17,481 nt of DNA from a virus (lineage: Duplodnaviria; Heunggongvirae; Uroviricota; Caudoviricetes): IMG/VR virus record IMGVR_UViG_2693429555_000018; one strand, written 5' to 3'. How positions within the stretch are numbered: position 1 is the stretch's first letter; the number at the start of each line of letters is the position of its first letter. Both the position numbers and the translations under genes were made by a program. Below the pieces are notes generated by a model. It made no database searches. It saw only the letters and a program-made list of their open reading frames with translations, and was not told the origin of the DNA. Positions 1 through 17,481 of this stretch are shown here, one piece after another.

Positions 1-204
1 ATGAACACCGACACTATTCCTACAAAAGGCTATATCAGACGCTTCCGCCTGGCTGAATTGCTGGGCGTTAGTGTATCCACCATCGACCGTAAAGTAAGAA
101 ACGGTTCACTACCACGTCCGGTAAAGCTGGGAGAAAAAATAACTGCGTTTGATGCGGTTGAGATTCACAACTGGCTGGCAGAACGCCGCGGGAAGGTGGC
201 CTGA
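1..204 (+). CDS. alpA: AlpA-family (phage excisionase-like, MerR-type HTH) regulator
   Basis: 67 aa; ATG at 1, TGA at 202-204 overlapping the next ATG (ATGA). The pattern RFRLAELLGVSVSTIDRKVRNGSLPRPVKLGEKITAFDAVEIHNWL fits the AlpA family signature (hydrophobic-x-G-x-S-x-sT-I, FP-x-PvKlG, E-i-x-x-Wl). Family assigned from memory, not searched. Confidence 0.8.
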   Translation: MNTDTIPTKGYIRRFRLAELLGVSVSTIDRKVRNGSLPRPVKLGEKITAFDAVEIHNWLAERRGKVA

Positions 205-635
205 TGGAAAAGAAAAACCGCCCATTACAGGCGGCTAATTCAGATATTCGCGTATCTGATGTTACGCCCCTGACAAAATCCCTTCAAGCACCAAAGCGCA
301 CACCAAAAAAGCATCGCGCCCGAGTCTATATGCTGCGTACTGGTATAGAGGGATGGACAGAAAACGACATTCTTCGCTACTGCCGTCTGTCTTCTGGTCG
401 TAACTATGCAACAGAGTTAGAACGCCAGCTTGGGATCACTCTGGAGCGTATCGACGAAAAGAATCCTGATGGTATCGGAGCACACCTTCGCTACCGTTTC
501 TCCTGCCGTGGTGATGTTCTGAAAGTGATCACTCATGTTAACCATCTTGCGAACATAAATGATCACAACGGACTTTCTCAGCAGGAAATTGCCGACATTC
601 TGAAACTCTACCCGGACGCGTTTAACGCCGCCTAA
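204..635 (+). CDS. hypothetical protein, function unknown
   Basis: 143 aa ORF; ATG at 204 overlaps the alpA stop (translational coupling). Sequence is protein-like, but I recognise no motif. Confidence 0.55.
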   Translation: MEKKNRPLQAANSDIRVSDVTPLTKSLQAPKRTPKKHRARVYMLRTGIEGWTENDILRYCRLSSGRNYATELERQLGITLERIDEKNPDGIGAHLRYRFSCRGDVLKVITHVNHLANINDHNGLSQQEIADILKLYPDAFNAA

Positions 636-647
636 CGGAGACTGAAA

Positions 648-1481
648 ATGAACATCGAAAAAAGCAGATTAATTTCTGAGGCCGCCCCTCATCCGAACGC
701 CTTTCTGGGCACAATTAACGGTAATGAATTTGCCGCAATTGTCCCGGTTATTCCTGGTCATATCGGTGGGCGTGAAACCAATATTGTTAGCGCAAAAGCG
801 TTACACAAAGCGTTGGGCGTGGGAAAAGACTTCTCTACATGGATCACTGATCGCATCTCTGAGTATGACTTCACCATTGGGCGCGATTACTCAGTCCATA
901 AAACAATTTCCCCAAATTTGGGGAAAAGCCCGAATGGCGCGGCTTACAGCAAGATTAAGCAGTCTGGCAGGCCCGGCAAAGACTATCTGTTAAGTGTCGG
1001 AATGGCGAAAGAACTGGCAATGATCGAACGCAATGATCAGGGTCGCGCTATCCGCCGTTATTTCATCCAGTGCGAGGAAGAATTACAGCGTAGCGTGCCT
1101 GAAATCGCCGCCCGCTATCGTCGCCAGCTAAAAGCCCGTATCAGTGCCGCAAACAACTTTAAGCCAATGTGCGATGCGCTGAATATGGCCCGTGCCGAGA
1201 TGGGTAAAACGACGCAGCAACACCACTACACAAACGAGAGCAATATGATTTCTCGTATCGTTCTTGGTGGGCTAACTGCTAAGCAGTGGGCGCGGATAAA
1301 TGGCTATTCTGGCGAACCTCGCGACCATATGAACGCAGAACAGCTTGAGCACCTCTCATATCTCGAAAGCACCAATATCACGTTAATTGATATGGGCATG
1401 GAATATGAGCAGCGCAAAGGAGAACTCACCCGCCTGTCGCAACGCTGGCTCGCTAAGCGTCTGGAGGCGGTCCATGTTTAA
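648..1481 (+). CDS. AntA/AntB-type phage antirepressor family protein
   Basis: 277 aa; GGAG 5-8 nt upstream of ATG 648. N-terminal segment SAKALHKALGVGKDFSTWITDRISEYDFTIGRDYSV and DYLLSVGMAKELAMIERNDQGRAIRRYFIQCEEEL match the conserved AntA-domain pattern (xLHxxLxVxxxFxxWIxxRIxxYxF...DY..., then hydrophobic-MAKELAM-x-x-R-x-xG-x-xxRxYFIxCE) as I recall it. Confidence 0.7.
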   Translation: MNIEKSRLISEAAPHPNAFLGTINGNEFAAIVPVIPGHIGGRETNIVSAKALHKALGVGKDFSTWITDRISEYDFTIGRDYSVHKTISPNLGKSPNGAAYSKIKQSGRPGKDYLLSVGMAKELAMIERNDQGRAIRRYFIQCEEELQRSVPEIAARYRRQLKARISAANNFKPMCDALNMARAEMGKTTQQHHYTNESNMISRIVLGGLTAKQWARINGYSGEPRDHMNAEQLEHLSYLESTNITLIDMGMEYEQRKGELTRLSQRWLAKRLEAVHV

Positions 1482-1656
1482 GCCGACAGGAACACCACAA
1501 CCTCAAAAACGCTACAAAGATGCCCACGGAGCACTCGTTACTGTCGAAAGCGTGTCTCACAACCGAGTGACGTTTTATCGCGACGGGTATCAATCGCCAT
1601 GCGTACAACCGCTGGCACGTTTCATGAAGGAGTTCGCGGAGGTTAACAAATGCTAA
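1474..1656 (+). CDS. small hypothetical phage protein (60 aa)
   Basis: ATG at 1474 preceded by GGAGG (1463-1467); overlaps the stop of the upstream gene (1479-1481). In frame with track ORF 1387..1656. Sequence YRDGYQSPCVQPLARFMKEFAEV resembles small lambdoid-prophage proteins, but family not established. Confidence 0.5.
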   Translation: MFKPTGTPQPQKRYKDAHGALVTVESVSHNRVTFYRDGYQSPCVQPLARFMKEFAEVNKC

Positions 1657-2311
1657 CCGCCCAGAAGAAGATATTTTCACTGGCTGGTATGTCGCAAAAA
1701 TCCAGCAATATGACAGCAAAATCAGGCATTAATACAGCAGATGCAAGCAAGGTTTATCATTTGCTGGTGGTAGGAGCGGATGCCTTAACTATGTCAGAAA
1801 TTACGGTCGATGGTGTTAGCGTTGAGAGGGTCAGCGGCTGCGCCAGAGAATTTCTGGTCGTAGATGGCTTTCTCTGCTCGCGTAGTGGCTCCACAAAAAC
1901 CTTCGTCCACACGCGCGACGTTAACGAAATGAGCGCGATGTATTGTGCATCTGGTGCTTCCAATAGTGAGTTTTCGGAGTCCATAAAAAAGAGCTTGTCG
2001 TTATGCGGCAACACGGTTTATGGTTATAAGGCACCTCATAAAACGGGTGCCGGGTTTCGCAGCCCGGAAATGTACGAGGCGACACATGACGCGCCGAGCG
2101 TCTTTTTTTGTGCCGTTAGCCAGACTCACACTTTTTTCAGTGATGTGGTTATAATCCGCGTCGCTTGCAAAATTATGGTGGGCTGGACAGGGCAGCCGAA
2201 AGGCTGGCCGGTTTCCTTGTACGCCGGTACTGCGAACTCTGTTCAGTCCACCACCAGCGAGTTTCGCAGCTCCGGTGGTGGGAAGAATTCCCAGTACAAG
2301 GAGGCTGCCAC

Positions 2312-2506
2312 ATGCTGGCTACTACCCCTACCCAAAAACCGCAATTTATCTGGATTATCGCCGCAGTTCGCCGCGATTGCCCGACAATTACCGCCAAAAT
2401 TCATCATATTGCTGCCGAGTCTGAACGCGATGCTCGCCGTTCTCTGGTGCGCGATCACGTCTGCTTTTTTGCTGGTCGTATCCGCATGGAGGTGGCACAT
2501 GATTAA
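2312..2506 (+). CDS. small hypothetical protein (64 aa)
   Basis: ATG 2312 preceded by AAGGAGG (2297-2303, 8-nt spacing). Product MLATTPTQKPQFIWIIAAVRRDCPTITAKIHHIAAESERDARRSLVRDHVCFFAGRIRMEVAHD is more protein-like than the overlapping frame-0 translation. Stop 2504-2506 overlaps the next ATG (2499). Confidence 0.45.
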   Translation: MLATTPTQKPQFIWIIAAVRRDCPTITAKIHHIAAESERDARRSLVRDHVCFFAGRIRMEVAHD

Positions 2507-2717
2507 AACCTACGATGTGCATATGGATCCCCTCGAACGCACAAGCCAGATCATCACACTGACAGAAGTGATTAATGACATTCTGGTGAGCAACTCTCCC
2601 TCACGAGACGAAAAACTGAAGGCGTTACTCGCGATATTGGATCTCGCCGTTCGTGACGTTCATTTCCTGCTGGAAGGTGGCGAAATGCCTGGAAAAACAG
2701 GGGCAACCAATGAATAA
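2499..2717 (+). CDS. small hypothetical protein (72 aa)
   Basis: ATG 2499 preceded by GGAGGTGG (2489-2496). Charged, helical-looking product MIKTYDVHMDPLERTSQIITLTEVINDILVSNSPSRDEKLKALLAILDLAVRDVHFLLEGGE. Same frame as the long ORF 1650..2717, so it could instead be an internal start. Confidence 0.45.
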   Translation: MIKTYDVHMDPLERTSQIITLTEVINDILVSNSPSRDEKLKALLAILDLAVRDVHFLLEGGEMPGKTGATNE

Positions 2718-2904
2718 CTCAATTAATGCCCCTCGACTTACGTCCGCACTTCAATTAATCGAGCAAGCAGCGGCTGTCCTGGTTGCTGTCAGTCTTTCGG
2801 CTGAAGAAATGGACGCTGCTGATGTCGTGGATGCGATTAAAGCGTGCTCATCTTTGGTTAACGATGCTCGTGCAGAGCTGGTAATTCTTGGGGGTGAAAA
2901 ATGA
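2710..2904 (+). CDS. small hypothetical protein (64 aa)
   Basis: ATG 2710 (MNNSINAPRL...) in frame with track ORF 2653..2904; overlaps the previous stop (2715-2717); AGGGG upstream. Product is acidic and Ala-rich. Confidence 0.5.
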   Translation: MNNSINAPRLTSALQLIEQAAAVLVAVSLSAEEMDAADVVDAIKACSSLVNDARAELVILGGEK

Positions 2905-3164
2905 ATATCAACTTAATTTATCGTCATCCGTGTGAGCTGGAAATTGAATCATTGCTGAGCCGTGAAGAGCCATATCCAGACACATTCACTCTTGCAGATC
3001 GCACGACTGAACGGCTTACCAGAGCGCGCACAGGTCTGGTTCATGTGATGAATGAGATTCTTCCATCGGTGGGAGGGGAACAGGCGACAGTAATCACTAG
3101 CTGGCTACAAAAAGTTACCTCTCTGATAGATATCAGTTTAATCGATGCGGAGAGTGCGAAATGA
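2901..3164 (+). CDS. small hypothetical protein (87 aa)
   Basis: ATG 2901 overlaps the previous stop as ATGA; GGGGGTG upstream. Acidic product. Confidence 0.55.
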   Translation: MNINLIYRHPCELEIESLLSREEPYPDTFTLADRTTERLTRARTGLVHVMNEILPSVGGEQATVITSWLQKVTSLIDISLIDAESAK

Positions 3165-3382
3165 CCAACATCCAGCTCATTGAAGCGCAATGTCGCATCG
3201 AACAGGTTCAGACTGTTTTAGGGTTCTGGCTTGAAGGGGCCAGCCCCAGCAACAGAGACAAGTTAATGATTGGCGCGGTTATGTCACTGCTCAATGGCGT
3301 ACCAGAAGCTATTCAGGAAGCAGACGAATTGTTGGGCAAATATGAGTTACAGAATCATTCAGGCGAGGCGAAACATGAATAA
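3161..3382 (+). CDS. small hypothetical protein (73 aa)
   Basis: ATG 3161 overlaps the previous stop as ATGA; GGAGAG upstream. Confidence 0.55.
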   Translation: MTNIQLIEAQCRIEQVQTVLGFWLEGASPSNRDKLMIGAVMSLLNGVPEAIQEADELLGKYELQNHSGEAKHE

Positions 3383-3977
3383 TTTCTTAACCTTCCATGC
3401 AGAAGCAACGCCTGACGGCGTAAACATCATACACCGCAGCAACGATGGCATGACAGAACGCGTTGAGGCCGTTTCATATATTGATGCCGTAAATCGTCTG
3501 GATGCCGGGGATTATGACGATAAACCAGATGAAGGTATGTCAATACATCTCGCTATTGCCGATGGCGGCAACCAAGGATATTTCGATTACACATCACAGC
3601 ATAACGTCATTATGTGGAGATGGCTGATCGCAACAGTATTCATGCTGGAAATGAGAGAGGAAAACGGCACTGTCAGCATCATTGATGATACTGGCAATCC
3701 TTCCGAAGTGGCTGTTTATTCCAACGGCATCGTCGCCATGCCGCTGTATCCAGTAGCAGAGCGCCTCGCTATGGCAAACAACATTGAGGGCGCGATGATA
3801 GAACGTTTTGGCATCGAGTCTGGCACAGAACGCGCCATCATTTTCTACAGAGCCATGATGGATGTGGAACAAGGAGCACTGACTCCATTTGGTCGTGAAA
3901 CGCTTGCTGAACTTCACAACAGCTTTATAGCTGAACTGAATGAAAACGGCATGCCAGCGGAACCAGTGACGCACTGA
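3375..3977 (+). CDS. hypothetical protein (200 aa)
   Basis: ATG 3375 (MNNFLTFHAEATPDG...) preceded by GAGG, overlapping the previous stop at 3380-3382. The track ORF start at 3270 lies inside the upstream gene and is less likely. Confidence 0.55.
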   Translation: MNNFLTFHAEATPDGVNIIHRSNDGMTERVEAVSYIDAVNRLDAGDYDDKPDEGMSIHLAIADGGNQGYFDYTSQHNVIMWRWLIATVFMLEMREENGTVSIIDDTGNPSEVAVYSNGIVAMPLYPVAERLAMANNIEGAMIERFGIESGTERAIIFYRAMMDVEQGALTPFGRETLAELHNSFIAELNENGMPAEPVTH

Positions 3978-3987
3978 GGATGGAGCC

Positions 3988-4329
3988 ATGATTACTAAAA
4001 ATTTCCGACTGAATGCGCTGGCAAATAAGTATGCGTCGGCACTGTATAACCACATTACCTCCACCAGCGGCGGGGACTATTTCATGGTTGATGCGGACGG
4101 CGAGGCCGTCCGTGTGGAAATCGTCAATGGAGTAAAAGGCGTTCGCAGCCTGATCGATAGCTACACACTGGCAGCCATGAAAGTGTTCTACCCGCAGTGG
4201 GAAACCGTGGTGATAGAGCTTCTTGATCGTTGCGTCACTAAGGACGGATTGACTGACGTCGGGCGTGAGATATGGCAAAGCATGGTTAATGACATGGGCG
4301 CAACTGTAGCGGGAGGTTCTCATGCGTGA
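3988..4329 (+). CDS. hypothetical protein (113 aa)
   Basis: ATG 3988 preceded by GAGGATGGAG; stop overlaps the next start. Confidence 0.6.
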   Translation: MITKNFRLNALANKYASALYNHITSTSGGDYFMVDADGEAVRVEIVNGVKGVRSLIDSYTLAAMKVFYPQWETVVIELLDRCVTKDGLTDVGREIWQSMVNDMGATVAGGSHA

Positions 4330-4693
4330 AAATGCAGAAATGGCGCTTAGCTCCGCAATCGGAGAGCAGGTGGCAAAGATTGCTGGCGCTGTGTGGATTC
4401 ATAACCTTCATTCTACTAGTGAAGAGAAAATGGCAATTCAGACGCCAGAGGGACGCACCATTACTACATCTCTGAAGCCGTCAGATGTTTGTGATCTGAT
4501 TTGCGCATTCATGTACCCAGCAATGAGGACTGTCCACGGCGATAAGTGGAAACTTGCGACAACCGCTGAATTTGATATGTGGCTAAACAATGATGGCATG
4601 CTGACTGATTACGGAATAACCAAGTGGCAGATGCTGGTTAGCCATATCGCAAACGCTATAGACCACGTGGGGTACGGTGATGCGAAACATTGA
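4322..4693 (+). CDS. hypothetical protein (123 aa)
   Basis: ATG 4322 preceded by GGGAGG; 3' end overlaps the primase start. Confidence 0.6.
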   Translation: MRENAEMALSSAIGEQVAKIAGAVWIHNLHSTSEEKMAIQTPEGRTITTSLKPSDVCDLICAFMYPAMRTVHGDKWKLATTAEFDMWLNNDGMLTDYGITKWQMLVSHIANAIDHVGYGDAKH

Positions 4694-7436
4694 TCTTATC
4701 CGTCAGGTTATCAGTGCGTCTGAAAACAACTGGCCTCATGTGCTGGGCTGCCTGAACATAAATGTCCCTGACTCTCCGCGCCGTCATGCTCCCTGCCCTG
4801 CATGTGGGGGCAAAGATCGATTCCGGTTCGATGACAACGGGCGCGGTAGCTTCATCTGTAATCAGTGCGGCGCTGGTGATGGGCTGGATTTAATTAAACG
4901 CGTAAATAACTGCGACACAACAGAGGCGGCGCTTCTTGCCGCTGATGTTCTGGGTATTGATTACCGGACAACGGAAACACCAGAAGCCACCAGCCAGAAA
5001 CGGGAACAACTGGAAACCGAGCGCCAGCGACGCGAACAGGAGCGCCTGAAAAGGGCAGAGAAGGACGAACAACAAAGACGGGATACGTTTTCCCGTCAGT
5101 TTGATGACATGCGCAGAAAGGCTGTAAACGGCAAATCTGATTATCTGGTTGCGAAAGGGGTAGGTGATTTTACATTCCCCGTGTTGCCCGATGGATCTCT
5201 GTTGCTGGCGCTGGTGGATAAATCCGGCGCAGTAACAGCAGCACAGACTATTACCTCACATGGTGAAAAAAGACTCCTGATAGGTTCAGCAAAGCGGGGG
5301 GCATATCACGCCATAAACGCACCAGAAACAACACAGAGCATCTTAATCGCAGAAGGGCTGGCAACGGCATTATCTGCCCATTTAATGCGTCCAGAGGCGC
5401 TGACAGTGGCGGCGATTGATGCCGGGAACCTGTTATATGTCGCCCAGGTACTGCGGGATAAATTTCCTTCAGCACAAATCATCATTGCTGCGGATAACGA
5501 CCACAGCGAAGGAAGACAAAACACGGGGAGAATAGCAGCAGAAAAAGCAGCTTTATCTGTTTCTGGATGGGTGGCATTACCCCCGACAGATCACAAAGCA
5601 GACTGGAATGATTACCACCAAAAACACGGCATTAAATGCGCCACAGAAGCGTTCAATAAGTCAATGTACCAACCACAGGGTAATGGCGTGAAACAGGAGC
5701 CACAAACCATTGAGGGAAGCGATTTTAAGGTTATGGATACCGACCCACTGAAACCAAGAATAGAAAGCCGCGAGGATGGCATTTATTGGGTATCTCCGAG
5801 AGCTGACAGCCAGAGTGGAGAAATCATCAATAACGAAAGCTGGTTATGTTCTCCGTTAAGCGTTATCGGTACTGGCAGAGACGATAAAGACCAGTATCTC
5901 ATTCTTCGCTGGCTGTCGTTTGGTTCTGAAACGCCGACAACCGCTGCCATTCCACTGGCTGATATTGGTGAACGTGAAGGATGGCGCACACTTAAAGCTG
6001 GTGGGGTAAATGTCACGACCAAAAGCAGCCTCAGAGCAATACTGGCAGACTGGCTACAACGCAGTGGCTCTCGTGAATTGTGGCGTGTTGCTCATGCCAC
6101 TGGCTGGCAATGCGGAGCGTACATCATGCCTGATGGGGAAATCATCGGAACACCTGAAAATCCTGTGCTGTTCAGCGGGAGAAGCTCAGCCGCAGCCGGA
6201 TATACCGTCTCAGGGAGCGCGAAAAGCTGGCGTGATAACGTGGCGCGTCTGGCCTTTGGTAACTATTCAATGATGACCGGGATCGGCGCAGCACTGGCAG
6301 CGCCATTGATTGGGCTGGTGGGCGCTGACGGGTTCGGCATTCATTTCTATGAGCAGTCGAGCGCAGGTAAGACCACCACGGCAAACGTGGCGAGCAGCTT
6401 ATACGGCAACCCTGATTTACTGCGGCTGACGTGGTACGGAACCGCGCTGGGGCTGGCAAATGAAGCCGCCGCCCACAATGACGGACTAATGCCGCTTGAT
6501 GAAGTTGGTCAGGGCGCTGATCCTGTCAGTGTTTCACAGTCTGCCTATGCGTTATTTAACGGTGTAGGGAAACTGCAAGGCGCTAAAGATGGTGGAAACC
6601 GGGATCTAAAACGCTGGCGTACAGTGGCAATCAGCACCGGAGAAATGGATTTAGAAACATTTATCGCTACTTCCGGGCGAAAAACCAAAGCCGGGCAACT
6701 GGTGCGACTGCTGAATATTCCGTTGAGTAAAGCAGTACGCTTTCACGATTACCAGAACGGAAAACAGCACGCAGACGCACTGAAAGACGCTTACCAGCAT
6801 CACCACGGCGCAGCCGGGCGTGAGTGGATTAAATGGCTGGCAGACCACCAGCAACAGGCAATTAAAACTGTTCGTGACTGCGAAAGCAGATGGAGAAGTC
6901 TGATCCCATCCGATTATGGTGAGCAGGTTCACCGTGTAGCCGCGCGATTTGCCATTCTGGAGGCCGCATTGCTGTTAGGCGAGGTTGTAACAGGCTGGGA
7001 TGCTCAGACATGCCGTGATGCGATACAGCACAGCTATAACGCATGGTTGCGCGAGTTCGGCACAGGTAACAAAGAACATCAGCAGATTATTGAACAAACG
7101 GAGGCATTTCTTAATGCCTATGGGCTTAGCCGTTTTGCACCATTTCCATACAGCCCGGCAGATTTGCCCATCAAAGATTTAGCCGGATACCGTCAGCGTG
7201 GAGAACATGACGAAAGCCCAATGATTTTCTACACATTCCCGGCCACATTTGAAAAGGAGATCGCATGTGGTTTCAACGCAAAACAGTTTGCTGAAGTGTT
7301 GAAAAAAGCCGGGATGCTAACCCCACCAAACAGCGGTCGTGGATACCAAAGAAAATCACCACGTATTCAGGGACGACAAATAAACGTTTATGTACTCAAT
7401 TACCAGCCAGGAGATTACAACTCATCTGAAGAATGA
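4680..7436 (+). CDS. P4-alpha-like / PICI-type replication protein: primase (zinc ribbon + TOPRIM) fused to a P-loop helicase-like domain
   Basis: About 918 aa from ATG 4680 (GTG 4677 also possible; GGGG 7 nt upstream). Cys4 zinc ribbon CPACGGKDRFRFDDNGRGSFICNQCG (nt ~4792-4868). TOPRIM-like acidic motifs IAEGLATA (~5347-5370) and AADNDHSEG (~5488-5514). P-loop SSAGKTT (6357-6377). This architecture is established for P4 alpha and satellite Pri-Rep proteins; an iteron cluster follows immediately. Confidence 0.85.
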   Translation: MRNIDLIRQVISASENNWPHVLGCLNINVPDSPRRHAPCPACGGKDRFRFDDNGRGSFICNQCGAGDGLDLIKRVNNCDTTEAALLAADVLGIDYRTTETPEATSQKREQLETERQRREQERLKRAEKDEQQRRDTFSRQFDDMRRKAVNGKSDYLVAKGVGDFTFPVLPDGSLLLALVDKSGAVTAAQTITSHGEKRLLIGSAKRGAYHAINAPETTQSILIAEGLATALSAHLMRPEALTVAAIDAGNLLYVAQVLRDKFPSAQIIIAADNDHSEGRQNTGRIAAEKAALSVSGWVALPPTDHKADWNDYHQKHGIKCATEAFNKSMYQPQGNGVKQEPQTIEGSDFKVMDTDPLKPRIESREDGIYWVSPRADSQSGEIINNESWLCSPLSVIGTGRDDKDQYLILRWLSFGSETPTTAAIPLADIGEREGWRTLKAGGVNVTTKSSLRAILADWLQRSGSRELWRVAHATGWQCGAYIMPDGEIIGTPENPVLFSGRSSAAAGYTVSGSAKSWRDNVARLAFGNYSMMTGIGAALAAPLIGLVGADGFGIHFYEQSSAGKTTTANVASSLYGNPDLLRLTWYGTALGLANEAAAHNDGLMPLDEVGQGADPVSVSQSAYALFNGVGKLQGAKDGGNRDLKRWRTVAISTGEMDLETFIATSGRKTKAGQLVRLLNIPLSKAVRFHDYQNGKQHADALKDAYQHHHGAAGREWIKWLADHQQQAIKTVRDCESRWRSLIPSDYGEQVHRVAARFAILEAALLLGEVVTGWDAQTCRDAIQHSYNAWLREFGTGNKEHQQIIEQTEAFLNAYGLSRFAPFPYSPADLPIKDLAGYRQRGEHDESPMIFYTFPATFEKEIACGFNAKQFAEVLKKAGMLTPPNSGRGYQRKSPRIQGRQINVYVLNYQPGDYNSSEE

Positions 7437-7461
7437 GCTTCTTCATGTGCGTAGAAAAGGC

Positions 7462-7572
7462 GTTGGTTCAGTTGGTTCAGTTGGTTCAATTTGTAAAGAG
7501 TATTGTTTTATAAGAATTTTATTCTTTTTATTGAACCAACACTGAACCAACAGCACGGTATTTTGAACCAAC
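7462..7572. repeat. iteron cluster, candidate origin of replication (ori-like)
   Basis: Three tandem GTTGGTTCA at 7462-7470, 7471-7479 and 7480-7488; a ~43-bp AT-rich spacer; then three inverted copies TGAACCAAC at 7532-7540, 7543-7551 and 7564-7572. Lies directly downstream of the primase stop (7436), the usual ori position in PICI-like elements. Confidence 0.6.
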
Positions 7573-7622
7573 ACAATGTGACTGAATTGATGCGCACAAC
7601 ACCTGGCTGGCATCAGAGAGTG

Positions 7623-7698
7623 TTTTACGAGACTTTCGTAAAATCCTGTGTACAAGGGCGTGACGTTTTTGAAAGTGAGCACTACGAAATTTTCGTAG
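7623..7698. promoter_or_regulatory. two related palindromic operator-like sites (TACGA...TCGTA)
   Basis: TTTTACGA-GACTT-TCGTAAAA at 7623-7643 and CTACGAAA-T-TTTCGTAG at 7682-7698: 8-bp inverted arms with a shared core, about 59 bp apart, between the ori and the terminator. Confidence 0.3.
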
Positions 7699-7893
7699 TT
7701 CAGAAAACAGCCCCTGAGAAGTTGTTATACCTGTTCAGCAAACCATCCGCATAGCTGATCGCGAATCAAATTACCAATGGAGCCAGAAGCAAGGGCAGAA
7801 CTGAAAAGCGCCTGCCGTGAAGAGTAATGCGACACCATAAATATAGTTTTTAGAGTCCATAAAAAACCTGTCAAAACCTGACACACAGAACGA

Positions 7894-7926
7894 TGCCACC
7901 AGCTACTGAGCGGTGGCATTTTTTTG
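7894..7926 (+). terminator. rho-independent terminator
   Basis: Stem TGCCACC (7894-7900) / GGTGGCA (7912-7918), 11-nt loop, followed by a T7 run (7919-7925). Confidence 0.55.
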
Positions 7927-8020
7927 TGCTATCTGTTTCATATTTTGCAATTACGATGATGAATATTGCGATTTGTGAAACTATAATAACTGTTGTTTTA
8001 TACAGTTCTAAGGGGGCGTT

Positions 8021-8182
8021 ATGGCTATTTCAGTAAAGCCGGTATTGATAAGTGAGAAGCAAATGGAAGCGATAAAGAAAATTCAGGAAGAGCAGCGTAA
8101 AAAATCAGGAATTGGAGTAGCGCCAACTCTGCATGAAATTGCACGAGGGTTAATAGATAAGGCGCTGGCAGGCTGTATGTGA
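8021..8182 (+). CDS. small hypothetical protein (53 aa), possibly DNA-binding
   Basis: ATG 8021 preceded by AAGGGGG (8010-8016); product MAISVKPVLISEKQMEAIKKIQEEQRKKSGIGVAPTLHEIARGLIDKALAGCM. Not in the ORF track (under 60 aa). Function is a guess. Confidence 0.4.
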   Translation: MAISVKPVLISEKQMEAIKKIQEEQRKKSGIGVAPTLHEIARGLIDKALAGCM

Positions 8183-8198
8183 AAATGGATGGCATCGC

Positions 8199-8660
8199 AT
8201 GGAACTAAAATTTATTGATAACCCTGTGCGATTACAGGCCTTTCTCAACGAGCCTGGCAATACCGAAAATATTGTTGAGCCGGGGCACACGTACTACATC
8301 AAGCCTGATGCGGTATATCTCGGTATCTACGAAGGATTGGTGCTGGCTGGCGTTCATGAAGTGCGTAACTTCTGGCATAGCATTGTTGAATGCCATGCGG
8401 TGTACGACCCCGGATTCCGTGGTGAATATGCACTGCAAGGGCATCGATTATTCTGCAAATGGCTTCTCGAAAACTCACCATTCCTTAACAGCATTACCAT
8501 GGTTCCTGACACAACGAAATACGGACGGGCAATTATCAGTTTGCTTGGCGCTACCCGTGTTGGTCACCTTGATGATGCTTATATCAGATGTGGTAAACCC
8601 GTCGGCGTAACGCTTTATCAGTTAACTCGGCAACAATATAAGGAATTCAGCGAGTGTTAA
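8199..8660 (+). CDS. phage protein; by position possibly a P22 gp14-like protein
   Basis: 153 aa, protein-like ORF directly upstream of the three coupled putative ejection-protein genes. Assignment rests only on size and synteny with the P22 order 14-7-20-16. Confidence 0.5.
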   Translation: MELKFIDNPVRLQAFLNEPGNTENIVEPGHTYYIKPDAVYLGIYEGLVLAGVHEVRNFWHSIVECHAVYDPGFRGEYALQGHRLFCKWLLENSPFLNSITMVPDTTKYGRAIISLLGATRVGHLDDAYIRCGKPVGVTLYQLTRQQYKEFSEC

Positions 8661-9331
8661 TTACCCATATAGCTCATAAACATCTCAATCGTGCCGTATA
8701 CGAAAAAGGCGGTGATGGTGGTGCCTCTAAAGCTCAGGCGAAGGCCCAGCAGCAGGCAATTGATTTGCAGCGCGAGCAGTGGAATACGGTGATGAATAAT
8801 CTCAAGCCGTATGCAGAAGTCGGATTGCCTGCTTTACAACAACTACAAGGACTGATGACTCTGGAAGGGCAGAATAAAGCCGCGAATGATTTCTTTGGTT
8901 CTGGTTTATATAAAACACAGGCAGATCAGGCCCGTTATCAGAACCTTGTCTCAGCAGAAGCTACCGGGGGGCTTGGCTCAACAGCTACCAGTAACCAGTT
9001 ATCTTCCATTGCGCCCATGCTTTATAACAATTGGCTTAGTGGGCAAATGCAAAATTATGGAAACCTGCTAAATGTCGGGATGAATGCGGCATCAGGGCAG
9101 GCAACAGCAGGGCAAAACTACGCCAATAATACCGGACAACTCTTGCAGGGGCTTGGCGCTATTCGTGCAGGTCAGGCGCAGCAGCCATCCAGTCTTGCGC
9201 GTGGTATTGGTGGGGCGGCATCAGGCGCTTTAGCGGGTGCGCAACTTGGTTCCGTTGTTCCGGGTATAGGTAATGTCGCCGGGGCTATTGGTGGTGGGCT
9301 TATTGGTCTTGTTGGGGGGCTTGGATTCTAA
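8654..9331 (+). CDS. putative phage DNA-ejection (transfer) protein, P22 gp7-like
   Basis: 225 aa; GTG start at 8654 overlapping the upstream stop; Gly-rich hydrophobic C-terminus (GIGGAASGALAGAQLG...GGLIGLVGGLGF). Size and position fit gp7 (~229 aa) in the P22 order 14-7-20-16. Synteny inference, not an alignment. Confidence 0.55.
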   Translation: MLITHIAHKHLNRAVYEKGGDGGASKAQAKAQQQAIDLQREQWNTVMNNLKPYAEVGLPALQQLQGLMTLEGQNKAANDFFGSGLYKTQADQARYQNLVSAEATGGLGSTATSNQLSSIAPMLYNNWLSGQMQNYGNLLNVGMNAASGQATAGQNYANNTGQLLQGLGAIRAGQAQQPSSLARGIGGAASGALAGAQLGSVVPGIGNVAGAIGGGLIGLVGGLGF

Positions 9332-10752
9332 TGGCGACATGGCAACTTGGCGGGCTGCCTAGCATGGTACCGCAAAATGATAATGCTCCTCGTTCTTCCG
9401 TTCCTCAGCCTGTGCAGTTTCAGCAGCAGCCAAACGTAGGTTTAATGGCGCTACAGGGGCTAAGAGGCGTTGCTGAGATTAATCAGCAGGCACGTCAACA
9501 ACAGCGTAAAGCAGAGTTTCAGAAAGCATATGCCGGGGCTTTTGAGTCTGGAGACAGAAACAAAATGCGCAGTCTTATTTCTGAGTATCCAGAAGAATTT
9601 GAAAGCGTTCAGAAAGGGATGGGCTTTATTGATGACGACCAGAGAAATTCTATTGGTCATCTTGCGACTAGTGCTCAAATCGCATCTTCGCTCGGAACTG
9701 GGGCATTTGGAAAATTCATAGCAGATAACGAAGATGAAATGCGTCGCTTGGGAATTTCTCCTGAGTCTGTTGCCGAAATGCATGTTAATGATCCACAGGA
9801 ATTCCAGCGGCTTGCTGGTAGTATGGCACTGTTTTCTCTCGGTCATGAGAAGTACTTCGATATCAAAGATCGAATGGAAGGTCGGGATATTGAGCGTGGC
9901 AAGTTGGCAGAGACAATCCGCAGCAATCAGGCTGGAGAGGCGCTTCAGGCGAGAGGGCAGGATATTAGCCGAGCAAATGCGTTAACGTCAGCATATGCAC
10001 CAACAGCCGCAATGCAGAATTACAATCAGTACGCGCAAATGTTAAAGGCGGATCCAGAGGGGGCAGCGGCATTTGCGGCAGCGGCTGGAATTAATACAAA
10101 CGCCAAAAAATTAATGAGTGTTAGGGAAAACGATGATGGCACTGTCACAAAATACTACACAGACGGAAGTGAAGAGCAGGGAAAACTAAACCAGCCAATA
10201 TCTGGAGATGGGTTTCGTCCAATAGCTTTGCCAACAGCCCAAAAGATCATGGAAAAGTCGCCAGAAGGGGCTAAAAAAGCTGCTGGATTTGCATACAGAG
10301 TTAGGGATGCTCTTGATTCAATGGATACACTGAAAGGCCAGCTTAGCCCACAGCGAGTGGCGATCATTAATAATGCTTTGGGTAATGGGACGCTGGCTAA
10401 CTTAACGCTCAGCCCAACAGAGCAGCAATACGTTGTTAATGCTAATGACGCAATAATGGCAATACTCCGTCAGGAAACAGGGGCAGCTATCGTACCTGCT
10501 GAAATGTCAAAATATTATCAAATGTATTTCCCTCAGCCTGGCGACTCCACAAAAACCATTGATACCAAGCGCCGGAAGATGGAAAACCAGTTCAATTCGC
10601 TGAAAGCTGCTTCTGGTCGAGCTTATGATGCTTTGCGTGTTATTTCAGCAGTTGACAGAGGAACTTCTTCTTCGTCGCAGACATTGCCGCAATCTGAGCA
10701 GGTATCACAGCCAGCAGCCAGCAGTAATTTTTCTTCACTATGGGGTGATTAA
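9331..10752 (+). CDS. putative phage DNA-ejection protein, P22 gp20-like
   Basis: 473 aa; TAATG overlap with the upstream gene. Size matches P22 gp20 (~471 aa) and the position matches. Confidence 0.6.
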   Translation: MATWQLGGLPSMVPQNDNAPRSSVPQPVQFQQQPNVGLMALQGLRGVAEINQQARQQQRKAEFQKAYAGAFESGDRNKMRSLISEYPEEFESVQKGMGFIDDDQRNSIGHLATSAQIASSLGTGAFGKFIADNEDEMRRLGISPESVAEMHVNDPQEFQRLAGSMALFSLGHEKYFDIKDRMEGRDIERGKLAETIRSNQAGEALQARGQDISRANALTSAYAPTAAMQNYNQYAQMLKADPEGAAAFAAAAGINTNAKKLMSVRENDDGTVTKYYTDGSEEQGKLNQPISGDGFRPIALPTAQKIMEKSPEGAKKAAGFAYRVRDALDSMDTLKGQLSPQRVAIINNALGNGTLANLTLSPTEQQYVVNANDAIMAILRQETGAAIVPAEMSKYYQMYFPQPGDSTKTIDTKRRKMENQFNSLKAASGRAYDALRVISAVDRGTSSSSQTLPQSEQVSQPAASSNFSSLWGD

Positions 10753-12857
10753 TGGCTAAAGCATGGAAAGATGTTATCGCCTCTCCACAGTATCAGGCGT
10801 TAGCACCAGAACAAAAAGTGCAGGCTCAGGAGCAATACTTCAATGAAGTCGTGGCCCCGCAAGCCGGAGAAAGTGTAGAGCAGGCTAAGCAGGCTTTTTA
10901 TGCTGCCTATCCACTACCATCTACGAATGAAATAGACCGCTCCCAATCAGCAACTCAAAATATTCAACATACATCATCTGATAATTCTCTTGCGTCAGGG
11001 TATGCAAAGTTAGCTACTCAGCAAAGAGAGGGGCTTGAGCGTTCAGCAGAACAGGGAGCCAGTCTTGGGACTGCGATGCGCGATGCTATAACAGGCGAAA
11101 GCCGAATGACTCCAGAGATGGAGAGACTGCAAAATGTCGCCTCTGCCCCAGAATTGAACTCACTAAGCATGGATGCCCTGAAGGCTGGATGGTCTCAACT
11201 TTTCGGCTCTGACGCGTCTCAGGAAAAGATTCTTCAGGGCATGGGGGCGACATTAAGGCAGGATGAGAAGGGGAATACTATCGTTTCTCTGCCATCAGGT
11301 GATTATGCCCTGAACAAGCCGGGTTTATCACCGCAAGACCTGACTTCGTTTCTGGCTAATGCGCTGGCGTTTACACCAGCGGGCAGGGCTGGAACGGTGC
11401 TTGGTGCCATAGGAAAATCAGCAGCTACAGATTTAGCACTACAGGGAGCCACCAGCAAGGCTGGTGGAGAAGATATTGATCCGTTACAAACGGTAATTTC
11501 TGCTGGCATTGGTGGTATTGGTAAGGGGCTGGAAAATACAGCGAGTGCGGTTTCGAGGGCTGTTCGTGGTGATATGTCGCCTGAAGCAAAGGCTGCTGTC
11601 GACTTTGCATCGGAAAGAAATCTGCCGTTAATGACCAGTGACATGCTGAAAGATAAAACCTTTATGCAGAGTCAGGCTCAGACATTAGGCGAAAGAGTTC
11701 CTTTTTTTGGAACCGGTAAGAATCGGCTGAATCAACAACAAGCACGAGAAAATTTAGTCAGAACATTTAGCGATGGTCTGGGTGGCATTTCTGATAAACA
11801 GCTTTATGAATCTGCGACTAAAGGGCAACAAAAATTCATTGAGGCAGCAGGAAAGCGATATAACCGCATAATTGACGCTATGGGGGATACCCCTGTCGAT
11901 CTCTCAAACACGGTAAAAACTATCGACAATCAGATTGCCGTGTTAAGCCGCCCTGGCAAATCTCAGGATAGAGCCGCGGTAAAAGTCTTGCAGCAATTTA
12001 AAGACGATATCACCAGCGGACCAAATGACCTGCGTCTGGCGAGGGAAAACAGAACCGATCTTCGAAAGCGATTTATAGCGTCATCTGACACTGTTGATAA
12101 AGATACGCTCCAGAAAGCCAGCGATATTATCTACAAGGCATATACGGCGGATATGAAAAAAGCCGTAGCCAAAAATCTTGGAGCAGACGAAGCCATTAAT
12201 ATGGCAAGGGTTGATCGCTCATGGTCTAAATTCAATGACATGATGGGAAGAACGCGCGTTCAAAAGGCAATAGCCAGCGGCAAGGCCACGCCTGAGGATG
12301 TAACAAAACTCGTTTTTAGCCAAAGCCCATCAGAACGTTCTCAGCTTTACAGGCTTCTGGATGACAATGGTAGGCAAAACGCACGAGCAGCTATAGTTCA
12401 GAATGCTGTAGATAAGGCGACTGATCCGTCTGGAAATATCAGTGTTGAGAAGTTTATTAATGCGTTACACCGGAACAGGAAGCAATCAGCAACTTTCTTT
12501 AAAGGCGTACATGGAAAGGAACTGGACGGCGTTATTAAATACCTCAACGATACAAGACACGCGGCAAAAGCGAACGTTCAAAACTTAAATGGTCAGCAGC
12601 TTTATGGATTGTTAGTTGGTGGTGGCATCATAAACGCAGCAGTATTGGCGGGGATGCTAAAAACGGCTGCGTTTGTTGTTCCTGCTGCTGGTGCCGTAGG
12701 CGGAGCAGCGAAGGCATACGAAAGCCCTGTTATACGAAATGCCTTGTTACGTCTGGCAAATACGCCAAAAGGTAGCACAGCATATGACAGAGCGATCAGT
12801 ACGGTCACACAATCGCTCACCAGAGTCGCACAGGCATCACAAAAAGAAGCTCAATAA
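10752..12857 (+). CDS. putative phage DNA-ejection protein, P22 gp16-like
   Basis: 701 aa; TAATG overlap with the upstream gene; hydrophobic, Gly/Ala-rich C-terminal region (GLLVGGGIINAAVLAGMLKTAAFVVPAAGAVGGAAKAY). Third gene of the coupled trio, in the gp16 position; followed by a terminator. Confidence 0.6.
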   Translation: MAKAWKDVIASPQYQALAPEQKVQAQEQYFNEVVAPQAGESVEQAKQAFYAAYPLPSTNEIDRSQSATQNIQHTSSDNSLASGYAKLATQQREGLERSAEQGASLGTAMRDAITGESRMTPEMERLQNVASAPELNSLSMDALKAGWSQLFGSDASQEKILQGMGATLRQDEKGNTIVSLPSGDYALNKPGLSPQDLTSFLANALAFTPAGRAGTVLGAIGKSAATDLALQGATSKAGGEDIDPLQTVISAGIGGIGKGLENTASAVSRAVRGDMSPEAKAAVDFASERNLPLMTSDMLKDKTFMQSQAQTLGERVPFFGTGKNRLNQQQARENLVRTFSDGLGGISDKQLYESATKGQQKFIEAAGKRYNRIIDAMGDTPVDLSNTVKTIDNQIAVLSRPGKSQDRAAVKVLQQFKDDITSGPNDLRLARENRTDLRKRFIASSDTVDKDTLQKASDIIYKAYTADMKKAVAKNLGADEAINMARVDRSWSKFNDMMGRTRVQKAIASGKATPEDVTKLVFSQSPSERSQLYRLLDDNGRQNARAAIVQNAVDKATDPSGNISVEKFINALHRNRKQSATFFKGVHGKELDGVIKYLNDTRHAAKANVQNLNGQQLYGLLVGGGIINAAVLAGMLKTAAFVVPAAGAVGGAAKAYESPVIRNALLRLANTPKGSTAYDRAISTVTQSLTRVAQASQKEAQ

Positions 12858-12860
12858 CTG

Positions 12861-12885
12861 GTTAGCCACGGATGGCTAATTTTTG
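12861..12885 (+). terminator. rho-independent terminator after the gp16-like gene
   Basis: Stem TTAGCCA (12862-12868) / TGGCTAA (12873-12879), loop CGGA, then TTTTTG (12880-12885). Overlaps the 3' end of the convergent membrane-protein gene. Confidence 0.45.
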
Positions 12886-13352
12886 TTCTTTGCTCTCATC
12901 CACAGGTAAAGAAGGGCAAGAACAAGACAAAAAACAGAGAATAGATGACCTACCTCATATGGTGCGCCAAAAAAATTAGCTATTGATACGGGCAAAAAAG
13001 CTGAAGCGATCAAAATTGAAAGGCAAAAAATAAGCCCAGTAATATAGTTTATTAAATTCTTAAATGAGAAATGTTTTGCTTGATTTACGGTCTTAGCGAA
13101 TGATCGCTTAACGACGGATAAAAGCAAATAGATGGCGACAGTTGCTAATGCCCCTTTCCACCAGTCTGGATATAGTTTTGCGACAATCAGACCAAGGAAA
13201 ACCATGATGACAGCCTGAGCATTCACACCAACCCTCCCTTTAGCGTTGTTTAGAATGGCAATCATCATATATCCAAGACATGGCATTTGGTACATAGCTT
13301 GGGTCGGGATTTCAAATCCGATCCCCGTTGATGGGGCCGTTACAGTACGCAC
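12876..13352 (-). CDS. small integral membrane protein in the P22 SieA position (candidate superinfection-exclusion protein)
   Basis: Minus-strand ORF convergent with the gp16-like gene, as sieA is in P22. Strongly hydrophobic, multi-helix product (…MMIAILNNAKGRVGVNAQAVIMVFLGLIVAKLYPDWW…LLYLWMRAKNKN). Start uncertain: 13352 is GTG; in-frame ATGs at 13295, 13286 and 13268 are alternatives. Confidence 0.5.
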   Translation of the reverse strand: MRTVTAPSTGIGFEIPTQAMYQMPCLGYMMIAILNNAKGRVGVNAQAVIMVFLGLIVAKLYPDWWKGALATVAIYLLLSVVKRSFAKTVNQAKHFSFKNLINYITGLIFCLSILIASAFLPVSIANFFGAPYEVGHLFSVFCLVLALLYLWMRAKNKN

Positions 13353-14259
13353 ATATCCGCTTTATGTGAAACAGGAAGATTTTTCTGATATCACTGCCAC
13401 AGCAAAACACCAATTTCGAGACAAGTACGCGTGCGAGGGGTATCAGTTGCAAAAAATTTTGCAACTACGTCCGACCAGTATGCACACGATGGCGGGGGGA
13501 TACCATAAAACTGTTCTCTACATGAGACAGAGTGGTGGTGATGTGTTGATTATCGGCGTATATGCGCACAGGACGCGCTATGACGATGTTTTATGCGGGT
13601 ACACCAATCACATGTATCTGGTGTGATAAATCGCGTTACATGACCTCTTATGTTGTGCTGGTGGTTATCACGACGTTCTGAATCTGGCCTTTGCCTGGTA
13701 TTTTGCGACAAGTACGCGCGCGTAGCATCGAAATAATCGGATGGCGTATACTGCTGGTAATATGAAGACCGATAGCATTAACCGAAAGGAGAAAGACTTC
13801 TCGATAACGGCAAGGGGGCTGAATTGCGAGGCGAGATTAAGCAACTGTCTTGAACGTAAAAATCATGGAGCAACATGATGGTACGATTCATTCCATTCTT
13901 CGTTCTTTCTGAGCATTGCGTTCAGGCTTAGTCAAAATTAGTGTTGCGAGCGGACCTATTAGTAATTGTTGGTGCGATGCGCCTGTTATGGATTGTTATG
14001 GTTGTGGCAGGCCTGATTAATATCCAGTATGACCACCAGCTATGAGAGGCCACCTCAGTGGTTCGCAGTTGCAGGTTTGCACTCAGGTTCGCAGGGTTTT
14101 GGCTACTTTCACGTGCGAACCTGCAGAATTGCAAAGGACAACTAAGTCCTCTGGCCAACTCCCGGTTTATGAGCGACACAGTCCGCCTGGCGCATCGTTT
14201 TCGTCGAGTGCGCCCATCAGCTTGTCCATGGACTATCCACCACTCGATATTAAAGCTAA

Positions 14260-14445
14260 TCATTGGTTGCCAGCCCGCGAATCAAGTTTGTTCTGGATCC
14301 AAGCTTCAACCTCCTCAAGCGACCATCTAGCTGATCTACCAATTTTAACTGGCTGTGGAAACGTGCCCGTCTTAACCCATGAGTAGATTGCCGTTTTCTT
14401 GAAGCCCGTTCTGAGCATGACTTCGCTTAATTTGATAAGGCGCAT
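14260..14445 (-). CDS. alpA: AlpA-family regulator (second copy, opposite orientation)
   Basis: 61 aa; MRLIKLSEVMLRTGFKKTAIYSWVKTGTFPQPVKIGRSARWSLEEVEAWI is a textbook AlpA-family pattern. AGGAG-type SD upstream on the minus strand. Confidence 0.75.
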   Translation of the reverse strand: MRLIKLSEVMLRTGFKKTAIYSWVKTGTFPQPVKIGRSARWSLEEVEAWIQNKLDSRAGNQ

Positions 14446-14494
14446 AGAGGCTCCTCTGCTTTAGATTAAGCATAGTGACAATCTGGCTTTGGGC

Positions 14495-14529
14495 GGTATC
14501 CAAAAGCGAGGTATCCATGTTGGTATCCA
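14495..14529. promoter_or_regulatory. three GGTATCCA direct repeats in the alpA (-) upstream region
   Basis: GGTATCCA at 14495-14502, 14510-14517 and 14522-14529, 50-85 bp upstream of the minus-strand alpA start and inside the divergent intergenic region. Confidence 0.45.
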
Positions 14530-14697
14530 CCAAAACGCTGTTTACCAAAAAAGTTACCACCGGAACAGGACATTTTGAGCTGTAACTTAACACATAGCAT
14601 ATGGAGTTCACGCATAGACTTCACGCACAACGGCTCCGGCCAGTGAAGAATCACCCTGGCTGGCAATATAATGCCGATCACCATCAGAGGGGAATCC

Positions 14698-14889
14698 ATG
14701 ACACCACGAGAAATCGAGCTGCTGACCATCGCCAAGCTGGAGCATGACGGCCACCAGCTCAGCCCGGCAGAACTGCGGGAATTAAGGCGCCAGCTGGCAG
14801 AGGGCCCTGTAATAGCCAGGCGGCACCGCGAAATGATGACCAGCCACGCATATCGCTGGAGCAAACCAGCGCCGCTCCGTGCGCGGTGA
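14698..14889 (+). CDS. small hypothetical protein (63 aa)
   Basis: ATG 14698 preceded by AGAGGGG (5-nt spacing); MTPREIELLTIAKLEHDGHQLSPAELRELRRQLAEG... Divergent from alpA (-). The track start at 14671 lacks an RBS. Confidence 0.4.
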   Translation: MTPREIELLTIAKLEHDGHQLSPAELRELRRQLAEGPVIARRHREMMTSHAYRWSKPAPLRAR

Positions 14890-14963
14890 GCAGCACCTAA
14901 CCAGCACTAGACAAGCCCTGTGCTGGTGGATGTCCCTCATAATTAGCGGTTTTTAAACGGCGT

Positions 14964-15084
14964 GTTGGTTCACGGCCTCTTTTTGTTGGTTCAAAAATGG
15001 GGTGTGTTGGTTCACATTTTGCGAATAATCCTTTTAAAAACAATACTCTTTACAAATTGAACCAACTGAACCAACTGAACCAAC
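14964..15084. repeat. second iteron cluster, an inverted copy of the 7462-7572 ori-like region
   Basis: GTTGGTTCA at 14964-14972, 14985-14993 and 15006-15014; AT-rich spacer; three tandem TGAACCAAC at 15058-15066, 15067-15075 and 15076-15084. Bases 15037-15084 are the exact reverse complement of 7462-7510 (about 48 bp). Confidence 0.6.
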
Positions 15085-15120
15085 ACCTTTTTGCTTATCT
15101 ATATAGTCTGAGAGGCAGAA

Positions 15121-15408
15121 ATGATAAGGGACAGGAAAGCTGAAGAGCTGGAGTTAAAAGGGCTATGCCGGAGAGCTGCCACACGATGGGCAGAAGTCAT
15201 GACGCTGGCAGATGGCGATAAAGAACGTGAACATGCAGCAAACAGACGCTCTGAATATATCCGTAGGGCGGCACGCCCACCAGCAACTACAGACAGATTC
15301 GGAGACTTAAGACAGGCAGTTAAGCGAACGCATTCAGCTCTTGGTATGGATGAGGAAGCGAGAGGGTACTTCAGGCGTTATCGCGATAAAGATTGCCAGC
15401 TACGATAA
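15121..15408 (+). CDS. hypothetical basic protein (95 aa)
   Basis: ATG 15121 preceded by GAGAGG (15110-15115); Arg-rich product. No recognised motif. Confidence 0.5.
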   Translation: MIRDRKAEELELKGLCRRAATRWAEVMTLADGDKEREHAANRRSEYIRRAARPPATTDRFGDLRQAVKRTHSALGMDEEARGYFRRYRDKDCQLR

Positions 15409-15577
15409 AGCAAAGGAGGTGTCTTACTACAATGACCAAGCAAAACTGTCGTTGCTTTCGCATAGCATCAGCTAAAAGATCAAGACACCCAACATCGCAT
15501 TAATAAGTATAATCAATTTGCTTCTTTCAACATTTGCTATAGAGTTTTTGAACCTTAATGGTTTATGAGCATCTATA

Positions 15578-16342
15578 ATGACTACAACGGTATATGATCG
15601 TGTTAACGCCTTAGTAGCGACCGACTCTAGGTGGTCTGTTGATCTTAGCCCACATGGCTACGATGGTCATATCCTGTATATTGACGACACCGGCTTCGGT
15701 AAGCTAGCTCCACGAAATGATTTTGTTATGCTTTTAGCCGGTGATGGTCTTTTGATTCAGTTATGGAAGCATTGGTGGCGAGGAGACCTATCTCAACAAG
15801 AACCACCAGTTGTTTTACCTACTGGTCAATCGGTAAATTTACATATTGTGAAAAAATCAACTAATGAAGTGATTTTTGATAAAGGTCAAAAATTAGTTGT
15901 AAAAAATAACGAAACGGAAGAACTGTTCGCTGTCTTTACAGGCTCAGGATGCGGTGCTGCTGCGCAAAACTGGATGTATAGCCATTGCGCAAGATCAGCA
16001 ATTGAAGAATCTAAAAAGCTTGACCCATACACTGGCGGCACTGTACGTTTTTTAGACTTCAGGACTAACGCATCATTAGTAGAAGACTCTGTTTCAACCA
16101 TTAGCGAAGTAAACGAAGCTCTATTGCAGAGGGGGCTGATTATGGATACCAAAAACCCACATTCACCACACGTTTCTATCAGTGCACAAGAAGTTGCTGA
16201 AGTTCGTCAAATGCTGGTTAGTGGTTCAATTACCCCATGTGCACCAGTAGGCCAAAGAACCCAAGATTGGGATGACAACTCCAAATTGCGTTTAGCAAAT
16301 GCTATTCAGCGTATTCGTGAAGAAGAAGCACAAATGCGATAA
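15578..16342 (+). CDS. Ntn-hydrolase-like protein with HslV / proteasome-beta-type motifs
   Basis: 254 aa, visibly AT-richer than its neighbours. N-terminus MTTTV… (Thr after the initiator Met, as in HslV MTTIV… and archaeal beta TTTVG…). ALVATDSRWS resembles the proteasome-beta GVIVAADSRAT block (Asp17 region). LFAVFTGSGCGAAAQ resembles HslV LIAIGSGGPYAQAA. An ~80-aa C-terminal extension is present. Followed by a strong terminator. Confidence 0.6.
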   Translation: MTTTVYDRVNALVATDSRWSVDLSPHGYDGHILYIDDTGFGKLAPRNDFVMLLAGDGLLIQLWKHWWRGDLSQQEPPVVLPTGQSVNLHIVKKSTNEVIFDKGQKLVVKNNETEELFAVFTGSGCGAAAQNWMYSHCARSAIEESKKLDPYTGGTVRFLDFRTNASLVEDSVSTISEVNEALLQRGLIMDTKNPHSPHVSISAQEVAEVRQMLVSGSITPCAPVGQRTQDWDDNSKLRLANAIQRIREEEAQMR

Positions 16343-16360
16343 ATGGAATAAGTAAGCCTA

Positions 16361-16391
16361 AAAAGCTGCCTATCATACAGGCAGCTTTTTA
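16361..16391 (+). terminator. rho-independent terminator of the Ntn-hydrolase-like gene
   Basis: Stem AGCTGCCT (16364-16371) / AGGCAGCT (16379-16386), then TTTT (16387-16390), 19 bp after the stop codon. Confidence 0.6.
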
Positions 16392-16694
16392 GTCCGTTTC
16401 CCCATTCTATGTAAATACACTTCCTAAAAATAGCGATTAACTTACCTCTCACAATCAATTTCACGAGCAATACGCGTGCGCAGTACAACAAGCCTGAACA
16501 GGGTTACACACCTCGATCGTGAGCGATGTAGACAATGGCTTTTGACCAAAGCACCAGAAAAAACCGTGTACATAAGGGTGTACATAATCAAAAAAATCAT
16601 TAGAAAGAAATCAGCCACAATGCGGCATTGAAGCCAATACTCTACAAACAGATTCAGACTCGTAACACTAATTCTTACTTTTCAGCCTTCACAA

Positions 16695-16728
16695 ATGCCG
16701 CCCACTCAAACAGAGCGGCATTTTTCTT
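16695..16728 (+). terminator. terminator-like hairpin in the intergenic region upstream of dinD
   Basis: Stem ATGCCGC (16695-16701) / GCGGCAT (16715-16721), 13-nt loop, then TTTTCTT. No ORF ends immediately upstream, so what it terminates is unclear. Confidence 0.35.
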
Positions 16729-16815
16729 CCCCGCAACTTCAATTCTGTTTTGCGTGCCTGCTCCAGATTTTGCGATGTTTTTTTGCCCAGCACACTGAGA
16801 ACGTGAGATACTCAC

Positions 16816-16835
16816 AACTGTATATAAATACAGTT
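16816..16835. promoter_or_regulatory. LexA (SOS) box of dinD
   Basis: AACTGTATATAAATACAGTT, with the CTGT-N8-ACAG core at 16818-16833, about 44 bp upstream of the dinD start and overlapping a TATAAAT -10-like element. Matches the canonical LexA consensus and, as I recall, the published dinD SOS box. Confidence 0.85.
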
Positions 16836-16878
16836 ACAGATTTACTTTCTTTGCAATCGATATCACATGGAGTGGGCA

Positions 16879-17481
16879 ATGAACGAACATCATCAACCTT
16901 TTGAAGAGATAAAACTGATTAATGCAAACGGAGCAGAACAATGGTCAGCAAGACAACTTGGGAAACTACTGGGTTATTCAGAGTATCGTCACTTTATACC
17001 TGTATTAACGCGCGCCAAAGAGGCCTGTGAGAACAGTGGTCACACAATTGATGACCATTTCGAGGAGATCCTCGATATGGTCAAAATTGGCTCAAATGCC
17101 AAAAGAGCATTAAAAGACATCGTACTCTCCCGCTATGCCTGTTACCTGGTATTACAAAACGGCGACCCCGCGAAACCGGTCATTGCGGCAGGGCAGACTT
17201 ATTTTGCTATCCAGACCCGACGGCAGGAGCTTGCTGACGATGAAGCATTTAAGCAACTTCGTGAAGACGAAAAGCGTCTGTTTCTGAGAAATGAGTTGAA
17301 AGAACATAACAAACAATTGGTTGAGGCAGCACAGCAAGCTAATACCACACACTTTGACGTGGGTAGCAAGGTGAGGCAAACCATTCAGGAACTTGGCGGA
17401 ACCATGCCTGAGGAGTTGCCGACCCCGCAGGTCAGCATCAAGCAGTTGGAAAACAGTGTAAAAATTACAGAGAAGAAATAG
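16879..17481 (+). CDS. dinD: DNA-damage-inducible protein D (DinD)
   Basis: ORF ending with TAG at 17479-17481. Start most likely ATG 16879 (MNEHHQPFEEIKLIN…, GGAG 6 nt upstream); the in-frame ATG at 16867 is an alternative. Identification rests on the LexA box plus my recollection of the E. coli DinD sequence; not searched. Confidence 0.8.
   Translation: MNEHHQPFEEIKLINANGAEQWSARQLGKLLGYSEYRHFIPVLTRAKEACENSGHTIDDHFEEILDMVKIGSNAKRALKDIVLSRYACYLVLQNGDPAKPVIAAGQTYFAIQTRRQELADDEAFKQLREDEKRLFLRNELKEHNKQLVEAAQQANTTHFDVGSKVRQTIQELGGTMPEELPTPQVSIKQLENSVKITEKK

Follow-up and report, generated by a model that had tools for sequence, protein, structure and literature searches.

A coupled early operon in an EcCIMP1-type satellite, probably gated by immunity RNAs like the left operon of P4

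Described systems and the identity of the element

The left operon of P4 is laid out as orf88/vis (an AlpA-family excisionase-regulator), eta/kil (with the CI RNA), epsilon, orf151, orf106 and alpha; its elements are PLE/PLL, seqA-CI-seqC, eta/kil, epsilon, orf151, orf106 (cnr) and alpha. P4 Cnr exerts negative control of replication through the primase/initiator. In the immI operon of P1 and P7, a c4 antisense RNA precedes icd and ant, and the translation of icd in P1 is coupled to downstream gene expression. The P4 mechanism has been summarised (PMC10111431); cnr has a copy-number role in P4, and in 90% of P4-like elements a member of its family is placed between epsilon and alpha (PMC8628076). 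In the Salmonella prophage Gifsy-1, isrK, whose RNA serves both as sRNA and as mRNA, heads the isrK-orf45-anrP locus (PMC4825925). The ECOR61 prophage carries six linked genes, among them one for a DNA primase and one for a long Icd-like protein (Silas et al., bioRxiv 10.1101/2023.04.06.535777). Finally, EcCIMP1 is a PICI of E. coli MP1 mobilised by the P22-like helper vB_EcoP_Kapi1, with which helper-dependent excision, replication and transfer were shown experimentally (Pick, Stadel & Raivio 2025, PMC11773190). Its alpA gene is the master activator (PMC11773190); the small ORFs and RNAs were not analysed in that publication.

The DNA analysed here, a viral stretch of 17,481 nucleotides that we call the window, is 98.98% identical to EcCIMP1 over 9.3 kb (194-9491). 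Judged by this identity, the element is an EcCIMP1-type PICI satellite, and the sequence-only reading was right to call it a satellite. The gene order hyp-antA-DUF4222-ash-icd-small ORFs-DUF927 primase-DUF2824-gp7-gp20 is the same in both, as are the C4 loop/target type (below) and, in the nearest relatives, the tRNA-Thr site. The RefSeq protein IDs of Icd and O3-O8 are common to EcCIMP1 and a related island (L001), and the proteins of the window are 98-100% identical to them. The two elements differ past 9491 (the C-terminus of gp20, and gp16) and at the right end, and the alpA allele of the window is only 33% identical to that of EcCIMP1 and L001.

Gram-negative PICIs are recognised by int-alpA, Bro-type genes, a primase with an adjacent origin, a small number of captured late genes and the lack of a complete virion module (PMC10111431, PMC6092414). 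The window contains alpA, antA, DUF4222, an ash-type frame, a primase, iterons and a gp14/gp7/gp20/gp16 block. It begins at alpA; an integrase gene and tRNA-Thr lie just upstream in L001 and L020, both related islands. Past the primase, ORFs match only DUF2824, P22_gp7, Inj_translocase, PerC and Bro-N. Origin-like iterons, GTTGGTTCA, are found at 7462-7572 as three direct and three inverted copies around an AT-rich spacer (17 matches in all, vs. 4.2 expected), and there is another cluster, of six, at 14964-15084. We rejected a classification as a P4-like satellite in the sense of Moura de Sousa & Rocha (PMC8628076), as no psu, sid or delta gene is annotated in L001 or L020, the ORFs past the primase match only the families just named and PF25738 (epsilon) gave no hit; the match to PF10554, the “epsilon” profile of that study, falls on the RNA region described below.

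Organisation of the coupled chain and its leader

Eight ORFs of 64-200 aa occupy positions 2312-4693 and run into the primase gene; these ORFs, like the other genes and the RNAs from alpA to the primase, are on the + strand. They are O1 (2312-2506, 64 aa), O2 (2499-2717, 72 aa), O3 (2710-2904, 64 aa), O4 (2901-3164, 87 aa), O5 (3161-3382, 73 aa), O6 (3375-3977, 200 aa), O7 (3988-4329, 113 aa) and O8 (4322-4693, 123 aa). From O1 to O6, successive ORFs overlap by 8, 8, 4, 4 and 8 nt. The O6/O7 junction, a 10-nt interval, is the sole gap among the eight; O7 and O8 again overlap by 8 nt, and O8 overlaps the primase-helicase gene by 14-17 nt (GTG 4677 or ATG 4680 to 7436; Zn ribbon, Toprim_3 and DUF927 in Pfam; phrog_1139). 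The coordinates, the 4- and 8-nt overlaps and the one gap establish that eight small ORFs, all in one orientation, are coupled to the primase, as had been claimed. A Shine-Dalgarno (SD) sequence had also been claimed for each ORF, and the duplex energies bear this out: there is an SD-like site at every start, with anti-SD energies from -5.7 to -13.8 kcal/mol (the weakest at O3). The mean for random 20-mers of the window is -3.0, and only 14% of them reach -6 or lower. A scan of the + strand from 1 to 7400 returned a single terminator-like site (2088-2102), which is upstream of O1, and none within the O1-O8 chain.

The sequence-only reading had the chain begin at 2312. In fact, it reaches upstream to alpA (1-204; AlpA/HTH_17 regulator, Pfam PF05930, E 2.2e-8), its first gene. 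The alpA stop is overlapped by 1 nt, in an ATGA-type junction, by the start of a gene for a 143-aa protein (204-635) that is 77-99% conserved in related islands. An AntA/AntB-family antirepressor gene of the Bro zone follows (648-1481; PF08346, E 1.3e-21), then the gene for a DUF4222 protein (1474-1656; PF13973, E 6e-25), which overlaps antA by 8 nt, and then an eta-like frame of 355 codons (1650-2717) annotated by PGAP as “ash family protein”.

This eta-like frame spans two RNA genes, reads past O1 in a different frame and finishes as O2, which is in frame with it and makes up its last 72 codons. The frame is open across the RNA genes in all 17 loci examined, and 1650-2717 is uninterrupted in 11 E. 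coli loci, which represent three or four variants of the C4 region, and in a Serratia locus (L019). Both in the window type and in Serratia, which differs at 58 of 195 nt, it crosses icd out of frame into O2. Its amino acids across icd are not conserved (28 of 64 identical, vs. 29 of 64 in the third frame), and its openness there could have arisen by chance in two lineages.

The two RNAs directly upstream of O1 had been missed in the sequence-only reading. The first (2031-2108) is an isrK-like, or P4 seqA-like, leader RNA (Rfam RF01394, 69 bits vs. a gathering score of 50), whose intrinsic terminator is the site at 2088-2102 found by the scan, followed by a T run. The second (2171-2258) is an antisense immunity RNA of the C4/CI type (RF01695, 81.1 bits vs. 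a gathering score of 45), matched over its full length (model positions 1-87 of 87). Directly upstream of the isrK-like RNA we found no sigma-70 promoter-like site; by eye, there is only a weak TTGTCG-18-TATGGT.

Over the SD of O1 lies a candidate antisense target, GUACAAGGAGGCUGCC (2294-2309). This contiguous 16-nt site is complementary to the 9-nt C4 loop (2214-2222) together with a 7-nt segment of the C4 stem (2191-2197). A second candidate target, UUCGCAG at 2263-2269, is complementary to CUGCGAA in C4 (2230-2236); a further copy at 2056-2062 is inside the isrK-like RNA, so that such sites flank C4 on both sides. Judged by eye, the UUCGCAG site co-varies in other loci. The loop and its target do so across nine distinct specificity types, P4 itself and Serratia counted: cognate complementarity is 8-10 nt in nine of nine loop/target pairs, vs. 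a mean of 3.5 nt for non-cognate pairs. The isrK-like and C4-like RNAs probably control the whole chain; by analogy with P4 and P1, RNA binding would lead to premature (Rho-dependent) termination or to a translational block of the downstream operon.

Products of the chain and a proposed P4-like gate

All eight ORFs recur in related islands and evolve as proteins; neither a lack of conservation nor a lack of coding-type substitution, which the sequence-only reading had named as counting against it, was found for any of them. Each has protein-level homologues in other genera (41-70% amino-acid identity) with saturated synonymous sites; Serratia homologues, likewise saturated, are known for O2, O3, O5 and O8. 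Values of dN/dS are below 0.4 for O1-O3 and O5-O7, and the true frame has more synonymous-only codons than the alternative frames in O2, O3, O5 and O6. The gene set is modular, with some islands lacking O7 and O8 or O2 and O3.

O1 is, by sequence similarity, a homologue of P1 Icd and P4 Kil: it matches the Icd-like NCBIfam model NF033153 at 71.7 bits (cut-off 25, E 3.7e-20) over profile positions 1-48 of 48, and the Kil region of P4 by phmmer (E 2e-11). Its dN/dS is 0.12-0.34. It is the first ORF past the C4 RNA; the candidate target at 2294-2309 encloses its SD, and its ATG is at 2312. The earlier statement that no product of the chain matches a family was therefore wrong for O1; it also fails for O5, O6 and O7, which belong to PHROG families, O6 being probably DUF5375/Cnr-like as well. 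Pfam returned no match for the short ORFs (64-87 aa).

O2 is a helical 72-aa protein with a strong SD of its own, nested as the C-terminus of the eta-like frame. Its polymorphic sites fall 2/4/8 by codon position, and its Serratia homologue is 41.5% identical, with pS 0.82 vs. pN 0.35. O3 has a dN/dS of 0.1-0.33 and a Serratia homologue 41% identical; it occurs together with O2 in 490 of 5426 E. coli genomes. O5 belongs to phrog_20558 and, within E. coli, shows synonymous changes only, save one replacement in a single island (L003); it has homologues in Enterobacter, Cedecea (two tandem copies) and Serratia. O2-O5, O7 and O8 are under purifying selection and would be interchangeable early accessory proteins, for which no functional assignment was reached. 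We consider it likely that O1-O8 make up the body of the early (“left”) operon in a PICI of the EcCIMP1 type.

How closely does the locus follow P4? The sequence-only reading had compared its position with that in P4-like satellites and PICIs, and the position does correspond to the P4 block kil-epsilon-orf151-orf106 (cnr)-alpha, down to the 8-nt overlaps that join small ORFs into the primase-helicase in both. In P4 and the window alike, a CI/C4-type RNA has a loop complementary to a site that covers the SD of kil/icd, the first gene to be translated encodes a Kil/Icd homologue, a long frame runs across the RNA gene and, probably, a Cnr-like gene precedes the primase. They differ in that no homologues of epsilon (PF25738) and orf151 were found, the late genes psu, sid and delta are not annotated in the related islands L001 and L020, the C-terminal part of the primase is of the DUF927 and not the P4 type, and O2-O5, O7 and O8 have no P4 counterpart. 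The eta-like frame, moreover, does not share the reading frame of icd and terminates in another gene, O2; the P4 model may thus not transfer exactly. With immI of P1/P7 the window shares the C4 RNA, the Icd-family ORF directly downstream and an antisense target that overlaps the ribosome-binding site of that ORF; here, however, the cargo is seven small ORFs and a primase instead of ant, and the antA/antB antirepressor gene is upstream of the RNA. The Gifsy-1 locus resembles it in having an isrK RNA as a terminated leader before a prophage operon, but the downstream genes are unrelated.

We regard the chain as likely to be an early operon of a known kind, gated by immunity RNAs and organised like the left operon of P4 and immI of P1. 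In the mechanism that we envisage, the termination step, its prevention by translation, the promoters and the function of every protein are putative. The isrK-like (seqA-like) and C4/CI-type RNAs would form the leader before the chain, and O1, an Icd/Kil-type small protein and putative inhibitor of host cell division, would be the gate; O6 would probably act as a Cnr-like partner or regulator of the primase. In the resident immune state, the C4 loop would pair with the O1 ribosome-binding site and block O1 translation; the loss of translation-coupled protection would then cause termination before O2-O8 and the primase. Upon helper activation via AlpA, ribosomes on transcripts from upstream would proceed without a break from alpA through the eta-like frame, which covers the RNA genes and O1 and ends as O2, and the 4-8-nt start/stop overlaps would hand them down the chain into the primase gene. 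Such ribosome transit would make expression insensitive to the immunity RNA.

Alternative readings and the cargo of the operon

Another possibility, which we hold to be somewhat unlikely, is that the locus is an Icd-armed device for abortive infection or superinfection exclusion. Derepression would come from proteins of an incoming phage and cell arrest from the Icd-like protein, with the small proteins and the primase required as co-factors. The ECOR61 cluster argues for this: upon expression of a phage accessory gene it brings about programmed cell death, an effect lost on removal of the Icd-like gene. In the same study, P22 Abc1 triggers a P4 prophage, possibly via kil (bioRxiv 10.1101/2023.04.06.535777). 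EcCIMP1 also adds superinfection immunity against Kapi1, for which the responsible gene was not identified in that study (PMC11773190). As described, the ECOR61 cluster resembles the window in its prophage-like element, its Icd-like gene (with an N-terminal extension), its linked small genes and its DNA primase; it differs in being a set of six genes with a demonstrated cell-death phenotype. The idea is in any case compatible with a P4-like gated operon, as it concerns the use to which the same operon is put.

The sequence-only reading saw in the chain mainly a reservoir of satellite-specific effectors against helper and host defences (helper derepression, capsid or packaging redirection, anti-defence), which we judge unlikely. 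The position is that of P4 epsilon, and gene content varies from island to island. Within E. coli, O4 has a higher dN/dS (0.5-0.6) than the rest of the chain and no third-position bias, as expected of a protein tracking a variable partner; its homologues in Kosakonia, in Enterobacter and in L004, an E. coli island that has diverged, are 59-62% identical in amino acids. O7 (phrog_37628) has 130 homologues across Enterobacterales and a predicted alpha/beta fold (AF2 pLDDT 90.7, pTM 0.83), for which Foldseek found no match at E below 0.1. O8 (21 family members; homologues in Kluyvera, Citrobacter and Serratia) is related to O7 by phmmer (E 1e-5) and hhalign (probability 55%, E 1.2e-4 over 93 columns); by these comparisons, the two are paralogues. 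In the model, theirs is a confidently predicted fold without a known relative, which also fits an effector role. Against this reading, no homologue of epsilon or of any anti-defence or defence family was found, a dedicated AntA/AntB antirepressor is already encoded upstream (648-1481), and the packaging and late functions of Gram-negative PICIs sit downstream of the primase (PMC10111431, PMC11773190). Furthermore, the O6 and O7 families are not confined to satellites, since members are also encoded in early operons of ordinary temperate phages, namely phiP27, EKP1 and a Yersinia prophage.

It is less likely still that the small ORFs past O1 are chiefly replication accessories of the primase, serving copy-number control, origin loading or recruitment of the host replisome. 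This reading draws on O6 (phrog_1515; 550 family members; dN/dS 0.11-0.29), the most widely conserved small ORF after icd. A 45-sequence O6 profile aligned by hhalign with P4 orf106 (probability 89%, E 2.2e-6) and with a 5-sequence DUF5375 profile (91.8%, E 7.5e-7), a result that depends on profile depth, as a shallow 17-sequence profile (A1) gave a probability of just 1.9%. Both alignments, of 92-93 columns, take in residues 7-101 of the 106 and place an insertion of 22 residues in O6. The Pfam model of DUF5375 (PF17345) matched neither O6 nor three members with a precomputed PF17345 flag at E up to 1, and none of the 45 family members at E up to 0.1. By profile comparison, residues from about 73 to 186 of O6 are probably a remote relative of DUF5375 and P4 Cnr. 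The placement of O6 agrees: O6 is immediately before the primase in L003, L009, L011-L013, L015 and L016 (in the window, O7 and O8 intervene), the position just upstream of the primase is likewise occupied in P4 and L103-L106, and there are P4-like islands with the order icd, 74-aa ORF, DUF5375, primase. The location of the cnr family in P4-like elements (PMC8628076) and the origin-like iterons after the primase point the same way. On the other hand, O6 and O7 are paired with primases whose C-terminal parts are of two unrelated kinds (DUF927 and P4-family/DUF5906), and they are also found beside int/xis in early-left operons of phages. Some phages with O6 relatives have no primase gene annotated in the regions inspected, and many islands keep the same primase while dispensing with O7 and O8 or with O2 and O3.

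Finally, that some of the eight are artefacts of gene calling, chance open frames in a leader region, is very improbable: the brevity of the 64-87-aa ORFs, their want of Pfam matches, the missing third-position bias of O4 among E. coli alleles and the nesting of O2 in a longer frame are outweighed by cross-genus protein homologues with saturated synonymous sites for every ORF (for O4, tblastn E 1e-32 to 1e-35), by the excess of synonymous-only codons in the true frames of O2, O3, O5 and O6 and by SD sites all along the chain.

Within the P4-like, RNA-gated operon that we favour, one combined proposal can be made, tentatively and as an unlikely one. The 355-codon frame would be selected for the transit of ribosomes and not for a protein product, forming a translational bridge that overrides the antisense-RNA gate upon induction; this is suggested by its staying open in E. 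coli and Serratia although its amino acids across icd are conserved no better than those of a non-coding frame. The gated cargo (O2-O5 and O7/O8) would include the effector or effectors behind the superinfection immunity of EcCIMP1, or behind an Icd-armed abortive response such as that of the ECOR61 cluster. If the latter part is true, O7 and O8 would represent a new protein fold for that role.

Organization and coding status of the small-ORF chain

Eight small plus-strand ORFs lie upstream of the primase gene: O1 (2312-2506, 64 aa), O2 (2499-2717, 72 aa), O3 (2710-2904, 64 aa), O4 (2901-3164, 87 aa), O5 (3161-3382, 73 aa), O6 (3375-3977, 200 aa), O7 (3988-4329, 113 aa) and O8 (4322-4693, 123 aa). 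Their junctions are, in order, overlaps of 8, 8, 4, 4 and 8 nt, a 10-nt gap, and a final overlap of 8 nt. The plus-strand primase (918 aa; zinc ribbon, Toprim_3 and DUF927) begins at ATG 4680 (or GTG 4677), and from that ATG its ORF is overlapped by O8 by 14 nt. All eight small ORFs start with ATG, and every start has a Shine-Dalgarno (SD)-like site with an anti-SD duplex energy of -5.7 to -13.8 kcal/mol; the mean for random 20-mers from the window was -3.0 kcal/mol. A terminator scan found no plus-strand terminator-like site inside the chain. The sequence-only reading, which described eight linked ORFs with SDs in one operon with the primase, is borne out by the window sequence as written. 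The coupling also continues upstream. A 355-codon frame that ends as O2, here called the eta-like frame, overlaps a DUF4222 gene by 7 nt, and the latter overlaps antA by 8 nt; a 143-aa ORF is separated from antA by 12 nt and overlaps alpA by 1 nt. Thus, the coupled chain spans 7.4 kb, from alpA to the primase stop.

Are all eight of these ORFs genes? We compared 17 related loci from E. coli, Escherichia sp., Kosakonia, Enterobacter, Cedecea, Serratia and P4, calculating dN/dS by the Nei-Gojobori method with the window as the reference. The ratios were 0.12-0.34 for O1, 0.05-0.30 for O2, 0.10-0.33 for O3, 0.11-0.29 for O6 and 0.15-0.38 for O7; that of O5 was 0 within E. coli, save for one replacement in locus L003 (0.13), and about 0.4 between genera. 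Among 11 E. coli copies, the variable sites at the three codon positions numbered 2/4/8 in O2, 2/1/4 in O3, 1/0/4 in O5 and 19/17/49 in O6, and this third-position excess was present only in the annotated frame. The Serratia marcescens island (L019) has homologues of O1, O2, O3, O5 and O8 at 71, 42, 41, 43 and 57% amino-acid identity, with synonymous sites near saturation (pS 0.63-0.82 vs. pN 0.19-0.40). Database homologues numbered 550 proteins for O6, 130 for O7 and 21 for O8; they come from Enterobacterales throughout, and every one is annotated as hypothetical.

O4 retains 59-62% identity between genera (tblastn E about 1e-35). Its E. coli alleles, with variable sites distributed 6/5/5 by codon position and a dN/dS of 0.5-0.6, suggest relaxed or diversifying selection within that species; its neighbors in the chain are under clear purifying selection. 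O4 may be a fast-evolving interaction surface. The refuting condition set by the sequence-only reading, that most of the ORFs lack conservation or a coding-type substitution pattern, does not hold: they are conserved and show coding-type substitution, and none of the eight is an artefact.

The probable antisense-RNA control region and O1

Rfam identifies two plus-strand RNAs ahead of O1: an isrK-like RNA (2031-2108, 69 bits), whose intrinsic terminator (2088-2102, plus strand) is followed by a T run, and a full-length C4 antisense RNA (2171-2258, 81 bits). Both had escaped the sequence-only reading. Pairing between the RNAs and their targets was sought as exact complementary k-mers. Two stretches of C4 show complementarity just before the O1 start: the loop of its second hairpin, UCCUUGUAC (2214-2222), to 2294-2302, and the stem segment GGCAGCC (2191-2197) to 2303-2309. 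The two targets adjoin and make up a contiguous 16-nt site, GUACAAGGAGGCUGCC, which lies over the O1 SD and stops 2 nt short of the ATG. A third C4 segment, CUGCGAA (2230-2236), pairs with UUCGCAG at 2263-2269 and at 2056-2062, the latter copy being within the isrK-like RNA; this arrangement is that of seqA, seqB and seqC in P4.

The strongest single result of the analysis is the covariation of the C4 loop with its target. Nine different loop sequences occur across the loci (P4 and Serratia included), and for every one of them the target carries a compensating change, located upstream of an invariant GAGGCUGCC. Cognate loop/target runs are 8-10 nt long in all nine types, compared with a mean of 3.5 nt for non-cognate pairs. 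This covariation shows that selection acts on pairing of the RNA with the ribosome-binding site of O1 and that such pairing defines immunity specificities. Rfam matches to C4 and isrK in the Bro zones of PICIs have already been described (PMC10111431).

The sequence-only reading recognized no family in the chain and missed the identity of O1, which matches the NCBIfam model 'host cell division inhibitor Icd-like' at 71.7 bits (cut-off 25). A second match of O1 is to P4 Kil, which corresponds to the 65 C-terminal residues of the old P4 'cI' ORF (43% identity, E 2e-11). In P1, icd is located between c4 and ant, and expression of ant needs icd translation. In P4, kil comes first among the genes translated from PLE; it lies inside the longer eta frame, and its over-expression is lethal. 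Translation of the P4 eta/kil region, as reportedly found by Forti and co-workers in 1999, prevents Rho-dependent termination at t_imm. A summary of the P4 eta/kil mechanism is available (PMC10111431).

The eta-like frame of the window (1650-2717, 355 codons) bears the PGAP name 'ash family protein', and residues 124-232 of the 355-aa ORF match Pfam Phage_ASH (PF10554). These residues correspond to window positions 2019-2346, the same DNA as the isrK (2031-2108) and C4 (2171-2258) matches; thus, a single sequence is described here by one model of a protein family and two of RNA families, and both the Phage_ASH match and the 'ash family protein' label overlie two Rfam RNA families at this locus. 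One survey of P4-like satellites took PF10554 as its 'epsilon' profile (PMC8628076); P4 epsilon itself matches PF25738, not PF10554.

In P4 and in five of the related loci (L004, L005, L008, L009 and L011), the RNA genes are traversed by a long frame, and icd/kil is read in that same frame. Eleven E. coli loci (three or four C4-region variants among them) and the Serratia island L019 make up the window type, in which the long frame (4697-5605 in L019) is +1 to icd, crosses the whole of that gene and stops at the O2 stop. E. coli and Serratia icd differ at 58 of 195 nt. Across the gene, the +1 frame is without stops in both and the third frame has 2-4. Amino-acid identity between E. coli and Serratia across icd is 28/64 in the +1 frame, 29/64 in the third frame and 46/65 in icd itself. 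Because the +1 frame is no better conserved than the third, its openness, rather than its sequence, seems to be what is conserved. With two lineages only to compare, we read the frame as possibly kept open for ribosome transit and not for a protein, and selection of this kind would fit the P4 model. Within the 11 E. coli copies, O1 has three variable sites in 195 nt, none of them synonymous; the adjoining O2 has 14, and the RNA region directly upstream of O1 occurs in three or four strongly diverged variants. The low variation of O1 is compatible with a double constraint.

A model of the locus can be built on the observed anatomy, homology, covariation and coding selection, with termination, promoters and protein activities inferred from P4 and P1. 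The antisense RNA would gate translation of O1, and gating of O1 would in turn gate the whole coupled operon; AlpA-driven induction would carry ribosomes over the gate within the eta-like frame.

Modularity and products of the chain

Walking along the chain in nine islands and then clustering its members showed which of them are constant. The icd gene (O1) was present in all nine islands and O6 in seven. The O4 family has eight members over seven of the nine, the O7/O8 family has seven members in six, and the O5 family has six members in five, including a tandem duplicate in Cedecea; O2 and O3 are confined to the E. coli type and Serratia. O7 and O8 are absent from L003, L012, L013, L015 and L016, their neighbors being unchanged, and O7 is found together with a P4-family primase in L004 and L005. 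In E. coli 83972, an asymptomatic-bacteriuria strain, O7 (L017, 3490-3831) has an internal stop and is called a pseudogene by PGAP. Unrelated small ORFs occupy the same slots in other islands. This pattern of presence and absence indicates that the chain is a cassette-like array of independent small genes, the two constant ends of which are icd and the primase gene.

Searches of all eight ORFs against Pfam, NCBIfam, PHROGs and PADLOC returned only the Icd-like match of O1 and PHROGs of unknown function for O5-O7; no defence or anti-defence match was found among them in these four resources. Beyond this, O2-O5, which are short and helical in appearance, had no family, structure or defence-system match in the same resources. 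The idea that O2-O5 constitute one paralogous helical-hairpin family was rejected (pairwise phmmer E of at least 0.02; all profile-profile probabilities below 26%), as was kinship of O2-O5 with a 74-aa protein that is common in P4-like elements, to which they have no detectable similarity (profile-profile below 26%). That protein is encoded in the P4-like E. coli islands L104-L106, where a shorter chain with overlapping junctions consists of a long Icd-like ORF, a 73-74-aa ORF, DUF5375 and the primase. It is probably the 75-aa protein that was reported in 61% of P4-like elements and is missing from P4 (PMC8628076). Several database names for chain proteins are spurious: 'nicotinic acetylcholine receptor subunit beta' for O4, 'phage immunity repressor protein' for O2 (one source), 'ubiquinol-cytochrome C reductase' for a small ORF in the same slot of L004, and '2-polyprenylphenol hydrolase' for O6 homologues in Klebsiella phages.

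For O6, a 17-sequence alignment gave an unusable AlphaFold model (pLDDT 49), and a shallow profile compared with P4 proteins reached a probability of 1.9%. A deeper profile (45 sequences, Neff 5.6) matched P4 orf106 (Pfam DUF5375) with 89% probability and an E of 2.2e-6, and a five-sequence DUF5375 profile with 91.8% probability and an E of 7.5e-7; residues 7-101 of 106 are aligned, and O6 has an insertion of 22 residues. The DUF5375 profile was built from diverged E. coli copies instead of viral-contig copies; a scan of viral contigs with P4 orf106 had been tried as a source of diversity, and almost all of the 80 loci returned were 99-100% identical (lowest, 93%). P4 orf106 (cnr) lies directly upstream of alpha, and P4 Cnr acts on the alpha protein. 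In 90% of P4-like elements, the place between epsilon and alpha is taken by the cnr family (PMC8628076). In seven of the fetched islands, O6 is likewise the gene immediately before the primase. The Pfam DUF5375 model itself matched no O6-family member tested. From the profile comparisons, we regard a remote DUF5375/Cnr-like identity for O6 as probable but not proven. Relatives of O6 at 32-36% identity reside in the early-left operons of phiP27, Stx phages, Klebsiella prophages and others. An exhaustive search of representatives yielded 143 O6-family clusters, almost all stand-alone proteins of about 200 aa, with no informative domain fusions among them.

O7 and O8 are paralogues (phmmer E 1e-5; hhalign 55% probability, E 1.2e-4 over 93 columns). 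With their joint alignment, AlphaFold produced a confident model of O7 (pLDDT 90.7, pTM 0.83), in which a long N-terminal helix is followed by a beta-hairpin and three helices. Foldseek comparison of this model with the PDB and BFVD gave a best E of 0.17 and TM-scores of at most 0.38, and thus the predicted fold has no relative in these two collections. PDB sequence searches with the O6 and O7/O8 profiles returned nothing below an E of 0.008. Homologues of O7 adjoin xis/int in a Yersinia prophage and are present in two phage records. The record OM284015 ('Elizabethkingia phage EKP1', L022) has homologues of O6 and O7, the latter at 64% identity; it carries DUF4222, PrtN and DinI genes, typical of enterobacterial temperate phages, and part of it matches the window at the DNA level. 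The Flavobacteriia host stated for this record looks doubtful.

The island family and the place of the operon in it

The closest relative of the window (L001) is an island at tRNA-Thr beside proA; it has an integrase on the upstream side and a PerC-family gene close to its other end. The same site in E. coli MP1 is occupied by EcCIMP1, a 20-kb PICI that is excised and transduced only with the P22-like helper Kapi1 and has alpA as its master regulator; small ORFs and RNAs were outside the analysis in that study (PMC11773190). A four-zone PICI layout (Integration, Bro, Replication, Late) and the capture of helper late genes have been described (PMC10111431). In the MP1 locus, the RefSeq protein IDs for Icd and O3-O8 are the same as those annotated in L001, and the window proteins are 98-100% identical to these L001 counterparts. 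The window and the MP1 locus share 98.98% identity over 194-9491. At the protein level, window alpA (1-204) is 33% identical to that of EcCIMP1 and L001 and 96-99% identical to those of L003-L005; the similarity to EcCIMP1 begins abruptly at 194, which places a recombination break at the junction of alpA and the next gene.

The 2.7-kb region from the RNA leader through the start of the primase gene (window 2000-4700) found a match in 926 of 5426 complete E. coli genomes, about one sixth, and at least 80% of it was present in 258 of the 926. The O2-O3 segment alone was found in 490 E. coli genomes. By this search, EcCIMP1-like islands, or parts of the operon, are carried by roughly a sixth of complete E. 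coli genomes.

After the primase gene, the window contains a P22-type block (8199-12857) with DUF2824 (in the P22 gene-14 position), gp7, gp20 (Inj_translocase) and a 701-aa protein in the gp16 position. The same block is found in the Serratia island (L019, 9396-12528), and its presence in both islands indicates that the satellite family carries its own set of DNA-ejection proteins. Such proteins, as predicted from sequence, would fit a P22-like helper. The window departs from EcCIMP1 from about 9491, and the gp16-position protein of MP1 is larger, with an SLT domain. A literature search for satellites carrying P22-type ejection proteins, in those words, found nothing.

Six exact GTTGGTTCA iterons (three direct, three inverted) lie just after the primase gene, at 7462-7572, and a second six-copy cluster (also three direct, three inverted) lies 7.4 kb away, at 14964-15084, just upstream of the PerC gene. 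Matches to GTTGGTTCA with at most one mismatch numbered 17 vs. 4.2 expected, and the two clusters recall the ori plus crr of P4. The window stops resembling L001 at 15399, a position within the 3' end of the PerC-family gene (15121-15408). Beyond it are a 254-aa ORF (15578-16342) without a Pfam match and a Bro-N-domain ORF (16867-17481) that runs off the end of the window; the right end is thus unlike those of L001 and EcCIMP1.

The chain is a genuine, well-conserved feature of a known type of element under a known type of control. The suggestion of the sequence-only reading that the chain holds early effectors of a satellite is reasonable as a hypothesis. What remains novel is the uncharacterised families of small proteins, above all the fold of O7/O8 and the rapidly evolving O4, together with the eta-like bridge that runs out of frame. 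EcCIMP1-dependent superinfection immunity to Kapi1 has been reported (PMC11773190), and in ECOR61 a six-gene Icd-like/primase cluster causes programmed cell death (bioRxiv 10.1101/2023.04.06.535777). Both the EcCIMP1 immunity and cell death of the ECOR61 type may map to this operon. The candidate genes for the immunity are narrowed to an Icd/Kil toxin-like gate, a replication regulator of probable Cnr-like type and five families of small proteins; for one of the five, O7/O8, the fold is predicted with confidence and has no known relative in the PDB or BFVD. For the EcCIMP1-type PICI family, so far described only as AlpA-controlled, a P4/P1-type gate with nine co-varying specificities provides a testable regulatory model.

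Follow-up and report, generated by a model that had tools for sequence, protein, structure and literature searches.

The 17,481-nt stretch of Caudoviricetes DNA considered here (IMG/VR record IMGVR_UViG_2693429555_000018, hereafter the window) carries two clusters of one short repeat in inverted orientation, of which the first lies directly after a primase gene and the second far downstream. What is the distant cluster for? The initial annotation put forward three possibilities, namely an origin with a second cis-acting replication site as in P4, the origin of a second, degraded element, and inverted repeats able to invert or recombine the segment between them. The analysis described below points to another answer: both clusters are probably binding arrays for the primase-helicase Pri-Rep, representing two mirror-image units of a composite replication origin that is typical of this satellite family.

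Anatomy of the clusters and of the island

The 9-mer, GTTGGTTCA on one strand and TGAACCAAC on the other, occurs 12 times in the window, always inside 7462-7572 (H1) or 14964-15084 (H2), against an expected count of 0.15 on average and 2 at most; none of 200 dinucleotide-preserving shuffles reached 12. H1 (unit 7455..7576, +) consists of three tandem iterons starting at 7462, 7471, and 7480 (+; 7462-7488), a spacer (7489-7531), and three phased iterons facing back (-; 7532-7540, 7543-7551, and 7564-7572). H2 (unit 14964..15091, -) is its mirror, with phased iterons at 14964-14972, 14985-14993, and 15006-15014 (+), a spacer at 15015-15057, and tandem iterons starting at 15058, 15067, and 15076 (-; 15058-15084). 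Both spacers are 43 bp long and rich in AT, 86% in H1 and 77% in H2 versus 52% window-wide. The inverted clusters of one 9-mer, each around an AT-rich spacer, that the initial annotation described are thus borne out.

A repeat search of the window returned inverted arms of 55 nt at 98% identity (7455-7509 and 15037-15091), which agree without mismatch over at most 48 consecutive nt (7462-7509 versus 15037-15084). The exact core reported earlier therefore stands, although it ends at 7509, one base before the 7510 originally given. The broader claim that 14964-15084 is the reverse complement of 7462-7572 does not hold, because beyond the arms only the 9-mers agree (80 of 147 positions) and the iteron spacing differs, being 70/81/102 in H1 and 70/91/112 in H2.

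By definition, the origin of a SaPI or PICI (phage-inducible chromosomal island) contains 6-12 short iterons that flank a central AT-rich region, no fewer than two to a side, the two sides pointing in opposite directions (PMC9371898, PMC6092414). H1 and H2 each display such iterons opposed across an AT-rich centre, 3 + 3 in either case. The location expected of a satellite origin, right after the primase, is occupied by H1, which starts 26 nt past the pri-rep stop codon, as the initial annotation had recognized; H2 is distant here, though contiguous with H1 in most relatives. Scans for DnaA-box and IHF consensus sites found none, as did a scan for sigma-70 consensus promoters in and around H1 and H2, and no Rfam RNA family overlaps either cluster.

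The pri-rep gene (4680..7436, +) encodes the presumed initiator, in which a Zn-ribbon and TOPRIM primase is fused to a DUF927 (SaPI-Rep-like) helicase (Pfam PF08273, PF13362, and PF06048); the similarity of the helicase part to SaPI Rep (8tch_A) has an E value of 1e-11. Judged by gene content, the window is an EcCIMP1-like PICI of E. coli, residing between yicC and dinD. It has int, alpA, pri-rep, and a putative ori, lacks lysis genes and most virion structural genes, and follows, gene for gene, the order of EcCIMP1 (L084), a proven PICI whose excision and circularisation, as well as its induction and transduction by phage Kapi1, have been shown (PMC11773190).

Between the clusters lies an accessory segment of ~7.4 kb (7611..14963), with the motif CCTGGCTGG (7602..7610, +) at its left edge. 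This motif, conserved in contiguous relatives, where it sits centrally between the two units, is the reverse complement of CCAGCCAGG, found at ~7402-7411 in the 3' end of the primase gene. The segment comprises ~400 bp of non-coding DNA, a 53-aa ORF (8021-8182), DUF2824/gp14-like (8199-8660), gp7-like (8654-9331), gp20-like (9331-10752), and gp16-like (10752-12857) genes, a small minus-strand ORF, unknown ORFs, and a second alpA (alpA_1-type HTH; 14260-14445, -) that adjoins H2. SieA, which the initial annotation included in this module, is a label without Pfam or PHROG support for the ORF at 12876-13352 (-). A PerC-family gene (15121..15408, +) begins 36 nt beyond the last tandem iteron of H2, and PerC also follows the origin in relatives whose origin is contiguous.

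Contiguous, split, and single-unit origins

Relatives were retrieved via the primase, and 33 from other genera had recognisable iterons. About 22 of these have a contiguous origin, a single block of 200-315 bp that directly follows the primase gene and holds 9-13 iterons. Two Morganella elements (L024 and L026) have the exact mirror layout of the window, but with contiguous units, whereas the second unit in many contiguous relatives shows the iteron orientation < < >, unlike the mirror pattern of the window. The next gene in contiguous relatives starts close to the tandem set, with the conserved flank ACCTTTTTRCTTATATAG. Split origins are found in E. coli, Cedecea, Serratia, and one Lonsdalea strain, where the units are 4.6-8.7 kb apart (6.7 kb in Cedecea, 4.6 kb in Serratia, and 8.4 kb in EcCIMP1) and the accessory genes between them differ in cargo. 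In these elements, the break always falls between the units, never within one, and both units retain intact iterons in all examined. A pair from Lonsdalea britannica, with flanks 93-97% identical, represents both states, L033 being contiguous, whereas in L014 5.9 kb separate H1 from the tandem iterons of H2. In addition, there are relatives with a single unit (L017, L020, and L034), and one (L008) with H1 and the tandem set only. Comparing related islands for one or both clusters, as the initial annotation had advised, therefore reveals mostly both, in contiguous form, along with split and single-unit origins. The EcCIMP1-like lineage of E. coli accounts for roughly 500 of 5,426 complete genomes, and an artificial H1-H2-perC query detected the contiguous form in 0 of 551 E. 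coli genomes.

Across elements, iteron conservation is 0.92-1.00 in both units, with one exception among the six H2 copies, the outermost phased one (0.63), while the inter-iteron gaps (0.43-0.72) and the outer flanks (0.31-0.54) vary more. The iterons of both units are evidently under purifying selection. Given that the units are contiguous in most relatives and that inverted isomers were not encountered in E. coli (see below), H2 can be identified, by its homology to the second unit of contiguous origins, as the displaced second half of the family origin, which an accessory cassette between the units has left ~7.5 kb away and next to perC.

The family uses at least seven iteron sequences (GTTGGTTCA, TGTTGTCTC, ACGGGTTAC, AGTGTGTCA, GGTGTAACA, GGTCGGTTT, and TTGGGATAA), each of which is employed throughout its composite origin, in both units. 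Where compared, the iteron class goes together with a short basic motif of the primase C-terminal tail, such as RKSPRI (encoded at 7350-7367 in the window), GRV-RE, KALKRI, KRTITV, and KKTLxI; given that the split elements are all of one class, this co-variation is demonstrated for contiguous origins only. Of the ten columns that set class A primases apart from those of class B, five lie at residues 891-896, and a Morganella primase that is 55% identical overall keeps RKSPRV and uses GTTGGTTCA. From the co-variation with these residues, we infer that Pri-Rep would bind iterons through its C-terminal domain. No winged helix was demonstrated in this domain, for which AlphaFold models were too poor (pLDDT 41.8 for the full primase and 50.5 for the C-terminal 134 aa); Foldseek of the models against PDB gave no match below E = 0.5, and a PDB profile search with the domain gave no real match.

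The events may be pictured as follows. In the layout seen in most members, two full PICI/SaPI-type units abut directly after pri-rep, and in the EcCIMP1-like lineage of E. coli they are parted by a cassette of helper-phage-like DNA-ejection genes, the second alpA, and variable genes. Upon helper-phage induction, hexamers of Pri-Rep would attach to the iterons by the C-terminal tail and open the AT-rich spacer, after which they would load themselves and start priming. The excised circle of ~19-20 kb, having two intact units, could fire at either or both, and one unit may be sufficient. Given the low transduction rate reported for EcCIMP1 (PMC11773190), the split origin could also be impaired.

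Alternative roles for the second cluster

The arms of 55 nt are inverted and nearly identical, as would be expected of a switch that flips the 7.4-kb segment, and one lineage (L085) has a homogenised arm of 87 nt, exact and including the whole AT spacer, indicating that the arms are able to recombine by gene conversion. However, an artificial query, in which the primase 3' end and the H1 core were joined to the H2 inner flank in reverse complement, found an inverted junction, at a minimum of 80% coverage in one place, in 0 of 504 E. coli genomes with the element, and Pfam and PHROG revealed no invertase, resolvase, or recombinase domain in the intervening segment; hence, neither an invertase gene nor both orientations in nature, the marks of an invertible segment, were seen. 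Moreover, arm identity is hardly higher within elements (0.77) than between them (0.74), L085 being the only one clearly homogenised, so the 48-nt identity mostly reflects shared constraint. General concerted evolution of the arms is ruled out by the same values. An inversion switch is thus extremely unlikely, and what survives of that option is gene conversion in L085. The view that a second, degraded satellite fused with the first and left its origin behind as H2 could draw on the second alpA, located on the opposite strand and adjoining H2, and on E. coli 2013C-4361 (L003), which has a block from sieA-like through alpA_1 and H2 to perC without a primase; however, L003 represents the same type of island, disrupted by an IS, the window has no trace of another int or primase near H2, and the H2 iterons are as conserved as those of H1, except for the outermost phased copy. 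Since the second unit belongs to one origin in most relatives, across genera and iteron classes, and the mobile EcCIMP1 shares the split, such a fusion is very improbable. It is also rather improbable that H2 is mainly a regulatory or copy-control array, where bound Pri-Rep would repress or activate transcription of perC and alpA_1, which diverge from it, or which would serve to titrate or handcuff the initiator like P1 incA. Its position between divergent genes, so close to the perC start, would suit this role, as would the gene start near the tandem set and the conserved flank in contiguous relatives, but the absence of a sigma-70 consensus promoter in or beside H2 and the full origin-unit anatomy, including an AT-rich spacer that a mere operator does not need, argue against it.

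P4 needs both ori and crr. In an obligate two-site origin of this type, or of the R6K type, initiation at one cluster would require the other in cis, with looping by Pri-Rep. According to the annotated P4 RefSeq record, on which the comparison is based, crr immediately follows the alpha gene on its 3' side, ori is 4.7 kb distant, and the two share type-1 repeats that include tandem copies at 9-bp spacing; the homology of the N-terminal half of Pri-Rep to P4 alpha and the retention of both units in split elements speak for the same mechanism. Nevertheless, each unit alone has everything that the SaPI/PICI origin definition asks for, the similarity to alpha is confined to the Zn-ribbon/TOPRIM half (33% identity), the helicase and origin-binding part being DUF927 instead of D5_N/Pox_D5, and P4 crr is a direct repeat, in contrast to the mirror repeat in the window. 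While the window does share the separation of two same-repeat arrays with P4, the existence of single-unit relatives argues against an obligatory two-site mechanism, which we consider unlikely. Of the three initial options, the P4-like one nonetheless comes closest; it is H2 as a different kind of site that fails, for it appears to be the second unit of a composite origin. Doubtful, though conceivable, is that the paired units have a joint function at a distance, brought together by Pri-Rep in the manner of P4 ori-crr or R6K looping, and that they also serve as conserved anchors for recombination around a swappable cassette of genes for interaction with the helper phage (ejection proteins, tail/baseplate parts, Abi, and alpA_1), thereby coupling the origin with cargo exchange and possibly amplifying the cassette preferentially.

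If the two clusters are units of a composite origin, as we prefer to read them, the natural series of single, double-contiguous, and double-split origins bears on how many units a self-loading Pri-Rep needs and whether units communicate. The pairing of a 9-bp iteron with some six residues of the primase tail would be a candidate specificity code, and the gap between the units would mark where satellites retain genes that were copied from helper phages or are directed at them.

Comparison with known origins

Iteron plasmids, including P1 (incC/incA) and R6K (gamma with alpha/beta), also possess a distant second iteron cluster, which engages the same initiator through looping or handcuffing. These distant arrays are copy-control or enhancer sites without the full anatomy of an origin unit, and no homology of Pri-Rep to the P1 or R6K Rep proteins was found. 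P4 resembles the window in that one repeat, bound by the initiator in P4, forms two arrays at a distance from each other, of which one directly follows the primase-helicase gene, and in that the primase domains are homologous. In P4, however, crr is a direct repeat of two 120-bp copies, and ori, located upstream of the alpha operon, is a distinct array.

The nearest known element is EcCIMP1, the PICI of E. coli MP1 with helper Kapi1 (Pick et al. 2025, PMC11773190), which shares with the window the split origin and the order and content of genes, including int, alpA, antA, ash, the TOPRIM/DUF927 primase, DUF2824 and ejection-protein genes, the opposite-strand second alpA, and perC. The two differ in the integration site (tRNA-Thr in EcCIMP1), the gp16 allele, and the genes that follow perC. 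The EcCIMP1 paper does not describe an origin or iterons, neither term occurring in it (PMC11773190). With the origins of SaPIs and Gram-negative PICIs, the window has in common the opposed sets of short iterons around an AT-rich region immediately after the initiator gene, as well as an initiator in which a self-loading helicase, its DUF927 part homologous to SaPI Rep, is fused to a primase. PICI origins have so far been described as a single iteron/AT-rich/iteron unit right after rep, and neither mirror duplication nor a distant split is mentioned in PMC6092414 or PMC11773190. In this family, by contrast, a second, mirrored copy of the unit brings the count in the window to 12 iterons and two AT-rich regions, and in a widespread E. 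coli lineage the copies stand 7-9 kb apart (~7.5 kb in the window), with cargo genes between them and without loss of iterons.

Two mirror-image units of one putative composite origin

The window contains 12 copies of GTTGGTTCA or its complement, every one inside the origin unit H1 (7455-7576) or its mirror image H2 (14964-15091), against a mean of 0.15 and a maximum of 2 in dinucleotide-preserving shuffles of the window. H1 consists of three head-to-tail iterons (7462-7488), a 43-bp spacer (86% AT) and three opposite-strand iterons at 7532, 7543 and 7564, while H2 comprises three phased iterons at 14964, 14985 and 15006, a 43-bp spacer (77% AT) and three head-to-tail iterons at 15058-15084, that is, 0> 21> 42> 94< 103< 112< in offsets. 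The inverted arms extend over 55 nt with 98% identity and a longest exact run of 48 nt, which, together with the iteron count, bears out the inverted clusters with an identical core described in the initial annotation. Beyond this arm, the 9-mers alone match and the iteron spacing differs; thus, the statement that 14964-15084 is the reverse complement of 7462-7572 holds for the architecture but not for the sequence.

Using an alignment of the window primase and nine homologues, 80 related loci were fetched with 10-kb flanks from a collection holding one genome per species, and each was searched for repeated 8- or 9-mers 3' of the primase stop codon. About 22 of the 33 loci with recognizable iterons carry a single block of 9-13 iterons, spanning 200-315 bp, directly 3' of the primase. 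The typical layout is 0> 9> 18> | 70< 81< 102< | 145< 166< 189> | 232< 241< 250<, and that of Morganella and some others is 0> 9> | 61< 72< 93< 114< | 171> 192> 213> | 265< 274< 283<, the second half of which is identical to H2 of the window in spacing and orientation. The first unit of such a contiguous origin is a tandem set, an AT-rich spacer and a phased set, followed by the conserved CTGGCTGGCAG, past which come a second phased set, a second AT-rich spacer, a second tandem set and then ACCTTTTTRCTTATATAG. The window retains CCTGGCTGGCA at 7602-7612, directly past H1, and ACCTTTTTGCTTATCTATATAG directly past H2. Judging from the contiguous origins and these retained flank motifs, H1 and H2 are the two units of a single composite origin, with 7.35 kb now between them. 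H1 is also flanked by an inverted 9-nt pair, CCAGCCAGG at 7402-7411 (last primase codons) and CCTGGCTGG at 7602-7610 (non-coding), the latter conserved across relatives with different iteron classes; this downstream copy may serve in priming or bind a host factor.

In comparisons of 15 H1 and 8 H2 units, the iterons have a mean pairwise identity of 0.92-1.00, apart from the outermost phased H2 iteron (0.63); the values are 0.43-0.72 for the stretches separating phased iterons and 0.31-0.54 for the outer flanks. Selection thus keeps H2 nearly as well preserved as H1. Beside the tandem set, the first ~21 spacer nt (ATTTGTAAAGA...TGTTTT) are conserved between units and between elements, and most of the 48-nt identity can be traced to this conservation. 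Arm identity is not higher within elements (0.77) than between them (0.74), the exception being one E. coli lineage (L085) in which the exact arm is 87 nt long and takes in a spacer unlike the window's. On these comparisons, gene conversion between the arms does occur, yet is not the main cause of their similarity.

Iteron classes and the primase tail

At least seven iteron sequences are found in the family, with one sequence throughout each origin. An alignment of 27 primases reveals that a short basic motif, situated ~25 residues before the C-terminus, varies with the iteron class: GTTGGTTCA goes with RKSPR[IV], TGTTGTCTC with GRV-RE, ACGGGTTAC/T with KALK[RK][IM], AGTGTGTCA with KRTITV, and GTCGGTTCA and GGTCGGTTT with RKTPRI and KKTLxI. 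Primases of the GTTGGTTCA and TGTTGTCTC classes are ~80% identical overall, and five of the ten columns that fully discriminate them lie at residues 891-896 (encoded at 7350-7367). A Morganella primase with only 55% overall identity retains the tail RKSPRV and uses the iteron GTTGGTTCA. The DUF927 helicase part shows homology to SaPI Rep, with query residues 403-814 aligning to 8tch_A at E = 1e-11, and by colinearity with this match the last ~100 residues would occupy the position of the C-terminal, iteron-binding domain of Rep. A winged-helix fold in the primase C-terminus found no support: the two AlphaFold models had low confidence, and neither fold nor profile searching yielded a match.

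Island context and genes between the units

The window is part of an E. coli chromosomal island inserted at yicC-dinD, whose integrase lies 2.3 kb left of the window. The left part runs int, alpA-type HTH, antA, ash, several small ORFs, primase-helicase (918 aa, Zn-ribbon/TOPRIM/DUF927) and H1, and the right part a 53-aa ORF, homologues of P22 gp14/gp7/gp20/gp16, unknown ORFs, an opposite-strand second alpA (alpA_1), H2, perC and one ORF. This order agrees gene for gene with EcCIMP1, a 19,963-bp PICI of E. coli MP1, for which excision, circularization and transduction by the P22-like phage Kapi1 have been shown experimentally (PMC11773190). EcCIMP1 has both clusters as in the window, with 8.4 kb between them; its description makes no mention of iterons or an origin (PMC11773190). 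In 129 complete E. coli genomes, 80% or more of the window is present, and about 460-550 of 5,426 genomes have one cluster or both. Islands of this type also occur in degraded form, among them that of E. coli 2013C-4361 (tRNA-Thr island), which retains H2-perC-alpA_1 and has lost the primase and H1 through IS1203 and rearrangement, and that of GENOMIC22-004, which retains the primase and H1 without H2, alpA_1 and perC being only ~150 bp apart. Close to either end of the island (11619 and 30577 of locus L001, the latter being window position 16577) there is a 12-bp direct repeat, GGTGTACATAAT, a candidate att core; the matches of several genomes to the window stop at 16653-16657. Within the annotated 'Ash family' ORF (1650-2717), gathering-level Rfam matches to isrK (2031-2108, plus strand, 69 bits) and C4 antisense RNA (2171-2258, plus strand, 81 bits) suggest that this PICI may carry a P1/P4-style RNA immunity module.

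Split origins also occur in Cedecea davisae (6.7 kb between clusters, holding a P4 Beta-family protein and a 584-aa SLT-domain protein), Serratia sp. Ag1 (4.6 kb, with a Dit-like protein, baseplate plug, hub and gpV-type spike) and Lonsdalea britannica LMG 26267 (5.8 kb). In a second L. britannica genome the origin is contiguous; the flanks of the two strains share 93-97% identity, and the genomes differ by 5.9 kb between H1 and the H2 tandem set. In all four split lineages, the break falls between the units, never within one. An artificial H1-H2-perC query was matched in one piece in 0 of 551 genomes, indicating that the E. coli lineage is uniformly split, and the neighbor of H2 varies among E. 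coli variants, an Abi-family gene replacing alpA_1 in L085. With tail and baseplate genes in Serratia and an SLT protein in Cedecea at the place where the window has its ejection-gene homologues, the space between the origin units appears to accommodate helper-virion-like genes.

In the window, 8021-12857 encodes homologues of a P22-type DNA-ejection set (DUF2824/gp14, gp7, gp20 and gp16) within a PICI, with 88-93% DNA identity to segments of podophages, Kapi1 and Louie among them. The ~445 bp from H1 to the 53-aa ORF (7577-8020) hold no annotated gene and contain terminator-like hairpins at 7902-7933; the 53-aa ORF recurs 5' of variable cargo genes in many relatives. The ORF at 12876-13352 (minus strand) has no Pfam or PHROG match to support its initial label, SieA. 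Directly upstream of the alpA_1 start, three GGTATCC repeats (TGGATACC on the minus strand) at 14495-14528, spaced by 12-15 bp, are likely an operator for some regulator. More than 10 relatives share the 83-nt stretch 14698-14780 with 74-88% conservation, its place with respect to the origin differing among them; the beginning of a small ORF on the minus strand (MTPREIELLTIAKLEH...) is encoded there.

Alternative readings and known systems

The comparison of related islands proposed in the initial annotation revealed contiguous, split and single-unit origins. A switch inverting the segment between H1 and H2 is highly improbable: an artificial junction of primase, H1 core and reverse-complemented H2 inner flank was matched in one piece in 0 of 504 E. 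coli genomes, and no recombinase domain was found in the segment. That H2 is the origin of a second, degraded element is scarcely more credible, since both units lie within one origin in most relatives; the island of E. coli 2013C-4361, which lacks the primase, belongs to the window's own type and has been disrupted by an IS. A purely regulatory H2 is unlikely as well, promoter scans giving it no support.

Of the explanations in the initial annotation, an ori plus a second cis-acting site, as in P4, came nearest, except that H2 is not a different kind of site and is contiguous with H1 in most relatives. Its strict form, an obligate pair in which both units are needed for origin function, has a small but real chance of being right: in the P4 record, crr immediately follows the 3' end of alpha, ori is 4.7 kb off and the two sites have repeats in common, and the primase half of the window's protein is 33% identical to P4 alpha. 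However, H1 and H2 each have every feature of an origin as defined in the literature, single-unit relatives exist (L017, L020 and L034), another relative (L008) has H1 and a tandem set only, and the helicase/origin-binding part is not P4-type. The window origin is thus probably a mirror-duplicated PICI-type origin with units separated by accessory genes, an arrangement apparently undescribed for this satellite family. It resembles P4 in having two separated arrays of the same repeats and a homologous primase half, but differs from it in the helicase/origin-binding part.

Follow-up and report, generated by a model that had tools for sequence, protein, structure and literature searches.

Why does a phage satellite carry the genes with which a P22-like phage delivers its DNA, and no other virion genes? 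The question is raised by a 17,481-nt stretch of DNA (the window; IMG/VR virus record IMGVR_UViG_2693429555_000018, Caudoviricetes), in which a block of genes in the order of the P22 ejection module lies at positions 8021-13352.

The island and its family

Most of a phage-inducible chromosomal island (PICI) is contained in the window: an EcCIMP1-family element of about 19 kb, inserted at the yicC/dinD site of E. coli. These two genes flank the island, whose size is ~19.0 kb, and an integrase, AlpA, Ash, a primase and att repeats are present. The att repeats form an imperfect 24-nt direct repeat (9607-9630 and 28565-28588 of locus L001); the right copy, CGTGTACATAAGGGTGTACATAAT, is at 16565-16588 of the window and the left copy lies beyond it, upstream of the integrase. 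An AlpA-family regulator is encoded on the + strand at 1-204 (Pfam Phage_AlpA, 2e-8) and a second AlpA/excisionase-like gene, alpA_1, on the - strand at 14260-14418 (Phage_AlpA, 2e-9); the product of the latter, WP_049066248.1, is one RefSeq accession annotated in both strains D8 and MP1. The EcCIMP1 family has been described by Pick et al. 2025 (PMC11773190). The P22-like phage Kapi1 mobilises its type member, whose excision requires this phage and whose transduction by it is very low (about 5e3 per ml); AlpA is the PICI master activator, alpA is induced only when the helper is present, and alpA_1 aids Kapi1 excision (PMC11773190). Comparison of EcCIMP1 (strain MP1, locus L010) with the island studied here showed 98-100% identity for a 53-aa gene (see below), gp14, gp7 and the backbone genes. 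Neither the published work on the island family (PMC11773190) nor profile searches of the window turned up a terminase or pac function.

A complete ejection-protein set behind the replication genes

The left neighbour of the module is the island replication gene (4677-7436, +), which encodes a primase-helicase with zinc ribbon, TOPRIM and DUF927 domains and matches Pfam DUF927 (3.5e-47), Toprim_3 (7e-15) and Zn_Ribbon_Prim (3e-15) as well as the DNA primase family phrog_1139 (6e-178). Iteron architecture beside the primase suggests a putative replication origin at 7462-7574, where a repeat search (families D1, D2, I2 and I5-I8) found GTTGGTTCA three times (7462-7494), an A+T-rich spacer and the inverted repeat TGAACCAAC three times (7531-7574). 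The replication operon ends in an intrinsic terminator (7893-7926, +; terminator scan and sequence) with the stem ATGCCACC / GGTGGCAT followed by seven T residues, and a terminator stands at the equivalent position in most related loci. The original prediction, made from the sequence alone, had described a satellite-like element without other virion genes, and indeed Pfam and PHROG searches of the window revealed no portal, coat, terminase or tail genes ahead of the module. It had also placed the start of the cluster directly after the origin and terminator; both do lie upstream, but the operon is headed by a conserved 53-aa leader gene (8021-8182, +), which has a promoter region of its own.

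Four + strand ORFs of 153, 225, 473 and 701 aa and a convergent ORF at 12876-13352 were found as predicted, and the assignment of the four to the 14-7-20-16 family, first made by synteny and size, is now backed by Pfam, PHROG and BLASTP to P22. By these searches, positions 8199-12857 encode true homologues of gp14, gp7, gp20 and gp16. The gp14 homologue (8199-8660, +, 153 aa; DUF2824, Pfam PF11039, E 6e-61; phrog_651, 4e-66) is 83% identical to Kapi1 gp14 and 23% to P22 gp14 (BLASTP E 1e-7), and its PHROG class is head morphogenesis; in P22, gp14 has a role in virion assembly but is not known to be a virion component. The ejection protein gp7 (8654-9331, +, 225 aa, GTG start; Pfam PF25688 P22_gp7, E 1.9e-72) is 56% identical to that of P22 (BLASTP E 4e-53) and 57% to that of Kapi1. 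The homologue of gp20, the periplasm-spanning ejection protein (9331-10752, +, 473 aa; Inj_translocase PF16928, 1.6e-58; phrog_917 over its full length, 1e-111), matches P22 gp20 at 38% over the N-terminal half (BLASTP E 7e-45) and is a mosaic allele: its N-terminal half shares 35-41% identity with alleles of phages, and the 3' part of the region (9874-10922) is 92-93% identical in nucleotides to several E. coli P22-like phages. The homologue of the inner-membrane ejection protein gp16 (10752-12857, +, 701 aa; phrog_770 'DNA transfer protein', 3e-161), in which Pfam found no SLT domain, is 30% identical to P22 gp16 (BLASTP E 6e-52), 68% to that of phage N7 and 94-99% to prophage alleles (94% for IMG/VR P22-like prophages).

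The four genes are translationally coupled. Coupling had been proposed for the last three, whose overlaps are real, but all four overlap: gp14/gp7 by 7 nt, and gp7/gp20 and gp20/gp16 by a shared TAATG each. In the P22 record the order is 14-7-20-16 followed by convergent sieA, with products of 151, 229, 471, 609 and 164 aa, and the window matches this order; the P22 order and the sizes of gp7, gp20 and gp16 had been given correctly, whereas gp14 has 151 aa and not 'about 170'. The module is a complete P22-type ejection-protein set with a gp14 homologue, and the sole virion-related cargo of the island.

The leader gene and its promoter

The 53-aa protein is predicted to consist of an extended N-terminus and two helices (AlphaFold pLDDT 85.6), and searches of PDB, Pfam and PHROG gave no significant match. 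Its gene has a dN/dS of 0.13 among island copies. Promoter and 53-aa gene are present in 497 of 5426 complete E. coli genomes (~9%), and primase and ejection module occur together in 249 genomes.

The promoter region has a -10 element, TATAAT (7982-7987, +), for which no good -35 is seen, and behind it, at 7990-8005, the LexA-box-like sequence CTGT-N8-ACAG; a sigma-70 scan did not detect this promoter at its thresholds. Abutting the -10 is a putative operator-like inverted repeat (7935-7981; GTTTCATATTTTGCAAT, 13 nt, ATTGCGATTTGTGAAAC; 13/17 complementary), which occurs once in the island and does not vary among 10 of the 11 E. coli islands. Its half-sites (TTTCAT, TGCAAT, ATTGC, TGAAA) are kept across many genera, in 31 related loci. 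CTGT-N8-ACAG has two matches in the window, against a chance expectation of 0.21, the other being upstream of the SOS gene dinD; with an ad hoc PWM of LexA boxes, the LexA-like box scores 19.2 bits, at about the 99.9th percentile of background. In many relatives of the tape-measure type, however, the two half-sites of the box lie one base nearer each other. The packaging operon of SaPIs is under LexA control (PMC5052747), and we infer from these motifs that the ejection operon may be too. Since its promoter bears a LexA-like box, SOS is likely to be a signal for the island as well as for the helper. The operon lies behind a terminator and carries both the operator-like repeat and the LexA-like box, and so appears to be induced rather than constitutively expressed.

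Conservation of the module and exchange with phages

Homologous islands do carry the module: ejection genes come directly after the 53-aa gene in all 11 E. coli islands inspected, which differ in att site (yicC/dinD or tRNA-Thr) and have two integrases and two families of primase among them. When island copies are compared, the 53-aa gene, gp14, gp7, gp20 and gp16 show dN/dS values of 0.06-0.30 (dS up to 0.49). Phage inheritance could account for part of these low values if alleles were repeatedly re-acquired. Truncated or IS-disrupted gp16 or gp20 was seen in three of the 11 islands, and the module is therefore dispensable for carriage. Some islands hold gp20 and gp16 only. It is known that gp20 and gp16 need to be a matched pair, that gp7 is interchangeable and that foreign ejection-protein sets assemble and function in P22 virions (PMC10883804); the island variants fit this biology. 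In related islands of other Enterobacterales, homologues of the 53-aa gene stand directly 5' of DNA-delivery genes in 26 of 31 loci, the slot being filled by tape-measure, podovirus internal-virion/transglycosylase, baseplate hub or P22-type ejection-protein genes.

Sequence comparison shows that alleles are exchanged between islands and P22-like phages. Positions 10980-13233 are 93% identical in nucleotides to P22-like prophages, positions 10690-14464 have a 99% match in a phage contig from a metagenome, and mosaic segments are 92-96% identical to Sf6-like phages; Kapi1, the tested helper, shares only about 0.6 kb with the module, at 81% nucleotide identity. The gp16 of some phages is almost the same, so that being 'different from the helper' is no general rule.

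A convergent membrane protein at the sieA position

Behind gp16, the - strand encodes a small membrane protein with 3-4 hydrophobic helices, a candidate injection-exclusion protein (12876-13226). The longest ORF extends to 13352 (158 aa at most), but the start is most likely GTG 13226, giving 116 aa, because a strong Shine-Dalgarno sequence, AAGGGAGGG, precedes it, the length of homologues fits (109-130 aa; Enterobacterales only) and homology to P22-like prophages stops there. A hairpin terminator between the convergent genes (12860-12881) overlaps the membrane-protein stop codon, and the stop-to-stop gap is 18 nt, compared with 22 nt for gene 16/sieA in P22. Real P22-like prophages have the same protein (83-88% identical) convergent behind gene 16, and its predicted sieA position thus stands. 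Homology to SieA itself was not detected: BLASTP gave E 0.58, hhalign a probability of 0.1%, and the FxRYPxEAxxFNK motif is absent. Nor were homologues found among exclusion proteins that have been characterised. In the sister island O26 RM10386, a real SieA homologue occupies the same spot (E 8e-8 to P22 SieA; motif RYPGEA). The dN/dS of the membrane protein is about 0.8-1.1, from only 7-9 substitutions. By analogy with SieA, it probably serves the resident cell by blocking DNA injection by incoming P22-like phages; the SieA homologue of the O26 island and the immunity to Kapi1 that EcCIMP1 adds speak for such a role.

Ejection proteins possibly supplied by a satellite

We lean towards a reading in which helper particles incorporate the island ejection proteins, so that their conduit would be partly or wholly satellite-made, and in which the membrane protein of the module would block injection. 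Induction of a P22-like helper prophage, with SOS probably signalling to the island as well, would be followed by island excision and by replication from its own origin with AlpA, integrase and primase. Ejection proteins would then be expressed from the island and enter helper procapsids, and particles with island DNA would deliver it through a conduit consisting in part or entirely of satellite proteins, that is, as a chimeric virion.

The original prediction had instead offered a prophage remnant, that is, P22-like debris from gene 14 to the sieA position that recombined into the island and has no function there, or cargo kept for superinfection exclusion. Debris would account for the close matches to P22-like prophages, the metagenome contig and Sf6-like phages, and for the disrupted gp16 or gp20 genes, but not for the same place, 53-aa gene and promoter despite differing integrases, att sites and primases, nor for intact overlapping ORFs with such low dN/dS that arrived without any other phage gene; other genera, moreover, fill the slot with other DNA-delivery genes, which is not expected of random debris. 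These observations contradict a remnant, which we consider the least probable explanation. It is also highly improbable that the segment serves as bait, giving identity for recombination with the helper so that a headful phage packages the island as a cointegrate. The failure to find a pac site or small terminase in the family and the rarity of island transfer (PMC11773190) agree with this, as do long stretches of 93-99% nucleotide identity with P22-like phages. However, selection on the proteins is purifying, even for alleles not seen in sequenced phages (the N-terminal half of gp20), conservation extends to the leader gene and its regulated promoter, the slot across genera holds only DNA-delivery genes and not arbitrary phage DNA, and Kapi1 has so little in common with the module.

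Defence of the resident cell deserves more weight, although we still find it unlikely for the ejection proteins: these might jam the conduit of superinfecting P22-like phages, or mismatched gp16/gp20 pairs might poison helper progeny, so that the benefit would be protection or interference and not satellite transfer. Kapi1 lysogens do become more immune to Kapi1 when they carry EcCIMP1, for which no known defence system was detected (PMC11773190), and P22 hybrids with only foreign gp16 or only foreign gp20 are non-infectious (PMC10883804), hence mixed sets can be dominant-negative. Yet Kapi1 titres after induction are the same with or without EcCIMP1 (PMC11773190), the regulatory elements suggest induced expression, and the gp14 homologue, which would be superfluous in a purely cytoplasmic or membrane decoy, is kept. 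A dedicated protein of the envelope encoded next to the module, whether SieA-like, the 116-aa protein or a lipoprotein, makes a more economical candidate, and an exclusion role, as first proposed for the cargo, suits the membrane protein better than the ejection proteins.

For satellite-supplied ejection proteins there is a parallel in Vibrio, where every PLE has genes of its own for a tape measure, for the chaperone of this protein and for a hub; the products are selectively present in PLE virions and required for transfer (bioRxiv 10.1101/2025.01.29.635557). By this analogy, we infer that the island ejection proteins may be incorporated into virions to the benefit of the island. The island family has already been published and the role of its ejection module has not; in the role proposed here, the chimeric virion would be for short-tailed phages what the tape measure encoded by the satellite is in Vibrio PLEs.

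Results

The original prediction had recognised P22 ejection genes by size and synteny, and profile searches now turn that guess into homology. Along the plus strand, the gene at 8199-8660 encodes a gp14 homologue of 153 aa (DUF2824; PF11039, E 6e-61) and is followed by homologues of gp7 (8654-9331, 225 aa; PF25688 P22_gp7, E 1.9e-72), gp20 (9331-10752, 473 aa; PF16928 Inj_translocase, E 1.6e-58) and gp16 (10752-12857, 701 aa; phrog_770 'DNA transfer protein', E 3e-161). BLASTP against the P22 proteins agrees with all four assignments, with 56% identity for gp7 (E 4e-53) and only 23-38% for the others, that is 23% for gp14 (E 1e-7), 30% for gp16 (E 6e-52) and 38% over the N-terminal half of gp20 (E 7e-45). 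The four families stand in the order 14-7-20-16 and are tightly packed, matching the P22 record, where a convergent sieA follows 22 nt further on. In the window, a convergent ORF on the minus strand (12876-13352, at most 158 aa) has its stop codon 18 nt from that of gp16, with a hairpin spanning the gap, and a small multi-pass membrane-protein gene thus lies some 20 nt after gene 16, as in P22. Translational coupling had been proposed for the last three genes only; the overlaps are present there, but all four genes overlap, gp14 and gp7 by 7 nt and the other two junctions by 1 nt each, as TAATG. An SLT domain was rejected for this gp16, in which Pfam detects none, despite a match of the protein to a PHROG labelled 'transglycosylase'.

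The setting of these genes differs from that in P22. They follow a primase, an origin and a terminator rather than sitting in a late virion-assembly operon, and have a promoter of their own and a leader gene of 53 aa (8021-8182, plus strand). Profile scans of the island ORFs gave virion-related matches in the ejection module only, in line with the proposed satellite-like element devoid of other virion genes; the tail needle and tailspike of P22 have no counterpart here, and a tblastn search of these islands for portal, coat, terminase, gp4, gp10 and gp26 was negative.

At least 80% of the window is matched in about 129 complete E. coli genomes, among them those of strains D8 and 042. The D8 copy is flanked by yicC and dinD and reads, in order, a tyrosine integrase (just outside the window), a 281-aa protein, AlpA, a 143-aa protein, AntA, DUF4222, Ash, six small ORFs, a TOPRIM/DUF927 primase, the module, a second AlpA/excisionase-like gene (14260-14418, minus strand), a PerC-like gene (15121-15408) and a 254-aa protein with a weak PHROG match only (15578-16342). 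The primase is followed by three iterons of GTTGGTTCA and, across an A+T-rich spacer, three inverted copies; a strong terminator comes next. The island measures about 19.0 kb and is bounded by an imperfect 24-nt direct repeat (right copy at 16565-16588). Integrase, AlpA and primase with adjacent origin in this order, a size within about 10-20 kb and att repeats are all features of PICIs, and a full structural or lysis gene set is missing from the profile scans, as in Gram-negative PICIs. The anatomy is that of a Gram-negative PICI.

Several further observations concern the two arms. In the left arm, an ORF annotated as 'ash family protein' (1650-2717) contains two tandem Rfam matches on the plus strand (2031-2108 and 2171-2258), to isrK at 69 bits and to a C4 antisense RNA at 81 bits. 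Judged by sequence, this tandem suggests a P1/P4-type RNA immunity region, and the 355-aa ash-family ORF may in part be a spurious call; in MP1 the region is annotated with an Icd-like protein. In the right arm (13353-16560), sister islands have AbiD or ImmA/IrrE genes, which marks it as a variable cargo region. PADLOC returned no defence system in the window, AbiD being present in sister islands only. Both AlpA-like proteins gave faint, HTH-level matches to a small-terminase PHROG, and a small terminase or pac function was rejected.

The element is a new member of a published family, and what is new is the reading of its module. EcCIMP1, the PICI of E. coli MP1, agrees with it gene for gene and in order across AlpA, the 143-aa protein, AntA, DUF4222, Ash, small ORFs, the TOPRIM/DUF927 primase, the 53-aa gene, gp14 and gp7 (both 98-99% identical to those of the window), and also has a PerC-like gene and a similar size (19.96 kb, against 19.0 kb here). 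The 53-aa protein and alpA_1, the latter being the second AlpA-like gene of the window, even have the same RefSeq protein accessions in D8 and MP1. The two islands differ in integrase and att site (tRNA-Thr in EcCIMP1, yicC/dinD here), in the 439-aa gp20 and SLT-containing 906-aa gp16 of EcCIMP1, and in the gene after gp16, which is lipoprotein-like and on the same strand in EcCIMP1 whereas the window has a convergent membrane protein. EcCIMP1 depends on a helper, the P22-like phage vB_EcoP_Kapi1 (Kapi1), for excision, replication and transfer (PMC11773190). It excises only when Kapi1 is there, and its excision requires AlpA and integrase; Kapi1 transduces it at about 5e3 per ml, and EcCIMP1 adds superinfection immunity against Kapi1, for which no known defence system was found (PMC11773190). 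Pick et al. label the module genes 'DNA transfer' or DUF2824 and propose a packaging role; their paper does not name them as an ejection cassette (PMC11773190). Beyond EcCIMP1, we found no satellite with ejection proteins in the searchable literature.

We inspected eleven E. coli islands (D8, CU39ES-1, O26 RM10386, G5, NC101, MP1, E1620, MB10, F5656C1, UTME-14 and UPEC129), which use two att sites (yicC/dinD, and tRNA-Thr beside proA) with different integrases and fall into two primase families (TOPRIM/DUF927 and DUF5906). In all eleven, ejection-protein genes lie directly 3' of the conserved 53-aa gene, as either gp14, gp7, gp20 and gp16 or gp20 and gp16 only. The shorter class fits the finding that gp16 and gp20 must match as a pair whereas gp7 is interchangeable (PMC10883804). 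The gp20/gp16 alleles vary by island: the gp20 of the window is distinct and its gp16 is N7-type (68% identical), E1620 has Kapi1-type gp20 and gp16 (75% and 41%), and EcCIMP1 has a third type, with the SLT domain. Between island copies, dN/dS was 0.06-0.30 for the 53-aa gene, gp14, gp7, gp20 and gp16, at dS of up to 0.49. The primase was present in 361 of 5426 complete E. coli genomes, in 249 of them together with this module; the promoter and 53-aa gene were present in 497 (about 9%).

The genes of the module were also compared with those of phages. Among deposited phage genomes the best match of gp16 is phage N7, at about 67-68%, and short stretches including the gp20/gp16 junction (9874-10922) have 92-96% nucleotide identity to Sf6-like E. 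coli phages; the island gp14 is 83% identical to that of Kapi1 and 23% to that of P22. Closer relatives are found in IMG/VR, namely true P22-like prophages with portal, coat, gp4, gp10, gp26, gp14, gp7, gp20 and gp16 in order. In these, gp16 shares 94% identity with the window copy and is directly followed by a convergent small membrane protein, 83-88% identical to ours; at the nucleotide level, 10980-13233 is 93.4% identical. The pair of gp16 and membrane protein is a phage unit, and such near-identical segments indicate that the island and P22-like phages exchange these genes. In one metagenome phage contig (L095, IMGVR_UViG_3300045988_004969), P22-like head and tail genes are linked to a stretch with 99% identity to 10690-14464, a match reaching 1.2 kb past the membrane-protein gene. 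Either the contig is from a phage very closely related to the island right arm, or its assembly is chimeric; we give it little weight, since the conserved gp20/gp16 junction is a place where a metagenome assembly could join unrelated sequences.

The slot after the 53-aa gene was also examined across genera, by a scan with the primase that took one genome per species and gave 77 loci with this backbone, mostly from Enterobacterales. In 31 of the 77 the primase is followed by a homologue of the 53-aa gene, and in 26 of these 31 DNA-delivery genes come next. Tape-measure proteins after a 108-aa gene form one cluster in 11 loci (phrog_1538, E 1.5e-152), and a second tape-measure type (phrog_2854) also occurs; some loci have podovirus lytic-tail, internal-virion or tail-injection transglycosylase proteins, one Leclercia locus a full internal-virion set (phrog_418, an SLT protein, phrog_3003 and phrog_684), and others a baseplate hub (Pfam E217_GP41) or, in Escherichia sp. 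and Leclercia, P22-type ejection proteins. The genes 3' of the tape measure are small and gave no tail-related matches; the tape-measure genes are solitary in related PICIs. Carriers include Enterobacter, Klebsiella, Pantoea, Erwinia, Leclercia, Rosenbergiella and other genera (loci L012-L073), with examples at 9654-12983 of L014, 14192-21651 of L047 and 15380-16420 of L027. What fills the slot is DNA-delivery components specifically, which is hard to square with debris or arbitrary cargo.

The 130 nt ahead of the 53-aa gene have an architecture conserved in the window and in all 31 related loci. A terminator comes first, then an operator-like inverted repeat at 7935-7981 (17 bp with a 13-nt spacer, 13/17 complementary), a perfect -10 hexamer, TATAAT, at 7982-7987 with no good -35 and, three bases after it, a LexA-like box, CTGTTGTTTTATACAG, at 7990-8005 that overlaps the start of the ejection operon. 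A scan for sigma-70 promoters upstream of the operon returned none at its thresholds, and the promoter call follows from just the perfect, conserved -10 hexamer. The pattern CTGT-N8-ACAG occurs twice in the 17.5-kb window, against 0.21 copies expected by chance, and the second copy, just upstream of the SOS gene dinD, serves as an internal positive control; this canonical SOS box, CTGTATATAAATACAG (16818-16833), lies just beyond the right att repeat, the island being inserted beside an SOS-regulated gene. The LexA-like site scores 19.2 bits, around the 99.9th percentile of background, on a rough weight matrix built from LexA boxes, a score that is only indicative. The promoter region is unique within the island and invariant in 10 of the 11 E. 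coli islands. In UPEC129 (L091, around 4644-6530), the module promoter is interrupted by an ISEc53 transposase and a clbS-like gene, an insertion that cuts the LexA-like box and removes the operator. Many tape-measure-type relatives have the LexA half-sites one base closer and a lower score, so that control by LexA may not extend to all loci. For the 53-aa protein, a confident structure prediction gives an extended N-terminus and two helices (pLDDT 85.6), with no significant PDB match; at a guess, the protein could be a ribbon-helix-helix autoregulator binding the palindrome. Without a family assignment, it is nonetheless the constant leader of differing DNA-delivery modules in those 26 islands.

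As for the convergent gene, a strong Shine-Dalgarno sequence, AAGGGAGGG, ahead of the GTG at 13226, the length of its homologues (109-130 aa, with conservation starting near that GTG) and the end of homology to prophages at 13233 together indicate a 116-aa protein (12876-13226, minus strand) rather than the longest ORF. It has three to four hydrophobic helices and belongs to a small family limited to Enterobacterales; tblastn against deposited phage genomes gave no match, the protein being found only in IMG/VR prophages. Its dN/dS is about 0.8-1.1, a value from only 7-9 substitutions. The suggestion that it is the counterpart of SieA stands as to position, convergent after gene 16, but not as to homology. 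BLASTP against SieA gave E 0.58, hhalign a probability of 0.1% and the PHROG scan no match to phrog_7745, so that by these three comparisons it is not a detectable SieA relative, and the SieA motif FxRYPxEAxxFNK (types A, B and C compared) is absent.

Other islands do have a SieA homologue at this position. In O26 RM10386 and F5656C1 it is a 204-aa protein, which in O26 matches P22 SieA (E 8e-8) and the SieA PHROG and has the motif RYPGEA; this satellite-borne gene lies at 18678-19292 of L003 (O26 RM10386) and is present also in L089 (10360-10974) and L097. Every sieA examined by Leavitt et al. lay in a P22-like prophage (PMC10883804), and the O26 gene is an exception to that statement. E1620 has a different 118-aa membrane protein at the position, and in EcCIMP1 gp16 is followed by the lipoprotein-like gene. 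The sieA position is a hot spot for envelope proteins. Since SieA acts on gp20 and gp16 to block injection (PMC10883804), and since the Kapi1 immunity of EcCIMP1 is unexplained, an exclusion role is the most economical reading of the gene at this position, and for the window protein it would be a putative one.

Discussion

Phage satellites remodel capsids and redirect packaging. The present island does have likenesses to known satellites. With P4-like satellites it shares Ash, AlpA, a large primase, a tyrosine integrase and, in the left arm, the C4/CI-type antisense RNA with isrK; it differs in that the ORFs scanned here include no Psu, Delta or Sid homologue and in its helper type, a P22-like podovirus, not P2. 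The SaPI operon I, with which staphylococcal PICIs direct packaging and interference, is, as Ubeda et al. 2007 are cited in PMC5052747, a virion-directed operon 3' of the replication module under SOS/LexA control. The LexA-like box at the start of the ejection operon would be a parallel, but operon I has small terminase and capsid-size genes where ejection proteins are found here.

The closest analogy lies with the Vibrio cholerae PLEs, all of which have their own tape measure, chaperone and hub, which enter PLE virions selectively and are required for transfer (bioRxiv 10.1101/2025.01.29.635557). In both cases the satellite brings the virion DNA-delivery core and an assembly-type gene, a tail assembly chaperone in PLEs and gp14 here, and the helper the rest. 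The island has gp14 with gp7, gp20 and gp16, the rest of the head and tail being missing, and its relatives have in the same slot a tape measure with the upstream 108-aa gene, internal-virion proteins or a hub. PLE11 moreover pairs its delivery module with Rta, a factor directed against the corresponding helper protein. The PLEs are an unrelated element family in an unrelated host, with a myovirus as helper, and their incorporation into virions and need for transfer were shown experimentally whereas here both are inferred. The PLE authors knew of no other satellite with a tape measure (bioRxiv 10.1101/2025.01.29.635557). A mycobacterial satellite class with one has been described since. Both the island family and a tape measure encoded by a satellite have been published before. 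For a P22 ejection cassette on a satellite, the SOS-type promoter of that cassette, the envelope genes paired with it at the sieA position and the cross-genus DNA-delivery slot, the searchable literature gave no description.

We are highly confident that the cassette is truly P22-type, that its host element is a PICI of the EcCIMP1 family and that the module is conserved and selected. That it is a prophage remnant, as the original prediction allowed, now seems hardly credible: gp16 or gp20 is truncated or IS-interrupted in three of the eleven islands, so individual lineages can lose the module, but it has been kept across islands differing in integrase, att site and primase, at the low dN/dS given for its genes. 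With somewhat better than even chances, the ejection proteins of the island would enter particles made by a P22-like helper, and island DNA would be delivered through a conduit partly or wholly satellite-encoded. It is improbable that the ejection proteins themselves serve defence of, or interference in, the resident cell, and highly improbable that the segment acts as homology bait for co-packaging. If delivery by the satellite's own proteins is the function, the benefit could be escape from SieA-type exclusion in recipients, the type of ejection protein being what sets SieA sensitivity and the HK620 set partly escaping (PMC10883804). It could equally be the assurance of a matched gp20/gp16 pair whatever the helper, or a role of gp16 after entry.

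More tentatively, and with less than even odds, we propose that a widespread Enterobacterales PICI lineage has one conserved, SOS-wired slot, consisting of terminator, palindromic operator, -10 hexamer, LexA-like box and 53-aa gene, which would take a delivery set suited to the helper (P22-type ejection proteins, a tape measure with the 108-aa gene ahead of it, T7-like internal-virion proteins or a baseplate hub) and so replace the helper's injection conduit. In E. coli this set would be paired with an injection-blocking envelope protein, whether SieA-like, the 116-aa protein or a lipoprotein, as an offence-defence pair at DNA entry. On this reading, the building of chimeric virions would be general among satellites and not peculiar to the Vibrio PLEs.

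To conclude, a common E. coli satellite family has a full set of short-tailed-phage ejection proteins. If these enter helper particles, control of DNA injection would be a general strategy of satellites, with a bearing on who transduces into whom, including entry into SieA-protected lysogens. The adjacent membrane protein would likewise be a concrete candidate for the unexplained superinfection immunity of EcCIMP1, and SieA-type genes would be shown to reach beyond P22-like prophages.

Follow-up and report, generated by a model that had tools for sequence, protein, structure and literature searches.

A mobile cassette closing a phage satellite encodes a predicted stand-alone proteasome-type threonine hydrolase with a possible role in immunity

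What might a phage satellite gain from carrying, as the final gene before its end, a single protein that resembles a proteasome subunit? The question was raised by a first-pass annotation of a 17,481-nucleotide viral sequence (IMG/VR record IMGVR_UViG_2693429555_000018, hereafter the window), in which one open reading frame of 254 amino acids, whose translation opens MTTTVYDRVNALVATDSRWS, had been singled out as a putative protease of the HslV/proteasome-beta type. This assignment was based on the MTTTV start, an A-x-DSR block and a hydrophobic-x-GSG-x-AAA block, and we found the reading frame and both blocks as described, with the former at residues 14–18 and the latter, which reads F-T-GSG-C-G-AAA, at residues 120–129. 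The features discussed below are collected in Table 1.

Table 1. Features of the protease cassette and its surroundings, in window coordinates
Feature	Coordinates	Strand	Basis or remark
PerC-family regulator, adjoining island accessory gene outside the cassette	15121..15408	+	Pfam PerC, 1.2e-28
Variable cassette segment	15400..16455	+	Replaced by 283 unrelated bases in the otherwise homologous island L069 (blastn)
Upstream non-coding region, GC 0.355	15409..15577	+	~110 nt kept in homologous cassettes of unrelated prophage contexts
CDS, 254 aa, predicted stand-alone proteasome-beta/HslV-type N-terminal-threonine hydrolase with C-terminal domain	15578..16342	+	Identical to WP_000214207.1 'hypothetical protein'
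Ntn-hydrolase core, residues 1–165	15578..16072	+	Thr2 after Met1 is the predicted nucleophile
C-terminal domain, residues 166–254	16073..16339	+	Helix, short hairpin, helix, long terminal helix; no known fold
Intrinsic (bidirectional-type) terminator hairpin, A-run 5', T-run 3'	16358..16392	+	Folding energy and terminator scan
attR core of the island, GTGTACATAAGGGTGTACATAAT	16566..16588	.	Second copy next to the integrase (attL); the two sides of L001 share a 12-mer and could be aligned

The cassette and its host island

The protease gene is the final gene of an island that is inserted between yicC and dinD in ECONIH5 and other strains. The left part of this island encodes, in order, an integrase, an AlpA-type HTH protein, an AntA/B antirepressor, Ash, an Icd-like protein and a TOPRIM-DUF927 primase, and the right part continues with DUF2824/phrog_651, P22-type ejection proteins (gp7, a gp20-like translocase and a 701-aa DNA-transfer protein), PerC and, lastly, the protease gene. 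Judged by this gene set, which is that of EcCIMP1, the island is an EcCIMP1-like PICI satellite, even though it occupies a different integration site. EcCIMP1 itself is an experimentally verified PICI satellite with the P22-like phage Kapi1 as its mobiliser and, as described, has PerC at its end and no protease gene (PMC11773190). An att core with the pattern GTGTACATA-RR-GGTGTACATAAT was present both beside the integrase and approximately 225 bp beyond the protease gene, so that no further gene of the element follows the latter.

The boundaries of the cassette became apparent from a related island in strain 4750 (L069 in Table 1), where the slot is empty: homology with the window stops at position 15399 and restarts at position 16456 (blastn). 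The segment in between is therefore a discrete insertion/deletion unit within the variable 3' slot of the island, and the single-gene cassette at the edge of a satellite that the first-pass annotation had proposed could be confirmed by this empty slot and by the position of the gene directly before attR. In strain U13A, the same slot holds a Doc-family toxin together with a 337-aa gene, a module that we counted for the reading of this slot as a hotspot. The cassette region (983 bp) was present in 43 out of 5,426 complete E. coli genomes at an identity of at least 99% (100% in the top matches), such that the 43 carriers have what is practically one and the same allele. The island core, traced through its primase with the same cut-off of 99% identity, was found in 361 E. 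coli genomes. As far as these comparisons of sequence reach, the gene is shown to move as a unit that extends from the upstream block through the terminator. The upstream 95-aa protein, PerC, had been suggested as a linked gene, and we rejected it as a functional partner, given that PerC was the upstream neighbour in only 1/41 contexts of protease homologues, that of the present island type, and that the perC block occurred in 301 E. coli genomes versus 43 for the cassette.

We next consider the base composition and the expression signals of the cassette. The gene had been described as poorer in GC than both of its neighbours, and the values bear this out (0.422 for the protease gene versus 0.507 for perC and 0.459 for the dinD part, with 0.477 for the whole window). 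The downstream spacer, with a GC content of 0.411, is as AT-rich as the protease gene itself. The strong terminator was likewise recovered: the hairpin has a 14-bp stem and a folding energy of -24.7 kcal/mol (z = -6.2 versus dinucleotide shuffles) and is followed by a T-run, and a hairpin with a T-run lies at most 90 nt past the stop codon in 41 of the 46 non-redundant homologous loci. As for the promoter that had been credited to the gene, only one half was found. The hexamer TATAAT is present at 15508–15513, a second -10-like element (TAGAGT) follows at 15540–15545, and an alignment of 14 upstream regions from different elements showed that ~110 nt 5' of the ATG, including both of these hexamers, are kept among the enterobacterial copies. 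A consensus scan of positions 14800–17000, however, yielded no full sigma-70 -35/-10 pair, and the -35 partner of the TATAAT hexamer is poor, for which reasons a private promoter is no more than plausible. Since no terminator was seen between perC and the protease gene, read-through from perC would also be possible. A small hairpin around the ribosome-binding site, which looked compensatory by eye in the 14-sequence alignment, was discarded, as RNAalifold gave neither a consensus structure for it nor any conserved RNA structure in the upstream block of these 14 regions.

Fold, active site and family of the protein

Searches with the 254-aa protein against Pfam, NCBIfam and PADLOC (PADLOC-DB v2) returned no family at E-values up to 1. 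By contrast, PHROG 1040 ('peptidase HslV family') matched residues 1–165 with an E-value of 2.8e-13, and this profile was matched by 35 out of 35 aligned family members (best E-value 1.4e-18). When the PDB was searched with the single sequence or with a 35-member profile, only chance matches were obtained, while a 145-member profile gave significant matches solely to beta5/beta8 chains, with E-values from 5e-4. The similarity to proteasome-type profiles that had been predicted was thus found in PHROG 1040 and among the PDB beta5/beta8 chains, and not in Pfam or NCBIfam. The AlphaFold2 model of the protein (pLDDT 94.4) has the four-layer alpha-beta-beta-alpha architecture of Ntn hydrolases, in agreement with the proteasome/HslV-type fold proposed in the first-pass annotation, with a single helix (residues 57–68) between the sheets in place of the proteasome helices H1 and H2. 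The C-terminal extension is real as well; it comprises ~89 aa and carries the conserved motifs RG-x-IM and S-A-P-x-G.

We then asked which of the catalytic residues are kept. The key residues of the core are Asp16, Arg18, Lys42, Gly55, Gly122-Ser123-Gly124, Asp149 and Thr152-Gly153-Gly154. In an HMM alignment with yeast beta5, D16 and R18 were aligned to Asp17 and Arg19, K42 to Lys33, A54-G55 to Ala46-Gly47, G122-S123-G124 to Gly128-Ser129-Gly130, D149 to Asp166 and T152-G153-G154 to Ser169-Gly170-Gly171, with Ser169 replaced by threonine; T2 of the protease was matched to Thr1. Across 145 representatives, which differ by at least 50% and are 22–54% identical to the query, no exchange occurs at K42, G55, G122, G124 or D149, while T2, T3, D16 and R18 are conserved at 90% or more (T2 being invariant in alignment A1); S123 and T152-G153 likewise reach 90% or full conservation. 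The catalytic Thr/Asp/Lys set and the GSG loop, which had been recognised from motifs, are hence invariant or nearly so. The N-terminus reads M-T-T-[TNV] in nearly all of the 60-odd loci, with the exception of two that begin V-T-T and one tblastn match that is N-terminally truncated. A methionine that precedes a threonine is removable, according to the specificity of methionine aminopeptidase and the precedent of HslV. As the threonine follows directly after Met1, removal of this methionine, which we infer to take place, would expose the nucleophile without any propeptide.

Clustered at 90% identity, the family falls into 80 groups; at 50% identity, it has 549 representatives, of which 183 have E-values below 1e-30. 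Nearly all of these representatives are full length (235–265 aa), all sources with a name belong to the gamma-, beta- or alpha-proteobacteria, and every entry carries the title 'hypothetical'. Some truncated copies occur in the 90% cluster to which the protease belongs. Overall, we consider it very probable that the gene encodes an active Ntn hydrolase of the proteasome family that is carried as a mobile cassette.

How does this protein relate to known members of the proteasome family? It is not HslV proper, because it lacks a match to curated HslV/proteasome models, an HslU, and helix H2, and because it has an added domain. Indeed, HslV (ClpQ) is a compact subunit of ~175 aa with both H1 and H2 that belongs to the core genome, whereas the protease has 254 aa, no H2 and an 89-aa extra domain, and resides on mobile elements without an adjacent HslU. 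An hhalign comparison of the family profile with one E. coli HslV sequence was not significant, with a probability of 3.5%. The beta5-type subunits of the 20S proteasome, BPH and Anbu share 9–21% identity with the protease and differ from it in helix content; moreover, the protease has no alpha-subunit partner and carries the added domain.

A closer counterpart exists in the literature. Fuchs, Alva and Lupas (2021) reported 22 new families of proteasome homologues, among them PPH (~140 aa, in phages and their hosts) and the PPH-related RPC, which lacks H2, has a C-terminal domain unlike known structures and occurs in Proteobacteria only (PMC8665760). According to the same authors, the features of PPH and RPC may be incompatible with classical rings (PMC8665760). 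The protease shares with RPC, as characterised there, a Group-I proteasome-like fold without helix H2, the absence of a propeptide, an extra C-terminal domain without a match to known structures, the restriction to Proteobacteria, and a sequence link to phage proteasome homologues (here through PHROG 1040). The first-pass annotation had suspected an undescribed system, and at the level of the family this has to be toned down, as the protein fits RPC as described by these authors (PMC8665760). The published RPC representative WP_140207863 was absent from the members of the 10 family clusters examined, and we regard the protease as a probable rather than a proven RPC member, matched to the published family by description. 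In addition, annotators of phages have been using the label 'HslV family peptidase' for relatives. The family has thus already been catalogued computationally, and the fold is therefore not new. The RPC paper gives no function for RPC and, in the sections consulted, no mobile-element slots for it, even though a phage context is described there for PPH and AAH. Our literature searches retrieved no function for PPH or RPC, and no proteasome-like, HslV-like or Ntn hydrolase tied to phage defence.

Genomic contexts of the homologues

To place the gene in a broader context, we drew on public assemblies, IMG/VR and GTDB genomes and surveyed the neighbours of its homologues in 41–46 non-redundant loci. 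The homologues were always solo genes encoding ~250 aa. In 13/41 loci, the upstream neighbour was a CI-type repressor (HTH and Peptidase_S24) on the same strand; these repressors are often just 10–25% identical to each other, and the adjacent proteases are 35–53% identical to the query. In such cI-linked loci, where annotated, cro and O/P extend to the left of cI, and the protease gene follows cI on the right, ahead of kil and the recombination genes. We take the slot directly downstream of cI to be the position of rexAB in lambda, ahead of the N/kil early-left genes. The protease gene has in common with RexAB this co-oriented slot immediately after the CI repressor and a moron-like layout with a terminator, yet it bears no relation to RexAB in sequence or fold and is one gene as opposed to two, with RexA being a sensor and RexB a membrane protein.

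Other element types provided further slots. A P2-like prophage of Marinomonas carries the protease gene between the gpA/Ogr/methylase block and portal Q, which on the P2 map is presumably the equivalent of the old/tin hotspot (for hotspots of P2 and P4, see PMC13586616). The gene was also found after Zot at the end of a filamentous (inovirus) prophage of Vibrio cholerae and at the ends of two other prophages, past the tail-fibre genes in a lambdoid one of E. coli and next to the lysis cassette in one of Pseudomonas, as well as, in Aeromonas islands, just after a polyvalent protein of 2,400–2,850 aa with InPase, MuF_C and LPD38 domains. Immune hotspots are documented at the 5' and 3' ends of PICIs (PMC11364771), and the protease gene of the window likewise sits at a 3' end, last before attR, in a slot whose content varies between strains; with no match in PADLOC, it does not belong to a recognised defence family. 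Taken together, the survey shows a strong preference of the protease gene for accessory/immunity slots of temperate elements and shows that the gene has moved horizontally between element types.

The downstream neighbours were heterogeneous, and among 149 flanking proteins in 46 contexts no recurrent partner or ATPase was found on either side. Together with the window, where neither HslU nor another ATPase lies beside the protease gene, this upholds the earlier remark that an HslU partner is missing. Cross-talk of the protease with chromosomal HslU may nevertheless occur. Several neighbours gave PADLOC matches to 'RmrA/capH/capP', which are most probably repressor-type proteins with HTH and peptidase (M78, S24) domains, and Pfam finds proteins of this type among the same neighbours. 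Using tblastn, we detected no relative of three divergent family members in 50,697 phage genomes and none of the window protein in 72,556 plasmids. There are 36 IMG/VR contigs with the protease gene, many of which resemble prophage regions cut from sequenced genomes. For a gene of inducible prophages, the absence from the 50,697 phage genomes is odd.

Possible functions of the protease

The reading that we favour, with a probability of roughly 45%, is that of a partner-less threonine protease that acts in immunity or exclusion and is expressed from the resident element. An anti-phage role, which we infer, had been raised for the window on account of its place at a satellite edge and is now backed by the slots that the gene holds in other elements. 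According to this proposal, the gene would already be active before any infection: copies that follow cI would share the repressor's transcript or be transcribed alongside it, and in the PICI the gene would be transcribed from its own upstream block or by read-through from perC. The cytoplasmic protease would work alone, without an unfoldase. Its C-terminal domain could be a regulatory or target-recognition module that gates or targets the active site, and the Ntn core would be the effector, cleaving a protein that belongs to an incoming or a competing phage or, alternatively, a host protein in an abortive response. The outcome would be protection of the element and its host. The prior for such a role is raised by the hotspots at PICI ends (PMC11364771) and by the finding that, of eight unknown genes picked at random from P4 defence loci, six gave phage protection (PMC13586616).

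Several observations count against a role in immunity. Accessory slots are also typical of virulence genes, toxin-antitoxin modules and other conversion genes. The known relatives HslV and the 20S proteasome have no activity as free subunits and depend on assembly into rings or on an activator. To these points, the lack of a PADLOC match, the undemonstrated promoter and the absence from sequenced phage genomes have to be added.

Among the other explanations, the one that survives best, although we consider it unlikely, is a role in the element's own cycle. As a counter-defence or helper-manipulation factor rather than an immunity protein, the protease would degrade a host defence or regulatory protein, or a protein of the helper phage, during induction, transfer or establishment. 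The Aeromonas islands speak for this, as they place the gene just after the polyvalent protein, and a role against host defences has been proposed for polyvalent proteins of this type. The island of the window also encodes P22-type ejection proteins, and the element therefore invests in entry and establishment functions; moreover, distant proteasome-like relatives are found in virulent and jumbo phages. However, the commonest slot, co-oriented directly after CI, is one of lysogen-expressed genes and not of lytic or entry genes, the gene is not part of an early or late operon but comes with a conserved upstream block and a terminator of its own, and no full-length member was found among sequenced phage genomes.

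Lysogenic conversion, in which the protease would act on host physiology (proteostasis, stress survival or virulence regulation) outside of any phage conflict, appears less likely again. Proteases of the HslV family, as established for HslVU, take part in heat-shock and SOS-related protein turnover; the integration site next to dinD is SOS-related too, though coincidentally so. In addition, the neighbouring PerC is a conversion-type regulator that acts on LEE expression (PMC11773190). Against this stands the distribution of the gene, which is rare and patchy (43/5,426 E. coli), confined to slots of mobile elements and scattered over gamma-, beta- and alpha-proteobacteria, a pattern that fits conflict genes better than physiological ones. 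Nor was there a consistent link to virulence genes in the contexts surveyed.

It is also conceivable, if improbable, that the Ntn site is used for something other than proteolysis, be it as a connectase-like transpeptidase/ligase or as an amidase with a small-molecule substrate, for instance a signalling compound, the low probability of which overlaps with those of the other readings. Yet the full proteasome-beta catalytic set is kept, including the equivalents of Asp166 and Ser169/Gly170, and in both structure and profile comparisons the top matches were beta5-type subunits, which are active in proteolysis, and not connectase. Finally, even though the protein is a 'hypothetical protein' in every database and its 90% cluster includes truncated copies, the idea of a remnant that is decaying or inactive, whether a pseudo-enzyme or a reading frame that arose by chance, seems very unlikely and is effectively refuted by conservation, given 549 representatives at 50% identity or less that are nearly all full length (~250 aa) with invariant catalytic residues, a very confident structure model and conserved expression signals.

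Returning to immunity or exclusion as the favoured role, we tentatively suggest that the proteasome-type threonine protease and its new C-terminal sensor/regulatory domain could constitute an unrecognised class of single-gene immunity/exclusion effectors, which would spread as a cassette, from upstream block to terminator, among prophage immunity regions (the rexAB slot), hotspots of the P2 type, the ends of PICIs and filamentous prophages. Apart from HslV, Anbu, BPH and connectase, we know of no bacterial proteasome homologue with a function, and sequence analysis is, to our knowledge, the only source on the PPH/RPC branch. To this picture, our analysis adds the boundary of the cassette, residue-level support for the active site and a hotspot pattern across elements, comprising the rexAB-equivalent slot and the variable 3' slot of the PICI. 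An uncharacterised proteasome homologue is thereby turned into a directly testable candidate, with one 1-kb cassette, an obvious catalytic mutant (T2A), P22-like phages as natural helpers, and competing phages. If the proposal is true, the RPC/PPH branch of proteasome homologues would thereby acquire its first biological role, and an Ntn threonine protease would for the first time be seen at the heart of a defence system. As an immunity gene, it would represent a new enzymatic principle for phage defence, namely attack by a threonine protease without an unfoldase.

Virion-entry genes and the iteron repeat of the island

In the satellite island, P22-type virion-entry genes lie in a row (see table), namely DUF2824/phrog_651, a gp7-like ejection protein, a gp20-like injectosome translocase and a 701-aa DNA-transfer/transglycosylase protein. 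It is unusual for a satellite to supply its own ejection proteins; the same P22-type entry module is found in EcCIMP1, a PICI mobilised by Kapi1 (PMC11773190). The 7.5-kb block with the ejection-protein genes is flanked on both sides by a 55-nt inverted repeat made up of GTTGGTTCA iterons, with one arm lying directly 3' of the primase gene and the other directly 5' of perC, the island gene upstream of the protease-like cassette. The primase-helicase of P4 binds two iteron clusters, ori and crr, and the island's two iteron arms resemble this pair. The repeat could represent the island's replication origin pair or, alternatively, shared operator sites.

Coordinates of island features and of the corresponding U13A slot
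Feature	Location	Strand	Remark
Inverted-repeat arms, 55 nt	window 7455-7509 and 15037-15091		98% complementary
Further inverted-repeat pair	window 7543-7576 / 14981-15014		
P22-type virion-entry gene run	window 8199-12857		satellite island
158-aa hydrophobic ORF	window 12876-13352	-	
Second AlpA/excisionase-like HTH gene	window 14260-14445	-	beyond short-ORF stretch
U13A slot content	L068 6862-8345 (E. coli U13A)		equivalent to window 15400-16866

The hydrophobic ORF between the entry genes and perC had no family match, and the ~1 kb beyond it (13400-14250) holds only short overlapping ORFs. In the ECONIH5 copy of the island (L001), an IS66 element (tnpA/tnpB/tnpC; 16881-19193) has inserted ~0.5 kb 5' of perC; this element is absent from the window, where the corresponding site is at ~14650.

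The 3' slot and the upstream region of the cassette

In strain U13A, where dinD is absent, perC is followed on the opposite strand by genes for a toxin of the Doc family (153 aa) and for a 337-aa protein that weakly matches a regulator. Because this slot carries the toxin and the 337-aa protein, the 3' slot of the PICI is a true swap site, and the pair itself may be another uncharacterised module. As for the cassette, an alignment of 14 upstream regions from different elements contains a near-palindrome, CGATA-N5-TATCG, within the conserved upstream block (window 15409-15577), which in most enterobacterial copies overlaps the first of the -10-like hexamers; in the window it is degenerate (TTAATAAGTATAATCAAT). 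This near-palindrome may serve as an operator for a regulator.

Homologues in other elements and in sequence collections

In Aeromonas caviae islands (L002-L004, 1-7485), the homologue lies ~500 bp 3' of a gene for a 2,400-2,850-aa polyvalent protein with InPase, MuF_C and LPD38 domains, the two being separated by a 66-aa ORF. This setting, which is unlike every other context surveyed, could point to a role in entry or establishment. In Vibrio cholerae (L005/L006), a filamentous (Rep_trans ... Zot) prophage has a 262-aa homologue (L005 8001-8789) as its terminal cargo; accessory genes of inoviruses at this position include toxins.

Searches by tblastn revealed no full-length relatives in 50,697 deposited phage genomes (queried with three divergent members) or in 72,556 plasmids (queried with the window protein), yet 36 IMG/VR contigs carry a homologue, many of them resembling prophage regions extracted from sequenced genomes. 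Either free phages of the carrier prophages are seldom isolated, or many of these prophages are defective.
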